This document shows, piece after piece, positions 1 through 64,000 of a stretch of DNA of 64,000 nt. Under the pieces are notes generated by a model that did not search any database, was not told the DNA's origin, and worked only from the letters and a program-made list of their open reading frames with translations. Made by a program: the position numbers and the translations under genes. Source of the stretch: an uncultured bacterium (GTDB lineage Bacteria; Acidobacteriota; HRBIN11; JAKEFK01); NCBI GenBank assembly GCA_963777505.1, contig CAVZQN010000004.1:1216001-1280000 (forward strand), in the 5' to 3' direction. The first letter of the stretch is position 1, and each line of letters opens with the position of its first letter.

Positions 1-1725
1 AATATTCCTGTTTTTTTTATTCAAGATGCAATCAAATTCCCTGATCTCATTCATGCGGTAAAGCCGGAACCTCATAACGAAATTCCACAAGCAGCTTCAG
101 CGCATGACACATTTTGGGATTTTATTTCGCTAATGCCAGAATCCGTTCACATGATCATGTGGGCGATGTCAGATCGTGCTATTCCGCGAAGCCTCCGGAT
201 GATGGAAGGTTTCGGTGTACATACATTCCGATTAATTAATGCAAATGATGAGTCTCGTTTTGTGAAATTTCATTGGAAGCCCTTAATGGGTATGCATTCA
301 GTTTTATGGGATGAAGCTCAACAAATTTCCGGAAAGGATCCAGACTTTCATCGTCGCGATCTATTCGAAGCAATAGAAGCTGGTGATTATCCAGAGTGGG
401 AGTTTGGCGTGCAAATTGTGGAAGAGAAAGATGAACATTCTTTTGATTTTGATCTTCTCGATCCCACTAAAATAATTCCTGAAAATATAGTTCCTGTCCA
501 GCGGATCGGAAGGCTAACTCTAAATCAGAACCCAGATAACTTTTTTGCAGAGACCGAACAGGTGGCATTTCATCCAGGGCATATTGTGCCGGGTATCGAT
601 TTTACAAATGATCCACTGCTTCAAGGAAGATTGTTTTCTTATACAGATACGCAATTACTTCGATTAGGTGGGTCGAACTTTCACGAAATTCCTATCAATC
701 GTTCGACGGCGCCTGTACATAATAATCAACGCGATGGGTTCATGCGTCACACCATAAACAAAAGCAAAGCTGCCTATGAGCCGAATTCTCTGGGTGGAGG
801 ATGTCCTTTCCAGGCTGGCAAGGACATGGCGGGGTTTGTTTCCTTTCCAGAAAGAATGGATTCGCCGAAAATTCGCGAAAGAAGTAAGAGCTTTTTTGAT
901 CATTTCAGTCAGGCCCGTCTTTTTTATCTAAGTCAGACAGACATTGAAAGGAATCACATTGTGCGTGCTTTCCGTTTTGAACTAGGAAAAGTCGAAGTGC
1001 CTGATATTCGGGAAAGAATGCTTGCGATTTTGTCGCAGGTGGACACAGGTCTGGCACAACGAGTTGCGGAAGGGCTTGGTATTTCTCTTCCGGTGAATAC
1101 TGGGAAGCCTTTGAATCAAAGCGTGCCAGCGGATAAGGATATCAATGAAGTTCAACCTGGTAAGGCAAAAAATATGAAACCCTCTGCGGCGTTGAGCATC
1201 ATACTTTCCGCACCAAAAGACAATATCAAAACGCGCAAGATCGCAATTCTTGCAGCAGATGGTTGTGATGATGCGGACTTAAATACAATGGTTGATTCGC
1301 TGACAAATGCTGGTGCTAATGCAAAAATTATTGCACCAAGGCTCGGATATTTAACGACAAAAAATGGAAATCAAATCAAAATTCATTTCAGTCTGCTGAC
1401 TGCAAGTTCGGTATTGTTTGATTCCGTCTACGTTGTTGGCGGAAAATCCAGCAGTGATGCATTCAAAAGCCATCCTGCAGCACTCGAGTTCGTCTATGAA
1501 GCGTACAAGCATTGCAAAGCAATTGCAGCAACCGGTACGGGAAAGGACGTGCTTGACGCCGCACGTGTTTCCACTCAACTACCAGGAGAATCAAAATCTG
1601 CAAAAGATGAAGCCGTGATAATCGGTGCGGAAGGATCCGCTGCAAAAGTTGCGGCAAATTTCATTGATGCAATTGCAAAGCATCGAAACTGGGATCGCGA
1701 AAGGTGGCTCCAGCCGGAACGCTAA
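1..1725 (+). CDS. katE: Catalase HPII (large-subunit, clade 2), 5' part outside the window
   Basis: Frame is open from base 1 (NIPVFFIQDAIKFPDLIHAVKPEPH...). It has the heme-ligand motif RLFSYTDTQ and a C-terminal DJ-1/GATase-like domain (RKIAILAADG...SVLFDSVYVVGG). Confidence 0.96.
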   Translation, partial: NIPVFFIQDAIKFPDLIHAVKPEPHNEIPQAASAHDTFWDFISLMPESVHMIMWAMSDRAIPRSLRMMEGFGVHTFRLINANDESRFVKFHWKPLMGMHSVLWDEAQQISGKDPDFHRRDLFEAIEAGDYPEWEFGVQIVEEKDEHSFDFDLLDPTKIIPENIVPVQRIGRLTLNQNPDNFFAETEQVAFHPGHIVPGIDFTNDPLLQGRLFSYTDTQLLRLGGSNFHEIPINRSTAPVHNNQRDGFMRHTINKSKAAYEPNSLGGGCPFQAGKDMAGFVSFPERMDSPKIRERSKSFFDHFSQARLFYLSQTDIERNHIVRAFRFELGKVEVPDIRERMLAILSQVDTGLAQRVAEGLGISLPVNTGKPLNQSVPADKDINEVQPGKAKNMKPSAALSIILSAPKDNIKTRKIAILAADGCDDADLNTMVDSLTNAGANAKIIAPRLGYLTTKNGNQIKIHFSLLTASSVLFDSVYVVGGKSSSDAFKSHPAALEFVYEAYKHCKAIAATGTGKDVLDAARVSTQLPGESKSAKDEAVIIGAEGSAAKVAANFIDAIAKHRNWDRERWLQPER

Positions 1726-1738
1726 AGATACGGGTGCG

Positions 1739-2644
1739 ATGCAAGATTATGACGTAATTGTTGTTGGCGGAGGTCCCGCCGGACTGAGTGCGGCACTTGT
1801 ATTAGGACGTTGCTTACGCAAAGTACTTATTTGTGATTCTGGTCAACCTCGAAATGCTGCAAGCCATGCTCTGCATGGCTATCTAACACGGGACAACACT
1901 TCTCCCGGTGAATTCTTAAATATTGCTCGTAGCCAGTTTGAACCGTACAAAACGGTCACCTATCTTGCTACCGAAGTAATCAATGTACTCGTAATCAAAA
2001 CAGGATTTGAAGTGGTTTTGAAGGATCAAACTCGAAAGTCATGCCGCAAATTATTATTAGCGACTGGAGTTGTAGATAATTTGCCTGAATTTGCTGGCTT
2101 TGAAGGACTTTATGGGAGTTCGATTTTTCACTGTCCTTATTGCGATGCATGGGAATTTAGGGGACGACCAATCGTTGTTTATGGAAATGGTAGTAGAGGG
2201 CATGCCTTATCACTGGACCTAAAAAATTGGACGAATCAGGTTACGCTCTGTACAGATGGTCCTGCGGAATTATCTGCTGAGGAAAAGTTAGATCTGGAAA
2301 AGCACTCTATTAGAATTTTAGAAGATAAGATTGCCAGCATTCAGTCAAGTCAATCAAAGATTCAAAAGATACTTTTCACTAATGGCAATACGCTCGATTT
2401 TTCTGCAATGTTTTTCACTCTTGGTCAAAGACAGCGCTCGAATCTTCCAGAACAATTGGGCTGTGAATTCAGCGAAAAAGGAGCGGTCAAAACGGATTCC
2501 TACCAAGTCAGTTGTGTTCCAAACTTGTATGTTGCTGGAGATGCTTCTGAAGAACTGCAATTGGTGATCGTTGCTGCCGCAGAAGGAGCGAAGGCTGCAT
2601 TTGCAATTAACAAAAGTATACTTAAAGAAGATCTCCACTCGTGA
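1739..2644 (+). CDS. NAD(P)/FAD-dependent oxidoreductase, thioredoxin-reductase-like
   Basis: Motifs DVIVVGGGPAGLSAA, HCPYCD (CxxC) and LYVAGDA. Start placed at ATG 1739, just after the katE stop. Confidence 0.9.
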   Translation: MQDYDVIVVGGGPAGLSAALVLGRCLRKVLICDSGQPRNAASHALHGYLTRDNTSPGEFLNIARSQFEPYKTVTYLATEVINVLVIKTGFEVVLKDQTRKSCRKLLLATGVVDNLPEFAGFEGLYGSSIFHCPYCDAWEFRGRPIVVYGNGSRGHALSLDLKNWTNQVTLCTDGPAELSAEEKLDLEKHSIRILEDKIASIQSSQSKIQKILFTNGNTLDFSAMFFTLGQRQRSNLPEQLGCEFSEKGAVKTDSYQVSCVPNLYVAGDASEELQLVIVAAAEGAKAAFAINKSILKEDLHS

Positions 2645-2646
2645 AC

Positions 2647-3522
2647 TCATGGATTCATCCAATCCAGTATCGCGCCGGCCCAGGGTATTTCCGCAAAGAG
2701 TAAGACAAGGAAATACGAAATAATATAGAGTGCTTTGAACACTTTTTGATCTGGATTACATTGCGCGAGTCCCATCACTAATAAGAGCCATCCGAAACCT
2801 GCAACAGGAGCAAAGGGATAAGTCGCAAGGCAAAACAACAAGAGTGCGATGTGACGTGGACGCTCGAAACGTCTTGCTCCGGGAAGTAGAAATAAAATCG
2901 CAACAACTGATTCCAGAAAAAGCGCTCCCCATGTTGCCGCAAAAGCAAAAGCGCGCAGACGCGGCGGCTCAATCAATTGCGGAGGATCCAAAAGTTCTGC
3001 TCCTTCCGGAAGCGGAAGCAGGTATTCTCTATTCTCTCTTAATTCTTGCTTGGTAAGTCCTCCAATTAACATTGAAGTAGCTGCAAAACGTTCATCCGTT
3101 AGTAGAGTTACTCTGAAGAATCGGCCATCAATATAGTCTGGCGAGAGTATCGATTTCCAAAGAACAGCAAGCGCAAAAGCAAAAGCAATCAGATATTTAC
3201 TTCCCGATTTTATGGTGACATCGGGAAGTGGTGATCGAAGCGAAAAAAATAATAACAAACACCAATACGCTAGCAAATAAATGTGGTTGTCGGGAGTTGG
3301 CCAATCCAACATGATTCGCGTTCCTATTAAGGCAAATAGGATCAGCCACAAAAGTGGTGAGCGAAGGAGTGAAGTAAAGATAATTCCCGCACACGCTAAA
3401 AGGAGAATAAAAGGAAGGACCGTCCATGGTCCGGCAGGGCGAAGGATAATTTCAATCAATGTAAGACGCAGAAGGATGTCCCAGTGATTAATATTTGTAA
3501 TTGGCCGTATCCAGGAAAGCAT
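2647..3522 (-). CDS. HTTM-like polytopic membrane protein
   Basis: Many TM helices with DNHIYLLAYW and WKSILSPDYIDG motifs resembling the HTTM/vitamin-K-dependent-carboxylase-like family. Confidence 0.55.
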   Translation of the reverse strand: MLSWIRPITNINHWDILLRLTLIEIILRPAGPWTVLPFILLLACAGIIFTSLLRSPLLWLILFALIGTRIMLDWPTPDNHIYLLAYWCLLLFFSLRSPLPDVTIKSGSKYLIAFAFALAVLWKSILSPDYIDGRFFRVTLLTDERFAATSMLIGGLTKQELRENREYLLPLPEGAELLDPPQLIEPPRLRAFAFAATWGALFLESVVAILFLLPGARRFERPRHIALLLFCLATYPFAPVAGFGWLLLVMGLAQCNPDQKVFKALYIISYFLVLLFAEIPWAGAILDWMNP

Positions 3523-3528
3523 TCTTTA

Positions 3529-3960
3529 TTAATTGTGAGGGTAAGAATATTTGCGGATAATCCTGCCTTTAGGTTGCAGGGAGTGTATGTCAAATTCCAG
3601 ACGCCACACATCGATTTCAATTTTTTCAACGGGTAAATTGCGTTTCCGCTGATCCTTCAATATTCCTTCTGCGAGTTTGTCCAGAAACCAGTGGGAAGGG
3701 AACATTTGTGCGGACACTGCAAGATCTTCAAGGTTACCCTTTAGGAGCAATTCTTCGGAGCGTTCAGGAGCGCTAACATATACGCGCAGAGTCCGGAACA
3801 TATTCGCATCCGTCGTGGAAAACATTCCAAAACCGCCACCTTTCCAGGGGGTTAGATCTTTTGTAAACGCGAGGTTGATTTGAATCCCCGCGACAATCAA
3901 AAGTAGAACGACGGGAATCAAGGCATATCGGGTTGCCGCCCCTTTTGGGTTCTCCATCAT
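3529..3960 (-). CDS. Hypothetical membrane-anchored protein, partner of the HTTM-like gene
   Basis: One N-terminal TM helix and a TPWKGGGFGMFST motif; 6 bp from the next gene. Start uncertain (3978 or 3960). Confidence 0.6.
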   Translation of the reverse strand: MMENPKGAATRYALIPVVLLLIVAGIQINLAFTKDLTPWKGGGFGMFSTTDANMFRTLRVYVSAPERSEELLLKGNLEDLAVSAQMFPSHWFLDKLAEGILKDQRKRNLPVEKIEIDVWRLEFDIHSLQPKGRIIRKYSYPHN

Positions 3961-4013
3961 CAAAAATGTCCCATTCAATTGTCCAATATAGCTGATTTAG
4001 ATGGAAGGCGAAC

Positions 4014-4030
4014 TACGACTAAAGTCCAAT
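4014..4030. promoter_or_regulatory. DosR-box-like site, degenerate copy (TACGACT-AA-AGTCCAAT)
   Basis: Shares GACTAAAGTCCAAT with the palindrome at 58141. Lies in the divergent intergenic region before the sensor kinase. Confidence 0.5.
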
Positions 4031-4116
4031 TGTTCAACGTCATTAGAACTAATACAGTATCAGAATGAATTCAGCGATCGGGAGCTTTATGTGTTGTATC
4101 GCTGAGTAACCGAAAC

Positions 4117-5322
4117 TTGGGGATGTTTAGGGTTGGAGAGTGCAGCGTGAACCTGAACAGAGTTATTCCATTCAATCCGATGTCTTTTTCGGCCGAAGCT
4201 TTTATTTCACCTACAGAAGGGAAACGTCCGGAAAATAAACGCGTGCGTAATCAGCTAAAGAGACTTCTCGTTTTTCATACAGCAATAAGAATTCTACACA
4301 ATCCGAAATCATCCATTCCGGATATGCTGCGTGAATTGGTTTCCATCCTGCCCGGCGCTTGTCAATATCCAGAAATCTGTGGAGCACGGATTCAGATTGA
4401 TGATTTTGATTTTGTTTCCAAAGATTTCATTAATACTCCATGGGTGTTCACAGCCCATTTTGATTTGACGAATAAAAAACATGGAATCGTTGAGATCATC
4501 TATCGGAAGAAGAAATCCTTTTTATCGCAGGAGCGTGAACTCATTGGTTCATTTGCGGAATTGCTTTCTTTTGCGCTGGATCGCCGTAATGCACAAGAAG
4601 CACTTCGAGAAAAAGAGACTGCTTTACAGTCCAGTAACGAATACATTCGCGATCTTTCGGACAGGCTGATTCATGCCCAAGAAACGGAACGATCAAGGAT
4701 CGCAAGAAATCTACACGACAACATCAATCAACAGGTCGCAGCACTGGCGATTTCTTTAAGCAGCATCAGGAGAAGGCTAAACACTCCTGAAAGTGAAATA
4801 TCGCAAGAATTTATTACACTTCAAGAGAGAATTTTTGAAATTGCAAAAGGTATCCGGAACGTATCACATGAACTGCATCCCGGAATTCTTGAACGTTTAG
4901 GGCTTATTGAAGCAATACGAAGTCAATGCACTGAACTCTCAAGCCTGCATGCGATTAAAGCTGAAGTCAGCCGATCGGGAGATGTGGATCATATTCCAAG
5001 GCAAGTCGCTTTGTGTGTATACCGCATGGTACAAGAAGCGCTCCATAACGTTGTCAGCCATTCTGCAGCCACACTTGTAAACGTCCGCCTCAAGTCTTGT
5101 TCAAAATCGCTGGATTTGATGATCGTGGATAACGGACAGGGATTTCAGTTGGATGAATCCAAGAAAAAGGGAGGACTCGGTTTGATCAGTTTGGAAGAGC
5201 GTGTACGACTCCTACAAGGAGAATTTAGCATTGATAGTGAAATCGGAAATGGAACCACCTTGCATGTGTCAATTCCATTAAGACCCAACAATATGCTTCA
5301 CTGGAAAAGACCTTTGACTTGA
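4117..5322 (+). CDS. Sensor histidine kinase, NarX/HisKA_3 type
   Basis: H-box QETERSRIARNLHDNINQ, N-box YRMVQEALHNV, DNGQGF and GLGL G-boxes. Start uncertain. Confidence 0.9.
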   Translation: MGMFRVGECSVNLNRVIPFNPMSFSAEAFISPTEGKRPENKRVRNQLKRLLVFHTAIRILHNPKSSIPDMLRELVSILPGACQYPEICGARIQIDDFDFVSKDFINTPWVFTAHFDLTNKKHGIVEIIYRKKKSFLSQERELIGSFAELLSFALDRRNAQEALREKETALQSSNEYIRDLSDRLIHAQETERSRIARNLHDNINQQVAALAISLSSIRRRLNTPESEISQEFITLQERIFEIAKGIRNVSHELHPGILERLGLIEAIRSQCTELSSLHAIKAEVSRSGDVDHIPRQVALCVYRMVQEALHNVVSHSAATLVNVRLKSCSKSLDLMIVDNGQGFQLDESKKKGGLGLISLEERVRLLQGEFSIDSEIGNGTTLHVSIPLRPNNMLHWKRPLT

Positions 5323-5341
5323 AATCAACGGAGAGGGACGA

Positions 5342-5986
5342 ATGGATCGAACAAAGATATTGATTGCTGATGATCATACGATTGTCGCTCAAGGTTTAAG
5401 CAATCTTTTGAAAGACCACTATGAAGTTGTCGGAATTGTGGCTGACGGAAGAGAATTGATTAAAGTGGCCCGCGAAGTTAAACCCGATATCATTGTGACA
5501 GATGTTTCGATGCCTTTATTAAACGGCATTGATGCCTTGCATCAGTTAAGAAAAGAAGGAGTCAAGTCTGCGGTTATTTTTCTTACGATGCATGCGGAGT
5601 CGCATTTAGTTCAAGAGGCTATCAAGGAAGGGGCTGCTGCCTATCTCCTGAAAGAGGCTGCTGGAGAGGAATTAATTCTGGCCATTCAGGAAGTACAAAA
5701 AGGGAATATTTATCTTTCTCCATCGATTACCAAAGCTGCTCTTGGCAAATTAAATGAATTAGAAAAAAATCCTGCCTCTAAGTTGACACACCGTCAACGC
5801 CAAGTTTTACGTCTTTTATCTGAAGGACACAGTATGAAGGAAGCTGCAGCCATACTGAATATTTCTGCTCGCACCGTTGAAACATATAAATATGAAATGA
5901 TGCGATCTCTGGGAATAAAAACGTCAGCCGAATTAATCCGATTTGCTGTGCAGGCCGGACTGGCTGATGAATCAATTCGCTCTTGA
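5342..5986 (+). CDS. NarL/LuxR-family response regulator
   Basis: Receiver domain (ILIADDH...DVSMP) plus LuxR HTH (LTHRQRQVLRLLSEGHSMKEAA...ISARTVETY). Confidence 0.95.
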   Translation: MDRTKILIADDHTIVAQGLSNLLKDHYEVVGIVADGRELIKVAREVKPDIIVTDVSMPLLNGIDALHQLRKEGVKSAVIFLTMHAESHLVQEAIKEGAAAYLLKEAAGEELILAIQEVQKGNIYLSPSITKAALGKLNELEKNPASKLTHRQRQVLRLLSEGHSMKEAAAILNISARTVETYKYEMMRSLGIKTSAELIRFAVQAGLADESIRS

Positions 5987-6010
5987 ATTGTTCATCATTT
6001 TGTTCTGCAA

Positions 6011-6835
6011 TCAATGACCGCCAGGATAAATCAACGAAACAATGAAACGAATCGTGTCGGCAGCGGCACCAGAAGGATGTTCAACATTGCGATAATACTG
6101 GATGCCCACAGTCATTGGCCTTTTTGCCAGAACGGTAGTGCGTGAAATTCCAATCCCCACCGGCACGGTCCATTCTTCACCATCCGGCGCGTCCCAGTTT
6201 GCAGTGATTGAGGGTCCAGTTGTGATCGCCCAGCCCTTTCCGAAGTTATAATTCACAAAATACTGAATTAGGAGTTGATTCACTTCCGGATCATCACCTT
6301 CATCTGAAAAAGTCCAAAGTTGGTTTGCCAGCACCCCAAGCACCCATGGGCCGGTCATTTTTAAAAGAAGGGCGTTTGGACCTGCTGCCCAGGAGCCTGT
6401 GCGCGAAACATCAGCAGTGGCTGTTGGAAGAGAAAAAATCGGGCCAAAGCCCCAAATGATTCCTCCGGGTTTTGAAGGAGAAAGAAAAAGCTGTTCTTGT
6501 ATATCGCCGATTCCGCTGGATCGAAGTTCTTCCACGGGAATACTTACAACAGGAACAATTGTACGAGCGATCAAATTCCAGTCTTCCGAGACTTTGAAAG
6601 GAATGACTGGTTGGATATTCAAATTAAAGAATGTCTTATCTTCAAACCCTCCGCCTGAATTGAAATTGAATTGAAATGGAATCGAAACGATATTGCTAAC
6701 GGGGTTTTGAGTCGCCTTTGCAAGATCACTAGCATCATGCGGCGGTGTCTCTTGTGTTTGCGATTGACAAAGGTTTGTGAACAAAAACAGCAACACTACA
6801 AGTGATGCGCGTCCAAACAATCGATTCCATTTCAT
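6011..6835 (-). CDS. Putative outer-membrane beta-barrel/transporter protein (QNPV family)
   Basis: Signal peptide, LAKATQNPVSNIVSIPFQ and LNIQPVIP motifs, amphipathic beta-strand pattern. Confidence 0.7.
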   Translation of the reverse strand: MKWNRLFGRASLVVLLFLFTNLCQSQTQETPPHDASDLAKATQNPVSNIVSIPFQFNFNSGGGFEDKTFFNLNIQPVIPFKVSEDWNLIARTIVPVVSIPVEELRSSGIGDIQEQLFLSPSKPGGIIWGFGPIFSLPTATADVSRTGSWAAGPNALLLKMTGPWVLGVLANQLWTFSDEGDDPEVNQLLIQYFVNYNFGKGWAITTGPSITANWDAPDGEEWTVPVGIGISRTTVLAKRPMTVGIQYYRNVEHPSGAAADTIRFIVSLIYPGGH

Positions 6836-6852
6836 AATAAATCCTTAATTTC

Positions 6853-8043
6853 TTACACTAAAATTTTGAACACACGGTTAATCATCTCCGATAACGGCAT
6901 CATCGTTAAAAGTAGCGGCAGAAATGGAACCACAAGAAAAGCTGTTAGCAAAAGAATTCCCCTAGTACCGATTGGGAATAGACGCATCTGTCGCGCAACT
7001 TCAAAGCTGCTGTTTAGATCGGCCAGTGATTGAATGTCAGAACTCCCCAGAAAATCTTCTTTGGTCTTCGCGTTATCGGATAACCATTTTTCTTGAAAGG
7101 CTTCCACATATTGACTGGCTTTAATACTGTACGCGATCCATTCTCTACGTCTGGCAGCCGCCATTTGCGTTACAAAGAAGAACTGCGAGATCATCACGGT
7201 AAGAATGAGAAATCCGATAAGAGACAGGATTTCAAATCTAAATTGCGGCAGTACGGCACCTTCATACAAAATTCGATTAGCAATCTCGCCAACTTGCACG
7301 GCTATGATTGCTAAGAGCACAGGAACAAAAGCAAATATGCTGTATCCAACGAACCAGAGCCCGCCTGTGTTATCTGGATGAAGAGCATTAATCCGTAGCG
7401 GAATGCGCGATACTTGCCACAGGAATCGATGCCAGATGATGAGCCGAAACAACCATCGAATTAATAGAAATCGGAAAAGAGATAAACTGATTGACGCATA
7501 CCACCAACCCACAGGAGTAAGCTGTTTGGCTGTTAATCCACCATCACTAAACCAGGTCGGTACCTCCAAAGCAATGTGAATCCTCCACAGATACTGGCCC
7601 AGAGCAAAGGATAACAGTAGTAGAAAAACCTCTGCGATTTTTGAGTTTCTCCAACGAAGCGCGGTAGCAACAGCGGCCTCAAAGCGAGGTAAATTATCTT
7701 TGGTGATCAATCCTTGTTTTGGAAAATGGCCGACCGTTTCTTCTATCCGCCGATGAACGAGAAGGTCGGCGAAGAGCAGTAAAGGCAGCGAGATCAGAAA
7801 TGTAATCTGTGTCTCAATGTCTTTCAGGAATGGTAAATGCACTCCTCCCATCGCTTTGCCTGTAAACAAAGTGGATAGAAAAAGCGGCAGCCAGCAAATT
7901 GCAAGAAAAGCTATAATGCGGCGATGCAAATATTCCAATGGCGGTCTTGCAAGACGTGTACTCAGATAGAGTTGGTACAAAGGTCCGCCAAGTGCGAGTG
8001 AAAAGTCGGTTGCTTCGGCAGGTTCTTTGAATTCTTTTTTCAT
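6853..8043 (-). CDS. Conserved hypothetical membrane protein
   Basis: Multiple TM segments with FSLALGGPLYQL, HPDNTGGL and LGSSDIQSLADL motifs. Confidence 0.75.
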   Translation of the reverse strand: MKKEFKEPAEATDFSLALGGPLYQLYLSTRLARPPLEYLHRRIIAFLAICWLPLFLSTLFTGKAMGGVHLPFLKDIETQITFLISLPLLLFADLLVHRRIEETVGHFPKQGLITKDNLPRFEAAVATALRWRNSKIAEVFLLLLSFALGQYLWRIHIALEVPTWFSDGGLTAKQLTPVGWWYASISLSLFRFLLIRWLFRLIIWHRFLWQVSRIPLRINALHPDNTGGLWFVGYSIFAFVPVLLAIIAVQVGEIANRILYEGAVLPQFRFEILSLIGFLILTVMISQFFFVTQMAAARRREWIAYSIKASQYVEAFQEKWLSDNAKTKEDFLGSSDIQSLADLNSSFEVARQMRLFPIGTRGILLLTAFLVVPFLPLLLTMMPLSEMINRVFKILV

Positions 8044-8077
8044 ACTAGATTATTTAACCTTAGTTGAAGATGTTTTT

Positions 8078-9424
8078 TTAGCTCACTTTATTTACGACTG
8101 GCGGTTCCCACGTGCCGTCGGCGACCTCTTTTTTGGGAGCATAGAGACGCAAGGCCAGCTTAAATTCTGCATTGTTCGGGGCCGGCAACCAATTGCTCTC
8201 TTTATTTTTTCCCGGCGAATCACTCTGGATGTAAATAGTCAGCGATCCATCGTCACCGAACTTCATACCGCTGCGGTCGCCAAGGGCGTAACGGTTGATC
8301 GGATTATCGACTAGATACGCATCCTTGTCGTACATCGTTAGCGACCAGAACGCATTCACCGGTGGGATGTCTTCTTTTTTAAATTGGAGTGTGTACTTGT
8401 TCGCTCCGTTAAATGGCTTGCCATCGCGGTCTTTTTCTCCGAACGGATAAACCGCGTCCTCAGGCAAATTTCCTCCAACTCCATAAAACGTCCAACCCGC
8501 TCGATACGCATATTTTTTTCCATAGCGTCCCATATCAAGTGCGATCTGCCAACCGTTAACAATTTCGCCGCGGTCCGTTTCTTTCATGACTTTAATCCCG
8601 GTAGCTATACCTTGTTCGACCGCGTTGCGCACTTCGGGACTAAAGGCTTCCATGCTGAACTTCTTGCCAGGTCCGATTCCAAGTTTTGCGATCCGCTCCA
8701 TCATCTCCGGATCATCCGGCTCTGGCGGATTCTTCATTAGCAGGCGATTCAAACGATTGAAAAAATCCTCAGGACTCATTTTCAGCACCTGAGTTGGGAC
8801 CGGTGTCTTAGCGTCCACCCCTTCTTTGAGCGGCACGTTTTCGGGAGGCGTATAATCTTTTCCCCATTGTGACAATGGTACAAGTTTGTATTTGTCTTGG
8901 ATTGAGTGAACAGCGTCGTAATCTTTCGGGCCGCCTGTGTAGGTTCTGCCGCCAATTAATGCAAGATTTGTCGGCATCCGCAATTCAGTTACACCTGCAG
9001 GAAGTGTTCCTTTCCAATCCGGACCGACGATTGCGAAGTTGCCGCCTTTACTTCCAACGTTTCGTGATCCGGGCGCATGCGGAACGTTATTCCACGCATC
9101 GATGAGCTGCATAATCCAAAAGCGGTTTCCCATTTCGGGAATTGATAATACAAACGGCTCTTGGGAGAGATCGAAGTTCGCAAGCGAATAAAGCGTGTCA
9201 ACATTGAAGCCAACCACTGCTTTGTTCGAAGCGTCCGGGAATTCGCGATAATGTACGAATTGGTTAATCGGTGCGTGACCTTTCTCCACTTTCGGCACCT
9301 GACACATCGTGTCGATCTGCAATTCGATGTATACCAGAGTCATGCCAAAAATCCATGCGTCCTGTGCGATGGCTTTTGCCTCATCCGGAGAAATCTGCCT
9401 GTTTATTTGCTCGTTTGCGTTCAT
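8078..9424 (-). CDS. DUF1254/DUF1214 domain protein
   Basis: NVDTLYS (DUF1254) and PPVNAFWSLTMY...NWLPAP...LRLYAP (DUF1214) motifs. Confidence 0.92.
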   Translation of the reverse strand: MNANEQINRQISPDEAKAIAQDAWIFGMTLVYIELQIDTMCQVPKVEKGHAPINQFVHYREFPDASNKAVVGFNVDTLYSLANFDLSQEPFVLSIPEMGNRFWIMQLIDAWNNVPHAPGSRNVGSKGGNFAIVGPDWKGTLPAGVTELRMPTNLALIGGRTYTGGPKDYDAVHSIQDKYKLVPLSQWGKDYTPPENVPLKEGVDAKTPVPTQVLKMSPEDFFNRLNRLLMKNPPEPDDPEMMERIAKLGIGPGKKFSMEAFSPEVRNAVEQGIATGIKVMKETDRGEIVNGWQIALDMGRYGKKYAYRAGWTFYGVGGNLPEDAVYPFGEKDRDGKPFNGANKYTLQFKKEDIPPVNAFWSLTMYDKDAYLVDNPINRYALGDRSGMKFGDDGSLTIYIQSDSPGKNKESNWLPAPNNAEFKLALRLYAPKKEVADGTWEPPVVNKVS

Positions 9425-9500
9425 TATTACTCTCTTTTGATTTCAGACCAAGTTAATTAGAATATTTTTTAGAATTTAAAATTAGAAGAAATTCTATGCA

Positions 9501-10433
9501 CTAATCAGATGGAAATAAATTTTTCCAGTCTTTTTTCATATCGGCAAGCAACCAGCCATAACCGGCAGCTTCATCCAATCCTTTGTCCAATTGTCCGCTT
9601 AATACATGTTGACGATCGTACGCATACTCACGCTCTGCATCCGTGTGATGAACAATCAAACCAAATGAGGGTTTTTTGTCAGGACGGTTTATGGTTGTCC
9701 ACATGAGCATTTCGCGATCACCGTCTGAATTTCCAAAACAAGCAATCGGACGGCGTCCAATAAATTTATTGATTGCCGCCGGCTTTCCTGCCTTATCATC
9801 AAAAAAATCCAGTTCAGGATCACGCATCAAAACTGGAGTGCCTTCGCGCATTTCGAAATGTGTTTTGATTGTAGATCCGATGACTTGTTGCGGCGGAATG
9901 CCATAGACTTCTTCTGCAAAGACGCGCATAAATTCAACGCCGCCTCCGGAAACGATAAAAGTTATGAATCGATTCGCGCGTAGATATTCCAGAACTTCGA
10001 GCATCGGTTGGTAGACTGCTTTCGTAAATGGAATTCCTAACTTCGGATGTTTCGCTGTTTTCAACCAATCGCGAACGATTGCATTAAATTCTTCGGTTGT
10101 CATTCCTGCATGCGTCGCCATTGCAAGTTCTGCAATTCCTTTGATGCCCGTTGCCATTACGGCTTTCATGTCTCCTGCAAGTTTCGATTTGAATGGCTCA
10201 GTTGTTTTCCATTCCGGATGCTGGGGAAGAAGTGCTTTCAGACGATCATCTGCGAAAAACGCTTGAACTGGCACAGGCATTTCGCACCACAATGTTCCAT
10301 CGTTATCGAATACTGCAATACGCTCATTTTCCGGTACATATTCAGGTCCATTTTGAGTTGTAACCCGTTTCACAAAATCTAAGATCGCTTCTTTTGTTTT
10401 ACTGTCGTTCCATGACTGAAGAAACTCCGACAT
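9501..10433 (-). CDS. HAD-family hydrolase (cytoplasmic)
   Basis: AVFDNDGTLWCE, IVSGGG and FGNSDGD motifs. Start placed at ATG 10433, after the terminator-like hairpin. Confidence 0.92.
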   Translation of the reverse strand: MSEFLQSWNDSKTKEAILDFVKRVTTQNGPEYVPENERIAVFDNDGTLWCEMPVPVQAFFADDRLKALLPQHPEWKTTEPFKSKLAGDMKAVMATGIKGIAELAMATHAGMTTEEFNAIVRDWLKTAKHPKLGIPFTKAVYQPMLEVLEYLRANRFITFIVSGGGVEFMRVFAEEVYGIPPQQVIGSTIKTHFEMREGTPVLMRDPELDFFDDKAGKPAAINKFIGRRPIACFGNSDGDREMLMWTTINRPDKKPSFGLIVHHTDAEREYAYDRQHVLSGQLDKGLDEAAGYGWLLADMKKDWKNLFPSD

Positions 10434-10453
10434 AACGATTCCTCGATGAAGGT

Positions 10454-10487
10454 AAAAACCGGGCGACGAAGTTAGATCGACGCCCGG
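10454..10487 (-). terminator. Rho-independent terminator/attenuator after the sulfatase
   Basis: Minus strand reads CCGGGCGTCGA...TCGTCGCCCGG followed by TTTTT. Confidence 0.65.
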
Positions 10488-10502
10488 GATCATGATTAAA
10501 AA

Positions 10503-12089
10503 TTAATGGCCGGCACCGCCCGCAGCTTCGTTCATTTTTGCGAGTGCATCATCGATCGTGAAGCTCGCCGCCTTTTGTGCGGCAGGGAAGTCTTTGAATG
10601 TTTCGGCGAACTTTCCAGCAATCGTTTGTGCTGCGTAGATCATGTAGGCATGATACAAATACCAGTCGTAATAACTGTTCGATGTAACGTCGGCAAACTC
10701 ATACGGATCAGTTCGCAGGTTAAAGATCTTAGGCAGCCGCAAAGGCGTAAACGGCTCCGCCCACACTTGTAAGGTGCCGTGACAACGCTGCTCCATAAAT
10801 ACAATCTTCCAATTGTCATAACGGATCGCGAGCACGTCGCCGTCATCACTGAAATACATGAACAACTTACGCGGGCTTTCTTTTTGTTTGCCAGTTAGAT
10901 ACGGCAGCAGATTGAAACCGTCGATATGATTCTTGAATTTTTTGCCATTGGCAGTGTGTCCTTTTTTTAATTTCTCAACAACATCCGGTTCTCCGGCCAT
11001 CGCTAGAAACGTAGGCAACCAATCGTGATGCTGCACGATTTCGTTTGATACCGTTCCAGCCGGAATTTTGCCAGGCCACCGCACGATCATCGGAATTCGA
11101 AATGCGCCCTCCCAGTTCGTATTCTTTTCACTGCGGAATGGAGTCATACCGCCATCCGGCCAGGTGTTGCGGTGCGGACCGTTATCGGTCGAATACATTA
11201 CGAAGGTATTCTCTGCGATCCCTAGTTCATCCAGGTAGTCAAGCATTTGACCGACATTTTTATCGTGATCGATCATAGTATCGTGATAAGGCGACTGCCA
11301 GCGGCCGGCCTGGCCGAGGCTCTTTGATTTGGTATGCGTAATGCAGTGCATGTGAGTCGTATTGAGCCACACGAAGAAAGGCTTTCCTGCTTTGTCCTGT
11401 CGTTTAATAAAATCTTTTGCTGCGGCAACAAATTCATCATCACAAGTTTCCATCCGTTTCTTTGTGAGTGGACCGGTGTCTTTGATCTTCTGTTTGCCGA
11501 CTTTGCCCCAGCGCGGTTGTACAGTTGGATCGTCTTTGTCAGACGCCCAACATTGCATCACGCCACGTGGTCCGAAATTTTTCCTGAAGTTAGGGAAGTC
11601 TTTTTCGGGAGGATAGTCGTACATTTCGGGTTCCTCCTCCGCATTGAGATGATACAAATTCCCAAAGAACTCATCGAAACCATGCACAGTCGGCAGATAT
11701 TTGTTCATGTCTCCTAGGTGGTTCTTGCCAAACTGGCCTGTGGCGTAACCATGGTTCTTGAGCAATTCGGCAATTGTCACAGTTTCTGCCTGAAGACCGA
11801 CAGGTGCAGCAGGGATACCGACCTTGGACAGACCAGTCCGATATGGACTTTGCCCGGTGATGAATGATGATCGGCCTGCAGTGCAGCTTTGCTCACCGTA
11901 GGAATCCGTAAACATCATTCCTTCTCTTGCAAGACGATCAATGTTGGGTGTTTGATATCCCATTAATCCGTGTGAATAGCAACTGAGATTGGAGATACCA
12001 ATATCATCACCCCAGATGACAAGTATGTTTGGTTTTTGTGTGGATTTACTTGATTGCGTTTTACTTTTAGCGGTTCGACTTTTAGCCAT
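10503..12089 (-). CDS. Arylsulfatase (Cys-type, CTAGR)
   Basis: KPNILVIWGDDIG, SCTAGRSSFITG, GKNHLG and TDNG motifs; no signal peptide. Confidence 0.95.
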   Translation of the reverse strand: MAKSRTAKSKTQSSKSTQKPNILVIWGDDIGISNLSCYSHGLMGYQTPNIDRLAREGMMFTDSYGEQSCTAGRSSFITGQSPYRTGLSKVGIPAAPVGLQAETVTIAELLKNHGYATGQFGKNHLGDMNKYLPTVHGFDEFFGNLYHLNAEEEPEMYDYPPEKDFPNFRKNFGPRGVMQCWASDKDDPTVQPRWGKVGKQKIKDTGPLTKKRMETCDDEFVAAAKDFIKRQDKAGKPFFVWLNTTHMHCITHTKSKSLGQAGRWQSPYHDTMIDHDKNVGQMLDYLDELGIAENTFVMYSTDNGPHRNTWPDGGMTPFRSEKNTNWEGAFRIPMIVRWPGKIPAGTVSNEIVQHHDWLPTFLAMAGEPDVVEKLKKGHTANGKKFKNHIDGFNLLPYLTGKQKESPRKLFMYFSDDGDVLAIRYDNWKIVFMEQRCHGTLQVWAEPFTPLRLPKIFNLRTDPYEFADVTSNSYYDWYLYHAYMIYAAQTIAGKFAETFKDFPAAQKAASFTIDDALAKMNEAAGGAGH

Positions 12090-12101
12090 AAGATTTTCTC
12101 C

Positions 12102-12566
12102 TTATCCGAATGGACCCATGTGAAAAACCATGCTCATGATCACAATAATGCCGATTATGAGCAGAAGAATTGCTGTCATTAAAGTTAACGATGGAGGAAA
12201 CAAGCTCTCCGCATGAACCAGTCCTTCTTCCTTCATTTTTAATCGTTCATGCCGGAGCCCAACCATAAATTGAATGTGATAAATGATTCCCGTAATTAAC
12301 ATCAAAACTCCAAGCACAACTAACCAGACTCCAAAATGGCGTGCTGGCGCAGCGCTACCTTGCAGCACATTTGATTCCTGTAGTTTTTTAAAGAATTGGA
12401 AAATCGTGAAACCGAAACTGATGAGTGAAAGAGAGGTTCGAATCACTGACATCAATGTACGATCGGCGCTCATCCGCGTACGTTGAAACGACATACCAGT
12501 GCGACGTGAAGACAGTTCTACGGATTTCAGCTCAGGATCAGTTATCTTTCTGGTCTGGCATTCCAT
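12102..12566 (-). CDS. DUF202/YidH-family membrane protein
   Basis: RTRMSADRTLMSVIRTSLSLISFGF followed by TM helices. Confidence 0.88.
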   Translation of the reverse strand: MECQTRKITDPELKSVELSSRRTGMSFQRTRMSADRTLMSVIRTSLSLISFGFTIFQFFKKLQESNVLQGSAAPARHFGVWLVVLGVLMLITGIIYHIQFMVGLRHERLKMKEEGLVHAESLFPPSLTLMTAILLLIIGIIVIMSMVFHMGPFG

Positions 12567-12576
12567 CTCCTACTCA

Positions 12577-12978
12577 TTACTGACGAAAAATTACTGCAAT
12601 TAAGCTCGCGACACCAAGAATTGAAATTAGTGCCGCAACCAATGTTGCGAGAGAGAATTCCTGGTAGATGTATTGTTTCCTAAAATTCCGCATGTATTGC
12701 CAATTCTGGAGAGTGGCAAACAGAAGTGAAACCAACGCGATGGTGATCAAGAACATTGCGAAATATCGTGGTCCGAAAACTCGATGCACTGGTGGGTGTG
12801 TTCCGCTTTCATGTAGATACTGAAAAAATTTATAGATTGTGAATCCGAAACTGATTAATGATGCCGAAGTTCTGACCCACGCCATCAAGGTTCGCTCGTG
12901 AGCGAGCTGCGTACGATCCAATGCAAGTTGATTTGAATCTATTTTTTGCGCCGCAATTTCTTTGGAAGTGTCCGCCAT
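12577..12978 (-). CDS. DUF202/YidH-family membrane protein
   Basis: RTQLAHERTLMAWVRTSASLISFGF followed by TM helices. Confidence 0.9.
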   Translation of the reverse strand: MADTSKEIAAQKIDSNQLALDRTQLAHERTLMAWVRTSASLISFGFTIYKFFQYLHESGTHPPVHRVFGPRYFAMFLITIALVSLLFATLQNWQYMRNFRKQYIYQEFSLATLVAALISILGVASLIAVIFRQ

Positions 12979-13021
12979 CTAATTCGCCTCCACTTGAATT
13001 CGATATTTCAGAAACAAACGC

Positions 13022-13055
13022 AAGAAGGACCCAGGTTCAATCCCAGATCCTTTTT
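13022..13055 (-). terminator. Possible terminator after the upstream sulfatase
   Basis: Minus strand GGATCTGGG-ATTGAA-CCTGGGTCC (several G-U pairs) followed by TTCTT. Confidence 0.4.
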
Positions 13056-13075
13056 GCTAGCTATATTCGTTTAAA

Positions 13076-14635
13076 TTAGTTGCTGCTACCGTGAGGGTTT
13101 TCCATTTTCCTTTGAGCTTGCTCAAGAGCTTTATGCATACTCAGCGTGTCGGCGCCTTGAGATGGGGGAAACTCCATCATGCTTTTAAGATGCGCAGCAA
13201 TGATAGGCCCACCAGCTGTGGGCGCCCACAACTTTGAACCGAAGAACTTGCGGCCTATGTAACCCCATTCATGCGATTCAGGATCCATTTTTTCCAACGG
13301 GTCCATGCGTAGATTGAAAATGTATGGAACGCTTGGATAATACTTTTCATTCCACCAGCTTCCCTCTCGCTTCACTCCGATGTGCATCTTCCAGTTGCCA
13401 ACGCGGACTGCCATCAGGTCAGTTTCGTCATAGTAGAAAATTTCTTTTCGAGCTGATTTTTCCGATTTACCAGTCCAGTGATCAATGTTGTTGTAGCCGT
13501 CAAGATGAACCTTGTATGTGGTGTCACCCATCTTGTAACCTTTGAGCAACTTGTCTTTTAAATCTGGTAATCCTGCTGCCGCGGCAAGCGTAGCGAATAG
13601 GTCTTCATGGCTTTGGATTTCGTTCGAGACGCTTCCGGCCGGAATTTGTCCGGGCCAGCGAATTAAGCAAGGCACGCGTAGTCCGCCTTCCCATGTGGTA
13701 CCTTTTTCTCCACGGTATGGTGCATAGCCGCCGTCAGGCCATAGCATGAGCTCATTTCCGTTATCGGTTGTGTAAATGACAATTGTGTTGTCCGCGACGC
13801 CTAGATCTTCCAATTTCTTGAGCAACGCTCCGATCTGTTCATCGTGTTCGATCATCTTTGCACGGACAACATCTTCTTCCGCTCGTCCTTCATCAACTGC
13901 CATCTGAACGTACTTTTTCTGCGGATGCGAGAAGATGTGAATTGCAGTTGTGTTGAACCAACAAAAGAATGGTTTATCACCTTTGCCATTGCGATCCAGC
14001 CAGTTCAACGTATGATCAAGAACTTCGGAATCGAAAGTTTCCATACGTTTGCGAGTTAGCGGTCCGGTGTTTTCGATTTTTTGTTTGCCTACACGTCCGA
14101 ACTTCGGATCTTCCGATGGATCATCCTCATTCGTCGCCCACGCATGAAGTACGCCGCGTGGTCCGAACTTCTTCAAGTACTCAGGATTCTTCTGACCTGG
14201 ATAATCGAGTTCTTCCGGTTCTTCTTCTGCGTTGAGGTGATAGAGATTACCGAACCATTCATCAAATCCATGAACAGTTGGCAGAAATTCGTTACGATCG
14301 CCGAGGTGGTTTTTTCCAAATTGACTCGTCACATATCCTTGCGATTTAAGTACTTCTGCAAGAGTTGGATCACTCTTTTGAATCCCGCGCGTTGATCCAG
14401 GAATGCCGATCGTGGTCATTCCTGTGCGGACGGGAAATTGGCCCATGATAAATGCTGCACGTCCGGCAGTGCAGCTTGGTTGTGCGTAATGATCGGTGAA
14501 CAGGATACCTTCCTTGCCGACTTTGTCGATATTGGGAGTTTTACCCATCATCCCATGCGTATAAAGACCGACATTCCACGTACCAATGTCATCGCCAAAG
14601 ATTACGAGGATGTTCGGTTTGTCTGTTTTTGCCAT
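13076..14635 (-). CDS. Arylsulfatase (Cys-type, CTAGR)
   Basis: KPNILVIFGDDIG, SCTAGRAAFIMG and GKNHLG motifs; no signal peptide. Confidence 0.95.
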   Translation of the reverse strand: MAKTDKPNILVIFGDDIGTWNVGLYTHGMMGKTPNIDKVGKEGILFTDHYAQPSCTAGRAAFIMGQFPVRTGMTTIGIPGSTRGIQKSDPTLAEVLKSQGYVTSQFGKNHLGDRNEFLPTVHGFDEWFGNLYHLNAEEEPEELDYPGQKNPEYLKKFGPRGVLHAWATNEDDPSEDPKFGRVGKQKIENTGPLTRKRMETFDSEVLDHTLNWLDRNGKGDKPFFCWFNTTAIHIFSHPQKKYVQMAVDEGRAEEDVVRAKMIEHDEQIGALLKKLEDLGVADNTIVIYTTDNGNELMLWPDGGYAPYRGEKGTTWEGGLRVPCLIRWPGQIPAGSVSNEIQSHEDLFATLAAAAGLPDLKDKLLKGYKMGDTTYKVHLDGYNNIDHWTGKSEKSARKEIFYYDETDLMAVRVGNWKMHIGVKREGSWWNEKYYPSVPYIFNLRMDPLEKMDPESHEWGYIGRKFFGSKLWAPTAGGPIIAAHLKSMMEFPPSQGADTLSMHKALEQAQRKMENPHGSSN

Positions 14636-14710
14636 AAATTTTGACTCCTTATGCCAGATGTTTTGGCTCTTTCTGAATTATTTGTGGCGTTCTTTCATAG
14701 AATGCCTTTA

Positions 14711-15688
14711 TCATTTTTGTTTTGGACGAACGATGCAACGGATTCCAAGATGACATGTTGAAGTATCAATTGGTTGAGCCATGCGTGCGGCAGGCCGATA
14801 ACGCAAACAATAATTTGGTGCGCATAAATAGGAACCCCCTTTCATTACTTTGCGTGGGATTTTCACATTCGGTGTTCGCGGATCATAGCTCTTTTCGGGA
14901 TCACCAACTCTCGGATTGATTGCACCACAACAGGATTTAACGATCTGGTTATGTTCCTGATACCAATCCGTAGTCCATTCCCAAACATTTCCACCCATGT
15001 CATACAATCCGTATCCATTGGGTGGAAATGAACCAACTGGTGCAGTCCATTCGTAGCCATCCGATAAAAGATTTTCGTTTGGAAATTCACCTTGCCAGGT
15101 GTTTGCCATCATCTGGCCATTGGGAGAAGAATCATCGCCCCAGGTGTAAGTTGCACCTTCCAATCCACCGCGCGCAGCAAATTCCCACTCCGCTTCAGTC
15201 GGCAATTCCTTGCCTGCCCACTTTGCATATGCAATAGCATCGCTGAATGCAACGTGAACTACCGGATGATTCCCGAGTCCTTCAATCGAACTTTCGGGAC
15301 CGCGCGGATGACGCCAATCTGCACCCGGTATGTAAGTCCACCAATTGTATGGATTGCTTAAATCCACACGATGACTCGGTTTTTGAAATACAACGGACGC
15401 AGGTACCAGCATTTCTGGTAATGCACCCGGATAATCTTCAGCTTTTGGTGGACGCTCCGCAGATGTGACGCGACCGGTTTTTTCAATGAACAGGCTAAAT
15501 TGATCGTTGGTAATTGTGTGTTGGTCCATCCAGAATCCATCTACAACCACTTCATGAACCGGTGCTTCTTCGCGATAGTGATCATCCGAACCCATTTGAA
15601 ACTTGCCGCCAGGAATCCAGATCATGCCTTCAAATGGCGGCGCGCCTGCAACCTCCGTATCGATCTGTTTTTTTGAATGTTGCGTCAT
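14711..15688 (-). CDS. Formylglycine-generating enzyme (aerobic sulfatase maturase)
   Basis: LPTEAEWEFAARGG, NGYGLYDMGGNVWEW and KGGSYLCAPNYCLRYRPAAR with the two catalytic Cys. Confidence 0.95.
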   Translation of the reverse strand: MTQHSKKQIDTEVAGAPPFEGMIWIPGGKFQMGSDDHYREEAPVHEVVVDGFWMDQHTITNDQFSLFIEKTGRVTSAERPPKAEDYPGALPEMLVPASVVFQKPSHRVDLSNPYNWWTYIPGADWRHPRGPESSIEGLGNHPVVHVAFSDAIAYAKWAGKELPTEAEWEFAARGGLEGATYTWGDDSSPNGQMMANTWQGEFPNENLLSDGYEWTAPVGSFPPNGYGLYDMGGNVWEWTTDWYQEHNQIVKSCCGAINPRVGDPEKSYDPRTPNVKIPRKVMKGGSYLCAPNYCLRYRPAARMAQPIDTSTCHLGIRCIVRPKQK

Positions 15689-16575
15689 TACTTTGAAATA
15701 ACTGGTTGGTTCGCAAGCTGTGATTCTTCTTCGTCTCGAAACGCAAATTTTGTAACCAGTGAAAATAAGAAGTTCATTGGAATCGAAATTCCGCTGAAAG
15801 CAAGAATGGGAACGAATACATTTGTCCCGGAGAAATCATGAATCGCAATCGGCAAGCAAACACCGACATTCCGCAAACTTGTCGCGATTGCCATCGTTTT
15901 CTTATCGCGCACTTCTTTGCCACCCAGAATCCACCCGATTGTCCAGGAAATAATTACGAGAAGTGCAATGAAAGCCACTCCATTGATTCCCATTGATTTC
16001 ATCGCCGGTTTTTTCGCGCCGGATGAAAGAAAAGTTACGAGAACAAAGAGAACAATCGATAACGTTCCAATGAATTTGGCAAGCTTTTCAGCGCGGTCAG
16101 TCTGCATGTGTTGAGCCAACCATTTTCCCAATAAGATGGGTAACGGAATTAACATCAGTAACAAAAACATCAACCTTAAAATGCGGACGATCTTTTGGTC
16201 AGCACCAAGAAAAAACTGTGCGAAAAGGGGAGTAAAAATGATTCCAACAACAGCAAGTAAAATCAAAAGCGCAACGGCTAAATGAACGTTGCCTTTTGAT
16301 ACCCGTGCGAAATTTAAAGCGAATAAACCGCCAGGAGCAAAAGCTAGAAGCAACAGCCCGGTTTTAATATCTGGAGATAAGGTGAAGACCTTCAACAGAA
16401 TCAAACAAACGACCGGAACTAAAACAAGGTTAGCGAACAGCGCATTAAAAATGAATTTCGGACTTTTTAGTAGTGTGATGATTTCGTTGGGTTTTGTTTC
16501 AAGGCCAACCGAAAACATGTAGACAATCAGAAAGAGGTAAGATAAAACCTGAATGTATGTAGGGAGTATTTCCAT
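15688..16575 (-). CDS. Bile acid:sodium symporter (BASS/SBF) family transporter
   Basis: About 9 TM helices with ANLVLVP, APGG and SLRNVGVCL motifs. Confidence 0.85.
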   Translation of the reverse strand: MEILPTYIQVLSYLFLIVYMFSVGLETKPNEIITLLKSPKFIFNALFANLVLVPVVCLILLKVFTLSPDIKTGLLLLAFAPGGLFALNFARVSKGNVHLAVALLILLAVVGIIFTPLFAQFFLGADQKIVRILRLMFLLLMLIPLPILLGKWLAQHMQTDRAEKLAKFIGTLSIVLFVLVTFLSSGAKKPAMKSMGINGVAFIALLVIISWTIGWILGGKEVRDKKTMAIATSLRNVGVCLPIAIHDFSGTNVFVPILAFSGISIPMNFLFSLVTKFAFRDEEESQLANQPVISK

Positions 16576-16664
16576 TGGGAATCCATCCCCCTACACCGTC
16601 CCGCGAGGCTCAACACGCACAAAAAGCCTCACATTCAATTTATTAATGGTTCGATAAAACTACC

Positions 16665-16683
16665 ATTGGACTTTAGTCCATAT
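16665..16683. promoter_or_regulatory. DosR-box-like palindrome (TGGACT-TT-AGTCCA)
   Basis: Perfect 6-bp arms, about 90 bp upstream of the BASS-FGE-sulfatase genes. Confidence 0.6.
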
Positions 16684-16721
16684 TCCTTGGTGAGGTGAAG
16701 TGTTGTATGGCGAGAGTTATA

Positions 16722-17723
16722 TTACTTGAAAATCTGCTTCCAATCATTTTTTATGCTGACAACAATCCATTTGCGTTGGATTGCTTCATCCCATGCCTTG
16801 TCCAATTTTCCAATATGAGATTTTCGATCGTAAGAGAATTCTCTTTCGGCATCATCATGATGCACGATGAGCATTAATCTAGAACCCGATCCTGCAGCAG
16901 CGTATTGAAGCATTTGCAGATCCCCATCAGAATTTCCGAAAGCAAGAATCGGACGGCGTCCGATAAATCTGTTGATTCCTACCGGTTTTCCTTCTTTATC
17001 ATCAATGAATTCAATTTCAGGCAATTTCACCAGGACAGGCCTTCCGTTACGCATTTCAAGTTTTGTTTTGCCTGAGGAACCAACAACCTGCTCCGGCGGA
17101 ATTCCATAAACGTTTTCAGTCCACGGCCGCATGAATTCGATCCCACCGCCTGAAACAATAAATGTTTTGAATCCATTTGCGCGCAAATAAGAAAGAAGTT
17201 CAATTTGTGGTTGATAAACCAATTCCGTATAGGACCGTTGAAACTTTGGATGTTTCGCAGTTTTTGTCCAATCGGAAACGATCTTTGAAAATTCTTCAGT
17301 GGTCATTCCGGAATGTGTAACGACCATGATTTCACCTATTGCTTTTTCGCCACCCGCAAGTGCCCCTTTCAAATCTCCCGCAAGGATCGATTTAAAAGGC
17401 TCTTTTTCTTTCCACTCCGGATGTTGAGAAGAGAGCGTCTTGATTCGATCGATCGCAAATGCTAGTTGAAAATAAAGAGGCTGTTCACACCAAAGGGTTC
17501 CATCATTGTCGAATGTAGCGATTCTTTCCGCGGGTGCCACATATTTCTCTCCACCTTCTTTTGTTACATCAGCAACAAATTGCAGGATTGCTTTCTTCGT
17601 AGAACCCTCATTCCATGAAGGCAGCGGATCTTCGGCTGCAAAGCTAAAAGAGGTACAAAGCGTTACTAAGAATGTAGCAATTGCGCAAATTCGAATTGAT
17701 TTACGTCTTTGCGGTTGATTCAT
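16722..17723 (-). CDS. HAD-family hydrolase with signal peptide
   Basis: TFDNDGTLWCEQP, IVSGGG and FGNSDGD motifs. ATG at 17723 overlaps the ppk2 stop (ATGA). Signal peptide ends around SFA-AED. Confidence 0.92.
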   Translation of the reverse strand: MNQPQRRKSIRICAIATFLVTLCTSFSFAAEDPLPSWNEGSTKKAILQFVADVTKEGGEKYVAPAERIATFDNDGTLWCEQPLYFQLAFAIDRIKTLSSQHPEWKEKEPFKSILAGDLKGALAGGEKAIGEIMVVTHSGMTTEEFSKIVSDWTKTAKHPKFQRSYTELVYQPQIELLSYLRANGFKTFIVSGGGIEFMRPWTENVYGIPPEQVVGSSGKTKLEMRNGRPVLVKLPEIEFIDDKEGKPVGINRFIGRRPILAFGNSDGDLQMLQYAAAGSGSRLMLIVHHDDAEREFSYDRKSHIGKLDKAWDEAIQRKWIVVSIKNDWKQIFK

Positions 17724-18619
17724 TTTTCGTCTAGCAGCGCTTGTCTTGCGAGTTGCAGCTCCTTCTTCTGTTTCGCATCTACTATGGGAAAATGAAGATC
17801 CATTTCCATTAAAGCATCTGCAACTGCGGCGGCAACCACCAGACGCCCAAACCACTTATGATCGTTCGGCACAACATACCAGGGTGCATTCTCTGTGGCG
17901 GTGTTCCGGATCATATCATCGTATGCATTCATGTATTCTTTCCAGAACTCGCGCTCTTTCGCATCTTTAATTGAAAACTTCCAATTCTTTTCAGGACGTT
18001 CCAAACGTTCCAGAAAACGTTCCTTCTGTTCCTTTTTTGAAATATGGAGAAAGAATTTTACAACCGCTATACCGTTGCGAGTTAAATAGCGCTCAAAACT
18101 TCTGATGTCTCTAAATCGCTGGTTCCAGATATCCTTTGTTACCATAGACGGTGGTAACTTTTGGGCATTCAAAATATCCGAATGAACGCGCACAACAAGA
18201 GTCTCTTCATAGTAAGAACGATTAAAAATTCCAATGCGTCCACGTTCGGGTAAGCAGCGTGTGGTTCTCCAAAGATAATCATGATCCAGATCTTCATCCG
18301 AAGGTTTCTTGAATGAATAAACCTGGCAACCTTGAGGATTAATTCCTGACATTACGTGTTTGATCGTGCTGTCTTTTCCGGCCGCATCCATGGCTTGAAA
18401 AACTAAGAGCAGGCCCCAGCGATCCTGCGCATAGAGTTTTTCCTGAAGTTCTCGTACAAGTTCTACACCTTTTTCCAACCATTCTATTGCTTCAGGTTTC
18501 GATTCTGATTCAAAACCACCACTATCATCAGGATCAAAATCTTTTAACCTGAATTTTTTCCCGTCATCCACTCGGTATGGCTTAATGAATTTTCTAACTC
18601 TCTTGCTATCTAGTTTCAT
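17720..18619 (-). CDS. ppk2: Polyphosphate kinase 2 family (class III-like)
   Basis: FQAMDAAGKDSTIK (Walker A), FNRSYYEE (Walker B) and KNWKFS lid motif. Confidence 0.95.
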   Translation of the reverse strand: MKLDSKRVRKFIKPYRVDDGKKFRLKDFDPDDSGGFESESKPEAIEWLEKGVELVRELQEKLYAQDRWGLLLVFQAMDAAGKDSTIKHVMSGINPQGCQVYSFKKPSDEDLDHDYLWRTTRCLPERGRIGIFNRSYYEETLVVRVHSDILNAQKLPPSMVTKDIWNQRFRDIRSFERYLTRNGIAVVKFFLHISKKEQKERFLERLERPEKNWKFSIKDAKEREFWKEYMNAYDDMIRNTATENAPWYVVPNDHKWFGRLVVAAAVADALMEMDLHFPIVDAKQKKELQLARQALLDEK

Positions 18620-18780
18620 TTGATTTTGACTTCCTTTGGTTAATAGTTATATCTATGATAAATCTCTACTTGCGAAAACAGAATACCTCCGTAAATCTAC
18701 TGCCAATTTATATCAGGATTTTTCGTGATGCGAGATTTTTGGATTTGTGTTTTGATACAGTAAAGTTGTCATGAGGCATT

Positions 18781-19182
18781 TTGGCTCATAAAATGAATGC
18801 AAATGGGCTTCTCATTCATATCGTTGATGATGAAGAGCCTATACGTAAAGCTTTATCGCGACTTTTTCTTGCAGCCGGTTTTCGAGTGAATACTTTTGCC
18901 AGCGGTGATGAATTTCTGAAATCACTTCGATCCAATTTTCCCGATTGCCTCATCCTGGATTTACACATGCCTGGTTTGTCCGGCCTAGATATCCTGCACC
19001 GACTGGCTCAAGAAGGCATTCGACTCCCAACAGTAATCATTACGGGACACGATGAACCTGGAGTGAGAGAAAGAGCTTTACGTGCAGGTGCTCTAGATTA
19101 CTTACCGAAGCCTCTTGAGGGACGTGAACTGATTCGCAGAGTGACTGAAGCTGCAAAATCAGGCGGGACGGTTGAAGAGTGA
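18781..19182 (+). CDS. Single-domain response regulator (FixJ-like receiver)
   Basis: IVDDEEPIR...LILDLHMPGLSG...ITGHD...YLPKP with no output domain. Start may be 18793. Confidence 0.9.
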   Translation: MAHKMNANGLLIHIVDDEEPIRKALSRLFLAAGFRVNTFASGDEFLKSLRSNFPDCLILDLHMPGLSGLDILHRLAQEGIRLPTVIITGHDEPGVRERALRAGALDYLPKPLEGRELIRRVTEAAKSGGTVEE

Positions 19183-19183
19183 C

Positions 19184-21297
19184 TTAAGTTGTATTTTCTT
19201 TTATTGAAGGCAAGTCGAGATGAAATGTTGCTCCATGATTAGGATTATTGGTCGCCCAAAGATCCCCACCATGTTCTCGAACAATCGATCGGCAAATTGA
19301 TAACCCTAATCCCAGGCCATGCTTTTTTGTCGTAAAAAACGGCGCAAAGACCTGATCCATGCTTTCCGATTGGATACCCGTTCCGGAATCTGAGATAGCA
19401 AGACGAACGGTATGATTTGATCCTAATTCTGTGCTTAGGTTTATTTTGCGCTCACTGGGATTAAATTCGTTCATTGCTTCGGTAGCGTTAACGATCAAAT
19501 TTAAGAGTACCTGCTGTAATTGAATTCGGTCACCTGACAATGCAGGAAGTCCGGCAGCCAGCCGTAATGAGACTGTCACTTCGTGGGTGATTAATTCACT
19601 ATAGGCTAAATCCAACACCTCGCGAGTGAGCTCATTTAGATCTAGCATTTGAAATTGAATTTCACCTTTTTTGATCAAGGGGCGTAAACGTTGAATTACC
19701 TTTCCTGCGCGCATTCCTTCTGCAATTAAATCATTTAGAGCCTCACGAATTTCTTCAAAATTGATTGGTTCTTTCGCAAGAAAAAATTCCATAGCTTGAG
19801 CATTACTCAAAATCGCTGTTAGAGGCTGATTCAATTCATGGGCTAATGCGCCGGATAATTGGCCTAACATGGATACGCGTGTAAGATGCGACAATTGCTG
19901 TCTCTGTTCCCGTGATTCTGATTCAATCCGTTTTTGTTCTGTAACATCCCGGATTGTAATAATCCAACAACGTTCTCCCTCAATTTGAATCGGTTCCATA
20001 GCCACAATCGTTTGTATATTGATGCCATAATTTGTTCGCATTTCAATTGGAATATTCCGCAATACTTGTGGCGTATCCTCAGAGTTTTCAATGTTTTTGT
20101 TATCTTCCAGTTTTTGTGAAAGAGTCTTGTCCAACATTTTCCGTCCCATCACTTCTTCGCGTGCAAAGCCAAAAAGAGCGATCCAGCGATCATTGACTTC
20201 AATGATTTTCCCATCATCGTGTGCAATTACCATCGCGTCCGGACTGGAAAGGAAAGCTTTACTGAATCGCTGTTCAGAGCTTCGAAGTGCACTCTCAGCA
20301 CGTCTTCTTTCCTCTAAAACCGCCGAGAGATAGATTAACGGAATCGAAGTGAGGACCAAAAACAATTGAATAGAAAGTGCAATTTGGTTTTCTGAATATG
20401 AAGCAAAAAGGCCTTGACCCCACCTTGCTTCTGAAATTGCGATTAACTCAACAATAAGAATTGATATGCTGATCCCAGGTACTCCAAAACGCACTGCAGC
20501 CCACATCAGAAATGGCAAAGGTGCGTATAAAACTACAGAAGGAGTAACAATCCGTGAGTTCATTCCACCGAATGCAAAAATGCTAACACTTAACAATCCG
20601 ACGACAAGCAAAATGATTTCAAGATAATTCCAAACAGAATGTTTTCTAAACCAGTGTGTTCGTTCTGTAGTCCAGGATAATATCACCGGCACTATAGTGA
20701 GTGTGGCCAGAACATTGGAGAAAAATCTCATGCGCCATAGCTTGCCAATAGCTCTCTTGACCATATCCATTCAATTTGACTAAAGCGCTATCTAGAAATG
20801 TAGAAAGGAACGTGCCTAAAAATACGGCGCAGATCAAAAAGACAGAAACACTTTGAAAGCTATTTAGCTTAAATTCATTTCCACAAAATCGGCGTATTAG
20901 ACCAGCGCCGATCACCGCTTCGAAACAGTTGCTTACAAACCAGCTAAGGATCATTGGAATCGGCACATTACTTTGAAGTTCTGCGGCGAGATGGGCTGGA
21001 AGTGCGGCGAGAATTAAAAACCACCAGGTTCTGGTTGGGGCAAGTAATAGTGCAGCCAATAAAATGGCATTAGGGGGCCATAATGTCGAAACGGGATTCG
21101 GTTGAAATGTCAGAAGAAATCCGACTCTTGCACCAATGTAGTAGCCCAGACGATGCAAGCAGAATTGCAAATATTATCCGGTTTGTCGACAAAAACGCAT
21201 CCTGAGCGTATAGACTGCGAATCGAAAATCGGCTCAAACCGTCAGATGAAATACTTGATTCGGCTTGCGAAGAATTCCATTCCATAGAACCTCGCAA
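19184..21297 (-). CDS. MASE1-PAS histidine kinase (FixL/NodV-like), frameshifted near 21150 and 20745
   Basis: MASE1 (LWPPNAILLA; LPFLMWAAVRFG), PAS, H-box LAHELNQPL and FFTTKKHGLGLGL are spread over three overlapping ORFs. Confidence 0.85.
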
Positions 21298-21471
21298 ATT
21301 TTCGCATACTCGTCGGATCTACCGCTTGGCTCGCGAGAAACGGCAACAAACATATTTTAAGTCATTTTGTCTTTTTATCAATTCAATCTAATTCGTGATT
21401 CAGAGCTGTATATCGGGGATGACAATTTTTCAACGGGCATTTATTAAGAGATAGAAGATCGAATGGTGGGA

Positions 21472-21496
21472 GGGCGGATCTTAGGCCCGCCCCTAC
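21472..21496 (-). repeat. GTAG-type REP-like palindrome
   Basis: Minus strand GTAGGGGCGGGCCTAAGATCCGCCC, intergenic. Confidence 0.6.
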
Positions 21497-21507
21497 GCAT
21501 CAGAAAA

Positions 21508-22321
21508 TTACGAAGCTTTGGTCCTTGCTGCTACATCATCAGAATTAATATCAATCGTAATCATGAAACCATTCGTACCCTTGAACTCGAAAGCTTTTGA
21601 GCCTTCGCGATATGCTTCAACTACATTCGGCATAAGAATGAAACCATCATTTCTTGGTGCTCCCCAATAAGGAAGGTTTTTGATCACGACAGGCTGATCG
21701 GACATTCCTTTAAATCGTTGAAGTTGAACTTCTGCTGTCTTTCCCGAATCCAATGTGGCATGAGCTGTATCTTTCGTGAACTCCCATCGATCGATATCTC
21801 CTTCCGCGGTTTCAAATGAACCCCATTCCACCGGAAAAACACTTGGCATGATTTTCCCGATTGACGCGCGCTGCTCAGCGAGTCAATTTTTTGTCGAAAT
21901 ATAATTTTGCCCATTCCATTTTTCCGTTAGACCAATCTGCACCGAGATCAGTAACAACCCAGAATTTACCGCCATCCAATTTGACGTTCCCAACATAACC
22001 CGCGTTCACTTTGTAAGCGAGATTTGCGCGGCAAAAATGTTGTGCACCTTCTGAGCCATGGGAGTGATGTCCCGCTGACGCTGTTTCTTTTGAACCATTC
22101 GGTTGATGCGCTGCTGGCTTGGTGTTGAAATAACATTGGCAAAACATTGGACAGCTACACGCCTCAATGGCTGTTGCATTCAAACTCCATTCAGGCTTCG
22201 GTTTTGCGGCGCTAACTGCTGAAGCAAGAACTGCGAAGCCCGCAAGAATCGACAGAACAAAAACAATCTTTCCGAGTTTGTTCCCCTTTCGTTTCAAAAT
22301 GTCACTGTTGGTTGTTGTCAT
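21508..22321 (-). CDS. DUF1326-like secreted protein, frameshifted near 21880
   Basis: Signal peptide, EACSCPMFCQCYF and HFCRAN motifs. Removing one base joins ...KKLT to AEQRASIGKIMPSVF... Confidence 0.7.
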
Positions 22322-22445
22322 ATCTTTCTCCTAAAATCTTTTGCAAAGTTATTGAACCCTCAGAAAACTCCAGTAACAAATAAAGACGAACGAAAAGGGG
22401 AGTGAACAAAGCGAAGAGTTGGACATTCCTGCATTGAAACATAGC

Positions 22446-22503
22446 TTGACAAGGTCAAGTTAAAAGGATATTTTACCAATAGGTTAATTAACCAAATGGT
22501 GAA
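22446..22503 (+). promoter_or_regulatory. Sigma70 promoter and tandem ArsR operators
   Basis: TTGACA-17 bp-TATTTT, followed by TTACCAATAGGTTAA and TAACCAAATGGTGAA just before the start codon. Confidence 0.7.
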
Positions 22504-22505
22504 AT

Positions 22506-22862
22506 ATGATGAAACAAGATCAACTCAGCTCTACATTTGCAGCCTTAGCTGATCCGACGAGGCGGGCCATTCTGGCACGTCTCGCCACAGGAGAAACTTC
22601 TGTGAATGAACTTGCTAGACCTTTTGAAATGACCCTTCCGGCGATTTCAAAACGTCTTAAGGTTCTTGAACGTGCAGGCCTAATAACGCGCGGCCGCAAA
22701 GCTCAATGGCGTCCGTGCAAATTGGATGCAGCGCCATTGAAGGAAGTTGCTACATGGGTCGAATTTTATCGAAAAATTTGGGAGCAGAGATTAGATCAGT
22801 TAGCAGAGTATCTGATTGAATTGAAAAAAAAGGAGAAAAAATATGGCCGAAAAAAGAAATAA
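22506..22862 (+). CDS. ArsR/SmtB-family regulator (SRPBCC-associated)
   Basis: [16 protein letters not shown]...AQWRPC...W..RLDQL. Confidence 0.93.
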
Positions 22863-23331
22863 TTCAGATGATCTCGTCATTACGCGGATTTTTGATGCAC
22901 CCCGAGAAGTTGTATGGAAAGCATGGACGGAACCTGAACGCGTAAAGAAGTGGTGGGGTCCTAAAGGCTTCACTGCGCCAGTAGTAAAAAGTGATTTCCG
23001 TGTAGGCGGTAAATTCCTTTACTTAATGCGGTCCGCTGATGGCAAAGATTATTGGAGCACAGGCGTGTATCGCGAAATCGATCCGCTCAATCGTATCGTT
23101 TCAACCGATAGTTTCGCTGATAAAGACGGCAACATTGTTCCAGCATCCCAATATGGGATGGAGGGTGATTGGCCATTGGAATTGATGGTTACTGTCACGT
23201 TTGAAGATCACGACGGGAAAACAAGATTCACTTTGAGGCATGCTGGATTGCCGCAAGGAGAAATGGCGAAAATGACTTCAGATGGATGGAACGAATCGCT
23301 CGATAAATTTGAAGCTTCCCTGAAATCCTAA
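22843..23331 (+). CDS. SRPBCC/AHSA1-like protein
   Basis: [22 protein letters not shown]...WWGPKGF...GWNESLDK. Confidence 0.93.
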
Positions 23332-23341
23332 CCAAACTCAA

Positions 23342-23386
23342 GATTAACCGCGGAGACCTCTGAGCCTCTGCGGTTAATCCTTTTCT
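23342..23386 (+). terminator. Intrinsic terminator
   Basis: Stem GATTAACCGCGGAG / CTCTGCGGTTAATC followed by CTTTTCT. Confidence 0.7.
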
Positions 23387-23427
23387 CTGGCCTGAATTCA
23401 ACAGAATTGTTATATTCTCAGGGCATT

Positions 23428-24870
23428 ATGAGACTACTTTTAGCAATCTTGATCAGTCTTTTGTTCCTTTATGAAGTTGAAAGCGCTCCAATTGTTCGCG
23501 GGGTTGCACCGAATGGTACAGCGGCTGGTGAATCACTCAGCGTACGAATCGTGGTAGAAAATATTTCTACTTTGGTGCATGAGGATGAAATTTCCTTCGG
23601 CAATGGAATCAGAGTTTCATCAATCGTGAAGCAATCGTTTCAAAATCGTCTTGATCGACGCATGTTATTCATGCAGGTGGAAATCGATGTAGATGCGTCT
23701 GCTGCTGCAGGTGATCGAGTTGTAACGGTTGCAGGCTCATCACCCAATACCGCATCTCATTTTTACATTCGGTCATCGCCGGAAATATCGTTCAACCATT
23801 TCAAGCAGATCAACTCAGATCTAATTCCATTGCATTTACTCCCCGATAATCTAGATGATGATTCAAGGGATGAACTGGCTGCAGTATATCTGAGTCCGTT
23901 TGCTGATGGGTTCGTGGATGTGATCCATCCAACAGAAAATGAAAGTCATCGAATCTATTCGTTTTCAGAAGGTCACCTTGTTTCCACAAGAGAAGCTGTT
24001 TTAGCCGATCAAGATGGCGATGGTTTTCAGGATCTATCGGTCTTGAACTGGCTGCAGTTTGATGTTGCCGGAGGAGTGCTGGTTCGTCACCGCAATAAAG
24101 GGGATGGAACGTATGAAATTGTATCGGACCGGCCGTCGAGGATCGGAGATCTATTTATCACAGCTGGTAATTTTGATGGAGACCGTTTGGATGATATTGC
24201 AGTCGTAGGATATATCGGTGAAATTGTCGTAATCACTGGAAATGGCAAACAAATCCGAGTTAAAACAATTCCTAAAAACTTCCGCGGTGAAGTGCACGGC
24301 CTTGTCGCCGCAGATGTGAATCGTGATGGTTATGATGACCTTACGATCGCTGTTGATAATGAGGTAAGCGGGAAAAAAGAATTCAGGATCGCAATTGCGA
24401 ATCGTGATGGGTCATTTCAAACAGCACGCCGAATTTCACTTCCGAACAAAGAAGAAGGTCCATGGGTATATGCGATTGCTGATTTGGACAATGATGGCAA
24501 AATGGAATTCATTTATACAACCGATCGATACCGATCTGTTATTGTAGCTACCTACATTGATGGAGTACTTACACCACGAAATTCGATCCGCGTAGAATGC
24601 AATGCTTTTGCGGTGGGTGATTTGGAAGGCGATGGAGATGCGGATGTTGCGTGTGTAGGAAGTGATATCGATCAGATCGCATTATTTCGAACAACCGGCT
24701 CTACATTCTTACCGCGCGTTACCTTTCCTGCACCGCGTTTTCCTGTTTCAATCGCAATTGGTGATTGGAATGCCGATCAAAAACCGGATCTTGCTACAGG
24801 TTTTGGAAAGATGTATTTTCCGCATTTACCAAACGAACGGAACGGCCTCACATTCTTTTTGCAAAATTAA
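23428..24870 (+). CDS. Secreted FG-GAP/VCBS-repeat beta-propeller protein with an N-terminal Ig-like domain
   Basis: Signal peptide and about 7 repeats of the type DxDGDGxxDL (ADQDGDGFQDL, GNFDGDRLDDI, ADVNRDGYDDL, ADLDNDGKMEF, GDLEGDGDADV, GDWNADQKPDL). Confidence 0.88.
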   Translation: MRLLLAILISLLFLYEVESAPIVRGVAPNGTAAGESLSVRIVVENISTLVHEDEISFGNGIRVSSIVKQSFQNRLDRRMLFMQVEIDVDASAAAGDRVVTVAGSSPNTASHFYIRSSPEISFNHFKQINSDLIPLHLLPDNLDDDSRDELAAVYLSPFADGFVDVIHPTENESHRIYSFSEGHLVSTREAVLADQDGDGFQDLSVLNWLQFDVAGGVLVRHRNKGDGTYEIVSDRPSRIGDLFITAGNFDGDRLDDIAVVGYIGEIVVITGNGKQIRVKTIPKNFRGEVHGLVAADVNRDGYDDLTIAVDNEVSGKKEFRIAIANRDGSFQTARRISLPNKEEGPWVYAIADLDNDGKMEFIYTTDRYRSVIVATYIDGVLTPRNSIRVECNAFAVGDLEGDGDADVACVGSDIDQIALFRTTGSTFLPRVTFPAPRFPVSIAIGDWNADQKPDLATGFGKMYFPHLPNERNGLTFFLQN

Positions 24871-24874
24871 CGCA

Positions 24875-24899
24875 GCAGGGGCGGCTCTTAGACCCGCCC
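24875..24899 (+). repeat. REP-like palindrome related to the 21472 copy
   Basis: GCAGGGGCGGCTCTTAGACCCGCCC. Confidence 0.5.
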
Positions 24900-24907
24900 A
24901 AATTTCG

Positions 24908-25468
24908 ATGATAAAACGTCCAGCTCGTGCACAAATTCGGTCTGCAGGCAACAAGACGCTTCAAGATGTCATCGCGCATAATTTAACTGTGCTGTTTTGT
25001 GGAATCAATCCTGGGCTTTATTCCGCTGCAGCCGGTCACAACTTTGCTCGACCGGGCAATCGATTCTGGCCTGCGATGTTTGGCGCCGGTTTCACGGATC
25101 ACCTTTTTCAACCATCAGAAGAAATGAAGCTTCTCGACTCTGGTTATGGAATTACAAACATTGTAGAAAGAGCAACTGCAAGTGCCGATGAGTTGACAAA
25201 AAAAGAATTGATTGATGGAGCGAAAAAGCTCACGGCAAAGGTTCGTTTGTATAATCCGAATTATCTCGCCGTTGTGGGACTGACCGCTTACCGAATTGCT
25301 TTCAGTGTTCCAAAAGTAAAAATCGGATTGCAGGAGAATAGGATTGGCAAAACGCGCATTTGGGTCTTACCGAATCCGAGTGGATTAAATGCACATCATC
25401 AATTACCGGATCTCATCCGGCTTTTTAGTGAATTTCGAGCCCATATTTTACAAACCAGAAACGGGTAG
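24908..25468 (+). CDS. mug: G/U mismatch-specific DNA glycosylase
   Basis: LFCGINPGLYS, FARPGNRFW and VLPNPSGLNA motifs. Start placed at ATG 24908. Confidence 0.93.
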   Translation: MIKRPARAQIRSAGNKTLQDVIAHNLTVLFCGINPGLYSAAAGHNFARPGNRFWPAMFGAGFTDHLFQPSEEMKLLDSGYGITNIVERATASADELTKKELIDGAKKLTAKVRLYNPNYLAVVGLTAYRIAFSVPKVKIGLQENRIGKTRIWVLPNPSGLNAHHQLPDLIRLFSEFRAHILQTRNG

Positions 25469-25567
25469 CAAGGAATCTATCATATATATATGTCGATATA
25501 AGAATTCCCGGAACGACTATTGAGTGTAAGGAAAAGTGGCATCAAAATTAAAAAGGAGAAATTTATT

Positions 25568-26059
25568 ATGAAACTCATGAACTGGACTTTAATTCTTATT
25601 TTGATTGCCTTACTGGCAACTCCAATCTTTGCACAGGACATGCCTAAAATTGATGGAACTTTGAAGGCCGATCACATTTTTCAGCACAATGGTTTGGCGC
25701 TCCGTGGATATGATCCTGTTGCATATTTTTCTCAAAGCAAGGCAGTTGAAGGCAACAAGCAATTTGAAGACACCCATTTAGGTGCAACCTGGCGTTTTGC
25801 AAGCGAAGAAAACCGCGATGCTTTTAAGAAGAATCCGGATCGTTATCTTCCACAATATGGAGGATACTGCGCTTTTGGTATGAGTAATGGATATGCTGCA
25901 CCTATCGATCCACAGGCATGGAAGATAATCGATGGGAAGCTTTATCTGAATTACAGCCTTGATGTTCAAAAAGAATGGATCAAGGATCCTCCTGGTTTTA
26001 TCTCAAAAGCCGATAAGAATTGGCCGAAGATTCCTAAAAATGCAAAAAACGCTGATTAG
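25568..26059 (+). CDS. Secreted YHS-domain protein
   Basis: RBS AAGGAG, signal peptide, GYDPVAYF, PQYGGYCAFG and GKLYLNY motifs. Confidence 0.9.
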   Translation: MKLMNWTLILILIALLATPIFAQDMPKIDGTLKADHIFQHNGLALRGYDPVAYFSQSKAVEGNKQFEDTHLGATWRFASEENRDAFKKNPDRYLPQYGGYCAFGMSNGYAAPIDPQAWKIIDGKLYLNYSLDVQKEWIKDPPGFISKADKNWPKIPKNAKNAD

Positions 26060-26130
26060 CGATTTGTACCGCTGGCCTCTGGCCGGCTCCTAAAAATGAA
26101 CCGCAAAGGCGCAAAGTCAAAACCGCTGGC

Positions 26131-26178
26131 TTGACATTTAGACTCAGACGCATAATATTCAACCATATGGTTGAATAT
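26131..26178 (+). promoter_or_regulatory. Sigma70 promoter plus perfect 24-bp operator palindrome
   Basis: TTGACA at 26131 and a TAATAT-like -10 at 26153. ATATTCAACCAT|ATGGTTGAATAT (26155-26178) overlaps the ATG at 26167. Confidence 0.75.
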
Positions 26179-26550
26179 ACTGAACAACTTGACCACACGT
26201 TTCACGCGGTAGCGGATCCAACGAGGCGAGCCATTCTCAAAATGCTGTCGAAGCGCCAAGCGCGCGTCACCGAAATCGCCAAATCCTTTCCTTATTCATT
26301 AAACGCAATTTCGAAGCACATCAAGGTGTTGGAACAAGCAGGGCTGATCCGCAGAGAAATTAAGGGACGCGATCATTTTTGCCAAATGGATCCTGCTCCA
26401 CTACAGGAAGCATCCGACTGGTTTGCGTCTTATCGGCAATTCTGGGAAGTGCGTCTCGATGCGATGGAACGCCACATCATTCTGAATAGAAAGCGGAGGA
26501 AAAATCGTGTCAGATCAAGCAGAACAAAACGAAACAATCGTAATTCGTAA
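26167..26550 (+). CDS. ArsR/SmtB-family regulator
   Basis: [17 protein letters not shown]...ISKHIKVLEQAGL...FWEVRLD. Confidence 0.92.
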   Translation: MVEYTEQLDHTFHAVADPTRRAILKMLSKRQARVTEIAKSFPYSLNAISKHIKVLEQAGLIRREIKGRDHFCQMDPAPLQEASDWFASYRQFWEVRLDAMERHIILNRKRRKNRVRSSRTKRNNRNS

Positions 26551-26956
26551 GATTATTGCTGCCACACAGGAAGAAGTATTCCAGGCATGGACCGATCCCG
26601 AAAGCATGCGTCACTGGATGCAGGGAAGTGAGGACATACAGGAATCGGAAGCACAACTGGAAGTACGCCCCGGCGGCAACTTCCGTATTACGATGAAAGG
26701 AAAAGACAAAGATCACGTTCACACCGGACAATATCGCATTGTGGAACCCCCATCACGGCTCGTGTTCACATGGATTTCAAAATCAACAAACGAACAGGAA
26801 ACTCTTGTCACTGTGGAACTGAAACCACGCGGAACAGAATGCGAGCTGACTCTGACTCATGAAAAGCTGCCCGGCAAAGAAGCCGCTTCAGGTCACCAAG
26901 ATGGATGGACCCGGATTGCAGAATTGCTGGCGCAACATTTGGCAAAGAGAGGATAA
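26507..26956 (+). CDS. SRPBCC/AHSA1-like protein
   Basis: GTG start with GGAGG RBS; EEVFQAWTDPE...PPSRLVFTW...HQDGW. Confidence 0.92.
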   Translation: MSDQAEQNETIVIRKIIAATQEEVFQAWTDPESMRHWMQGSEDIQESEAQLEVRPGGNFRITMKGKDKDHVHTGQYRIVEPPSRLVFTWISKSTNEQETLVTVELKPRGTECELTLTHEKLPGKEAASGHQDGWTRIAELLAQHLAKRG

Positions 26957-26960
26957 AAAA

Positions 26961-27158
26961 ATGTGCCCCGCGTGTATCTCAAACATAGCCATAGCGGTTG
27001 CTGTTGGTGTGACTTCAACAGGCGGGCTGACTGCTTTCATAGTGCAAAGACTTCGTTCAAAGAATACGAAGAATATCCCAACGAAGAAATCAATAGGAGT
27101 ACAAGATGAAAACAAATACAGAGGAAATAATTTATCCAAAAATCGTAACACGAAATGA
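26961..27158 (+). CDS. Small CxxC membrane peptide (MCPAC...)
   Basis: ATG 5 bp after the SRPBCC stop with a GAGG RBS. Sequence MCPACISNIAIAVAVGVTSTGGLTAFIV, then a basic tail. Confidence 0.65.
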   Translation: MCPACISNIAIAVAVGVTSTGGLTAFIVQRLRSKNTKNIPTKKSIGVQDENKYRGNNLSKNRNTK

Positions 27159-27846
27159 GTGGCTTGCTGCTCGCAAGGCATTCCTCACCAAGGAAAAGGA
27201 ATTCACACATCAACGAGACTCTCTCAGCGCAGAGCGAAGAAAGCTCCCGATGGTAAAAATCGAAAAGGAATATGTATTCGATGGTCCTGAGGGTCCAACG
27301 AATCTACAGGATCTGTTTGAAGGACGCAGACAGCTGATCATCTATCACTTCATGTTTGATCCTGAGTGGAACGAAGGCTGCAAGAGTTGCTCTTATGTGG
27401 CGGACAACTTCCAGGGCGCAATCCTTCATCTTCCGGCGCGCGACACATCGTTCGCTGTCATTTCACGCGCGCCTCTTTCAAAACTCGAGCCGTTCAAACG
27501 TCGTATGGGTTGGAACTTTCACTGGCTCTCCTCTTTCAATAATGATTTCAACTACGACTTTCATGTCACTTTGGACGAAGCGAAAGGGAGCGTTGAGTAT
27601 AACTACGAAAATACGCGAGTGCTCAAGGAAGAGGGCGAGATTCCGGATACAAAAGGCGAGATGCCGGGTCTTAGCGTTTTCCTTCGCGATGACGCAAACA
27701 TATTTCACACATACTCAACTTACATACGTGGTCTCGATCTCCTAATGAACACATACAACTACCTGGATTTGACACCGCTCGGGCGGCAGGAAGATCACGA
27801 ACCGGGGATGGGTTGGCTCCGACTTCATGACAAGTACACGACATAA
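27106..27846 (+). CDS. DUF899 thioredoxin-like protein
   Basis: EWLAARKAFLTKEK, LFEGRRQLIIYHFMF, CKSC and LDLTPLGRQE motifs. Confidence 0.93.
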   Translation: MKTNTEEIIYPKIVTRNEWLAARKAFLTKEKEFTHQRDSLSAERRKLPMVKIEKEYVFDGPEGPTNLQDLFEGRRQLIIYHFMFDPEWNEGCKSCSYVADNFQGAILHLPARDTSFAVISRAPLSKLEPFKRRMGWNFHWLSSFNNDFNYDFHVTLDEAKGSVEYNYENTRVLKEEGEIPDTKGEMPGLSVFLRDDANIFHTYSTYIRGLDLLMNTYNYLDLTPLGRQEDHEPGMGWLRLHDKYTT

Positions 27847-28017
27847 ATGGAGATCAAAATGTTTCAGAAAATTTTAGTACTTGCAGTTTTCTTAAAGAGC
27901 TATTAGTGCAAACAGTGATGCTGCAAAATAAAATCGAGCCGGTTCCGCGAGATGGAAATTCAACTAGCGTTAAGCTCATGCTGCCGCACCTCAGAGGTCT
28001 TGAATGTTCTTGCTATC

Positions 28018-28042
28018 AGGCGACCACAAGGGTCGCCTCTAC
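28018..28042 (-). repeat. GTAG-type REP-like palindrome
   Basis: Minus strand GTAGAGGCGACCCTTGTGGTCGCCT, just downstream of the amidohydrolase stop. Confidence 0.6.
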
Positions 28043-28045
28043 CAG

Positions 28046-29350
28046 CTAGGGTTGTTTTACAACAACTCCGTCTTTCATGACAAATACAACTTTTTCTGTA
28101 GCGCGAATATCTTGAAATGGATTTCCTGTCATCGCGATAACATCGGCAGTTTTCCCTGGTTCGAGTGTACCGATTTCTTTTTCCAGACCAATCGCTTTCG
28201 CAGCATCGATAGTTGCAGTACGTAACGCAGCGAGCGGGCTCATGCCATGATCTACAAGAAGTGCAAACTCTTGCGCATTTAATCCATGCGGAGAAACGCC
28301 GGAGTCAGTACCGAATGCGATTTTTACACCATGTTTTAATGCGTTTTTAAAGGTTTCGGATCTTTTTGACATGGCTTCTGCCGCTTTTTTTTGAAGTTCA
28401 GGAGGCATTGTTTTAGCGGCTGGTCCTTTGCCAGCATATTCTCCGGCCAGAAGGGTGGGAACAAGCCACGTTCCTTGCTTTGCCATCATCGTCAACACTT
28501 CATCATTCAGAAATGATCCATGTTCGATTGTGTCTGCGCCGGCTTTTACGGCAACTTTCGCTCCTTCCGCGCCATGTGCATGAACTGCAACCCGTTTTCG
28601 CAGGCGATGTGCTTCATCAACGATTGCATCCATTTCTGCTTGTGTGATTTGTGGTGTATCCACTTCATCTCCAATCGATAACACTCCACCAGTTCCGCAA
28701 ACTTTGATTACATCTGCTCCATATTTAATTTGATAGCGGACGGAGTCGCGAAATTCGTCAGCACCCGATGCGATTCCATCCTCAATGGAACTTTCTTCGC
28801 CGAATGTATTTTCTGGAAAGCCAGTTTCATCACAGTGTCCTCCGCGTGCACCTAATGCATTCGTTGCCGCTAAGATGCGTGGACCTAAAACCAAACCTTT
28901 GTTAATCGCATTCCGCAGTCCTGCATCAATCCGATAATTGGAACCTAAATTTCGGACCGTTGTGAATCCAGCATCCAACATTTTTCTGGAAAACACCGAA
29001 GCGCGAATTGATTGCTCAGGAACATTCATCCGCAGACCTTCATAAAATGTCTGCAAAAAATTCGTTCCGATTTCTCCTGACGTATGAACATGAAGGTCAA
29101 TGAATCCGGGAAGTAACGAAACATCGCCAAGATCAATTACGTTAGCTCCGGCCGGAATCGCAGTTCCCGACCCTACACTTTTGATTTTTCCATTTTCAAT
29201 AATCACGATGCCATTTGCGATAGGGGCTTGTGATTGACCATCCCAAACGCGGCTAGATCGCAACACAGTTATGGGATTAGTTGGGCTTTGAGCAAATAAA
29301 GATGAATAACAAGCGACCAAAAATACAAAAGCGGACACAACGATTTTCAT
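28046..29350 (-). CDS. Secreted amidohydrolase (Xaa-Pro dipeptidase-like)
   Basis: PGFIDLHVH, AVHAHG, IEHGS and FGTDSG metal-binding motifs; signal peptide. Confidence 0.93.
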   Translation of the reverse strand: MKIVVSAFVFLVACYSSLFAQSPTNPITVLRSSRVWDGQSQAPIANGIVIIENGKIKSVGSGTAIPAGANVIDLGDVSLLPGFIDLHVHTSGEIGTNFLQTFYEGLRMNVPEQSIRASVFSRKMLDAGFTTVRNLGSNYRIDAGLRNAINKGLVLGPRILAATNALGARGGHCDETGFPENTFGEESSIEDGIASGADEFRDSVRYQIKYGADVIKVCGTGGVLSIGDEVDTPQITQAEMDAIVDEAHRLRKRVAVHAHGAEGAKVAVKAGADTIEHGSFLNDEVLTMMAKQGTWLVPTLLAGEYAGKGPAAKTMPPELQKKAAEAMSKRSETFKNALKHGVKIAFGTDSGVSPHGLNAQEFALLVDHGMSPLAALRTATIDAAKAIGLEKEIGTLEPGKTADVIAMTGNPFQDIRATEKVVFVMKDGVVVKQP

Positions 29351-29574
29351 TGAACACTCCTGATTTTGTTGAACAGTATTGTAGTCGGAAATTGTTAAAG
29401 TGGAATCAGGTGAAAATCGGGGCAGGCAGGTCTTACACTGGCTCTTTGACTGCAGGCGTCTATAAAAAGAGTCGCAAGCCCTCGATGAGGGACATTCTTA
29501 AAAAGAAAGATGAAGTAGATCAGAAGACTTAGATACTGGTTTGCTTCTTGCTTAAGTTCACTCGCGTGATCAGG

Positions 29575-30816
29575 ATGGGAATGATGAAAAATCGAAAATG
29601 GTTTCTAATCACGATTCTTATTGGTCTTTATTCCTCACATTCGCAACCCCAAACTCAGAATTATGAAGTCTCTGTCAATACAGTAACTGTCTGGGTTCGA
29701 GCTTTAGACAAAGAAGGGAATCCAGTTCAAGGTCTGAGCATAGAAGATTTCGAAATGTATGAAAACAAGCTGAAAGTCCCTCTAACATGTTTTGAAGAAA
29801 TTGGAGGTCAGGCGTCTGAAGCTTCGGCGACGACTACGGATAATGTGGTTTCCAAAGAACCGTTACCCAAAAAGCGCCTGGTTTTTTATTTAGATCTTTT
29901 CAGCTTGAGCGGAGCAGAATATAACGATCTCCGGCCAGCAATGAATAAATTCTTAGGTGCTATTCCTCAAAAAAATTGGCAAGTGATGATGGCTGCATTG
30001 ATGCCAGACGGAAAACTGCGGATTCTTGTTCAAACAACAGACGATTTTGGTAAAGTGCGTTCTACATTGGATCATTTGCCGGCACAATCCATGCGTGATC
30101 TTGAAATGGTGAAAAGAAGTAAGGAAATCGAAGGGATTCTTCGTCTGATGCAAGGCACTGAGAGAGAAGGAGTTATTAGGAAAGCATGTCAAACAGCCAA
30201 TCTTTTCGCAATCGAAGAACGCGACACTTCAATGCATTCCTTAAGAGCGCTCGATACGCTGATGGAATCTCTTTCATTGGAAGAGCCAGCAGAGCAGAAA
30301 GTGATTGCCCATTTTTCAGCCGGATTTAATTCTGATCCAGGCAGAGTTTATTACGAGATTATTGAAAAAGTTGCGGGTGTAGATCTGGACGAGATTCAAT
30401 TTCAAATGCCTGAGTGTGGAAGAGATCTTTCGTTCCATCCTTCAAGGAATGTGCAGAAAACGATGGGAGGGATGAAACGATCTAATGTAACACTCTATTC
30501 CATCAACACAAGAGCGTTATATCCGGGTCTTGCGTTTCAGCGCCAGAACACAACGATCAACATCAGTGAATCATCCCTTCTGTCAGATTACAGATTCTTT
30601 CAAGAAGCAATGGCAGAAGAATCGGGAGGGCAATTCTTTCCAAATTTAAGAAAATTTGATGAGAACATAAATAAAGTTATGAACGATTTGGAACATCAAT
30701 ACATTCTTTGCTATCGGCAACCCGAACAAAAAGTGAAATCAGACTATCGTGACATCAAAGTCCGATGTAAGAAAAAGGGAGTTGAAGTAAGACATCGTAA
30801 AGGCTATATCTCTTAA
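29575..30816 (+). CDS. VWA-domain protein (acidobacterial VWFA type)
   Basis: VRALDKEGNPVQGLSIEDFEMYEN at the N-terminus; MAEESGG...QYILCY...VRHRKGY at the C-terminus. Confidence 0.82.
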   Translation: MGMMKNRKWFLITILIGLYSSHSQPQTQNYEVSVNTVTVWVRALDKEGNPVQGLSIEDFEMYENKLKVPLTCFEEIGGQASEASATTTDNVVSKEPLPKKRLVFYLDLFSLSGAEYNDLRPAMNKFLGAIPQKNWQVMMAALMPDGKLRILVQTTDDFGKVRSTLDHLPAQSMRDLEMVKRSKEIEGILRLMQGTEREGVIRKACQTANLFAIEERDTSMHSLRALDTLMESLSLEEPAEQKVIAHFSAGFNSDPGRVYYEIIEKVAGVDLDEIQFQMPECGRDLSFHPSRNVQKTMGGMKRSNVTLYSINTRALYPGLAFQRQNTTINISESSLLSDYRFFQEAMAEESGGQFFPNLRKFDENINKVMNDLEHQYILCYRQPEQKVKSDYRDIKVRCKKKGVEVRHRKGYIS

Positions 30817-30863
30817 ATCTGAATCTAACCGGTAAAAACACTTTACAGGTTAGAATCCAATTC

Positions 30864-31794
30864 TCACTTGTCCAGCCAGGCATAGTTGTAGCTTGCGCCG
30901 ATGCTTGTAAAGTTGCTGCCGCGTGTTGCGATGACACCCTGGCTTACGGCAAATTTTACCGACTGATTCTTTTTGATTGGGAGTGATATTGTGCCGCCCA
31001 GACGCGAATTGTGCTGGACCAGAGTGCTGGCAACACCGTTAACTGCTGTTTTGCCGCCGGTATAATAATTTGCATTCACACCAATCCACATCGCCGGACG
31101 AATGTTGTAAGTCAGATGGAATTGAAAAGAGCCAAGTGGATCTTGAGTCCGTATCCTGCCTTGAAAATCGTCGTTTTCGGTAAAGAGCCAAACTCCACCA
31201 TATATATCCATTTGCCATTTGTTGATGAACTTTGAAATTCCAACTTCCGGTTTAAAGGCCCAGCGGTTAGTACCAATATTGATTAGCTTTGATGGATCGT
31301 ATTGACCTGTCGGTGCAGTTACCAGGAGACTGACTCCAATATTTGCGTCGCGCCGGTGTTTCATGAATTCTTTCAATTCCATTGCCGGTGTGCCTCTAAG
31401 ATTTATTGAAAATCTCGTACGCAAAGTCTGCAAGCCCTGATCGATAGATTTCACGATCTACTCCCTCAACGGAGCCATGGAGATGCCCTGCTGCATAAGG
31501 AAGTGCTACGGTCATATTGGTAAACCTGCCAAATAATCCGAAAGACCTGTAGTATCCTACGCCCTCAAAGTGCAAGTTTGCGCCAGCATCTTCGATAGGA
31601 GCAGTAGGTTCAAAGAGGATGTCGCCAAATGAATATGCATAGCTTAGAACTATCCCATTAGCGCCAACAGGGCCTGGCTGATATGCCCTTGGATCCAATT
31701 CTTGAGCCGATACAAAACCGGAAATCGTCAGGATCAAGATTAGTGCAGGTAGAAACGCACGAACCTTTAGAAGTCTTTTTAATCTTTCTTTCAT
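30864..31794 (-). CDS. Outer-membrane transporter (QbdB/MetA-pathway-like), frameshifted near 31420
   Basis: AQELDPRAY, SINLRGTPAM and APTGQYDPSKLINIGTNRWAFKPEVG motifs across two ORFs. Confidence 0.8.
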
Positions 31795-32085
31795 CTGTTC
31801 AATGTTCCAGCGATTCGATCATTCGAAGCGTTTCTATTATAGCCAAGACACCTGAACGACAAATCTATTTCAGCGCGCCATGAATGCTGGATTCAACTGG
31901 AACTGGTGGGAATGGCGGACTTTGTTGATGGCCTTGATCAAGGTTGTAGACAAGCTATTGCGGGCACTGTTTGAGGAAAGTTGCTTGCACTACGCTCACC
32001 GGTAACTTACAATGTTTCCTTCGCGAATTTGATGGATTTGTTTAAGCGTCAAGCAGCGAGTCAAGACAAGACTGGATAAAGGCGC

Positions 32086-33006
32086 TTGGTTAGCTCAATG
32101 ACTCAATTACTCTTCCGCTTTGCAGTCTGGGTGCTTGCAGCGTTTTTTCTGGAAAGTACAACATCGCATTCATTCGCTCAAAGCGCTTCATCAAATGAAG
32201 CCAATGAACAATCACCTACATTTTCTAACGGAAAGCTACTTCTATTTCCTGGTAACGACCCTTACTCACCATACATCGCTGATCCATATCGTCCCATCAA
32301 TGCCGCAACTTTTCAGTTGAATACCGTATCTGGTATAGCCAATAGTTCCGGAACACGCACCTGGCTGTCAGCAGGCGGACGCTTTGGAATCTTGCGCGTA
32401 ATGCCGGGTGAACCTGTGGGACGGTTGTGGCAGATCAGCATTGAGGCTGGTCTTGATGCCCAATACGACTCAGGAAACAACCTGGATAATATTGGTTACG
32501 ATGGTAATTATGGCGTCACTGTAACGACGGTACACTCCGACGGTCTTGATCTCCTATTCGCGTACCGCCACGTGTCTGGTCATGTAGGCGATGAGTGGAT
32601 AAGAGAGAACGGTCGCGATCGAATTGGCTACAGGCGTGATGAACTTGCGCTAGGTACAACCTTTCAACTTGCAGGCCCTTGGTGCTTGTATGGCGAAGCT
32701 GGTTACGGGATTTATGAACTCAACAAGGAGTTGCAAAAGCCATGGCGCTTTCAAACGGGCATTGAACGTGAGTCGCCGCGATCTTTAGCCGGAGGCCGTT
32801 TAGGCTGGTACGCAGCCGCCGACGTTCAATCATACCAAGAGCGCGGCTGGCAGCCTGATTTTTCTATGGAAACGGGCTTGCTCGTGACCTCTGCCAGCCG
32901 ACGCTGGCGCATCGGAGTACGCTACGTCGCCGGTCGTCCCCCTCTCGCCGAATTCTTCCAAGACAACGAACAATGGTTAACCTTCGGCCTGTGGATGGAT
33001 CTTTAG
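32086..33006 (+). CDS. DUF1207-like outer-membrane protein
   Basis: LFPGNDPYSPYIADP and HVSGHVGDE motifs, terminal FGLWMDL beta-signal. Start may be 32098. Confidence 0.75.
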   Translation: MVSSMTQLLFRFAVWVLAAFFLESTTSHSFAQSASSNEANEQSPTFSNGKLLLFPGNDPYSPYIADPYRPINAATFQLNTVSGIANSSGTRTWLSAGGRFGILRVMPGEPVGRLWQISIEAGLDAQYDSGNNLDNIGYDGNYGVTVTTVHSDGLDLLFAYRHVSGHVGDEWIRENGRDRIGYRRDELALGTTFQLAGPWCLYGEAGYGIYELNKELQKPWRFQTGIERESPRSLAGGRLGWYAAADVQSYQERGWQPDFSMETGLLVTSASRRWRIGVRYVAGRPPLAEFFQDNEQWLTFGLWMDL

Positions 33007-33232
33007 ATTCTTAGAATCTGGGGCATTATATGCGTTGCAACTCCGAAGAAATGCGTGCGTCCTTTCCAGTCAGCCATAGAGCATTCAAGGATACGCTTCA
33101 TGGATCAAAGCGGTGACGGTATTCTTGAATCGATGTACCGCGATTCGTTCAGGTGCGTTAGATGAGTTGCGTTTTTTTCTGCCACCTTAAATATAGCTTA
33201 ACCACATTCAGCTGAGGGGAACTCAACAAACA

Positions 33233-33672
33233 TTGATTGGCCAGACAATCTCGCACTACACCATTCTAAAAAAGCTTGGCGGCGGAGGAATGGGAGTTGT
33301 ATATGAAGCGCAGGACCTGAGTCTCAAACGTCATGTCGCACTCAAATTTCTTTCCGACTCAGTAGCTGAGACTCCGGAAACACTGGAGCGCTTTCGCCGG
33401 GAAGCACAATCTGCATCCGCATTGAATCATCGAAACATTTGCACGATATTTCACTTGCAGAATGCATTAAAACGTACCAATCGAATTCTGCTTTTCAGAT
33501 CGCCGAGATTTATGCTTTCCGTGGTGAGTCAGATAAAGCATTCGAATGGCTCGAACGCGCTTATGAACAACGCGACGGCGGTCTCGGCGACTTGAAAGGC
33601 GATTTGTTGCTTCGTAACATCGAAAAGGACCAACGTTACGCCGCCTTTTTGAAAAAAATGAATCTGCCTTAG
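33233..33672 (+). pseudogene. Internally deleted copy of the downstream Ser/Thr kinase-TPR gene
   Basis: First ~72 codons match the kinase N-terminus at 33768 and are joined out of frame near 33450 to the C-terminus matching 35943-36155. Confidence 0.85.
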
Positions 33673-33767
33673 ATTAAATACCGCGAATCGTTGACCGTGT
33701 AACTTGCGTTTTTTTCTGCAGCCATTAAGATAGCTTAACCACATCTAGCAGAGGGGTCCCCAAAGCA

Positions 33768-36155
33768 TTGATTAACCAGACGATCTCGCACTACACCATT
33801 CTAAAAAAGCTTGGTGGCGGAGGAATGGGAGTTGTATATGAAGCTGAGGATCTGAGCCTCAAACGTCATGTCGCACTCAAATTCCTTCCCGAAGCAGTAG
33901 CAGATACTCCGGAAACGCTGGAGCGCTTCCGGCGGGAGGCTCAATCAGCATCGGCACTGAATCATCCAAACATCTGCACGATATATGAAATTGGTGAACA
34001 TGAAGGTCGTCCTTTCATTGCTATGGAGCTCATGAAGGGTAAGACCTTGAAGCATGCGATTGATGGAAAACCAATGGAGATCGATACCGTGCTCGGATCT
34101 CGGTACACAAATTGCAGATGCTCTCGATACGGCGCATGCGGAGAGAATCATTCATCGTGACATCAAGCCGGCGAATATTTTCGTCACGGAACGGGGTCAG
34201 GCAAAGCTGCTGGATTTTGGATTGGCAAAACAGGGAGCAGCAGCGACTGGAAACACTGAAATGCCAACTGCCAGTACTCCGGCACAACTGACGCAAGCCG
34301 GTTCGACGATGGGAACCGTTGCGTACATGTCTCCGGAACAAGGCCGCGGCAGAGTGCTCGATCAGCGCACCGATCTTTTTTCTTTTGGGGTGGTACTTTA
34401 TGAAATGGTTACAGGTACTCAGCCATTTGTCGGTCAGAGTACCGGAGAAGTGCTCGAAGCCATTTTTTCAAAGCAGCCTACAGCTCCAGTCCGTCTAAAT
34501 CCGAATATTCCTGCTGAACTTGGAACGTATCATATATAAAGCGCTCGAAAAGGATCCCAATCTGCGGTATCAAAGCGCAGCGGAAATTCGAACGGACCTT
34601 CAACGATTGCGAAGAGATTCCTCTGTTGCTTCTAGCGTGGCATCACCTTCTGTAGAAAAAGATACTGCCAAAGTCCACTCTACAAAAAAGTCATCCAAAC
34701 TCTGGATTGGAATCGCTGCTGCAGTTGCAGTAATTGTGTTGCTTGGCGTTTTCTGGTTTGGCCGAAAATCGAAAACGTCAGCACAAGCCGGACAGATTTC
34801 AATTGCTGTACTGCCCTTTGTCAACATGAGTCCAGATAAAAATCAGGAATATTTTTCGGATGGTCTTGCTGAACAACTGCTGAACGATCTAGCTCGAACT
34901 CCTGGATTGCGCGTGATCGCGAGAACTTCTTCGTTTCAGTTTAAAGGTAAGACTGAAGATCTTCGCGTGATTGGTCAAAAGCTGGATGTTGCAAACATCC
35001 TGGAGGGAAGTGTTCGCAAAGAGGGGAACAAGGTGCGGATTACGGCGCAGTTAATTCAGACTTCCGATGGATCTCACTTATGGAGTGATACATACGACCG
35101 CGAGTTGAATGATGTTTTTGCCGTACAGGATGATATTGCACGATCGGTCGCGGACGCGTTGAAAATTACGTTGCTCGGTGAAAAGAAAAGTTCTGTAAAG
35201 TCACAAAACGCGGAAGCATATAACGCTTATCTCCAGGGTCGATACTTCTTACGACGCGCCGGGGCAAGGAGGACTCTGCAAAAGGCGATTGGCTACTTTG
35301 AACAGTCGATTCAACTCGATCCTGACTATGCACCCGCCTGGGTAGGCTTAGCAGGAGTTCACTTTCGGCAGATAGCTTCCGGCCACATATCCTATAGTAG
35401 AAGGACAGGAAAAAATGCGGAACGAAGTGGAAAAGGCGCTGAGACTGGATCCAAATCTCGCTGAGGCGCATTCACTTCTGGGGCGGGTCAAATTGAATTA
35501 CGACTGGGATTGGATGGCAGCAGATGCGTCATTTAAGAAGGCGCTGGAACTTGAACCCGGTAACGCAAGTGCGTTCAGCAACGCTGGAGTCCATGCAGGT
35601 ACGCTTGGCCGATTTGATGAGGCTGCTGAATTGACGCGCAGAGCGATAGAACTCGATCCGCTGAACCCGGGTAACTACTCGAATCTCGCAAGCTGGCACC
35701 ACTACGCAGGCCGACTGAAGGAGGCGGAGGCGGCGTATCGTAAAGCCCTGGAGCTAAACCCAGAGTTTCCCTGGCATACACTTCCGAATTGGTCTTATCT
35801 ACTTGGAGCAGTCGAATCCGCAAGCGGCACTTGCCGAAATGGAGCGCGAAACAGAGCCAGTTTGGCGTGGTATGGGGCTGGCTCTGGGCAGTTTTGCCGC
35901 TGGTAAGAAAAAGGAGGCAGACGCGTTATTAGCCAGAGTACATTGAAGATTTATCAGACTACTGCGGCTTTTCAGATCGCTGAGATTTATGCTTTCCGTG
36001 GTGAGACAGATAAAGCATTCGAATGGCTCGAACGCGCTTATCAACAACGTGACGGCGGTCTTGCTGAAATGAAAGGCGATCCGTTGCTTCGCAACATTGA
36101 GAAGGACCCGCGTTACACCGCCTTCATGAAAAAAATGAAACTGCCTTTGGATTAA
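33768..36155 (+). CDS. Ser/Thr protein kinase with TM, TolB-N-like and TPR domains (several frameshifts)
   Basis: [45 protein letters not shown]...EYFSDGL and TPR repeats, spread over 5-6 overlapping frames. Confidence 0.88.
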
Positions 36156-36175
36156 TGCTGAGCAAATGACCGAAC

Positions 36176-36981
36176 TAGATTTGGGGATCGATCTCGCGCA
36201 TTTTCGAAAGAAAATCCATAATGGCATCTCGAATTCTGTCTCTATGAGCTTTCCTGAGGCAGAAGTATCTGAATCATTCTCGGATTCCGCAGTTGCAGCT
36301 TTATTTGCTTCTTGTTCCTGTTTGTAAATTTCTTTTTGTGTTTTGTCGGATGCTTTTTCAAGATCGTTCAGCAAAGAAGTGAAACGCTGATAGCGTGACT
36401 CAATCGCGGGAGAGTCGATTTGCCTGAGATCACTTCTCGCTTGCGATGCAATATCCTTTAGACCAGCGACTGCAGCGCCTATTTGATTAAGACCTGCCGC
36501 ACTCCCTGTAACCATTTCAGTTGTAGCTTGCCCCATCGCTGTATCTGCTTTTTCTTTTGCTTCTTGCATCTGGCTGTCGATTTTTTCATTCTGTACTGAC
36601 AAATTCAGATACTCTTTCATTCCGCGGAAGGGTTCAGCTAATTTGGACGATGCGGTTCCGCCCTCGCCTTTCAGATAGCTGGAGATCTCGGCTTTCGTTT
36701 CCTTGATTAGTGCTCCATGTCGATAGGTTGCGGTAATGTTCTGATTTCCTATCGGTGGCGTTTTTCCTGACAATCCATCGCCAAAATTAAGTTCACCGGT
36801 ATTTGGATTTGCTGTAAACAGTGAGTCTGTTTGTTTCGCTTCAAACGAATCTTTTGCAGAAGCGATTCCCGCCTGTATTTTCTGCTGCTCCGGAGCCGGG
36901 CGTTGCAGGAGTCTCGGTTGTGGTTGACTGTTTGATGGTTGTAGATGAAGGCAATTTGGTAAGGCGAAATGAATCATCCAT
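36176..36981 (-). CDS. Hypothetical protein with a baseplate-like motif and coiled coils (about 2 frameshifts)
   Basis: AAAGGAG RBS before ATG 36981 (MDDSFRLTKLPSST...). The middle is in the 405-aa ORF frame (TGELNFGDGLSGKTPPIGNQNITATYRHG). The likely end is RDAIMDFLSKMREIDPQI-TAG at 36176. Confidence 0.55.
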
Positions 36982-37152
36982 TTGTGGGCTCCTTTCCACA
37001 ATACTAACACGAACACCTAAACCACAAATCTCAATCCGTTCAAATCCACGATCTATAGATTTGATGGTGTGCGTCCTTCCACAGTAATCAACGCCAGCGA
37101 TATCTTCAGCGCATTACCTTTGGGTATACTGATCCTACTTGGAGGGAATCCT

Positions 37153-39105
37153 ATGAGCTTGCCTGACCGTTGTTTCGCGATGATGCTTTTCACAGTTTTG
37201 TTGTTGCCCAATCCTGCATTCGCGCAGAGTTCACAATATCCTGAGTATCCAAGCGAAACGCCGAAGGAATTTAAAGTCATTCAAAATAAGTGGGATTATT
37301 CGCGTCGCGAAGAAATGATTCCAATGCGCGACGGAATCAAGCTGCACACTGTGATTCTGATTCCAAAGGGAGCGAAGAATGCGCCAATATTACTTACACG
37401 AACGCCATACGATGCATCTGCACTCACATCGCACAAGAATAGTTCACATCTCGCATCAGCTTTGTTTGGTTATGATAATGCCACAGAAGTAATTATTGAA
37501 GGCGGTTACATCCGTGTAGTCCAGGATGTGCGCGGCAAATATGGTTCTGAAGGTGATTACATCATGAACCGTCCGCTGCATGGTCCACAAAATCCAACTC
37601 CGGTAGATCATGCGACTGATACTTACGACACTATCGATTGGTTAGTAAAAAATATTTCTGAAAGCAATGGCAAAGTTGGCATTCTTGGAATTTCATACGA
37701 TGGTTTTCTTCCCCTGATGGCGCTGGTGAATCCACATCCTGCGCTAAAAGTTTCTGTTCCGATGAATCCAATGGTAGACGGTTGGATGGGGGATGATTGG
37801 TTTCATAACGGCGCTTTTCGCCAACAAATGATGCCGTATATGTATGTGCAAGAAGCTACACGTAAGAATGAAGAAAAGTGGTGGACCAGCCATTACGATG
37901 ATTACGATTTTTATATGCAAGCTGGATCGGCAGGAGATTTGGGCCGGTCTTATGGACTTGAACAAGTTGGATTTTGGAAAAAAATTCTTGCTCATCCTAC
38001 CTACGACAAATTCTGGCAGGATCAAGCAATGGACAAAATTCTCGGTGCTCAACCGCTGGCAGTACCGGTAATGCTTGTTCATGGTCTGTGGGATCAAGAA
38101 GATATTTACGGGGCGGTGGCAGTCTATAAAGCGATTGAACCAAAAGATAAAAATAACGACAAAGTATTTCTGGTTATGGGTCCATGGCATCATGGACAAC
38201 AAATTCGTGAAGGCAGCAAGCTTGGCGCAATAAAATTTGATAGCGATACTGCACTTTATTTTCGCCGCGAGATTCTCCGACCATTTCTGGATCAATACTT
38301 AAAAGACAACGCACCAAAAGCCGATGTCGCGCCAGTTATAACATTTGAAACCGGAACAAACACTTGGCGAAGCTTACCAAATTGGCCGGCTGGTTGTACG
38401 AGTGGATGTACGTTGAAAGCAACGCAGCTTTTTCTCAACTCCGGATTCAAGCTCAACTTTAGCGCTCCAAAAGCAGGGGATACGGAATTCGAAGAATATA
38501 TTTCCGACCCCGCGAAGCCGGTTCCGTATCGTGCGCGTCCAATTCAAGCTGTTGGATATGATGATGGAATGTCGTGGCGGCAATGGCTCGTAGACGACCA
38601 ACGTGAAGCTTCGAGTCGTACTGATGTGCTGGTGTTTACCTCTGATACTTTAATTGAACCGATGAAAATCAGCGGAGAACCGATCGCAAATTTAATTGCT
38701 TCGACTTCTGGTACAGATTCAGATTGGGTCGTTAAGCTGATTGATGTTTATCCGGATGAAGTTGCTGCCGAGCCGCACATGGGTGGTTATCAATTGATGG
38801 TTTCAGCAGATATTTTTCGCGGACGTTATCGTGAAAACATGGAACATCCAACAGCAATTGCGGCTAACAAGCCGCTTCTTTATCGATTCGCATTGCCGAC
38901 TGCGAATCATGTTTTTTTAGCCGGACATCGAATCATGGTGCAGATCCAATCGAGCTGGTTCCCGCTGTACGATCGCAATCCTCAAACATTTGTTCCATCA
39001 ATCTTTTGGGCCAAGCCCCAGGATTACAAAAAAGCTGTGCAACGCATTTACCATTCTCCTGACAAGCAAAGCTTTATAGAAATTCCGTTGGTAAAGCAGC
39101 AATAA
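37153..39105 (+). CDS. CocE/NonD hydrolase (alpha-amino-acid ester hydrolase / glutaryl-7-ACA acylase-like)
   Basis: GGAGG RBS, signal peptide, IPMRDGIKLHT, LTRTPY, nucleophile motif GISYDG, GDDWFHNGAFR and GPWHHG. Confidence 0.93.
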   Translation: MSLPDRCFAMMLFTVLLLPNPAFAQSSQYPEYPSETPKEFKVIQNKWDYSRREEMIPMRDGIKLHTVILIPKGAKNAPILLTRTPYDASALTSHKNSSHLASALFGYDNATEVIIEGGYIRVVQDVRGKYGSEGDYIMNRPLHGPQNPTPVDHATDTYDTIDWLVKNISESNGKVGILGISYDGFLPLMALVNPHPALKVSVPMNPMVDGWMGDDWFHNGAFRQQMMPYMYVQEATRKNEEKWWTSHYDDYDFYMQAGSAGDLGRSYGLEQVGFWKKILAHPTYDKFWQDQAMDKILGAQPLAVPVMLVHGLWDQEDIYGAVAVYKAIEPKDKNNDKVFLVMGPWHHGQQIREGSKLGAIKFDSDTALYFRREILRPFLDQYLKDNAPKADVAPVITFETGTNTWRSLPNWPAGCTSGCTLKATQLFLNSGFKLNFSAPKAGDTEFEEYISDPAKPVPYRARPIQAVGYDDGMSWRQWLVDDQREASSRTDVLVFTSDTLIEPMKISGEPIANLIASTSGTDSDWVVKLIDVYPDEVAAEPHMGGYQLMVSADIFRGRYRENMEHPTAIAANKPLLYRFALPTANHVFLAGHRIMVQIQSSWFPLYDRNPQTFVPSIFWAKPQDYKKAVQRIYHSPDKQSFIEIPLVKQQ

Positions 39106-39120
39106 AAATCAGATGATGCC

Positions 39121-40386
39121 TCATGATGGATCTGAATCATATTTCCACAAGATTAAAGAATCAGCGTTTTTGATTAACACACCTGAATTCACCGGCACAG
39201 GATGTGCCCAGGTCGATGCGTTGGACACTTTATATGTCCTGATAGCATCAAACTTCTTTGCATCGGATTCCAGAATCTGAATTTCACCATCGTCTTTCAG
39301 GACTAAAATCGATTTTTCATTTGCAATGAAGGCTGCATTCTCGGCCATTTTCGGAGCTGAGGTCCAGAGAATGGCTCCTGACTTCGCATCTAGCGCAAAG
39401 AGCTGTCCTTGCTTTCGATGTGACATGCCTATGATTTTTCCATCCATATATAAAGGCGAACTCATATACATGGAAATGTCCTGAATATCCCAGACTTTTT
39501 CTGTGGTCCAAATATCCCTTTGCTTTTGAATACGGACAGCAAAAGTTCCTGTATCCAGGCTTGAAAATATCAATAAATCGCCGGCTACAACAGGTGTGAC
39601 GATATTCTGATCGCACGGAGTAACAAAAGGAACGGACCATAGCAACTTGCCAGAGGTTAGATCCACGCTGATAATTTTTCGATGCGCTTGAGCAACAATT
39701 TGCTTAACACCACTTACTTCAACAACGATTGGAGATGAATAACTTGGGCCTTCACCAATGAAACTCCATTTTTCATTCCCAGTTTCAATTTCAAACGCCG
39801 TTAAGGCTCCACCCTTATGGCCACCAACATGGGCAATCAACAATTCTTCGACAACCAGTGGTGACATGGATGCACCGAACGGTGGAGCAGCATCCGGAAA
39901 TTTTCCATCGAATTTTTTCTGCCATTTCAGTGCTCCACTTTGAGCATCAAATGCAGAGAGAATTCCACTGATCCCTAAAGTGAATAACTTATTTTGAGAA
40001 AAGACGGGTGTGGATCTAGGTCCTGAACCATGACTTACTGCACCCGGGTATATGCTATAAGGGGCAGAATACGATGATCGCCACACCACTTTTCCAGTAG
40101 CAACATCGATTGAGCGAGCCACTTCCTCTTCGCCTTCGCGGGAGAAGGTATACACTCGATCATTCCAAACGACAGGGCTTGAGTGACCATCGCCTATCTG
40201 TATTTGCCATTTCTTTGTCAATTCCTTCGGCCAGTTCGCAGGAAAAATGTTACTTGCAATTCCATCACGATTCGGTCCACGCCATTGAGTCCATTGATCG
40301 AATGCCTCCAGATTATTTGTCAGGAGAACTAAGAATGCGATCACAAGAAGTCGCTTAGTGATTATGGTTTTCTGTTTTTGTTTCAT
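39121..40386 (-). CDS. Secreted PQQ-binding-like beta-propeller protein
   Basis: WTQWRGPNRDG and GHSSPVV motifs, repeated D..TG...W blades. ATG 40386 overlaps the end of the AhpD-like gene. Confidence 0.9.
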   Translation of the reverse strand: MKQKQKTIITKRLLVIAFLVLLTNNLEAFDQWTQWRGPNRDGIASNIFPANWPKELTKKWQIQIGDGHSSPVVWNDRVYTFSREGEEEVARSIDVATGKVVWRSSYSAPYSIYPGAVSHGSGPRSTPVFSQNKLFTLGISGILSAFDAQSGALKWQKKFDGKFPDAAPPFGASMSPLVVEELLIAHVGGHKGGALTAFEIETGNEKWSFIGEGPSYSSPIVVEVSGVKQIVAQAHRKIISVDLTSGKLLWSVPFVTPCDQNIVTPVVAGDLLIFSSLDTGTFAVRIQKQRDIWTTEKVWDIQDISMYMSSPLYMDGKIIGMSHRKQGQLFALDAKSGAILWTSAPKMAENAAFIANEKSILVLKDDGEIQILESDAKKFDAIRTYKVSNASTWAHPVPVNSGVLIKNADSLILWKYDSDPS

Positions 40387-40651
40387 TTTTATCCTTCCGA
40401 GCTTCCCGAAATTGAGCATTCACTCGGCCGGCCGACACAGCCATTACGATGGCCTCAACCGTTCCGATTTCGTCATCTGTGACTCCGAGATTCCTGGCAA
40501 CGCCAAGATAATGATTCATTCACGGATAACAGCCGAGCGCCATTGCCGCAGCGAGATGAATGAGGATCGTTTGATTCTGCGGAAACGCGGTATTGTTTTT
40601 CGCCGTATCATAGAATTCGTGAAAAGCTTTCGCCTGCTTTCTTGTCAACAT
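40355..40651 (-). CDS. AhpD/carboxymuconolactone-decarboxylase-like selenoprotein (98 aa, CYPU at residues 41-44)
   Basis: Manual translation: MLTRKQAKAFHEFYDTAKNNTAFPQNQTILIHLAAAMALGCYP[UGA 40522-40520]MNHYLGVARNLGVTDDEIGTVEAIVMAVSAGRVNAQFREARKDKNETKTENHNH*. The CMD-like pattern continues on both sides of the UGA. Confidence 0.82.
40492..40508 (-). promoter_or_regulatory. Candidate bacterial SECIS hairpin
   Basis: UCUUGGC-GUU-GCCAGGA forms a 7-bp stem. The loop starts with G, 18 nt after the in-frame UGA. Confidence 0.65.
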
Positions 40652-40748
40652 ACTTGTATTACGCAAATATCGTAAGCCGCATATAAGATGTCAATTTAGT
40701 TGTATCATACAAGTATATTTCCATGCAAGGGGTAGTGGATGTTTTATA

Positions 40749-41321
40749 TTACTGACAGCTGTCGGTTTCGCAGCATTTTGTGCAGTTTTTTGGATGATAG
40801 TCGAACACCGTTCCGTAACGATCGAATTCGAAATGACAGCATTCAAGCAAAAGATCTTTCAATTTTTTTCTGGCTCGCTGAATCCTCGATTTTGCACCGG
40901 ACAAAGAAATTCCCAATCGTCGAGCAATCTCGGAATGTTTCACTCCTTGAAAATCTGAAAGTATGAGAGCTTCTTTATCTTGCACTGGAAGTTTTTCAAC
41001 CATCGATTGAACGACTCTATTCAAGTCTTTCGGAGTTTCAATCGCTTGATTTTGTTCTAGCTCAGATAATGAATCCGAAGTCTCAACCGTTTGTTTTCTT
41101 TTTCGATAGGAATCGATAATTGAATTGCGTGCAATTTGGTAAATCCATGCAGGAAGCTTTTCCGGCTCATTCAAAGAATCGATTCGATCATGAATTTTCA
41201 TGAATACATCATGGACCATGTCCTCAGCTGACGCTTCATCATGAATCCGTTTTGTAATGAAAGCCTTTAGAGGCCCTCGAAATTGCTCGTAGATTGTTTC
41301 AAAATTCAACTGCATGTCCAA
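40749..41321 (-). CDS. sigZ: ECF RNA polymerase sigma factor, SigZ family
   Basis: AEDMVHDVF, WIYQIARN and GAKSRIQRAR motifs, with the Cys-rich tail LECCHFEFDRYG...CTKCCETDSC. Confidence 0.9.
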   Translation of the reverse strand: MDMQLNFETIYEQFRGPLKAFITKRIHDEASAEDMVHDVFMKIHDRIDSLNEPEKLPAWIYQIARNSIIDSYRKRKQTVETSDSLSELEQNQAIETPKDLNRVVQSMVEKLPVQDKEALILSDFQGVKHSEIARRLGISLSGAKSRIQRARKKLKDLLLECCHFEFDRYGTVFDYHPKNCTKCCETDSCQ

Positions 41322-41335
41322 TGTGAACCCATTAG

Positions 41336-41364
41336 CAGGAAGGATAGACTTGCTATCCTTCCTG
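41336..41364 (-). terminator. Perfect 12-bp hairpin between arsI and sigZ (terminator or mRNA stabiliser)
   Basis: CAGGAAGGATAG-ACTTG-CTATCCTTCCTG; no clear U-tract. Confidence 0.5.
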
Positions 41365-41375
41365 TATTGGAAAAG

Positions 41376-41813
41376 TTAATTGCAACAAGCTTTTGCATCA
41401 CCAGATGATATGGCCGTTTTTGTTTGTAAATCAGGCCGGGTGTCCGCAACCTTAACAGTGAAGAACTCCCATTCATATCCATTTGGATCTTTCACCCAGA
41501 TCTTATCTTGCAGAGCATAGCAGCAATCGGTATTGAGTTGTTCGCGTGTTAGAAGGCCCGCAGCTTTTAATCTTGCAGCCGCCGCGACAACATCATCTGT
41601 TGATGATACCTGAATGCCTAAATGGTTTAGTGCTCCCTTAGAATCGACTATGCCTTCATTTAAAGTCAGGTTTAATCCGGGGCTCTCTATGTCAAATTTT
41701 GCGTATCCAGGTTTTAACTTAACCGGCTCTTTACCAAACAAGGTTGAGTAAAACGTCACAGACTCGCTGAATTTATCAGTATTTAAGGCAACATGTACTT
41801 TTAAGTTTCCCAT
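41376..41813 (-). CDS. arsI: ArsI/CadI-family VOC protein (C-As lyase-like)
   Basis: GGAGG RBS, HVALN, KPGYAKF, LNHLGIQV and vicinal Cys in TDCCYALQDKIWVKDP; C-terminal CC. Confidence 0.88.
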   Translation of the reverse strand: MGNLKVHVALNTDKFSESVTFYSTLFGKEPVKLKPGYAKFDIESPGLNLTLNEGIVDSKGALNHLGIQVSSTDDVVAAAARLKAAGLLTREQLNTDCCYALQDKIWVKDPNGYEWEFFTVKVADTRPDLQTKTAISSGDAKACCN

Positions 41814-41845
41814 TTGATTGTCCTCCAAACTTGTCATCACTCTTA

Positions 41846-41872
41846 TAGACGTGCGTTTTTCAAAAAGACGCA
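41846..41872 (-). promoter_or_regulatory. Candidate ECF (SigZ) promoter TGCGTC-N15-CGTCTA
   Basis: Minus strand TGCGTCTTTTTGAAAAACGCACGTCTA, about 33 bp upstream of the arsI start. CGTC is a typical ECF -10 element. Confidence 0.55.
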
Positions 41873-41874
41873 CA

Positions 41875-42546
41875 CTAAATTCTGGATTCATGCTCTGTGA
41901 TCATTTTGGAGGACACGGCCTGAGCTAAAGGGACCGCAAGAGCCATTCCGATTATCGGTGCAATCAAATAGATCCAGGAATGCTTCAATTGTAGTGAGAC
42001 CAACGCAGGGGCAATCGATCTTGCAGGATTCATAGAAGCGCCCGAAATTGGACCTCCAAATAAAGCTTCCACAGCAACAACGGATCCAACAGCAATTCCG
42101 GCAATGATGCTCTTTTCCTTCGCACCGGTAGAAACTCTCAAAATTACGAACATGAGAATCAGGCTCAGGAGAATTTCAAGAATGAAGCTCTGGAATTCAC
42201 TGCCTGAAGGCATTGTTCTTCCTAATGTGGAATTTGCAGGGAATAAGAACCTGATGAAAACACTGGCAGTGATGGCTCCCGTTAGTTGCGCAGATATATA
42301 AGGAATAAGCTGTTTTATTGGAAATCTTCGAGCGATTGCAAACGCTACGGTTACAGCGGGATTGATGTGTGCCCCGGACACCTCCCCAATTGAATAGATC
42401 AAAGCAAGGACAATCAATCCAAAAGCCACACAAACACCAGGGTGCGTGATTGCACCTGATGTTATTTCATTTACGACGATGGCTCCTGTTCCAACAAAGA
42501 CCAGACAAAATGTTCCTACCGCTTCACAAATAATCTTTCTGATCAT
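41875..42546 (-). CDS. MIP-family aquaporin (arsenite channel, AqpS-like)
   Basis: SGAHINPAVT and GASMNPARS NPA motifs; lies inside the ars operon. Confidence 0.92.
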   Translation of the reverse strand: MIRKIICEAVGTFCLVFVGTGAIVVNEITSGAITHPGVCVAFGLIVLALIYSIGEVSGAHINPAVTVAFAIARRFPIKQLIPYISAQLTGAITASVFIRFLFPANSTLGRTMPSGSEFQSFILEILLSLILMFVILRVSTGAKEKSIIAGIAVGSVVAVEALFGGPISGASMNPARSIAPALVSLQLKHSWIYLIAPIIGMALAVPLAQAVSSKMITEHESRI

Positions 42547-42962
42547 CAGGGATTCGAAGGAGTAATGGTTTCGAGTAGTTGATCAATTCTTGAAGCGAGG
42601 TCATCACGGGTTTGTCTGAAATCGTTCAAAGTTTCAGGATCCCGAACGTCCCAGTGAATCAGTCTCGCGGAAGGAAAGATGGGACATCGTTCTTTTGCAT
42701 TGTCACAAACTGTGATGACCCAATCAAAGGAATTTTTAATCACTGCTGAAACATCTTTTGAGCGTTGATCGGATATATCGATCCCAATTTCTTTCATGAC
42801 TTGAATAGCGTACGGGTTCACAGATTTTGGCTCTACGCCCGCGCTGTAGACTTCGAAAGAAGAACCTCCTTTCGTTCTTAACAACCCTTCAGCGATTTGG
42901 CTTCTTGCGGAATTTCCAGTGCATAAAAATAGGATTCGGTTTGTCTTCATTTCCGTCTCCAT
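42546..42962 (-). CDS. arsC: Arsenate reductase, thioredoxin-dependent LMW-PTP type
   Basis: LFLCTGNSARSQIAEG and ITVCDNAKERCP motifs. Confidence 0.93.
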   Translation of the reverse strand: METEMKTNRILFLCTGNSARSQIAEGLLRTKGGSSFEVYSAGVEPKSVNPYAIQVMKEIGIDISDQRSKDVSAVIKNSFDWVITVCDNAKERCPIFPSARLIHWDVRDPETLNDFRQTRDDLASRIDQLLETITPSNP

Positions 42963-42973
42963 CTATTGTGCGG

Positions 42974-43276
42974 TTATACAGTCTTGGCAAGAGCTTGAGA
43001 AAGTCTGAAAATCTCTTCTTCATTTCGGCTATAAAACATCCATCGGCCGCGCTTCTCTGAAATCACAAGACCTGCGTTGCAAAGAATATCCATGTGGTGA
43101 GAAATGGCTGCTTGAGATAAGCCTATTTCATCTTCTATGTCACAAGCGCACAATCCTTTTTCGCTGCGTTTGATCAAATCGCAAGCGCTCTTACCCGGTT
43201 TTTTCAAAAGCTCAAGGATCTTCAATCGCGTAGAATCTCCTAAAGCCTTAAAAGCCTTCTCTAGTTCTTCTTTCAT
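42974..43276 (-). CDS. arsR: ArsR metalloregulator
   Basis: FKALGDSTRLKIL, SAC...GLCACDI and ISHHM motifs. An ATATAT-N12-ATATAT operator-like sequence (43275-43298) overlaps the start. Confidence 0.9.
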   Translation of the reverse strand: MKEELEKAFKALGDSTRLKILELLKKPGKSACDLIKRSEKGLCACDIEDEIGLSQAAISHHMDILCNAGLVISEKRGRWMFYSRNEEEIFRLSQALAKTV

Positions 43277-43448
43277 ATATCGATACATTTAAATATATCA
43301 TTTTAATAAAAATGTCACAAAAGTTGAGATAGAGGCGTGGTCGCTAGGGATCGTCATTTCCATTCTGTTGCGATCATTCGAGTTGAACAATATTGGTGGT
43401 GGAGAGGAAACAGAGTTTCAAAAAATCGCTAAATCAATGCAGTATACG

Positions 43449-45275
43449 TTAGGGATAAAATAGCGTATTAAACACTTCAAAACGTGCTCTGCCAAGTGTT
43501 TTAGCGCGATACATTGCTGTATCGGCTTCCTGCATAAGTCTTTCTGGATCGAATCCATCTTTCTTACTTAAAGCGATCCCGATGCTGGCCGTTACATAAA
43601 TCTTTTCTTCATTCAGATAAAAGGGCAACGCCAAATTTTTTAGAATTCGCTCAGCAGTCTGTGATGTCTCTCGAATGTCTTTGATGTCGCTGAGCAGGAT
43701 CGTAAATTCATCTCCGCCAACACGAGCGATAGTATCTTCAGGACGCAAACAGCTTTTCAGCCTTTGAGTCACATCAATAAGGAGCTTGTCTCCAGCATGA
43801 TGACCCAGGGTATCGTTAACGAGTTTAAAGTCATCCAAATCCAGGAAGAGGACAGCTAAAAAGCGTTCATGATGTTTTCTTCTTTCACTCGATACTTGCA
43901 TAAGCCGGTTCAAAAAGGAAATGCGGTTCGGCAAATTGGTGAGTGGATCTGATGAAGCCTGACGTGCTAACTCTTCTTCCATGATTTTTCGCATTTGAAT
44001 GTCTGTTTGAGCGCCGGTCAAGCGAAAGGTATTCCCAACTGTGTCCCGAGTTGCAACCGCACGGTTGAGCATCCAGTGATATGTCCCATCCTTTAGCAAC
44101 ATTCGATATTCACAGATGAAATGAGACGATTGACCTTGTACATGAGAATTTATCGCGTCCTGTAGATGTTCAATATCCTCTGAATGTACGCGGTCGAACC
44201 ATTCAGAGGGCATGTCGCCAATTTCTTCTTCGTTGTATCCCAGCATCCGCTTCCAAAGACGCGAGAAATGAACTTTGTCTGTTTGTAAATCCCAATCCCA
44301 TAACCCTTCATTGCTTCCTTGTATGGCAAGAGCATAGCGTTCCTCGCTTTGCCGTAGTGCTTGCTCAACTCTTTTGCTTTCGGAAACACTAGATGCAAGT
44401 GTTATGGCCATAATAGTGATAACTCCCATGTATGCTTGCAGCAATAGAAGCGATTCATTGGGTGATTTCTGTGCAAAAGGACCAAAGCCCTGCAGTGTGC
44501 CCCAAATTGCAATTCCAGAGAGCAGACAACTTGCTGTTGCTGTTTCGCGCTGGCTGAAGCGGAAGGCAGCCCAGATAAGAAATGGGATGCATAAGAATTC
44601 CAAAGGATAATTCTTCACCCCAAGTCGAAAGAATCCGGAGAATACTACAAGTCCAACCAGAATTAACGAAGAAAATAGCAATATAGTTTCTAAGGCTTTC
44701 TTGCTGTTCCACTGTACGCGCGGATTCTGACTCCAAAGCATCAACAAAGGAGTCACGATCCAGCAGCCGACTGAATCTCCCAGCCACCAGGTCAACCAGA
44801 TGGATTCATACTGGTTCCAACTAGCGTAACCGCTGAGGCAAAGAGTGCTTACACCCCATGTTGCACTAATCGTAGTGCTGAGTATTCCGGCCAAAAATGC
44901 AAACATAAAGATTTTTTGGGGGCGATCAAATATGTTAATTCTGCCTATATAGCGCTTGATCAGTAATGCACCCGCAACTCCTTCCAAAGTATTTCCGATA
45001 GCAATTCCGATCGACGTTGCGAGCGTACCAGCCGTTGTTGCGTTCACCAGGAATGCACCAACCAGAATGACCGGCCAAACACGAAAGCCAAGAAGCAGTA
45101 AAGCTGCTAGTGCTATTCCAGTTGGTGGCCACACTGGAGAGGCGCTAGGATGCACGATCGCTAGCATTAGCCCAAGTTTTCCGGCGGTGTAATAAATCAA
45201 AAGAAGTATTAGGGGTATAACAATCTTTCGAAAGGATTTTCGATCCGTTAGGTGATGTGAGTGGCTTTTAATCAT
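43449..45275 (-). CDS. MASE1-PAS diguanylate cyclase
   Basis: MASE1 (VWPPTGIALA, TWWLGD), PAS (GLWDWD...WFDRVH) and GGDEF domain (DPLTNLPNR, FLDLDDFK, ARVGGDEF); no EAL domain. Confidence 0.93.
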   Translation of the reverse strand: MIKSHSHHLTDRKSFRKIVIPLILLLIYYTAGKLGLMLAIVHPSASPVWPPTGIALAALLLLGFRVWPVILVGAFLVNATTAGTLATSIGIAIGNTLEGVAGALLIKRYIGRINIFDRPQKIFMFAFLAGILSTTISATWGVSTLCLSGYASWNQYESIWLTWWLGDSVGCWIVTPLLMLWSQNPRVQWNSKKALETILLFSSLILVGLVVFSGFFRLGVKNYPLEFLCIPFLIWAAFRFSQRETATASCLLSGIAIWGTLQGFGPFAQKSPNESLLLLQAYMGVITIMAITLASSVSESKRVEQALRQSEERYALAIQGSNEGLWDWDLQTDKVHFSRLWKRMLGYNEEEIGDMPSEWFDRVHSEDIEHLQDAINSHVQGQSSHFICEYRMLLKDGTYHWMLNRAVATRDTVGNTFRLTGAQTDIQMRKIMEEELARQASSDPLTNLPNRISFLNRLMQVSSERRKHHERFLAVLFLDLDDFKLVNDTLGHHAGDKLLIDVTQRLKSCLRPEDTIARVGGDEFTILLSDIKDIRETSQTAERILKNLALPFYLNEEKIYVTASIGIALSKKDGFDPERLMQEADTAMYRAKTLGRARFEVFNTLFYP

Positions 45276-45352
45276 CTAACGTAATAGGCAAATCATTTGA
45301 AATATTGTTGTGATTTTTTGGTAGAAGAGATTAAAAATCATCCTATGCTCCA

Positions 45353-46736
45353 ATGTCCAATATAATGATGAAGACTAGATCAAATATAGGTTCTGTAAAT
45401 GGCATGATTAAAACATTTTTCCTCCTCGCTGTTCTTCTTTTTGCTACTGCGAAGTCTCCTGCGGATTACGACGCGGAAAATACGTCGTCATCAAACGGTG
45501 TTCAGTTAGTCAAGTCTTTCGGGTTGAACAGTTACAAGCGCGTTCTTGATGGTCAATGGCAGGGAATTCGCTATGCGTCGGATGGCAACGTGTACTTTGG
45601 TAGTTCAACACATTCCGCTCATCACGGAGGATCGTTTTTTAAATACAATCCAAACTCGAATCAGATCACGCTGCTTGCGGAGGACGTTACAACTATCTGC
45701 GGTGAAGATCCCCAAACAAATCCACAAGGCAAAATTCACAGCGACATCTTAGAGGCCAACGGTTGGCTTTATATGTCTACGCATTTCGCCAGCGGTGGGC
45801 CAGGTGCTTACGATACATGGAGTGGATCGCACGTGATTGGATACGAACTGGCCACAGGAAAATTTCGTGACTATGGTGTAGTTCACAAGAATTACACTTC
45901 TTATTCCGCAATCGGTGTCGATCCCAAGCGAAATTTTATTTATGTATTTGTAACGGGACAGAAACCTGATCAAGTCTCCTATATATATCGCATCGATTCG
46001 GTAACCGGAGTAAAAACCAACCTGGGACAGGTAGGTGGTTCTTTCGATGCATTGTTTTGGATGTTCGTCGACAGCCGCGGGGACGCTTGGTTCTCGATTA
46101 GAAATCAGAATGGCAATCTACATCGAGTACGTGCGAGTACTGGAAAGATCGATTTGTATCCCGATAGTTTGCCCCCGTTATACCGATGGGACACGAACAA
46201 GGTGGCCGATGCATCCAAGCAAAAGACGCGGTTTCTTTTCATGGATACAGTCGCTTGATGGCGACCGCGCACTCTTCGCAATGGGTGAAGAGGAAGGCGG
46301 CATGCTTTACATGTTTGACTCAACCAAACCGATCGGCTCCGGCCAGGAATTTAAGAACATCAAACATATCGGTTACAGTGACCTGGGAATGGCTTTAGCA
46401 GAAAATCGCGTGTTTTATTATCAGCGTGCAAATCGTGGATTTGGCCACCAGGACGCCCGAGATTTCCATCTGATGAGCATCTCTCTGGATTCCACCAGTG
46501 ATTACCCGATCACTGATCACGGTCTACTAAAAGATCAAGATGGCAGAGTTGTATTTCGTGTGCCTGGAATGATGACCGATGGAAAGAATCGAGTCTTCAT
46601 GATTGGCGATTGGTGGACAAATCCCGGCGATCTCGGAACTCTACGATACAACTACAAGGACGGAACCGAGGTCTATGATCATCTGCCACGCGGCCAATTC
46701 TTTGCCGTTGCAAATATCACAAATAATAAAAACTAA
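45353..46736 (+). CDS. Secreted hypothetical beta-propeller protein, frameshifted near 46230
   Basis: Signal peptide, ASDGNVYFGSSTH and QGKIHS motifs with a repeated blade-like pattern. Two overlapping ORFs; start may be 45403. Confidence 0.65.
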
Positions 46737-47053
46737 AAGCCCACTCAGTTTGTTTGCTGTTGGCGTAAGTTTTCTTCCATCGCCTTGTACAACTTCTTCA
46801 ACGCGGAGCAGAATTACCATCTCCCCAAATTCCATTAGGAAGATTCAGCGGCTCATCTAATTTCCCCTTACTGTACCACTCGGCTTGTTTCCGGGCAGCA
46901 TCTCCTATATATGTAGTTACATCACTGAAGTATCTGCGTTCAGCCATACGGAAATTTGGCGACAGAATTTTTTCCGCTTCTTGCTTCGAAGAGAAGTATG
47001 CAACTGGCTAGGGCAGAAAGCCTTATGAAATTTGGATATTCTAATTAACAGGA

Positions 47054-48184
47054 ATGAAAAGAGCTGTAAGCATAATCAAGCGAATAATGATCATTACAGG
47101 CGTGCTTATCCTGCTGCTGGCTGCGGGGATCTTTTTTTATATGCGTCAGCCGCAATTCGGCAAAACACCTTCTGGTGAAAGGCTTGCGAGGATTGAAAGA
47201 TCACCGCGTTATAAAAACGGCCGGTTTCACAACCTGGTGGAAAAGCCAACCCTATCAGAAGGGTATACTACAGGCGGGGAAATCTATAATACCTTTTTCA
47301 AAGAATATCCAAGACGTTCTCCAATCGATTCCCTTCCTTCAGTAAAAAATGACCTGTTAAAACTTCCCCCTGACAGCAACGTAGCGGTGTGGTTTGGCCA
47401 TTCATCTGTTTTCATCCAGGTAGATGGGAAAAGATTGCTGGTGGATCCTTCATTTAGCGGTAAAGGATCACCCTTGCCGGGTTCCGTAAAAGCCTACAAA
47501 GGCAGCAATATCTATTCGGCAGCTGATATGCCTCCTATAGATTACCTGTTCATCTCTCACGACCATTACGACCATTTGGATTATAAAACGGTTGTGGCAT
47601 TAAAGGATAAAGTAAAACATGTGGTTTGCGGTTTGGGAGTAGGCCCGCATTTTGAACACTGGGGTTATGCGCCAGAACAGATCATTGAAAAAGACTGGTA
47701 TGAAAAGATTGAAGTGGACAGCGGCTTTACGATCTACACGGAATCAAGCCATCATGAGTCAGGCAGAGGTTTTGTGAATGGCAAAACATTATGGATGTCT
47801 TATCTCATACAAGCGCCCGGTTTGAAAATTTATATCAGCGGCGATGGAGGTTACGATGGAAGATTTGCTGAAATAGGAAAGAAATTCGGCCCGGTTGATT
47901 GGGCTATCATGGACAACGGACAATATGATAGAGCCTGGCAATCTGTTCATCTCATGCCGGAAGAAGTAAGGCAGGCTACCTTGGAACTAAAAGCAAAACA
48001 TTTACTTCCAGTACATCATTCTAAATACACTTTAGGTAAACATGCCTGGGATGAACCACTGATAAAAATTACCGAACTTTCAGTGTCTCAGCCTTACCGC
48101 GTGGCAACACCCATGATAGGCGAAGTGGTGTACCTCAATAATCCTTCTCAGCCTTTTAAGGAATGGTGGAAAGGGGTTAAATAA
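47054..48184 (+). CDS. MBL-fold metallo-hydrolase (RomA/NAPE-PLD-like)
   Basis: WFGHSS, ISHDHYDHLD and SGDGGY motifs with an N-terminal anchor. Confidence 0.9.
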   Translation: MKRAVSIIKRIMIITGVLILLLAAGIFFYMRQPQFGKTPSGERLARIERSPRYKNGRFHNLVEKPTLSEGYTTGGEIYNTFFKEYPRRSPIDSLPSVKNDLLKLPPDSNVAVWFGHSSVFIQVDGKRLLVDPSFSGKGSPLPGSVKAYKGSNIYSAADMPPIDYLFISHDHYDHLDYKTVVALKDKVKHVVCGLGVGPHFEHWGYAPEQIIEKDWYEKIEVDSGFTIYTESSHHESGRGFVNGKTLWMSYLIQAPGLKIYISGDGGYDGRFAEIGKKFGPVDWAIMDNGQYDRAWQSVHLMPEEVRQATLELKAKHLLPVHHSKYTLGKHAWDEPLIKITELSVSQPYRVATPMIGEVVYLNNPSQPFKEWWKGVK

Positions 48185-48241
48185 GAATTGCTGGGAATAG
48201 GCAACATCATTTCTAAGTAATCATTAATAAGGAGACTAAAC

Positions 48242-48940
48242 ATGACCAATAATGATCCAGTGTCAGTAGTGCTAGTTCACGGTGGCTTTGTAGACGGCTC
48301 CGGTTGGGAAGCAGTTTACAAAATCCTGAGAAAGGATGGCTACCCAGTTAGTGTTGTCCAGAATCCAACATTATCTTTGGCTGATGATGTTGCGGTAACA
48401 AAACGAGTGATTGCTGCGGCAAGCGGACAGAAGGTGATTCTTGTAGGCCACTCATATGGTGGTGCCGTAATTACTGAAGCAGGCAACGAATCGAAAGTAG
48501 CAGCACTTGTTTACATAGCTGCTTTCGCTTTAGACAGTGGTGAATCCGTCTCTTCACTGATTAAGGACCCTCCACCTGATGCGCCCGTTCCACCGATATT
48601 ACCTCCAGTTGACGGGTACCTGTTCTTGGACAAGGCCAAATTTGCAGCATCATTTGCCGCTGATGTTGCTCCAGAAAGAGCCGCCTTCCTGGCGGATTCA
48701 CAAGTGCCATGGGGTGTTGAAGCTCTGAGTGGAAGCATCAATGAGGCTGCCTGGAAATCGAAACCTAGTTGGTATTTGGTGTCAACAGACGACAAGATGA
48801 TTCCACCGCAAGCGCAGCGTTTGATGTCCAAGCGTGCCGGTTCAACAGTAGTTGAGGTCGCGGGTAGTCATGCGATTTATGAATCGCAGCCGCAAGCTGT
48901 GGCAAATCTGATCAAACAAGCCGCAAAATCGATAATTTAA
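48242..48940 (+). CDS. Alpha/beta hydrolase
   Basis: LVHGGFVDGSGW, GHSYGG nucleophile and GSHA motifs; AAGGAG RBS. Confidence 0.92.
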   Translation: MTNNDPVSVVLVHGGFVDGSGWEAVYKILRKDGYPVSVVQNPTLSLADDVAVTKRVIAAASGQKVILVGHSYGGAVITEAGNESKVAALVYIAAFALDSGESVSSLIKDPPPDAPVPPILPPVDGYLFLDKAKFAASFAADVAPERAAFLADSQVPWGVEALSGSINEAAWKSKPSWYLVSTDDKMIPPQAQRLMSKRAGSTVVEVAGSHAIYESQPQAVANLIKQAAKSII

Positions 48941-49089
48941 ATCTTTGTAGTGAGTGGTGTTTCGAACAATACGGAATCGCATCAGGCAATTGGGGTAACC
49001 CTCAATTGCCGATGCAATCCGTTACCGCTGCTTAACCTAAACAATATTTTTTCTTGCCTGGAAATCACGTGCAGTCCTTTGGAGAAATC

Positions 49090-49884
49090 ATGATTGAGTA
49101 CATTGGTTATCAAAATAGAATCAGATTGCTGCTTCTCGCTTTTCGAATTGTCTCAATGTTTACAATTTCGGTTTACTTTAATGAGGCAACTGCTGCCGAT
49201 AGCAAAGATCCAAAAGCTGTAAAGATTGCTGAAGAAACGATTCAAGCAATGGGTGGTATGGACAATTGGAAGAACACTTCCGCACTACGATTTGATTGGG
49301 TGATTGCTCGTGAAGGGCAAGAAGCTCGCGTGGATAAACATCTGTGGGATCGCAAAAATAATCGTGATCATGTTGAATGGAAAACTCAAGAAGGAAAGAT
49401 GAGAGTGGCCTGGGTCAATCTAACAGATCGCTCCGGTGCTGCCTGGGATGACGGAAAAAAATTAGAAGGTGAAGAATTGAAGAAAGCGATGGATTCCGCG
49501 GTCAGCCGTTGGATCAATGATACTTATTGGGTAATTGCGCCGCTTAAGCTTCTGGATTCTGGTGTTAATTTGAAATACGACGGCGAAAAAAATGGACACG
49601 ATATTTTGCATCTTTCATTCAATTCAGTTGGCGATACGCCTGGCGATCAGTTTTGGGTGCATATCAACAAACAAACACGATTGATGGATCACTGGGATTT
49701 CGAACTACAGAGCAAAAATAAAGGTAGCTTCGATTGGATCGATTGGGTACAAGTCGGCAAAATGAAATTTTCAAAAACAAAACCAAGCATCGATAAGAAG
49801 GGAACAATTAAGATTGATCCTTTGGAAGCTCTAGATTCCGCGAGCGCTGACTATTTTTCGCAAGAATTGAAAATGCTGAATTGA
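49090..49884 (+). CDS. Secreted hypothetical protein
   Basis: AMGGMDNW...RWINDTYWVIAPLKLLDSGV...VGDTPGD. Start uncertain. Confidence 0.7.
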   Translation: MIEYIGYQNRIRLLLLAFRIVSMFTISVYFNEATAADSKDPKAVKIAEETIQAMGGMDNWKNTSALRFDWVIAREGQEARVDKHLWDRKNNRDHVEWKTQEGKMRVAWVNLTDRSGAAWDDGKKLEGEELKKAMDSAVSRWINDTYWVIAPLKLLDSGVNLKYDGEKNGHDILHLSFNSVGDTPGDQFWVHINKQTRLMDHWDFELQSKNKGSFDWIDWVQVGKMKFSKTKPSIDKKGTIKIDPLEALDSASADYFSQELKMLN

Positions 49885-49885
49885 T
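49784..49885 (+). repeat. 102-bp direct repeat, copy 1 (3' end of the 49090 gene)
   Basis: Identical to 53591-53692 except for one base. Confidence 0.95.
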
Positions 49886-50006
49886 GAGCGTGCAGAGTAG
49901 CGCTGGAAATCCATTCCTTGTGTGATTTACGATCCGGCTTCATTGAACCGAACCCTGAAAAACTGCTTCCAAGTTACCTCATCGAGCGAACGTAATTTTT
50001 AGCGCT

Positions 50007-50772
50007 CTACCAAGCGGTCGCGCCGCCGTCGACCGGGTAATTGGCGCCTGTGATGTAAGACGCCCGGTCAGAAGCGATGAAGGCCGCGAGCTCCGCGAGT
50101 TCTTCGGGTTGACCGAAGCGCTTGAGAAGCGTCTTTCTGGTTATCGCGTCCCGGGAACGTCTGGTTGTCGCCGAGGTCGCGGTCGGCGGCCGGAGTCAGG
50201 AAAGGCCCGGGACTGATCGCCACCGCACGGATCCCATAGCGCGCGCCTTCAAGCGCTAATTGTCGCGTCATGGCGATGACGCCGCCTTTCGCTGTGGCAT
50301 GCGCGACCATCGGGGGGGTCTCGTGGGCGATCATGCCTGAGATGGACGCGACGTTAATGATGACACCTCCACCGCGCCGGACCAGGTGCGGCCATGCGAA
50401 CTTCGACACGAAAAAGGGAATGTCGAGTTCGCCAGTTATGGTCGCCCGCCAGTCATCGATAGAGAAATCAGGCATCGGACCGAAGTATTGGATGGCCGCG
50501 TTGTTTAAGACGACGTCGAGCCCGCCGTAGGCGGCCACGGCATCCTCAACCATCTTCCGCGCCTGTTCGGGGTCGGTGAGATCGATCGGCGCGATGCCAG
50601 TCATCTCACCGCCGGCGCGACGTATGAGCTCGACCGTCTCGTTGTTGGCATCAACCTTGATGTCGCACCCGACAACTTTTGCACCTTCTCGCGCAAAGGT
50701 CTGCGCCGCGACGCGACCGAGACCTCCTCCGGTGCCGGTGATCAGCACGACCTTCTTGTCAAGTATTCCCAT
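50007..50772 (-). CDS. SDR-family oxidoreductase, frameshifted near 50153
   Basis: [14 protein letters not shown] and HATAKGG motifs. The shifted frame continues [10 protein letters not shown]...[15 protein letters not shown]. Confidence 0.88.
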
Positions 50773-50861
50773 AGGTTCCTCCTAGTCTCAAATGTCTCAG
50801 ATGAATTCCTTTCCATCGAGGGTCAACCGAAAAGTGGAACTATTACAACTATAATACTATC

Positions 50862-51432
50862 TTAGGTAATACGTGTCGTTCGCATGGTCTGCAGCGCCTG
50901 GCCCCACGGGACGAGATCATCGAGCATTGCATTGACAGCCGCTTCCTGCTGAGGACGGGGTTTGAATGTCGAGAAATTTTCGAAATCGTTGTACATCGAC
51001 AGGCCGACTTGGGCACGTACGTCGGCGATCTTGATTTCGCCCATGACCAGTCGCAGATTCTCCACGGCGCGGGTTCCACCGACGCCGCCGTAGCCGACAA
51101 ATCCGGCGGCTTTGTCGTTCCACTCGCTGGTAGAGAAAATCAATCGCGTTCTTGAGCGCGCCAGAAGTCGAATGGTTGTACTCCGGTGTAACGAACACGA
51201 ATGCATCGAAGCTCGCGATTTTCGCAGCCCATGCCTTCGTGTGCGGCTTTGAGTACTGGTTCATTATGGGAGGGATCGGTTCATCAAGAAGAGGCAAATC
51301 AAAGTCTGCGATGTCCACAACTTCAAACGATGCGTCGCTCCGTTTCGCGGCGATGTCGTAGACCCAGCGTGCCACGGCTTCGGCCTTGCGGCCGGGCCGA
51401 GTGCTTCCGATAATGATCGCAATTTTCAACAT
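50862..51432 (-). CDS. NADPH-dependent FMN reductase, frameshifted near 51128
   Basis: GSTRPGR and VTPEYNHS...LKNAIDFL, then EWNDKAAGFVGYG in the second frame. Confidence 0.9.
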
Positions 51433-51454
51433 AAATTTCTCCTGTACAGGTACC

Positions 51455-51871
51455 CTACTTACCGATCACGGCTAAGATATCCATTGTACGCTGGCGTCGT
51501 CCCCACGCGACTACGCTCATGACGATCAAGAGAATGATCGCCGCCAGTGGGCTGCCGCCTATGACGAGGTGCGTTATCACTGCGCCCAGCATCACCCCCA
51601 GTAGCAACAATGCGCCGAGACCGCTTAGCCGGGGGACCAGGAGCAGGAGTGCGCCCAGAACTTCCAGTGTCCCGGTCACGTAGCGAAACCACTGACCAAA
51701 CCCAATCGTTTCAAATAAGCCGACCATTTGTGGATCGCCGGAAAGCTTGCCGAAGCCAGCCATCAGAAACATTCCGGCTGCGCCGATCTGTAAAATCCAC
51801 AACGCAACATTAATAATTTTACCGGTCGAATGCGAACCCAACCTACTGTCTTCCGTTATTATTTGTGACAT
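51455..51871 (-). CDS. DoxX-family membrane protein
   Basis: LWILQ...FLMAGFGKL...GQWFRYVTGTLEV...GAVITHL. Confidence 0.9.
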   Translation of the reverse strand: MSQIITEDSRLGSHSTGKIINVALWILQIGAAGMFLMAGFGKLSGDPQMVGLFETIGFGQWFRYVTGTLEVLGALLLLVPRLSGLGALLLLGVMLGAVITHLVIGGSPLAAIILLIVMSVVAWGRRQRTMDILAVIGK

Positions 51872-52076
51872 GCGAATCTCCAGTTAACTCACTTCGCTTT
51901 TTTCGGGTCTTTCCTGATGAACCATTCGAAGATGTTTCAGTTCCTCCTTCACGATCTTTTTCTTGATCAACAATCAATTCGGCTTTATACCAGTCATCTT
52001 CTGACCTCGCTTCCAGACGTCCTCGTTCTTCCCAGAAGCGATACGCTAATTCTGCGATCTTCTGCTCTTTCGTCAT
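51843..52076 (-). CDS. DUF2934 small protein
   Basis: IAELAYRFWEERGR...DDWYKAE; AGGAGG RBS. Confidence 0.8.
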   Translation of the reverse strand: MTKEQKIAELAYRFWEERGRLEARSEDDWYKAELIVDQEKDREGGTETSSNGSSGKTRKKRSELTGDSHVTNNNGRQ

Positions 52077-52199
52077 GTTTCATATTCCTCCTTTCCTAAT
52101 GTTCCATTCGCAAAAAATAAATATCGATACTCTTCGGGTATTCGTATTGAACTTTTTCGCTATTTATTGATGAAAACCGCGGGTTGTAATAAGAACGCG

Positions 52200-52234
52200 G
52201 ATTATTTTCAATAAACCGCAGAAAAATCCAATAC
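52200..52234 (+). promoter_or_regulatory. 35-bp tandem CAATA element, copy 1 (candidate AraC-family site)
   Basis: GATTATTTTCAATAAACCGCAGAAAAATCCAATAC, with CAATA repeated at 20 bp. A mirror pair (TATTG at 52145 and 52165) lies on the other strand. Confidence 0.55.
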
Positions 52235-52244
52235 ATATGAAACG

Positions 52245-52550
52245 AAACACCCCGTGCGTCGGCGCGCGGCCATCGATGAGATCTTCACCGAAGATTGCGA
52301 GTTCTACGAGCCCCGGGGCACCCACCGTGGCCATGACGAGATCGATCGCGTCGCGGGCGCGATCAAGGCTACTCACCCTGACTTTCGCTATCAGCCAATT
52401 GCCGAGCCCGAGGAATTGGGCAATGGCGGGCGGATCCAATGGGTATCAGGTCGCCCTGGTGAGGCGCTAGCTTACGCAGGGACTGATTTCATCATTGCCC
52501 GAGACGGCCGGATTGTCGCCGTTTACCTCTTTTTCGACAAGCTACCCTGA
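52245..52550 (+). pseudogene. SnoaL/NTF2-like protein, apparently 5'-truncated
   Basis: RRRAAIDEIFTEDC...ATHPDFRY...YAGTDFIIARDGRI, with no convincing N-terminus or RBS. Confidence 0.6.
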
Positions 52551-52630
52551 GCCGGACATTCCTGAAGTATTAAGTCGCTCGCCGTTTGCCATTCTTGATT
52601 TGCGTGCTTCTCGTGTTATAAGAAAATGAC

Positions 52631-53407
52631 ATGTCAACGAAGTCCGACAATTACAGTCCAAAGCTAATGGTCATCCTCTCGCGCGCTAACCGTTCCATCG
52701 CGGATTTTCTGGAAAGCGGGCTAGTCATTTACGGAATTCCGTCATCTGATTTTTGGATTCTGGAAGTTCTTTTGCATAAGGGGCCTTTAGCAATCTCCGC
52801 GATTGCACAAAAAGCGCCTGTGACAAACGCTGCTGCAAAGAAAACCGTGAATCGCCTGAAACATCGTGGGCTCGTGAAGTCTGATGGTGAAATGTTCGAA
52901 TTGACTGATGACGGTCGCAAGTTAGTTGCCGGAATTTACGAACAGCACAAAAAAGATATTGAGACTGTGTTGGGCAGTCTTTCTATTGCTCAGCGCAGAC
53001 AACTTCACGAAATGCTGAAAAAAATCGGGTTGGAAGCCGATCGTCTTCAGCGTGAACGTTCCAAAAAAAGAAGAACTGGACTCGCCCCATGGCAGCTAAG
53101 ACGAGCTACAGAATACATTTCTGAGCACTTTGCACAGCCGGCTCGCATGAAAGAAATTGCAAAACAAACAGGGTTGTCAGAATCGCACTTCGGTCGCGCC
53201 TTCAAATTATCAATGGGTATTTCCCCGCATAAGTGGCAGATCAAGGTGCGAATTTCTGAAGCGCAGGAATTGCTGAAAGAAGGCAAGCTTTCCCTTGCAG
53301 AAATTGCCAATGTTACAGGTTTCGCTGAACAGAGTCATTTCACACGCGTCTTCAAAGAAATCCTTGGCGTCTCGCCTGGAATATGGCAGCGTAAGAATCG
53401 TGCATAA
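52631..53407 (+). CDS. MarR-like plus AraC-HTH fusion regulator
   Basis: N-terminal SDFWILEVLLHKGPL...LTDDGR (MarR-like). C-terminal GLAPWQLRRA...GLSESHFGRAFK...GFAEQSHFTRVFK (AraC). Confidence 0.88.
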   Translation: MSTKSDNYSPKLMVILSRANRSIADFLESGLVIYGIPSSDFWILEVLLHKGPLAISAIAQKAPVTNAAAKKTVNRLKHRGLVKSDGEMFELTDDGRKLVAGIYEQHKKDIETVLGSLSIAQRRQLHEMLKKIGLEADRLQRERSKKRRTGLAPWQLRRATEYISEHFAQPARMKEIAKQTGLSESHFGRAFKLSMGISPHKWQIKVRISEAQELLKEGKLSLAEIANVTGFAEQSHFTRVFKEILGVSPGIWQRKNRA

Positions 53408-53433
53408 TTTTTCACCTGCTTTTTTAAAACGCC

Positions 53434-53468
53434 GATTATTTTCAATAAACCGCTGAAAAATTCAATAC
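53434..53468 (+). promoter_or_regulatory. 35-bp tandem CAATA element, copy 2
   Basis: 33 of 35 bases identical to 52200-52234. Confidence 0.55.
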
Positions 53469-53590
53469 CAGAAAAATGCCCCACTCTCTTCTTCTGAATA
53501 TGCAATAGCAATTTCTAATTTATTCGAATTCTGATGAAGCAGGCAATAATAACGCTACAAACTTTAGCGATACTGATGAGAAAATAAAAG

Positions 53591-53692
53591 CAAGCATCGA
53601 TAAGAAGGGAACAATTAAGATTGATCCTTTGGAAGCTCTAGATTCCGCGAGCGCTGACTATTTTTCGCAAGAATTGAAAACGCTGAATTGAT
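53591..53692 (+). repeat. 102-bp direct repeat, copy 2 (orphan 3' gene fragment)
   Basis: Matches 49784-49885 at 101 of 102 positions. Confidence 0.95.
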
Positions 53693-53742
53693 AGCGCGAA
53701 TGCAGCACGAGCCTTACCCATTTTTTCCCGCGACAATATTTT

Positions 53743-54750
53743 TCATAAGATTATGTTGTTTTGTGGATTCAAAACCGGAGGTAAATCGGTTTCCCCAAGC
53801 ATTTCTCTTATATCAATTTCAACAGCCCGGCTCATTTGTGAGATGGGGACATCATTGGCACTCCCTTCAAATGGATTCTCCGTGCTTTCTCCTACCTGCT
53901 CTAATGAGGTAAATACCCAGGAGATCAAAACGCCAAAAGGTATAACCAACCACACCATGTTTCCTTCCAAAAATCCTGTCACACCATCATTGAGGTTATC
54001 GAATTCCGCGAGTAGGCCAAATGGAAGAAGAATGCAAAACAATTTCACAAATAGCCCGTTAATAGTGGCATACTGCCGGGGATAGGGAAAATTCTTAATT
54101 CTCTCGCTCCGGCCCTGTTGCTGAGAAAAGTCCCTCAAGGCACTATGCAGATCCAGGAATCTGAACTCACTCAATGATTCGTCCTCGCGAAATTTTTTCA
54201 GTGTATTGCTTTGCAAACTCAATAATTGAGTTGCCTTGTTTTTAGCGGATAAAATAGATGTTATCTCTACCTGCGAAATGTATTTTATTAATTCTTGCTC
54301 CAATGGCGTTTCCATTTCAGGAATTGAATAATGTCGTTTGTACTCCTTGTTATAACCTTTATTTACATTTTCCCAATTCCTGGGGGCCCTCAGCTGATAA
54401 CGTAAGGCGGTAAGCCATGCCAAATGGCGATTAATGAGCTCCCGAGATTGATCCGCGTTACCAAGGAAATCTCTGCACATCATGACCCACGATCGGCTGG
54501 CGCTCATCGTTGCTCCCCATATTTGCCTCGCCTCCCAGGTGCGATTGTATGTTTCCCGGTTCCTGAAAGTAATAATGAAAGCTGTTGCTGTACCCAGCAA
54601 ACCAATAATCGAAAAGGGAATGGCCAGCCATGTAAGATCAAACAGCTGGTAAAGTATGGTGGGAATAGTATTCAAGACCAAAAGCCAAAAAATGTTTCTT
54701 CTAGTCCAGAAAAGAAACTCACCAAGGTTGTATGTTTTTCCGGCGTGCAT
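53743..54750 (-). CDS. Bestrophin-family channel
   Basis: FRNRETYNRTWEARQIWG, ERIKNFPYP and ENPFEGSANDVP motifs. Confidence 0.9.
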   Translation of the reverse strand: MHAGKTYNLGEFLFWTRRNIFWLLVLNTIPTILYQLFDLTWLAIPFSIIGLLGTATAFIITFRNRETYNRTWEARQIWGATMSASRSWVMMCRDFLGNADQSRELINRHLAWLTALRYQLRAPRNWENVNKGYNKEYKRHYSIPEMETPLEQELIKYISQVEITSILSAKNKATQLLSLQSNTLKKFREDESLSEFRFLDLHSALRDFSQQQGRSERIKNFPYPRQYATINGLFVKLFCILLPFGLLAEFDNLNDGVTGFLEGNMVWLVIPFGVLISWVFTSLEQVGESTENPFEGSANDVPISQMSRAVEIDIREMLGETDLPPVLNPQNNIIL

Positions 54751-54840
54751 GACTTTGTTTTTATAAAGTTGAAGTATCTAGACTACATTTCAATCTACAG
54801 CAACCATTTTAGCCTGAATTTCAAGCGTACAACCGATCGT

Positions 54841-56202
54841 TTATTTGTTCATAAAGAATTTCTTGAGTTCGGCCTTTGTTTCATCTGGGCGTTGTTCCAT
54901 GAGCCAGTGTCCGGTGTCCTCAAATTTTATTGAAATAACATTTTCGGCCGCCATTTTAGCTTGAATTTCAAGCGCTCCACCCATTGCTTTGTCGCCTTCA
55001 ATCGTCAGTACCGGCATTTGCAATTTATTCACAACAAATTTGTGGTTATCTTCCGCATCCACAGTGTTAAAGAGTTTAAACATTTCAAAGGCTGCCCGCA
55101 TGGCACCTTCTTGTGCATAGGAGGTTGCATAAAGCTGACGATCTGCTTCAGAAAAAGTCTCAGGATGTGGCGAAAGACTTTGCCAAAAATGTTCCAGGAA
55201 AATGCGTTCACGTCCTTTAACTAATTCGAGTGCAATCGGACTGTTAACATAATGAAAATGCCACAACGCTGGATTCGTATAAACTTTCTCCCAAACATCA
55301 CCAATGCCTGGAATCGGTGCTTCAAGAAGCGCAAGTTTTTCAACTTCATTCGGATACTGGGCTGCGTACGCATACGCTACCATTAGGCCAATGTCATGTC
55401 CGACAAGATCGATTTTTTCATAACCAAGACTTTTTACCAGTTCACGAATGTCAGTTGCTAATGTCTTTTTGTCATATCCCGTTGTTGGGCGAGAAGAATC
55501 GCCAAGCCCACGCATATCCGGTGCAATAATCGTGTATTCCTTGCCAAATTCATCAAAAAGAGGAATCCACATATGTGAAGTATCGCCAAATCCGTGAATC
55601 AAAACGATTACTTTTTTACCATTTCCAGCTCTTAAATAATGAATTTTTGCCCCATTAACATTTGCAAACTGGGATTGATAATTTTTACTTTTAGCAACCT
55701 CGTTCAATTTAGCGTTCACATATTCTGTGCCAGTTGGACCATAACCACTAATCTGCAGAACGACCGGCTGATCACCAGTTCGTGCGTAATGTGGAATGTT
55801 TGGAGATTCGGTGTAAAAACTGCCTGGTGTCAGAGCTTTAAGTTTCTTTTCATCGAACTGTGTCCCATAGCCAATAAACCATGTTCCCGATATGACAGTG
55901 GCAACTCGATCATCAGGATGATCATGGGCTTCGATATTCGTTTTAGCTGGAACTGTTAGTTGAATTGTATATAAACCAGGTTTAGTGGGTTCGCCTTTTA
56001 AGATGCGAGTTTGAATTCCGCTTACTCCAGAAGTTCCCGCACTTGCGCCAATTTGCTTCATCTGATCAATTTCCTTCGGAGTTAAGCGTTGGTCCGCATT
56101 GACTTCCTGCCCTTCGCTAATTGCAAATAAAGATAGCGAAGAAAAAAGAATAATGAACAATCGCCATGTGAATTTCGTAAAGCATCTCCCTATTGTTCTC
56201 AT
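54841..56202 (-). CDS. Secreted cupin plus alpha/beta-hydrolase (epoxide-hydrolase-like) fusion
   Basis: Signal peptide, cupin (AHDHPDDR...GSFYTESPNIPHYA), then HGFG, GHDIG nucleophile and GHWLMEQ. Confidence 0.85.
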   Translation of the reverse strand: MRTIGRCFTKFTWRLFIILFSSLSLFAISEGQEVNADQRLTPKEIDQMKQIGASAGTSGVSGIQTRILKGEPTKPGLYTIQLTVPAKTNIEAHDHPDDRVATVISGTWFIGYGTQFDEKKLKALTPGSFYTESPNIPHYARTGDQPVVLQISGYGPTGTEYVNAKLNEVAKSKNYQSQFANVNGAKIHYLRAGNGKKVIVLIHGFGDTSHMWIPLFDEFGKEYTIIAPDMRGLGDSSRPTTGYDKKTLATDIRELVKSLGYEKIDLVGHDIGLMVAYAYAAQYPNEVEKLALLEAPIPGIGDVWEKVYTNPALWHFHYVNSPIALELVKGRERIFLEHFWQSLSPHPETFSEADRQLYATSYAQEGAMRAAFEMFKLFNTVDAEDNHKFVVNKLQMPVLTIEGDKAMGGALEIQAKMAAENVISIKFEDTGHWLMEQRPDETKAELKKFFMNK

Positions 56203-56700
56203 CAGAATTTCTCCTTTTTGATTTACGTTGTTAAGAGTTTATAAAGGATGAATGTAAGGGTAGTAGCAAAACATGGATCGACGCACAGAGTATCCTGTTT
56301 ACACTTATTGCCTTTGTCATTTGTATTGCCATGTCATTATGGGACGCGACACTTTCTGGGAAAGAATCTCACCAACGTAGCGCGCGTAAGGCTGAAAGCT
56401 GGCGTTATCTAAACGATGCGGCTGTCTCGGAATAACAGTCTTCAAGATAAAGTATTGCAAAAACTAAATCAGACTGCACTCCAACAAATTACCATTTACT
56501 TAACGCAGCTCACGCATTGCCGGAGTGAAAAGAAGATTGGGAGGGAGCCGAACAACGCACAGGAGGACGAGCTGACTCGACGATATGTCTTTGACTGCCC
56601 ATTTCATAAAAATTAAATTGCTTCCCAGACACTCCAAGCAGGGCAAAAGCAATGTACGCAGTTTCCTTCATATTAAATAGAGCCGTCTCCGTTCTCGTTG

Positions 56701-57996
56701 CTAGCGCAGTGATTTGAATGCTGCGCGTAGTTCTTGCACGAGCAGCTCGGGTTGTTCCCACGCGGCGAAATGGCCGCCTTTGTCGAGTTTGTTGTAATAG
56801 ATAAGTTTTGGATACGCCTTCTCGGTCCAACTCTTTGGGGCTTGATAGAGCTCGTCGGGAAAGGCGCTTACCGCTGTGGGGATTGGCACGTTTTTCGGTG
56901 CAAAGAAAGCGAGCTTGCTTTCCCAATAGAGACGAGCTGAAGAGACCGTCGTATTCGTCAGCCAATAGAGCGTGATGTTGTCCAGGATGTCATCCCGTGT
57001 AAGTCCCTCACGTTGACCGTCAAATACGCGCGCCATGAGTGCCAAACTAGTCGCGTCATGGTCAAGCATCCATGCGGCCATGCCGACCGGCGAATCCGCG
57101 ATCCCGTAGAGCGTTTGGGGACGGTTCGCCATTTCGTTCGCGTAGCCAAGGCCATGCTTATAGAAAAATGCGAGCTGATCGTACGCGTGCTTTTCGTCGG
57201 CCGACAGACCGGACGGAGCCGGCGCATCGGCAGAAGCCGCCGTGTTGATGTCGTTTGGCACAGTGGCAGGCATGTTTGTATGGATGCCGATCAATTCCGG
57301 AGCTCCCAGCAGGGACATCTGTTCCGTGACCGCATTCCCCCAATCGCCGCCTTGCGCCACGAATCGTGTGTATCCCAGGCGCTTCATCAACACTATCCAC
57401 GCACGTGCGATGCGGATTGGATCCCATCCGGTCGTGGAAGGCTTGCCCGAAAATCCGTAGCCCGGCAGTGACGGAATCACGACATCGAAAGCGTCCGATG
57501 CGCTCCCGCCGTCTTCTGCCGGATTCGTCAGCGGATCGATGATCTTTAACTGCTCGATGATCGAACCGGGCCATCCGTGCGTGACGATAATCGGCAACGC
57601 ATTTTTCTGTTTCGAACGAACGTGAATGAAATGAATATCCACCCCATCGATCTGCGTGATGAATTGTGGAAGGGCGTTCAGTTTCGCCTCGCATTTGTGC
57701 CAATCATAATCTGTTGCCCAATAGCGAGCGAGTTTCTGAATCGTCGCGAGCTGTACGCCCTGCGACTGATCCGCGACAGTCTCCTTGTCTGGCCAACGTG
57801 TAGCAGCGATGCGCTTGCGGAGGTCATCGAGATCAGCTTGCGGAGCGTTGAAATGGAAAGGGCGTATTGCGGACACACCACTGGTAGATTCGCTTTTTTG
57901 TTGTTGTGTGAACACCATTTCTATTGGTAAAAAAAGCATAGTTACCGAAAAGCATATAACGATCAGTTTCAAAACCGTTTGCATCTTGAATATCAT
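56701..57996 (-). CDS. Epoxide hydrolase (EHN / microsomal-like) with signal peptide
   Basis: IRPF...LDDLRKRI...RWP (EHN), HGWPGS, PSLPGYGFS, QGGDWG and GGHFAAWEQP motifs; AGGAG RBS. Confidence 0.93.
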   Translation of the reverse strand: MIFKMQTVLKLIVICFSVTMLFLPIEMVFTQQQKSESTSGVSAIRPFHFNAPQADLDDLRKRIAATRWPDKETVADQSQGVQLATIQKLARYWATDYDWHKCEAKLNALPQFITQIDGVDIHFIHVRSKQKNALPIIVTHGWPGSIIEQLKIIDPLTNPAEDGGSASDAFDVVIPSLPGYGFSGKPSTTGWDPIRIARAWIVLMKRLGYTRFVAQGGDWGNAVTEQMSLLGAPELIGIHTNMPATVPNDINTAASADAPAPSGLSADEKHAYDQLAFFYKHGLGYANEMANRPQTLYGIADSPVGMAAWMLDHDATSLALMARVFDGQREGLTRDDILDNITLYWLTNTTVSSARLYWESKLAFFAPKNVPIPTAVSAFPDELYQAPKSWTEKAYPKLIYYNKLDKGGHFAAWEQPELLVQELRAAFKSLR

Positions 57997-58140
57997 TAGT
58001 AACTCCTAAGAATTCTAATTTCTTAATCATTCAGTTTTCGTAACAATCATTGCAAAAAAGCGAAACGCTGCGGTATCGAATGTTCGCCCACTATATATAG
58101 AGCACCCGTATTCCCCATCGTAGGTGAAATAAGGGATTTT

Positions 58141-58164
58141 GATATTGGACTAAAGTCCAATATC
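58141..58164. promoter_or_regulatory. DosR-box-like perfect palindrome GATATTGGACT-AA-AGTCCAATATC
   Basis: Perfect 11-bp arms in the divergent region between the epoxide hydrolase and the catalase-like gene. Confidence 0.7.
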
Positions 58165-58470
58165 CATTCCAAGCAAGCTGGCCACAAAATACATACATCA
58201 CCCTATACAGATGTTAGTTTCGACGCAAATGGACTCAGTACTAGTTGGCAGGGAACTACATTGATCGTATCTTTATTTTAAGAACTTACCTTGGTGATCA
58301 ATGTCATTCGTATGGCACCAAAAGCAGCTTCAATTCAGACGATCCGATGAACCCCGAGGTTCTTACATACAAATCGAGAGAACATTATGAAAATGCGTGG
58401 GGACGCCTCGAGCTTTTCCGAACCGATGAGCGAGGCCGAGATGTCGTTCGCCTGAAAGGAGTTGGCAACA

Positions 58471-59630
58471 ATGACCCAGAAATTTGTGCGTTACAGTCCG
58501 GACGTTGAACAGGAGGAGCCCGATTTCGAACAAACCCTGCAGCAGGTCCTCGATGACATGAAACAGCACATGCGCGGCTCGCTCAAAACCGAGGGGATCG
58601 GGCTTGTGGTGCGCAACGCCCACGCCAAGGGTTACGGTCTTGCCCGGGGAGAATTTGAAATCCTCAGTGGAATGCCGAACGAATATTCGCAGGGCATCTA
58701 CGCCAAACCGGGACGCCACGAAGCCATGGTTCGTTTCTCAAACGGGACCAATCACGTTGGCGGGGATCGGTTCCTTGGACCGATCACCGGCATCGGGCTG
58801 AAGATTTTCGGAATCGAGGGGAAAACTCTTCTGGAAGATGAGCCGGACAGTCACACCTTCGACTATGCGCTGATCAACCACCCGGTCTTCTTCGTCAACA
58901 CGCTCGCGCATTATGTCTTCATTCAGACTTTGTTTGCCAACCTTGGCCTACCGCCGCCAGCGAACCTTACGCCGGAGGAAAGGCAGGCGGCACTCCACCG
59001 CGTTCTCTACAACTTTGTGACGGGCAAGGGCACGCTGCCTCCGGAGCAGTGGGCCTGGGAGGAACTCGGCGCCTTCCTGCATCTCGCGCAAACCAAGCCC
59101 GTGAATCTCCTCCTCTCGACGTATTGGACTATGGGTGCGGTGCGGCATGGCGACTACGTCGCAAAGGTTCGTGTGGCCCCGGTTCAATCGTTCGCCGACC
59201 GCGTTGAACAGCGAGCTCTCGATCTCACTTCTGCCGAACAAGTCTTCCGGCCGGCGCTCGTAGCGGAGCTGCGCAAGCGACCCTACGAGTTCGACATCCA
59301 GGTCCAGCTCTGCACGGATCTGGCTCAAATGCCAGTTGAGAAAACGACAGTACGTTGGCCGAGAGCCTCTCGCCGTATGTGACCGTCGCGAAATTGCGGC
59401 TGCCGCAACAGGATATCGGCGGGGAAGACAATTTCGAGAAGATGGACAAGACTTCGATGGCCGCCTGGCGCGTCACGGAGCAGCACCGTCCGCTCGGCAA
59501 CATCATGCGTTCGCGCAAGGAGGTCTACCGGCAGTCATCGATTCTTCGTCACAAAGCAAACAACCAGGAGCGTAAGGAGCCGAAGAACCTGGCTGAAGTT
59601 TTCGGTGAGCAGATGGCGGCCACCGGGTAG
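58471..59630 (+). CDS. Small catalase-related heme protein (candidate fatty-acid-hydroperoxide-metabolising), frameshifted near 59360
   Basis: AAGGAG RBS. Distal His in RNAHAKGYG, VRFSNG, GLKIFG, distal Asn in LINHPVFF, proximal Tyr in HRPLGNIMRSRKEVY. Confidence 0.85.
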
Positions 59631-59729
59631 CGCATAGCTGACGGACGAGCACCATACGATGAATCAAGCCATCTATGGCAAGCAATCGTTAGTCATTGCG
59701 TTGCCGAGCATTGTTGAAAGGAGACGATT

Positions 59730-61608
59730 ATGCCTGAAAGAACCACTGCCGCGCGTGCCGCGACAGAAAACAGCAAGACCTACGACCAAGTACACCTATG
59801 ACTATGACCACCTCCCGCCCCTGGCGATGGTAGGTGCTGTGACTGAAGCAGAAGCGTTTTCCGCCCGGCCGGATTGGATTCATCTGGTCGCGCGCTCGGC
59901 ACTGAAGATTCTAATCAACAGCATCATGATCGGAGTCAAAAACAAGGGCGGACAATATCGAATTCGTTCAACAAGTGCTCAAAAATATTCAGGCCGTCGC
60001 TCAGCAACTGAACGGCGAAGCTGGGCGTGACCTGAATAACGCAATTGCCATGGAGTTAGAGAAGCAGGGTTCGCCGACTACGCTGCCTCAATTGAAAGCG
60101 CTGCTGGAAGTTGTAATAGAGCCGTTGGCGCAGACGCTCAACCTTAAAACTTTGTTGGACATCGCTCGGATCGTTCAGCAGTTGGGATCTGTTTCCGGTC
60201 CCGCTTCCAGCCTCGAAGATTACAACCAGGTGTTTCAGTTCATTTCATTGCCGGCGGTCAGCCAGAATTTTCGAGAGGATTCGGAGTTTGCCGCCATGCG
60301 GGTGGCTGGGCCGAATCCGTTAACAATCGAGCGGATGAAAACGCTGGACGAGCGACTGCCGATTACTGATGAACAGTATCAGGCGGTGATGGGGACCCAA
60401 GACACGCTGAAGACGGCGCTGGCTGACGGACGGCTTTATCTAGCCGATTATTCCGCGTTTGACGGAGCCGTAAACGGCAGTTTTCCGGCGGGACAGAAGT
60501 TCAACTATGCGCCACTGGCTTTGTTTGCGGTCCCGCGGGCGGACGATCGTTGGTTCCTGTGGCGATTCAGTGCGGGCCGCGGCCAGGCCCGGATAACCCG
60601 ATCTTCCTGCCGCGAGACGGCGATAACTGGTTGATGGCCAAAACCATAGTTCAGGTTGCGGATACCAATGTTCATCAAGCCGCTAGCCATCTTGGACGGA
60701 CGCATCTGTTCATCGAACCGTTCGTTATTGCTACGCACAACCAGTTGTCGCGCACGCATCCGCTCTTTCTTTTGCTCACGCCGCACTTTGAAGGCACGCT
60801 CGCAATCAACGAAGGTGCCTTGAGTCTGCTCGCGTCGCGAGGCCTTGTAGATTTGTTGCTGGCAAGTTCCATAGATCAGTCGCGAGTGTTCGCCGTGAAA
60901 GCCGCGCAGAGCTATCAGCTGAATCTCAACACTTCCACGCTGCCACAGACGCTGGCTCAACGCGGCGTGGACGACGCGAGCCGCTTGCCGGACTACCCCT
61001 ATCGGGACGATGCGCTGCTGCTCTGGGGTGCAATCAATCAATGGGTCGAAGACTACGTGAATCACTACTATGCGTCGGATGCAGCGGTGCAGGGCGATGC
61101 CGAGGTGCAGAATTGGGTGGCTGAGCTGGTCGCGCACGATGGCGGCAGATTGAACAACATCGGCGCGGCGAACAGGATCAGCAAGCGTACGGAATTGGTC
61201 GACTTGATCACGCTGATCTGTTTTACCGCCAGCGCGCAGCATGCTGCAGTGAACTTTCCGCAGGCTCCGCTTATGAGCTATCTGCCTGCGACGCCACCGG
61301 CGGGCTATTCGCCGTTGTCGTCCCTGACGCAGGAAGGCTTCAGTGAAAATGACTTCTTGAAATTCCTGCCACCATTGGATATTGCAAAGGCGCTGTTGGA
61401 CATTTTGTATCTATTGAGCTCGGTGTATTACACGAGACTGGGCGATTACGGCAACAATTACTTCACCGACCCGGTCATTCAGAATCACCTGGCGAAGTTC
61501 CAGCAAGAGTTGATCAAGATCGAAGCGGAGATCAATGAGCGGAACAAGACGCGGACGCCGTACGAATTTCTGCTGCCATCGAAGATTCCGCAGAGCATCA
61601 ATATTTGA
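59730..61608 (+). CDS. Lipoxygenase (about 3 frameshifts, near 59788, 59950 and 60538)
   Basis: AAGGAG RBS before ATG 59730. YDYDHLPPLAMV, FAAMRVAGPNP, WLMAK, HQAASHLGRTHL, HPLFLLLTPHF, AQHAAVNFPQ and C-terminal IPQSINI supply all iron ligands. Confidence 0.93.
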
Positions 61609-61700
61609 ACTATCCTCCGGCAGCGAATAATAGAGGAAGCTTTGATTAGGTATGAATCGGGAAGGTCGGGCATTGAATACCTTCGTAGGAACACGCAGTT

Positions 61701-61791
61701 GGAAGAGGACCCTGTCCCCGCCTAAGATTCGCAGCTCGATATTTTTGGGCCGAATGGGTTCGCATCTTAAGCGGGGACAGGGTCCCCTTCC
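61701..61791. repeat. Long imperfect inverted repeat (REP/MITE-like or terminator)
   Basis: GGAAGAGGACCCTGTCCCCGCCTAAGAT pairs with ATCTTAAGCGGGGACAGGGTCCCCTTCC over 28 bp with 2 mismatches. Confidence 0.7.
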
Positions 61792-61924
61792 TGACTGCAC
61801 GTTTCCCATGAGGTGAGTGCCAGCGTCCCATGACTTAATCAGAGCTTCCTGGAGTTATTACCCAACGCCGTAGGAATCGAGGTTAGCAGGCAAAGCGCTT
61901 GCAGATGCCAGGTCAGCCAGAAGG

Positions 61925-62995
61925 ATGGACACGATGCTCGCGTATCGACTGCTGAAAGCGCAGACTCAACCAGAGTTTCAGGACGTGCCGGATCCGCACG
62001 CAGGACCTGGTCAGGTGGTAGTTAAAGTCGCCGGCTCCGGCCTTTGCCATACCGATTTCACGGTCATCTCCGCGACCGAAACTATTGGAAGGACGATCCG
62101 CCGCCTTTCACGCTCGGGCACGAGATCGCTGGATGGGTGGAAGAGGTAGGAAGCGGAGTGAAGGGGTTTCAACGTGGCGATGCAGTCGCCGTGAACCCAT
62201 CATGGGCCAGTTGCGGACGCTGTCACATGTGCCGGTCAGGGGAAGAAAACTATTGCCTCTATCAGAAGGCGATTCGAGCTCCGGCGTCGGTTACGACGGA
62301 GGACACGCGCCATACGTCCTCGTTCCTGAGGCGAGATTTCTCGTGCCCATCGGCGACCTCGACCCGGTTGAGGCGGCGCCGCTTACCGATGCCGGACTAA
62401 CGACATACACCGCCATCAAGTCAGCGCTTCCTGGGATCTATCCGGGCAGCACCGCAGTCGTGATCGGCATCGGCGGGTTGGGATTCTACGCCATTCAATT
62501 TCTTACGGCAGCTGACTGGCGCACGAGTCGTCGCGGTCGTCTCGCGCGAATCCAAAGTGAAGCTGGCCCGGGAGTACGGCGCCGACGACGTCGTCACGAG
62601 TGGTCCTGACGCGGCGGACCAGATTCGCGGAGCTCACCGGCGGGATCGGGGCGGCCTTCGTCCTGGATTGTGTCGGGTGAAACGCAGACGCTTGCTACCG
62701 GGGTCGCCGCTCTGTCGTGGCGTGGTCGCCTGGCGATGGTCGGTGCGGGCGGTGGATCGATTCCGTTCGACTTCTTCAAGATGCCCCCGGGCGCGCAACT
62801 GGTGACGAGCTTGAACGGCGGGAGCTGTCGCGTTGAAGGAGGTTGTCGACATGGCGGCGTTGGGCCGGATCAAGATCTCTCGTGGATCGTTATCCCTCAA
62901 GCGCGGTAAAGCAGGCGTACGACGATTTCGAGCACGAACGTCTGGTCGGTCGAGCGGTCGTTATTCCCGAGGGAGTGGGAGCAGCCGCAGCGTAA
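61925..62995 (+). CDS. Zn-dependent alcohol dehydrogenase (multiple frameshifts)
   Basis: [22 protein letters not shown]...[20 protein letters not shown] and GRAVVIP motifs spread over several frames. Confidence 0.85.
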
Positions 62996-63029
62996 CGGCG
63001 AGATTCATGTACTGCAAGGAGGAAATGCA

Positions 63030-63894
63030 GTGAGTGCGCCCAAATCAGAATCAGAACGCCAACTGACTTTCGGGACGCTGAATGTACGCAACGAGAGGGC
63101 GGTCCTCTTCGTGGAAATTTCGGCTCCGCCCATGAATCTGGAAGGGCCCGAACTGGTTCGCGATCTCGTTTCGCTCATTCAGCAAGCGGAAGCTGACGAC
63201 ACCGTTCAAGTGCTCGTGTTCAAGAGCGCTGACCCGGATTACTTTATTTCCCATGTCGATGTTACGCGGATCAAAGAGAATCGAGCACGCCGCGGCGAAG
63301 CTGAACGGTGACGAATCAATAGGGCAACTGTATTGGCATCTGAGCGCCAGCCGCCTCGTCTCGATCGCGCAAATCGAAGGTCGGGTGCGCGGTGTGGGCA
63401 GCGAGTTTGTACTTGCGTGTGACATGCGTTTCGCCGCCCGTGAATCAGCCATCTTTGGTCAATTCGAACCCTCCTTTGGCGTGATTCCGGGCGCAGGTGG
63501 CGCCCAACATCTCACGCGGCTGATGGGCCGAGGCCGCTCGCTCGAAGTGATGTTGAGCGCACAAGACTACAACGCGGATTTAGCCGAACGGTATGGTTGG
63601 ATCAATCGCGCGTTACCGGCTGATGAGATCGACCAGTTCGTCAGCTCGCTGGCTCATCGGATCGGGAAGTTTCCGGCTGCCGGCCGCGCTGTGGTCAAGG
63701 AGCGAGTAAATGCAATCGCGCTTCCGACCGTTGAGGACATCCGTCGCGATTCGGATCTCTTCCTTGAGGGCACGCGCACGAATGAGTTCCTGGAACTCAC
63801 GAAGGCAGCGATGAGGCGCGGGTTCCAGACGAGAGACGGGGAGATAGATTTGGCTCGGTTGGTGGGAGAAATCAACGAACACCGTATTGGGTAA
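63030..63894 (+). CDS. Enoyl-CoA hydratase/isomerase family protein, frameshifted near 63280
   Basis: APPMNL, FKSADPDYFISHVD, GRVRGVGSEFVLACDMRFA and QFEPSFGVIPGAGG motifs. Confidence 0.9.
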
Positions 63895-63933
63895 ACCAGT
63901 GGCACACGCAACGAGTTAGATTAAGGAGCAGAC

Positions 63934-64000
63934 ATGTCCACAATTCACTTCAAAAAGATAACCACCGCGACGCCAGAGCAATTCATCGCCGGACTCACCG
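63934..64000 (+). CDS. Start of a hypothetical (possibly SRPBCC/cyclase-like) protein, runs off the window
   Basis: AAGGAG RBS, then MSTIHFKKITTATPEQFIAGLT... Confidence 0.55.
   Translation, partial: MSTIHFKKITTATPEQFIAGLT

Follow-up and report, generated by a model that had tools for sequence, protein, structure and literature searches.

A small catalase-fold haem protein (CAT) is encoded directly ahead of a lipoxygenase (LOX) in the 64,000-nucleotide stretch of bacterial DNA analysed here (the window), and it is about an even call, judged from sequence, that CAT consumes fatty-acid hydroperoxides made by the LOX, so that the two would form a two-step fatty-acid oxygenation module. Directly supported are the gene content, the fold with its catalytic residues, the close spacing on one strand and the recurrence of a LOX next to near-identical CAT orthologues. 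From there we infer that the LOX product is a substrate of CAT, as well as the chemistry of that step. In the first step, a cytoplasmic LoxA-like LOX would add O2 to a polyunsaturated acyl chain, and in the second step CAT would consume the resulting hydroperoxide by means of a Tyr-ligated haem and distal His/Asn. The second step may be a rearrangement or cleavage (yielding an allene oxide, an epoxide or aldehydes) or a peroxidatic reduction. The pair might serve either to produce oxidised fatty acids or to break them down, and its product may be a signal, an antimicrobial or a detoxified lipid. An exported epoxide hydrolase (EH), an alcohol dehydrogenase (ADH) and a crotonase (ECH) may process stable products further down the line, for instance epoxy or aldehyde lipids. 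These three are part of a variable island that accompanies CAT and whose genes handle lipids and electrophiles; they are not specific to the LOX. An oxylipin pathway had been proposed for this cluster in a first-pass annotation. The CAT-LOX core of that proposal is retained, as the pair recurs in the close group, but LOX is an unusual partner, CAT is not of the allene oxide synthase (AOS) type and EH is exported.

Organisation of the locus

All the elements listed in the first-pass annotation were found in the window by ORFs, domain searches and alignments. EH lies on the minus strand and is followed, across a palindrome, by CAT, LOX, a Zn-dependent ADH and an enoyl-CoA hydratase, all on the plus strand. 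The EH gene (56701..57996) is intact and encodes 431 aa with a microsomal-type EHN domain (PF06441, E 1.2e-39) and an alpha/beta hydrolase domain (PF00561), HGWP and GGDWG motifs in its translation, and a hydrophobic N-terminus acting as a signal or anchor. EH orthologues, of which that of locus L005 is 73% identical to the window protein, carry Sec- or Tat-type N-terminal signal peptides, and sequence inspection found no signal peptide in LOX or CAT, which makes it doubtful that EH acts directly on a short-lived epoxide. Its position does support the proposal: EH occurs within 3 kb of CAT in 3/4 loci with the same LOX versus 2/15 other close loci.

The divergent arrangement of EH and CAT across a perfect palindrome was as described. 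This inverted repeat (58141..58164), a candidate operator, reads GATATTGGACT-AA-AGTCCAATATC, with 11-nt arms that are 100% complementary and a 2-nt spacer, and sits in an AT-rich intergenic region. It occurs once in the window and gave matches in 0/100 shuffles; its core has no copy in any of the 80 related loci.

CAT (58471..59630, plus strand) runs from the ATG at 58471 to the stop at 59630 and was assigned by orthologue alignment to a 386-aa class, intact orthologues having 385-386 aa and one of them, P0001, being 98% identical to the window protein. A single missing base at about 59358 splits its reading between two frames. The true start of LOX is the ATG at 59730, preceded by an AAGGAG site and lying 99 nt downstream of the CAT stop on the same strand, in agreement with the spacing of about 100 bp noted before, and the two genes are probably co-transcribed. 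LOX (59730..61608, plus strand) belongs to a class of ~625 aa resembling LoxA of Pseudomonas aeruginosa, with a PF00305 match (E 5.4e-61) on its C-terminal piece; its closest PDB entries are 8x8f, 4rpe and 4g32. Alignment to LoxA (4g32) bore out the claim that all iron ligands are present, these being both helix His, the H-x3-N pair and the C-terminal Ile, five in total. The same alignment places Ala at the Coffa position, suggesting that the enzyme is probably S-specific.

Downstream, on the same strand as LOX, both further genes that had been named were found: the medium-chain ADH (61925..~62995; PF08240 on pieces, NCBIfam ADH families) and ECH (63030..63894; PF00378 E 9.9e-23, an NCBIfam match, and tblastn matches in two frames). 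Their assignment as parts of an oxylipin pathway was not upheld, as they accompany CAT with or without LOX, and ADH at ≥50% identity was found in 0/4 loci where LOX of the window type adjoins CAT. The suggestion that the host is a probable acidobacterium fits, because 17/19 of the closest CAT loci carry Acidobacteriota-lineage titles. The CAT-LOX pair belongs to a soil bacterium.

Gene neighbourhoods across relatives

The survey covered 80 CAT loci, comprising the 19 closest (80-99% identity) and 61 more distant ones (57-68%). LOX of the window type (LOX12) was found within 3 kb of CAT in 4/19 close loci (L004, L005, L009 and L014), and a second LOX-like family (LOX39), about 20% identical to the first (19-22%), was found near CAT in a further 3/19 (L002, L003 and L019), so that a LOX of either type adjoins CAT in 7/19. 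At 57-68% identity, no LOX was found within 10 kb of CAT in any of the 61 loci. Beyond the close group, then, the pairing is not conserved. The usual partners of CAT across the 80 loci are not LOX but F1, a ~208-aa protein (57/80 within 3 kb), and a C-type DyP peroxidase (56/80 within 3 kb). A LOX stands beside CAT in 5/6 close loci without F1 or DyP versus 2/13 with either (Fisher p = 0.0095, for loci that are not independent). CAT proteins only 0.017-0.023 substitutions per site apart are followed by LOX12 in the window, by F1 and DyP in L001 and by LOX39 in L003. One CAT sequence type therefore serves three partner sets, so that CAT is in no way tailored to LOX.

These neighbourhoods also accommodate a reading, possible though on the unlikely side, in which CAT is a general companion in peroxide defence: a peroxidase or scavenger of organic hydroperoxides that would shield the cell whenever it expresses an oxidising enzyme with iron or haem (DyP, LOX or LOX-like), with no dedicated oxylipin product, the genes being a co-regulated island for oxidised-lipid and electrophile stress rather than a biosynthetic pathway. 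The dominance of F1 and DyP and the different partners of identical CAT types favour it, as does MAP-2744c being the nearest solved relative of CAT; that protein is reportedly a peroxidase that depends on organic hydroperoxides and has negligible activity as a catalase. AhpC/TSA, DsbA-like thioredoxin, glyoxalase, OsmC and AhpD/CMD proteins occur near CAT in other loci. Among loci with neither LOX nor DyP, an AhpD/CMD-like gene lies upstream of CAT in L028 and L049 and an OsmC-like gene in L052; the two families serve in peroxide defence, in keeping with a detoxifying role. Many loci are flanked by PAS histidine kinases and LuxR-type response regulators, and in L005 an operator-like palindrome common to several island genes sits 5' of each, both in favour of the peroxide-defence reading. 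However, pure defence needs no hydroperoxide-making LOX in the operon, and here two unrelated LOX families have been recruited to the same position. Moreover, LOX is found mainly in loci lacking F1 and DyP, which looks like a swap of the upstream enzyme rather than the addition of a stress gene. CAT would act on LOX products under peroxide defence too, so that the difference from the two-step module is mainly one of purpose.

Frameshifts in the cluster

About 12 frame-breaking indels lie within 3.9 kb (59358 to 63289): one in CAT, three in LOX (at ~59782, 59949 and 60535; in tblastn, intact orthologues match in three frames), ~7 in ADH and one in ECH, an inserted base at ~63289. ADH is split into at least five ORF pieces, a pattern that demands at least five of its indels. 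With the CAT and LOX genes frameshifted in the window, the pathway may not work in its host. Were the frameshifts real, CAT, LOX, ADH and ECH would be recent pseudogenes and the cluster dead, which we consider improbable. The neighbouring EH is intact, the region is structurally hypervariable from one close relative to the next and the EH match in L009 spans only 221 aa, all of which would agree with decay. However, every indel found is exactly one base (8 insertions, 4 deletions), whereas natural decay is expected to leave mixed indel sizes and a deletion bias. The in-frame pieces are still 88-98% (CAT and LOX) and 75-95% (ADH) identical to intact orthologues, those of the ADH pieces being contiguous. 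Other window genes are split too, such as a MASE1 kinase at ~20.7 kb, pointing to assembly-wide indel error, and among the closest relatives are many MAGs with the label MFD, which we take to be long-read assemblies. Errors in the consensus are a likelier source of the indels than decay.

Fold and active site of CAT

The earlier description of a ~385-aa catalase-fold gene with its active site intact was borne out: the ORFs of the window itself encode the distal His in VVRNAHAKG, the distal Asn in ALINHPVFF and the RxxxY motif in RSRKEVY. Residues R48, A50, H51, N136, R349 and Y353 show no variation across the clade (13 sequences). Foldseek matched the AF2 model of the orthologue P0001 (pLDDT 94.2) to catalases and 3e4w (TM 0.70 on the target), each at probability 1.0, with 3e4y also matched and true catalases at the top. 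In true catalases, Val precedes the distal His. This residue is Ala in 13/13 CAT clade sequences and varies in a wider family sample (n=71: A 35, V 17, Q 8, T 3, S 3, L 3). Thr-His is reportedly the hallmark of characterised hydroperoxide-converting catalase relatives, going by the title of Mashhadi et al. 2016 (cited in PMC10813956). The CAT family profile matched MAP-2744c at E 4e-15, true catalases at 2e-12 and weaker, and coral AOS (cAOS, 1u5u) at only 2e-4. Together with Ala in place of Thr, this speaks against the proposed coral or cyanobacterial AOS type. In favour of the proposal, remoter proteins of the catalase subfamily occur as fusions with animal haem peroxidase (An_peroxidase; P0196, P0253) or patatin (P0188) domains.

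CAT scored 18.7 bits against PF00199, under the cutoff of 25, and matched none of the NCBIfam models searched. A separate katE, as claimed, is present 57 kb from the cluster (1..1725, plus strand), where the C-terminal two thirds of a large-subunit true catalase include Catalase_C (PF00199 E 8.5e-98, PF06628, PF18011). On these grounds and its length of 386 aa, CAT falls outside the standard catalases. That it is a small divergent H2O2 catalase with LOX adjacent by accident is very improbable: its distal His/Asn and proximal Tyr/Arg are as in catalases, true catalases lead the Foldseek list and some orthologues bear a precomputed PF00199 label, but the Pfam score, the Ala, the missing C-terminal domain and the katE already in the window argue otherwise, and adjacency to so rare a gene class in 7/19 close loci is not incidental.

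Comparison with known systems

The arrangement resembles the cAOS-LOX of Plexaura homomalla (1u5u, 3dy5), in which a small catalase-core haem protein is directly upstream of a LOX. The available text on coral cAOS-LOX fusions gives H67/T66/N137/Y353 (PMC5617202), and CAT has H51, N136 and Y353 at positions near-identical to three of these. The window LOX is homologous to coral LOX (3dy5, E 4e-69). Unlike the coral proteins, however, CAT and LOX are separate genes in a bacterial host with Ala, not Thr, before the distal His, and the relatedness of CAT to cAOS is weak, with the profile match covering 65 residues.

Compared by description, cyanobacterial systems also place a bacterial catalase-related protein beside or fused to a dioxygenase, where it acts on the dioxygenase hydroperoxide (PMC13049297, PMC11719350, in the text available). 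In those sources, an Anabaena catalase-LOX fusion produces an allylic epoxide (PMC11719350), and the 10S-DOX of Nostoc punctiforme has as its partner a catalase-related hydroperoxide lyase from a separate gene, unfused like CAT (PMC13049297). The CAT clade differs in having DyP and F1, not a dioxygenase, as its main partners. The 456-aa DyP that is usually beside CAT, and absent from the window, matches DrDyP of Deinococcus radiodurans (8re2, 8re3; class C/V) at E 1e-187. The physiological substrates of DrDyP are stated to be unknown, and the available text of that paper contains 0 occurrences of "catalase", "operon" or "neighbo" (PMC10820274).

The best solved relative of CAT is the 33-kDa MAP-2744c of Mycobacterium avium subsp. 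paratuberculosis (3e4w, 3e4y; target-normalised TM 0.68-0.70). Both are minimal catalase cores, although they share ~20% identity and CAT is ~80 residues longer. Similarly, LOX aligns over its full length to P. aeruginosa LoxA (4g32, 4rpe, 5ir4; E 6e-114 to 1e-113), with identical ligand motifs and the same Ala at the Coffa position. LoxA is secreted to the periplasm, whereas the window LOX has no N-terminal signal peptide and is coupled to CAT.

Gene content and broken reading frames

The first-pass annotation had listed a catalase-fold haem gene beside a lipoxygenase, a divergent epoxide hydrolase across a palindrome, a following alcohol dehydrogenase and enoyl-CoA hydratase, and a separate katE. 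ORF listing and Pfam scans located every one of these elements in the window. The epoxide hydrolase (EH) is a single intact ORF of 431 aa on the minus strand (56701-57996; PF06441, E 1.2e-39; PF00561, E 8.8e-9), and the AT-rich gap between the divergent genes holds a perfect inverted repeat (58141-58164), its sole copy in the window and matched in 0 of 100 shuffles. The plus strand carries pieces of the catalase-like gene (CAT, 58471-59630; one ORF), the lipoxygenase (LOX, 59730-61608; three), the dehydrogenase (ADH, 61925 to ~62995; at least five) and the hydratase (ECH, 63030-63894; two), and a large-subunit true catalase occupies positions 1-1725.

The plus-strand genes are interrupted by single-base indels, which were placed by tblastn with intact orthologues and by DNA alignments to 4-6 orthologous loci per gene. 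There is one in CAT (~59358), three in LOX (~59782, 59949 and 60535, giving three frames in tblastn), seven in ADH (~62070, 62280, 62505, 62629, 62686, 62825 and 62876) and one in ECH (~63289); the ADH positions come from alignments of only 80-84% nucleotide identity, where a few may be off, and at least five indels are required by the ORF pattern. Each indel that breaks a frame involves exactly one base (8 insertions and 4 deletions), and most lie outside long homopolymers. The window has no uninterrupted LOX frame. In frame, the pieces of CAT and LOX share 88-98% identity with intact orthologues, those of ADH 75-95%. Elsewhere in the window a MASE1/PAS histidine kinase (19184-21170, minus strand) is split near 20.7 kb into two overlapping ORFs, and a Ser/Thr kinase (34054-35906, plus strand) begins at profile position 101 with TPR pieces in other ORFs, so frameshifts exist beyond the flagged region too. 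ORF coverage per 4-kb bin did not set the frameshifted region apart and was abandoned as an index of error density. Consensus error is the probable origin of the indels; decay, in which they would be real and the copy in the window non-functional, is an unlikely one.

Two further features of the window were recorded. GC content falls to 41-42% at 53000-56500, against 54-62% on either side, in a stretch holding a bestrophin-family gene (53743-54750) and a 453-aa alpha/beta hydrolase (54841-56202) with relatives at 78% identity in the CAT island of another locus (L008); this stretch may have been acquired separately. On the minus strand at 10503-15688, two sulfatases, a formylglycine-generating enzyme and a bile-acid/Na+ symporter-family transporter form a sulfatase maturation cluster, which has no bearing on the CAT-LOX finding.

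A haem protein outside the coral allene oxide synthase group

Of 3288 candidates compared with the 303-aa first frame of CAT, 1335 match it at E <= 0.001, and the top 120 of these are 86-98% identical to it and almost all 385-386 aa long; one close match carries the name 'catalase family protein [Acidobacteria bacterium]'. Comparison with the orthologue P0001 (98% identical) shows the window gene running on in a second frame up to an RSRKEVY motif, and the haem motifs are legible in the window's own ORFs. The gathering cutoff of PF00199 (25 bits) is missed by P0001 and two other family proteins, P0035 and P0079 (18.7, 19.8 and 14.2 bits), the window fragment has no PF00199 match at E 0.01, and NCBIfam gave no model for the CAT or LOX pieces. 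A single-sequence AF2 prediction of P0001 was discarded (pLDDT 35.5) and an alignment-based model used instead (pLDDT 94.2, pTM 0.93). With this model Foldseek gave 185 PDB matches (E <= 0.001), catalases and 3e4w/3e4y at the top; the latter two are structures of MAP-2744c, a catalase-related protein of 33 kDa, and reach TM 0.68-0.70 normalised to the target. From model and matches, CAT is predicted to have the core fold of the haem catalase superfamily. The distal H51 and N136 and the proximal R349 and Y353 are invariant in a 13-sequence clade alignment, and in a 71-sequence family sample the distal His is kept in 68, the Asn in 56, the proximal Arg in 70 and the Tyr in 71.

The proposal that CAT resembles coral allene oxide synthase (cAOS) fared less well. 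A family profile built from 71 representatives finds 3e4w best (E 4e-15), followed by true catalases at 2e-12 and weaker, whereas cAOS (1u5u) is reached only at E 1.9e-4 and over profile positions 236-300, which gives no sign of specific kinship. In cAOS a Thr precedes the distal His (T66/H67), as it does in the characterised hydroperoxide-converting relatives of catalase, according to passages of PMC5617202, and a 'Thr-His hallmark' is named in the title of Mashhadi et al. 2016 as cited in PMC10813956; CAT, in contrast, has Ala there, as do 13/13 clade members; the counts at this position among the 71 family representatives are A 35, V 17, Q 8, T 3, S 3, L 3. Kinship with MAP-2744c, the weak 1u5u score and this Ala therefore set CAT apart, by sequence comparison, as a distinct branch of the catalase superfamily outside the cAOS group. 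A role as a true catalase was rated unlikely, given the sub-cutoff Pfam scores, the separate katE in the window and the Ala before the distal His.

The family itself is broad: 3593 cluster representatives passed E <= 0.001 in an exhaustive search, and 217 passed E <= 1e-30. Extra domains were scanned in 16 of the longer proteins among the 150 family matches listed, and these revealed fusions of the CAT-family domain to An_peroxidase (P0196, P0253), DyP (P0223, P0263) and a RoxA-like cytochrome c (P0213, P0259), with patatin (P0188), MFS (P0136), SnoaL (P0228) and PEBP (P0175) domains in others; a LOX fusion was found in none of the 16. The proteins fused to RoxA-like cytochrome c, patatin or animal haem peroxidase are family members at 32-36% identity, and each of these partners is an enzyme that activates oxygen or peroxide or releases lipids.

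The lipoxygenase

To our knowledge, bacterial lipoxygenases are rare and their biological roles mostly not established, and among the enzymes acting downstream of them only a handful of catalase-related proteins, from cyanobacteria and corals, have been characterised. PF00305 matches the window at 60550-61608 with E 5.4e-61 and an intact orthologue with E 1.2e-64. The true start of LOX is the ATG at 59730, behind an AAGGAG site and 99 nt past the CAT stop. The closest structures to an intact orthologue of 622 aa (from locus L014) are those of bacterial lipoxygenases, 8x8f (E 8.5e-121) and Pseudomonas aeruginosa LoxA (4rpe, E 6e-114; 4g32, E 1.3e-113). Aligned to 4g32, the 352-aa C-terminal piece in the window keeps both helix His, the H-x3-N pair and the terminal Ile; residue by residue, all five iron ligands are present, and an Ala matches the Coffa-site Ala of LoxA, the assignment using what we take to be the ligand and Coffa positions of that enzyme. 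The family is frequent among Acidobacteriota-type metagenome proteins (1583 matches at E <= 1e-10 among 8000 scored), and its next relatives are cyanobacterial, at ~48% identity. CAT and LOX both have hydrophilic N-termini and no signal peptide, as judged by eye.

Neighbourhoods of the catalase-fold gene

Scanning 185,579 species genomes with the clade alignment gave 421 pattern matches and 369 confirmed relatives, and neighbourhoods were taken for the best 80 of these 369 with flanks of up to 10 kb, neighbours being counted within 3 kb of CAT from tblastn, ORF clustering and Pfam. The 19 close loci are 80-99% identical to CAT, 17 of them with Acidobacteriota-lineage titles and the remaining two from a Candidatus Manganitrophus chromosome and a Verrucomicrobiia MAG, and the 61 distant loci (57-68% identical) come mainly from Streptomyces and other actinomycetes. 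LOX of the window type (LOX12) stands beside CAT in 4/19 close loci (L004, L005, L009, L014), and a second LOX-like family (LOX39; PF00305, E 1.6e-15; 19-22% identical to LOX12, with three His ligands kept and the Asn not) in 3/19 (L002, L003, L019). Seen from the CAT side, the co-occurrence that the first-pass annotation wished to see surveyed thus holds in the window and in seven close loci, but fails in the other 12 close loci and in all 61 distant ones, where no LOX lies within 3 kb or in flanks of up to 10 kb; in one close locus, L013, LOX12 lies 7.6 kb from CAT.

The commoner neighbours form a conserved three-gene set of CAT, a ~208-aa protein (F1) and a 456-aa C-type dye-decolorizing peroxidase (DyP), with F1 within 3 kb in 57/80 loci (13/19 close, 44/61 distant) and DyP in 56/80 (12/19 and 44/61). 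CAT leads the set in Acidobacteriota and Arthrobacter (CAT-F1-DyP) and closes it in Streptomyces (F1-DyP-CAT), and F1 often occurs as two tandem copies (examples of the set: L006:10001-13287, L021:10001-13290 and, in Streptomyces loci, about 7900-11120). DyP is an orthologue of the Deinococcus radiodurans enzyme (8re2/8re3), which it matches at E 1e-187; F1 has no family in Pfam, including relaxed searches, the PDB, where sequence matches are at chance level only, or the protein atlas, which returns only 'hypothetical protein' clusters. LOX stands beside CAT in 5/6 close loci without F1 or DyP versus 2/13 with either (Fisher p = 0.0095, indicative only, since the loci are related).

A maximum-likelihood tree of the first 299 residues places the CATs of the window (LOX12), L001 (F1 and DyP) and L003 (LOX39) within 0.017-0.023 substitutions per site of one another, and makes L014 (LOX12) sister to L015 (F1 and DyP) with support 100/97. 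A sub-specialisation of CAT for LOX was rejected because LOX-linked and DyP-linked copies interleave at such distances. The beginning of the CAT-LOX spacer in the window resembles, by eye, the CAT-F1 spacer of L008 and L015. The pattern that emerges is one in which CAT is conserved and the oxidative partners behind it can be exchanged.

The two close loci with titles outside the Acidobacteriota nest within the acidobacterial clade of this tree (the Verrucomicrobiia MAG, L016, with support 99/97). The Candidatus Manganitrophus locus (L009, CP114561.1) has CAT 90-94% and LOX 88% identical to acidobacterial copies, and L016 has CAT 82-86% identical, which suggests recent transfer between phyla or, for the MAG, mis-binning.

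The palindrome of the window was rejected as a conserved operator of the CAT module because its core occurs in 0/80 related loci (the best 80 of 369 confirmed relatives). Another palindrome, GTATCGANCGATAC, lies upstream of CAT in four loci and precedes three successive island genes in L005 (L005:6968-6981, 8432-8445 and 9901-9914; L007:1236-1249; L008:9899-9912; L015:5278-5291), with a one-base variant, by eye, in L004; the window has only chance-level matches to it with two mismatches. PAS histidine kinases and LuxR-type regulators border many CAT loci, and GTATCGANCGATAC is likely the operator of the flanking two-component system.

Accompanying genes

EH has an EHN N-terminal domain and a hydrolase fold in one intact ORF, as in microsomal-type enzymes. 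It occurs within 3 kb of CAT in 5/19 close loci, comprising 3/4 with LOX12 and 2/15 others (p = 0.037, or 0.014 with the window added; the loci are related, hence indicative only), on the same strand as CAT in those five and inverted in the window. L014 carries two tandem EH paralogues upstream of CAT-LOX (6487-9323), one with a twin-arginine-type leader (SRRRFLK). EH is probably exported, and CAT and LOX probably not, since its orthologues have Sec-like or twin-arginine (SRRRFLK) leaders and the N-terminus of the window EH is hydrophobic by eye, unlike the hydrophilic ends of CAT and LOX, so that EH would not share their compartment. The partnership proposed for EH stands as statistically supported company for LOX12, yet an exported enzyme would not be where a short-lived epoxide could reach it.

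ADH and ECH, which had been put forward as pathway steps, lie near CAT in 8/19 and 9/19 close loci, but at >=50% identity they occur in 0/4 and 1/4 LOX12 loci; they belong to the CAT island and are not LOX-specific. Among the other island genes are those for a 3-hydroxyacyl-CoA dehydrogenase, alpha/beta hydrolases, glyoxalase-fold proteins, AhpC/TSA and DsbA-like proteins. In a set of 15 distant loci without DyP, examined together with L008, CAT is preceded by an AhpD/CMD-like gene in two (L028 and L049) and by an OsmC-like gene in one (L052), and most other neighbours have no Pfam family.

Interpretation and comparison with known systems

The core idea of the first-pass annotation, that the product of LOX would be the substrate of CAT, the haem protein of the adjacent gene, is the best single explanation, and we consider it about evenly poised. 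It is favoured by the tight operon-like spacing, by the fact that two LOX families unrelated to each other have been recruited by one and the same CAT, by LOX adjacency mostly in loci without F1 and DyP, by family fusions to haem dioxygenase-type and phospholipase domains, and by published precedents, namely coral catalase-related/LOX fusions (PMC5617202), an Anabaena fusion (PMC11719350) and a Nostoc 10S-DOX that has a catalase-related lyase 'of a separate gene' (PMC13049297). Against it stands the restriction of the pairing to 7/19 close and 0/61 distant loci. Because the Thr is missing and the kinship is with MAP-2744c, peroxidatic reduction would be as likely as rearrangement for the chemistry of CAT.

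The main rival, in which CAT is a peroxide-defence companion within a stress island, is possible but doubtful. More speculative, and unlikely, is the proposal that CAT represents a new Ala-His subfamily of hydroperoxide-transforming haem enzymes heading a swappable cassette, in which CAT (at least 98% identical) would be followed by a LoxA-like LOX, by a divergent LOX-like enzyme or by F1 and a C-type DyP, all three partner sets feeding it peroxidised lipids. If true, soil bacteria would have an oxylipin or lipid-peroxide system that has so far gone unrecognised; this module would have passed between Acidobacteriota, Nitrospirota and Verrucomicrobiota, and would give a physiological context to orphan class-C DyPs.

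A full-text literature search, with subscription papers mostly outside its reach, found no description of an acidobacterial LOX pathway, the CAT clade or the CAT-F1-DyP triad; a preprint survey of bacterial lipoxygenases (10.1101/2022.06.21.497025) contains 0 occurrences of 'Acidobacteri' or 'catalase', and the text of the DrDyP paper 0 of 'catalase', 'operon' or 'neighbo'. The significance is tempered by the many indels in the window copy and by the fact that single genes already bear the labels 'catalase family protein' and 'lipoxygenase family protein' in the annotation of related genomes. Because the CAT branch is usually tied to a C-type DyP, the locus gives experiments a direct way into two orphan families of haem enzymes. 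A catalase-related enzyme with a fatty-acid dioxygenase, fused or separate, is already a known kind of system; what is new here is another branch of catalase in another phylum, recurring in abundant soil Acidobacteriota, and an unfused CAT-LOX pair would extend bacterial oxylipin metabolism both in its chemistry and in the range of taxa that have it.
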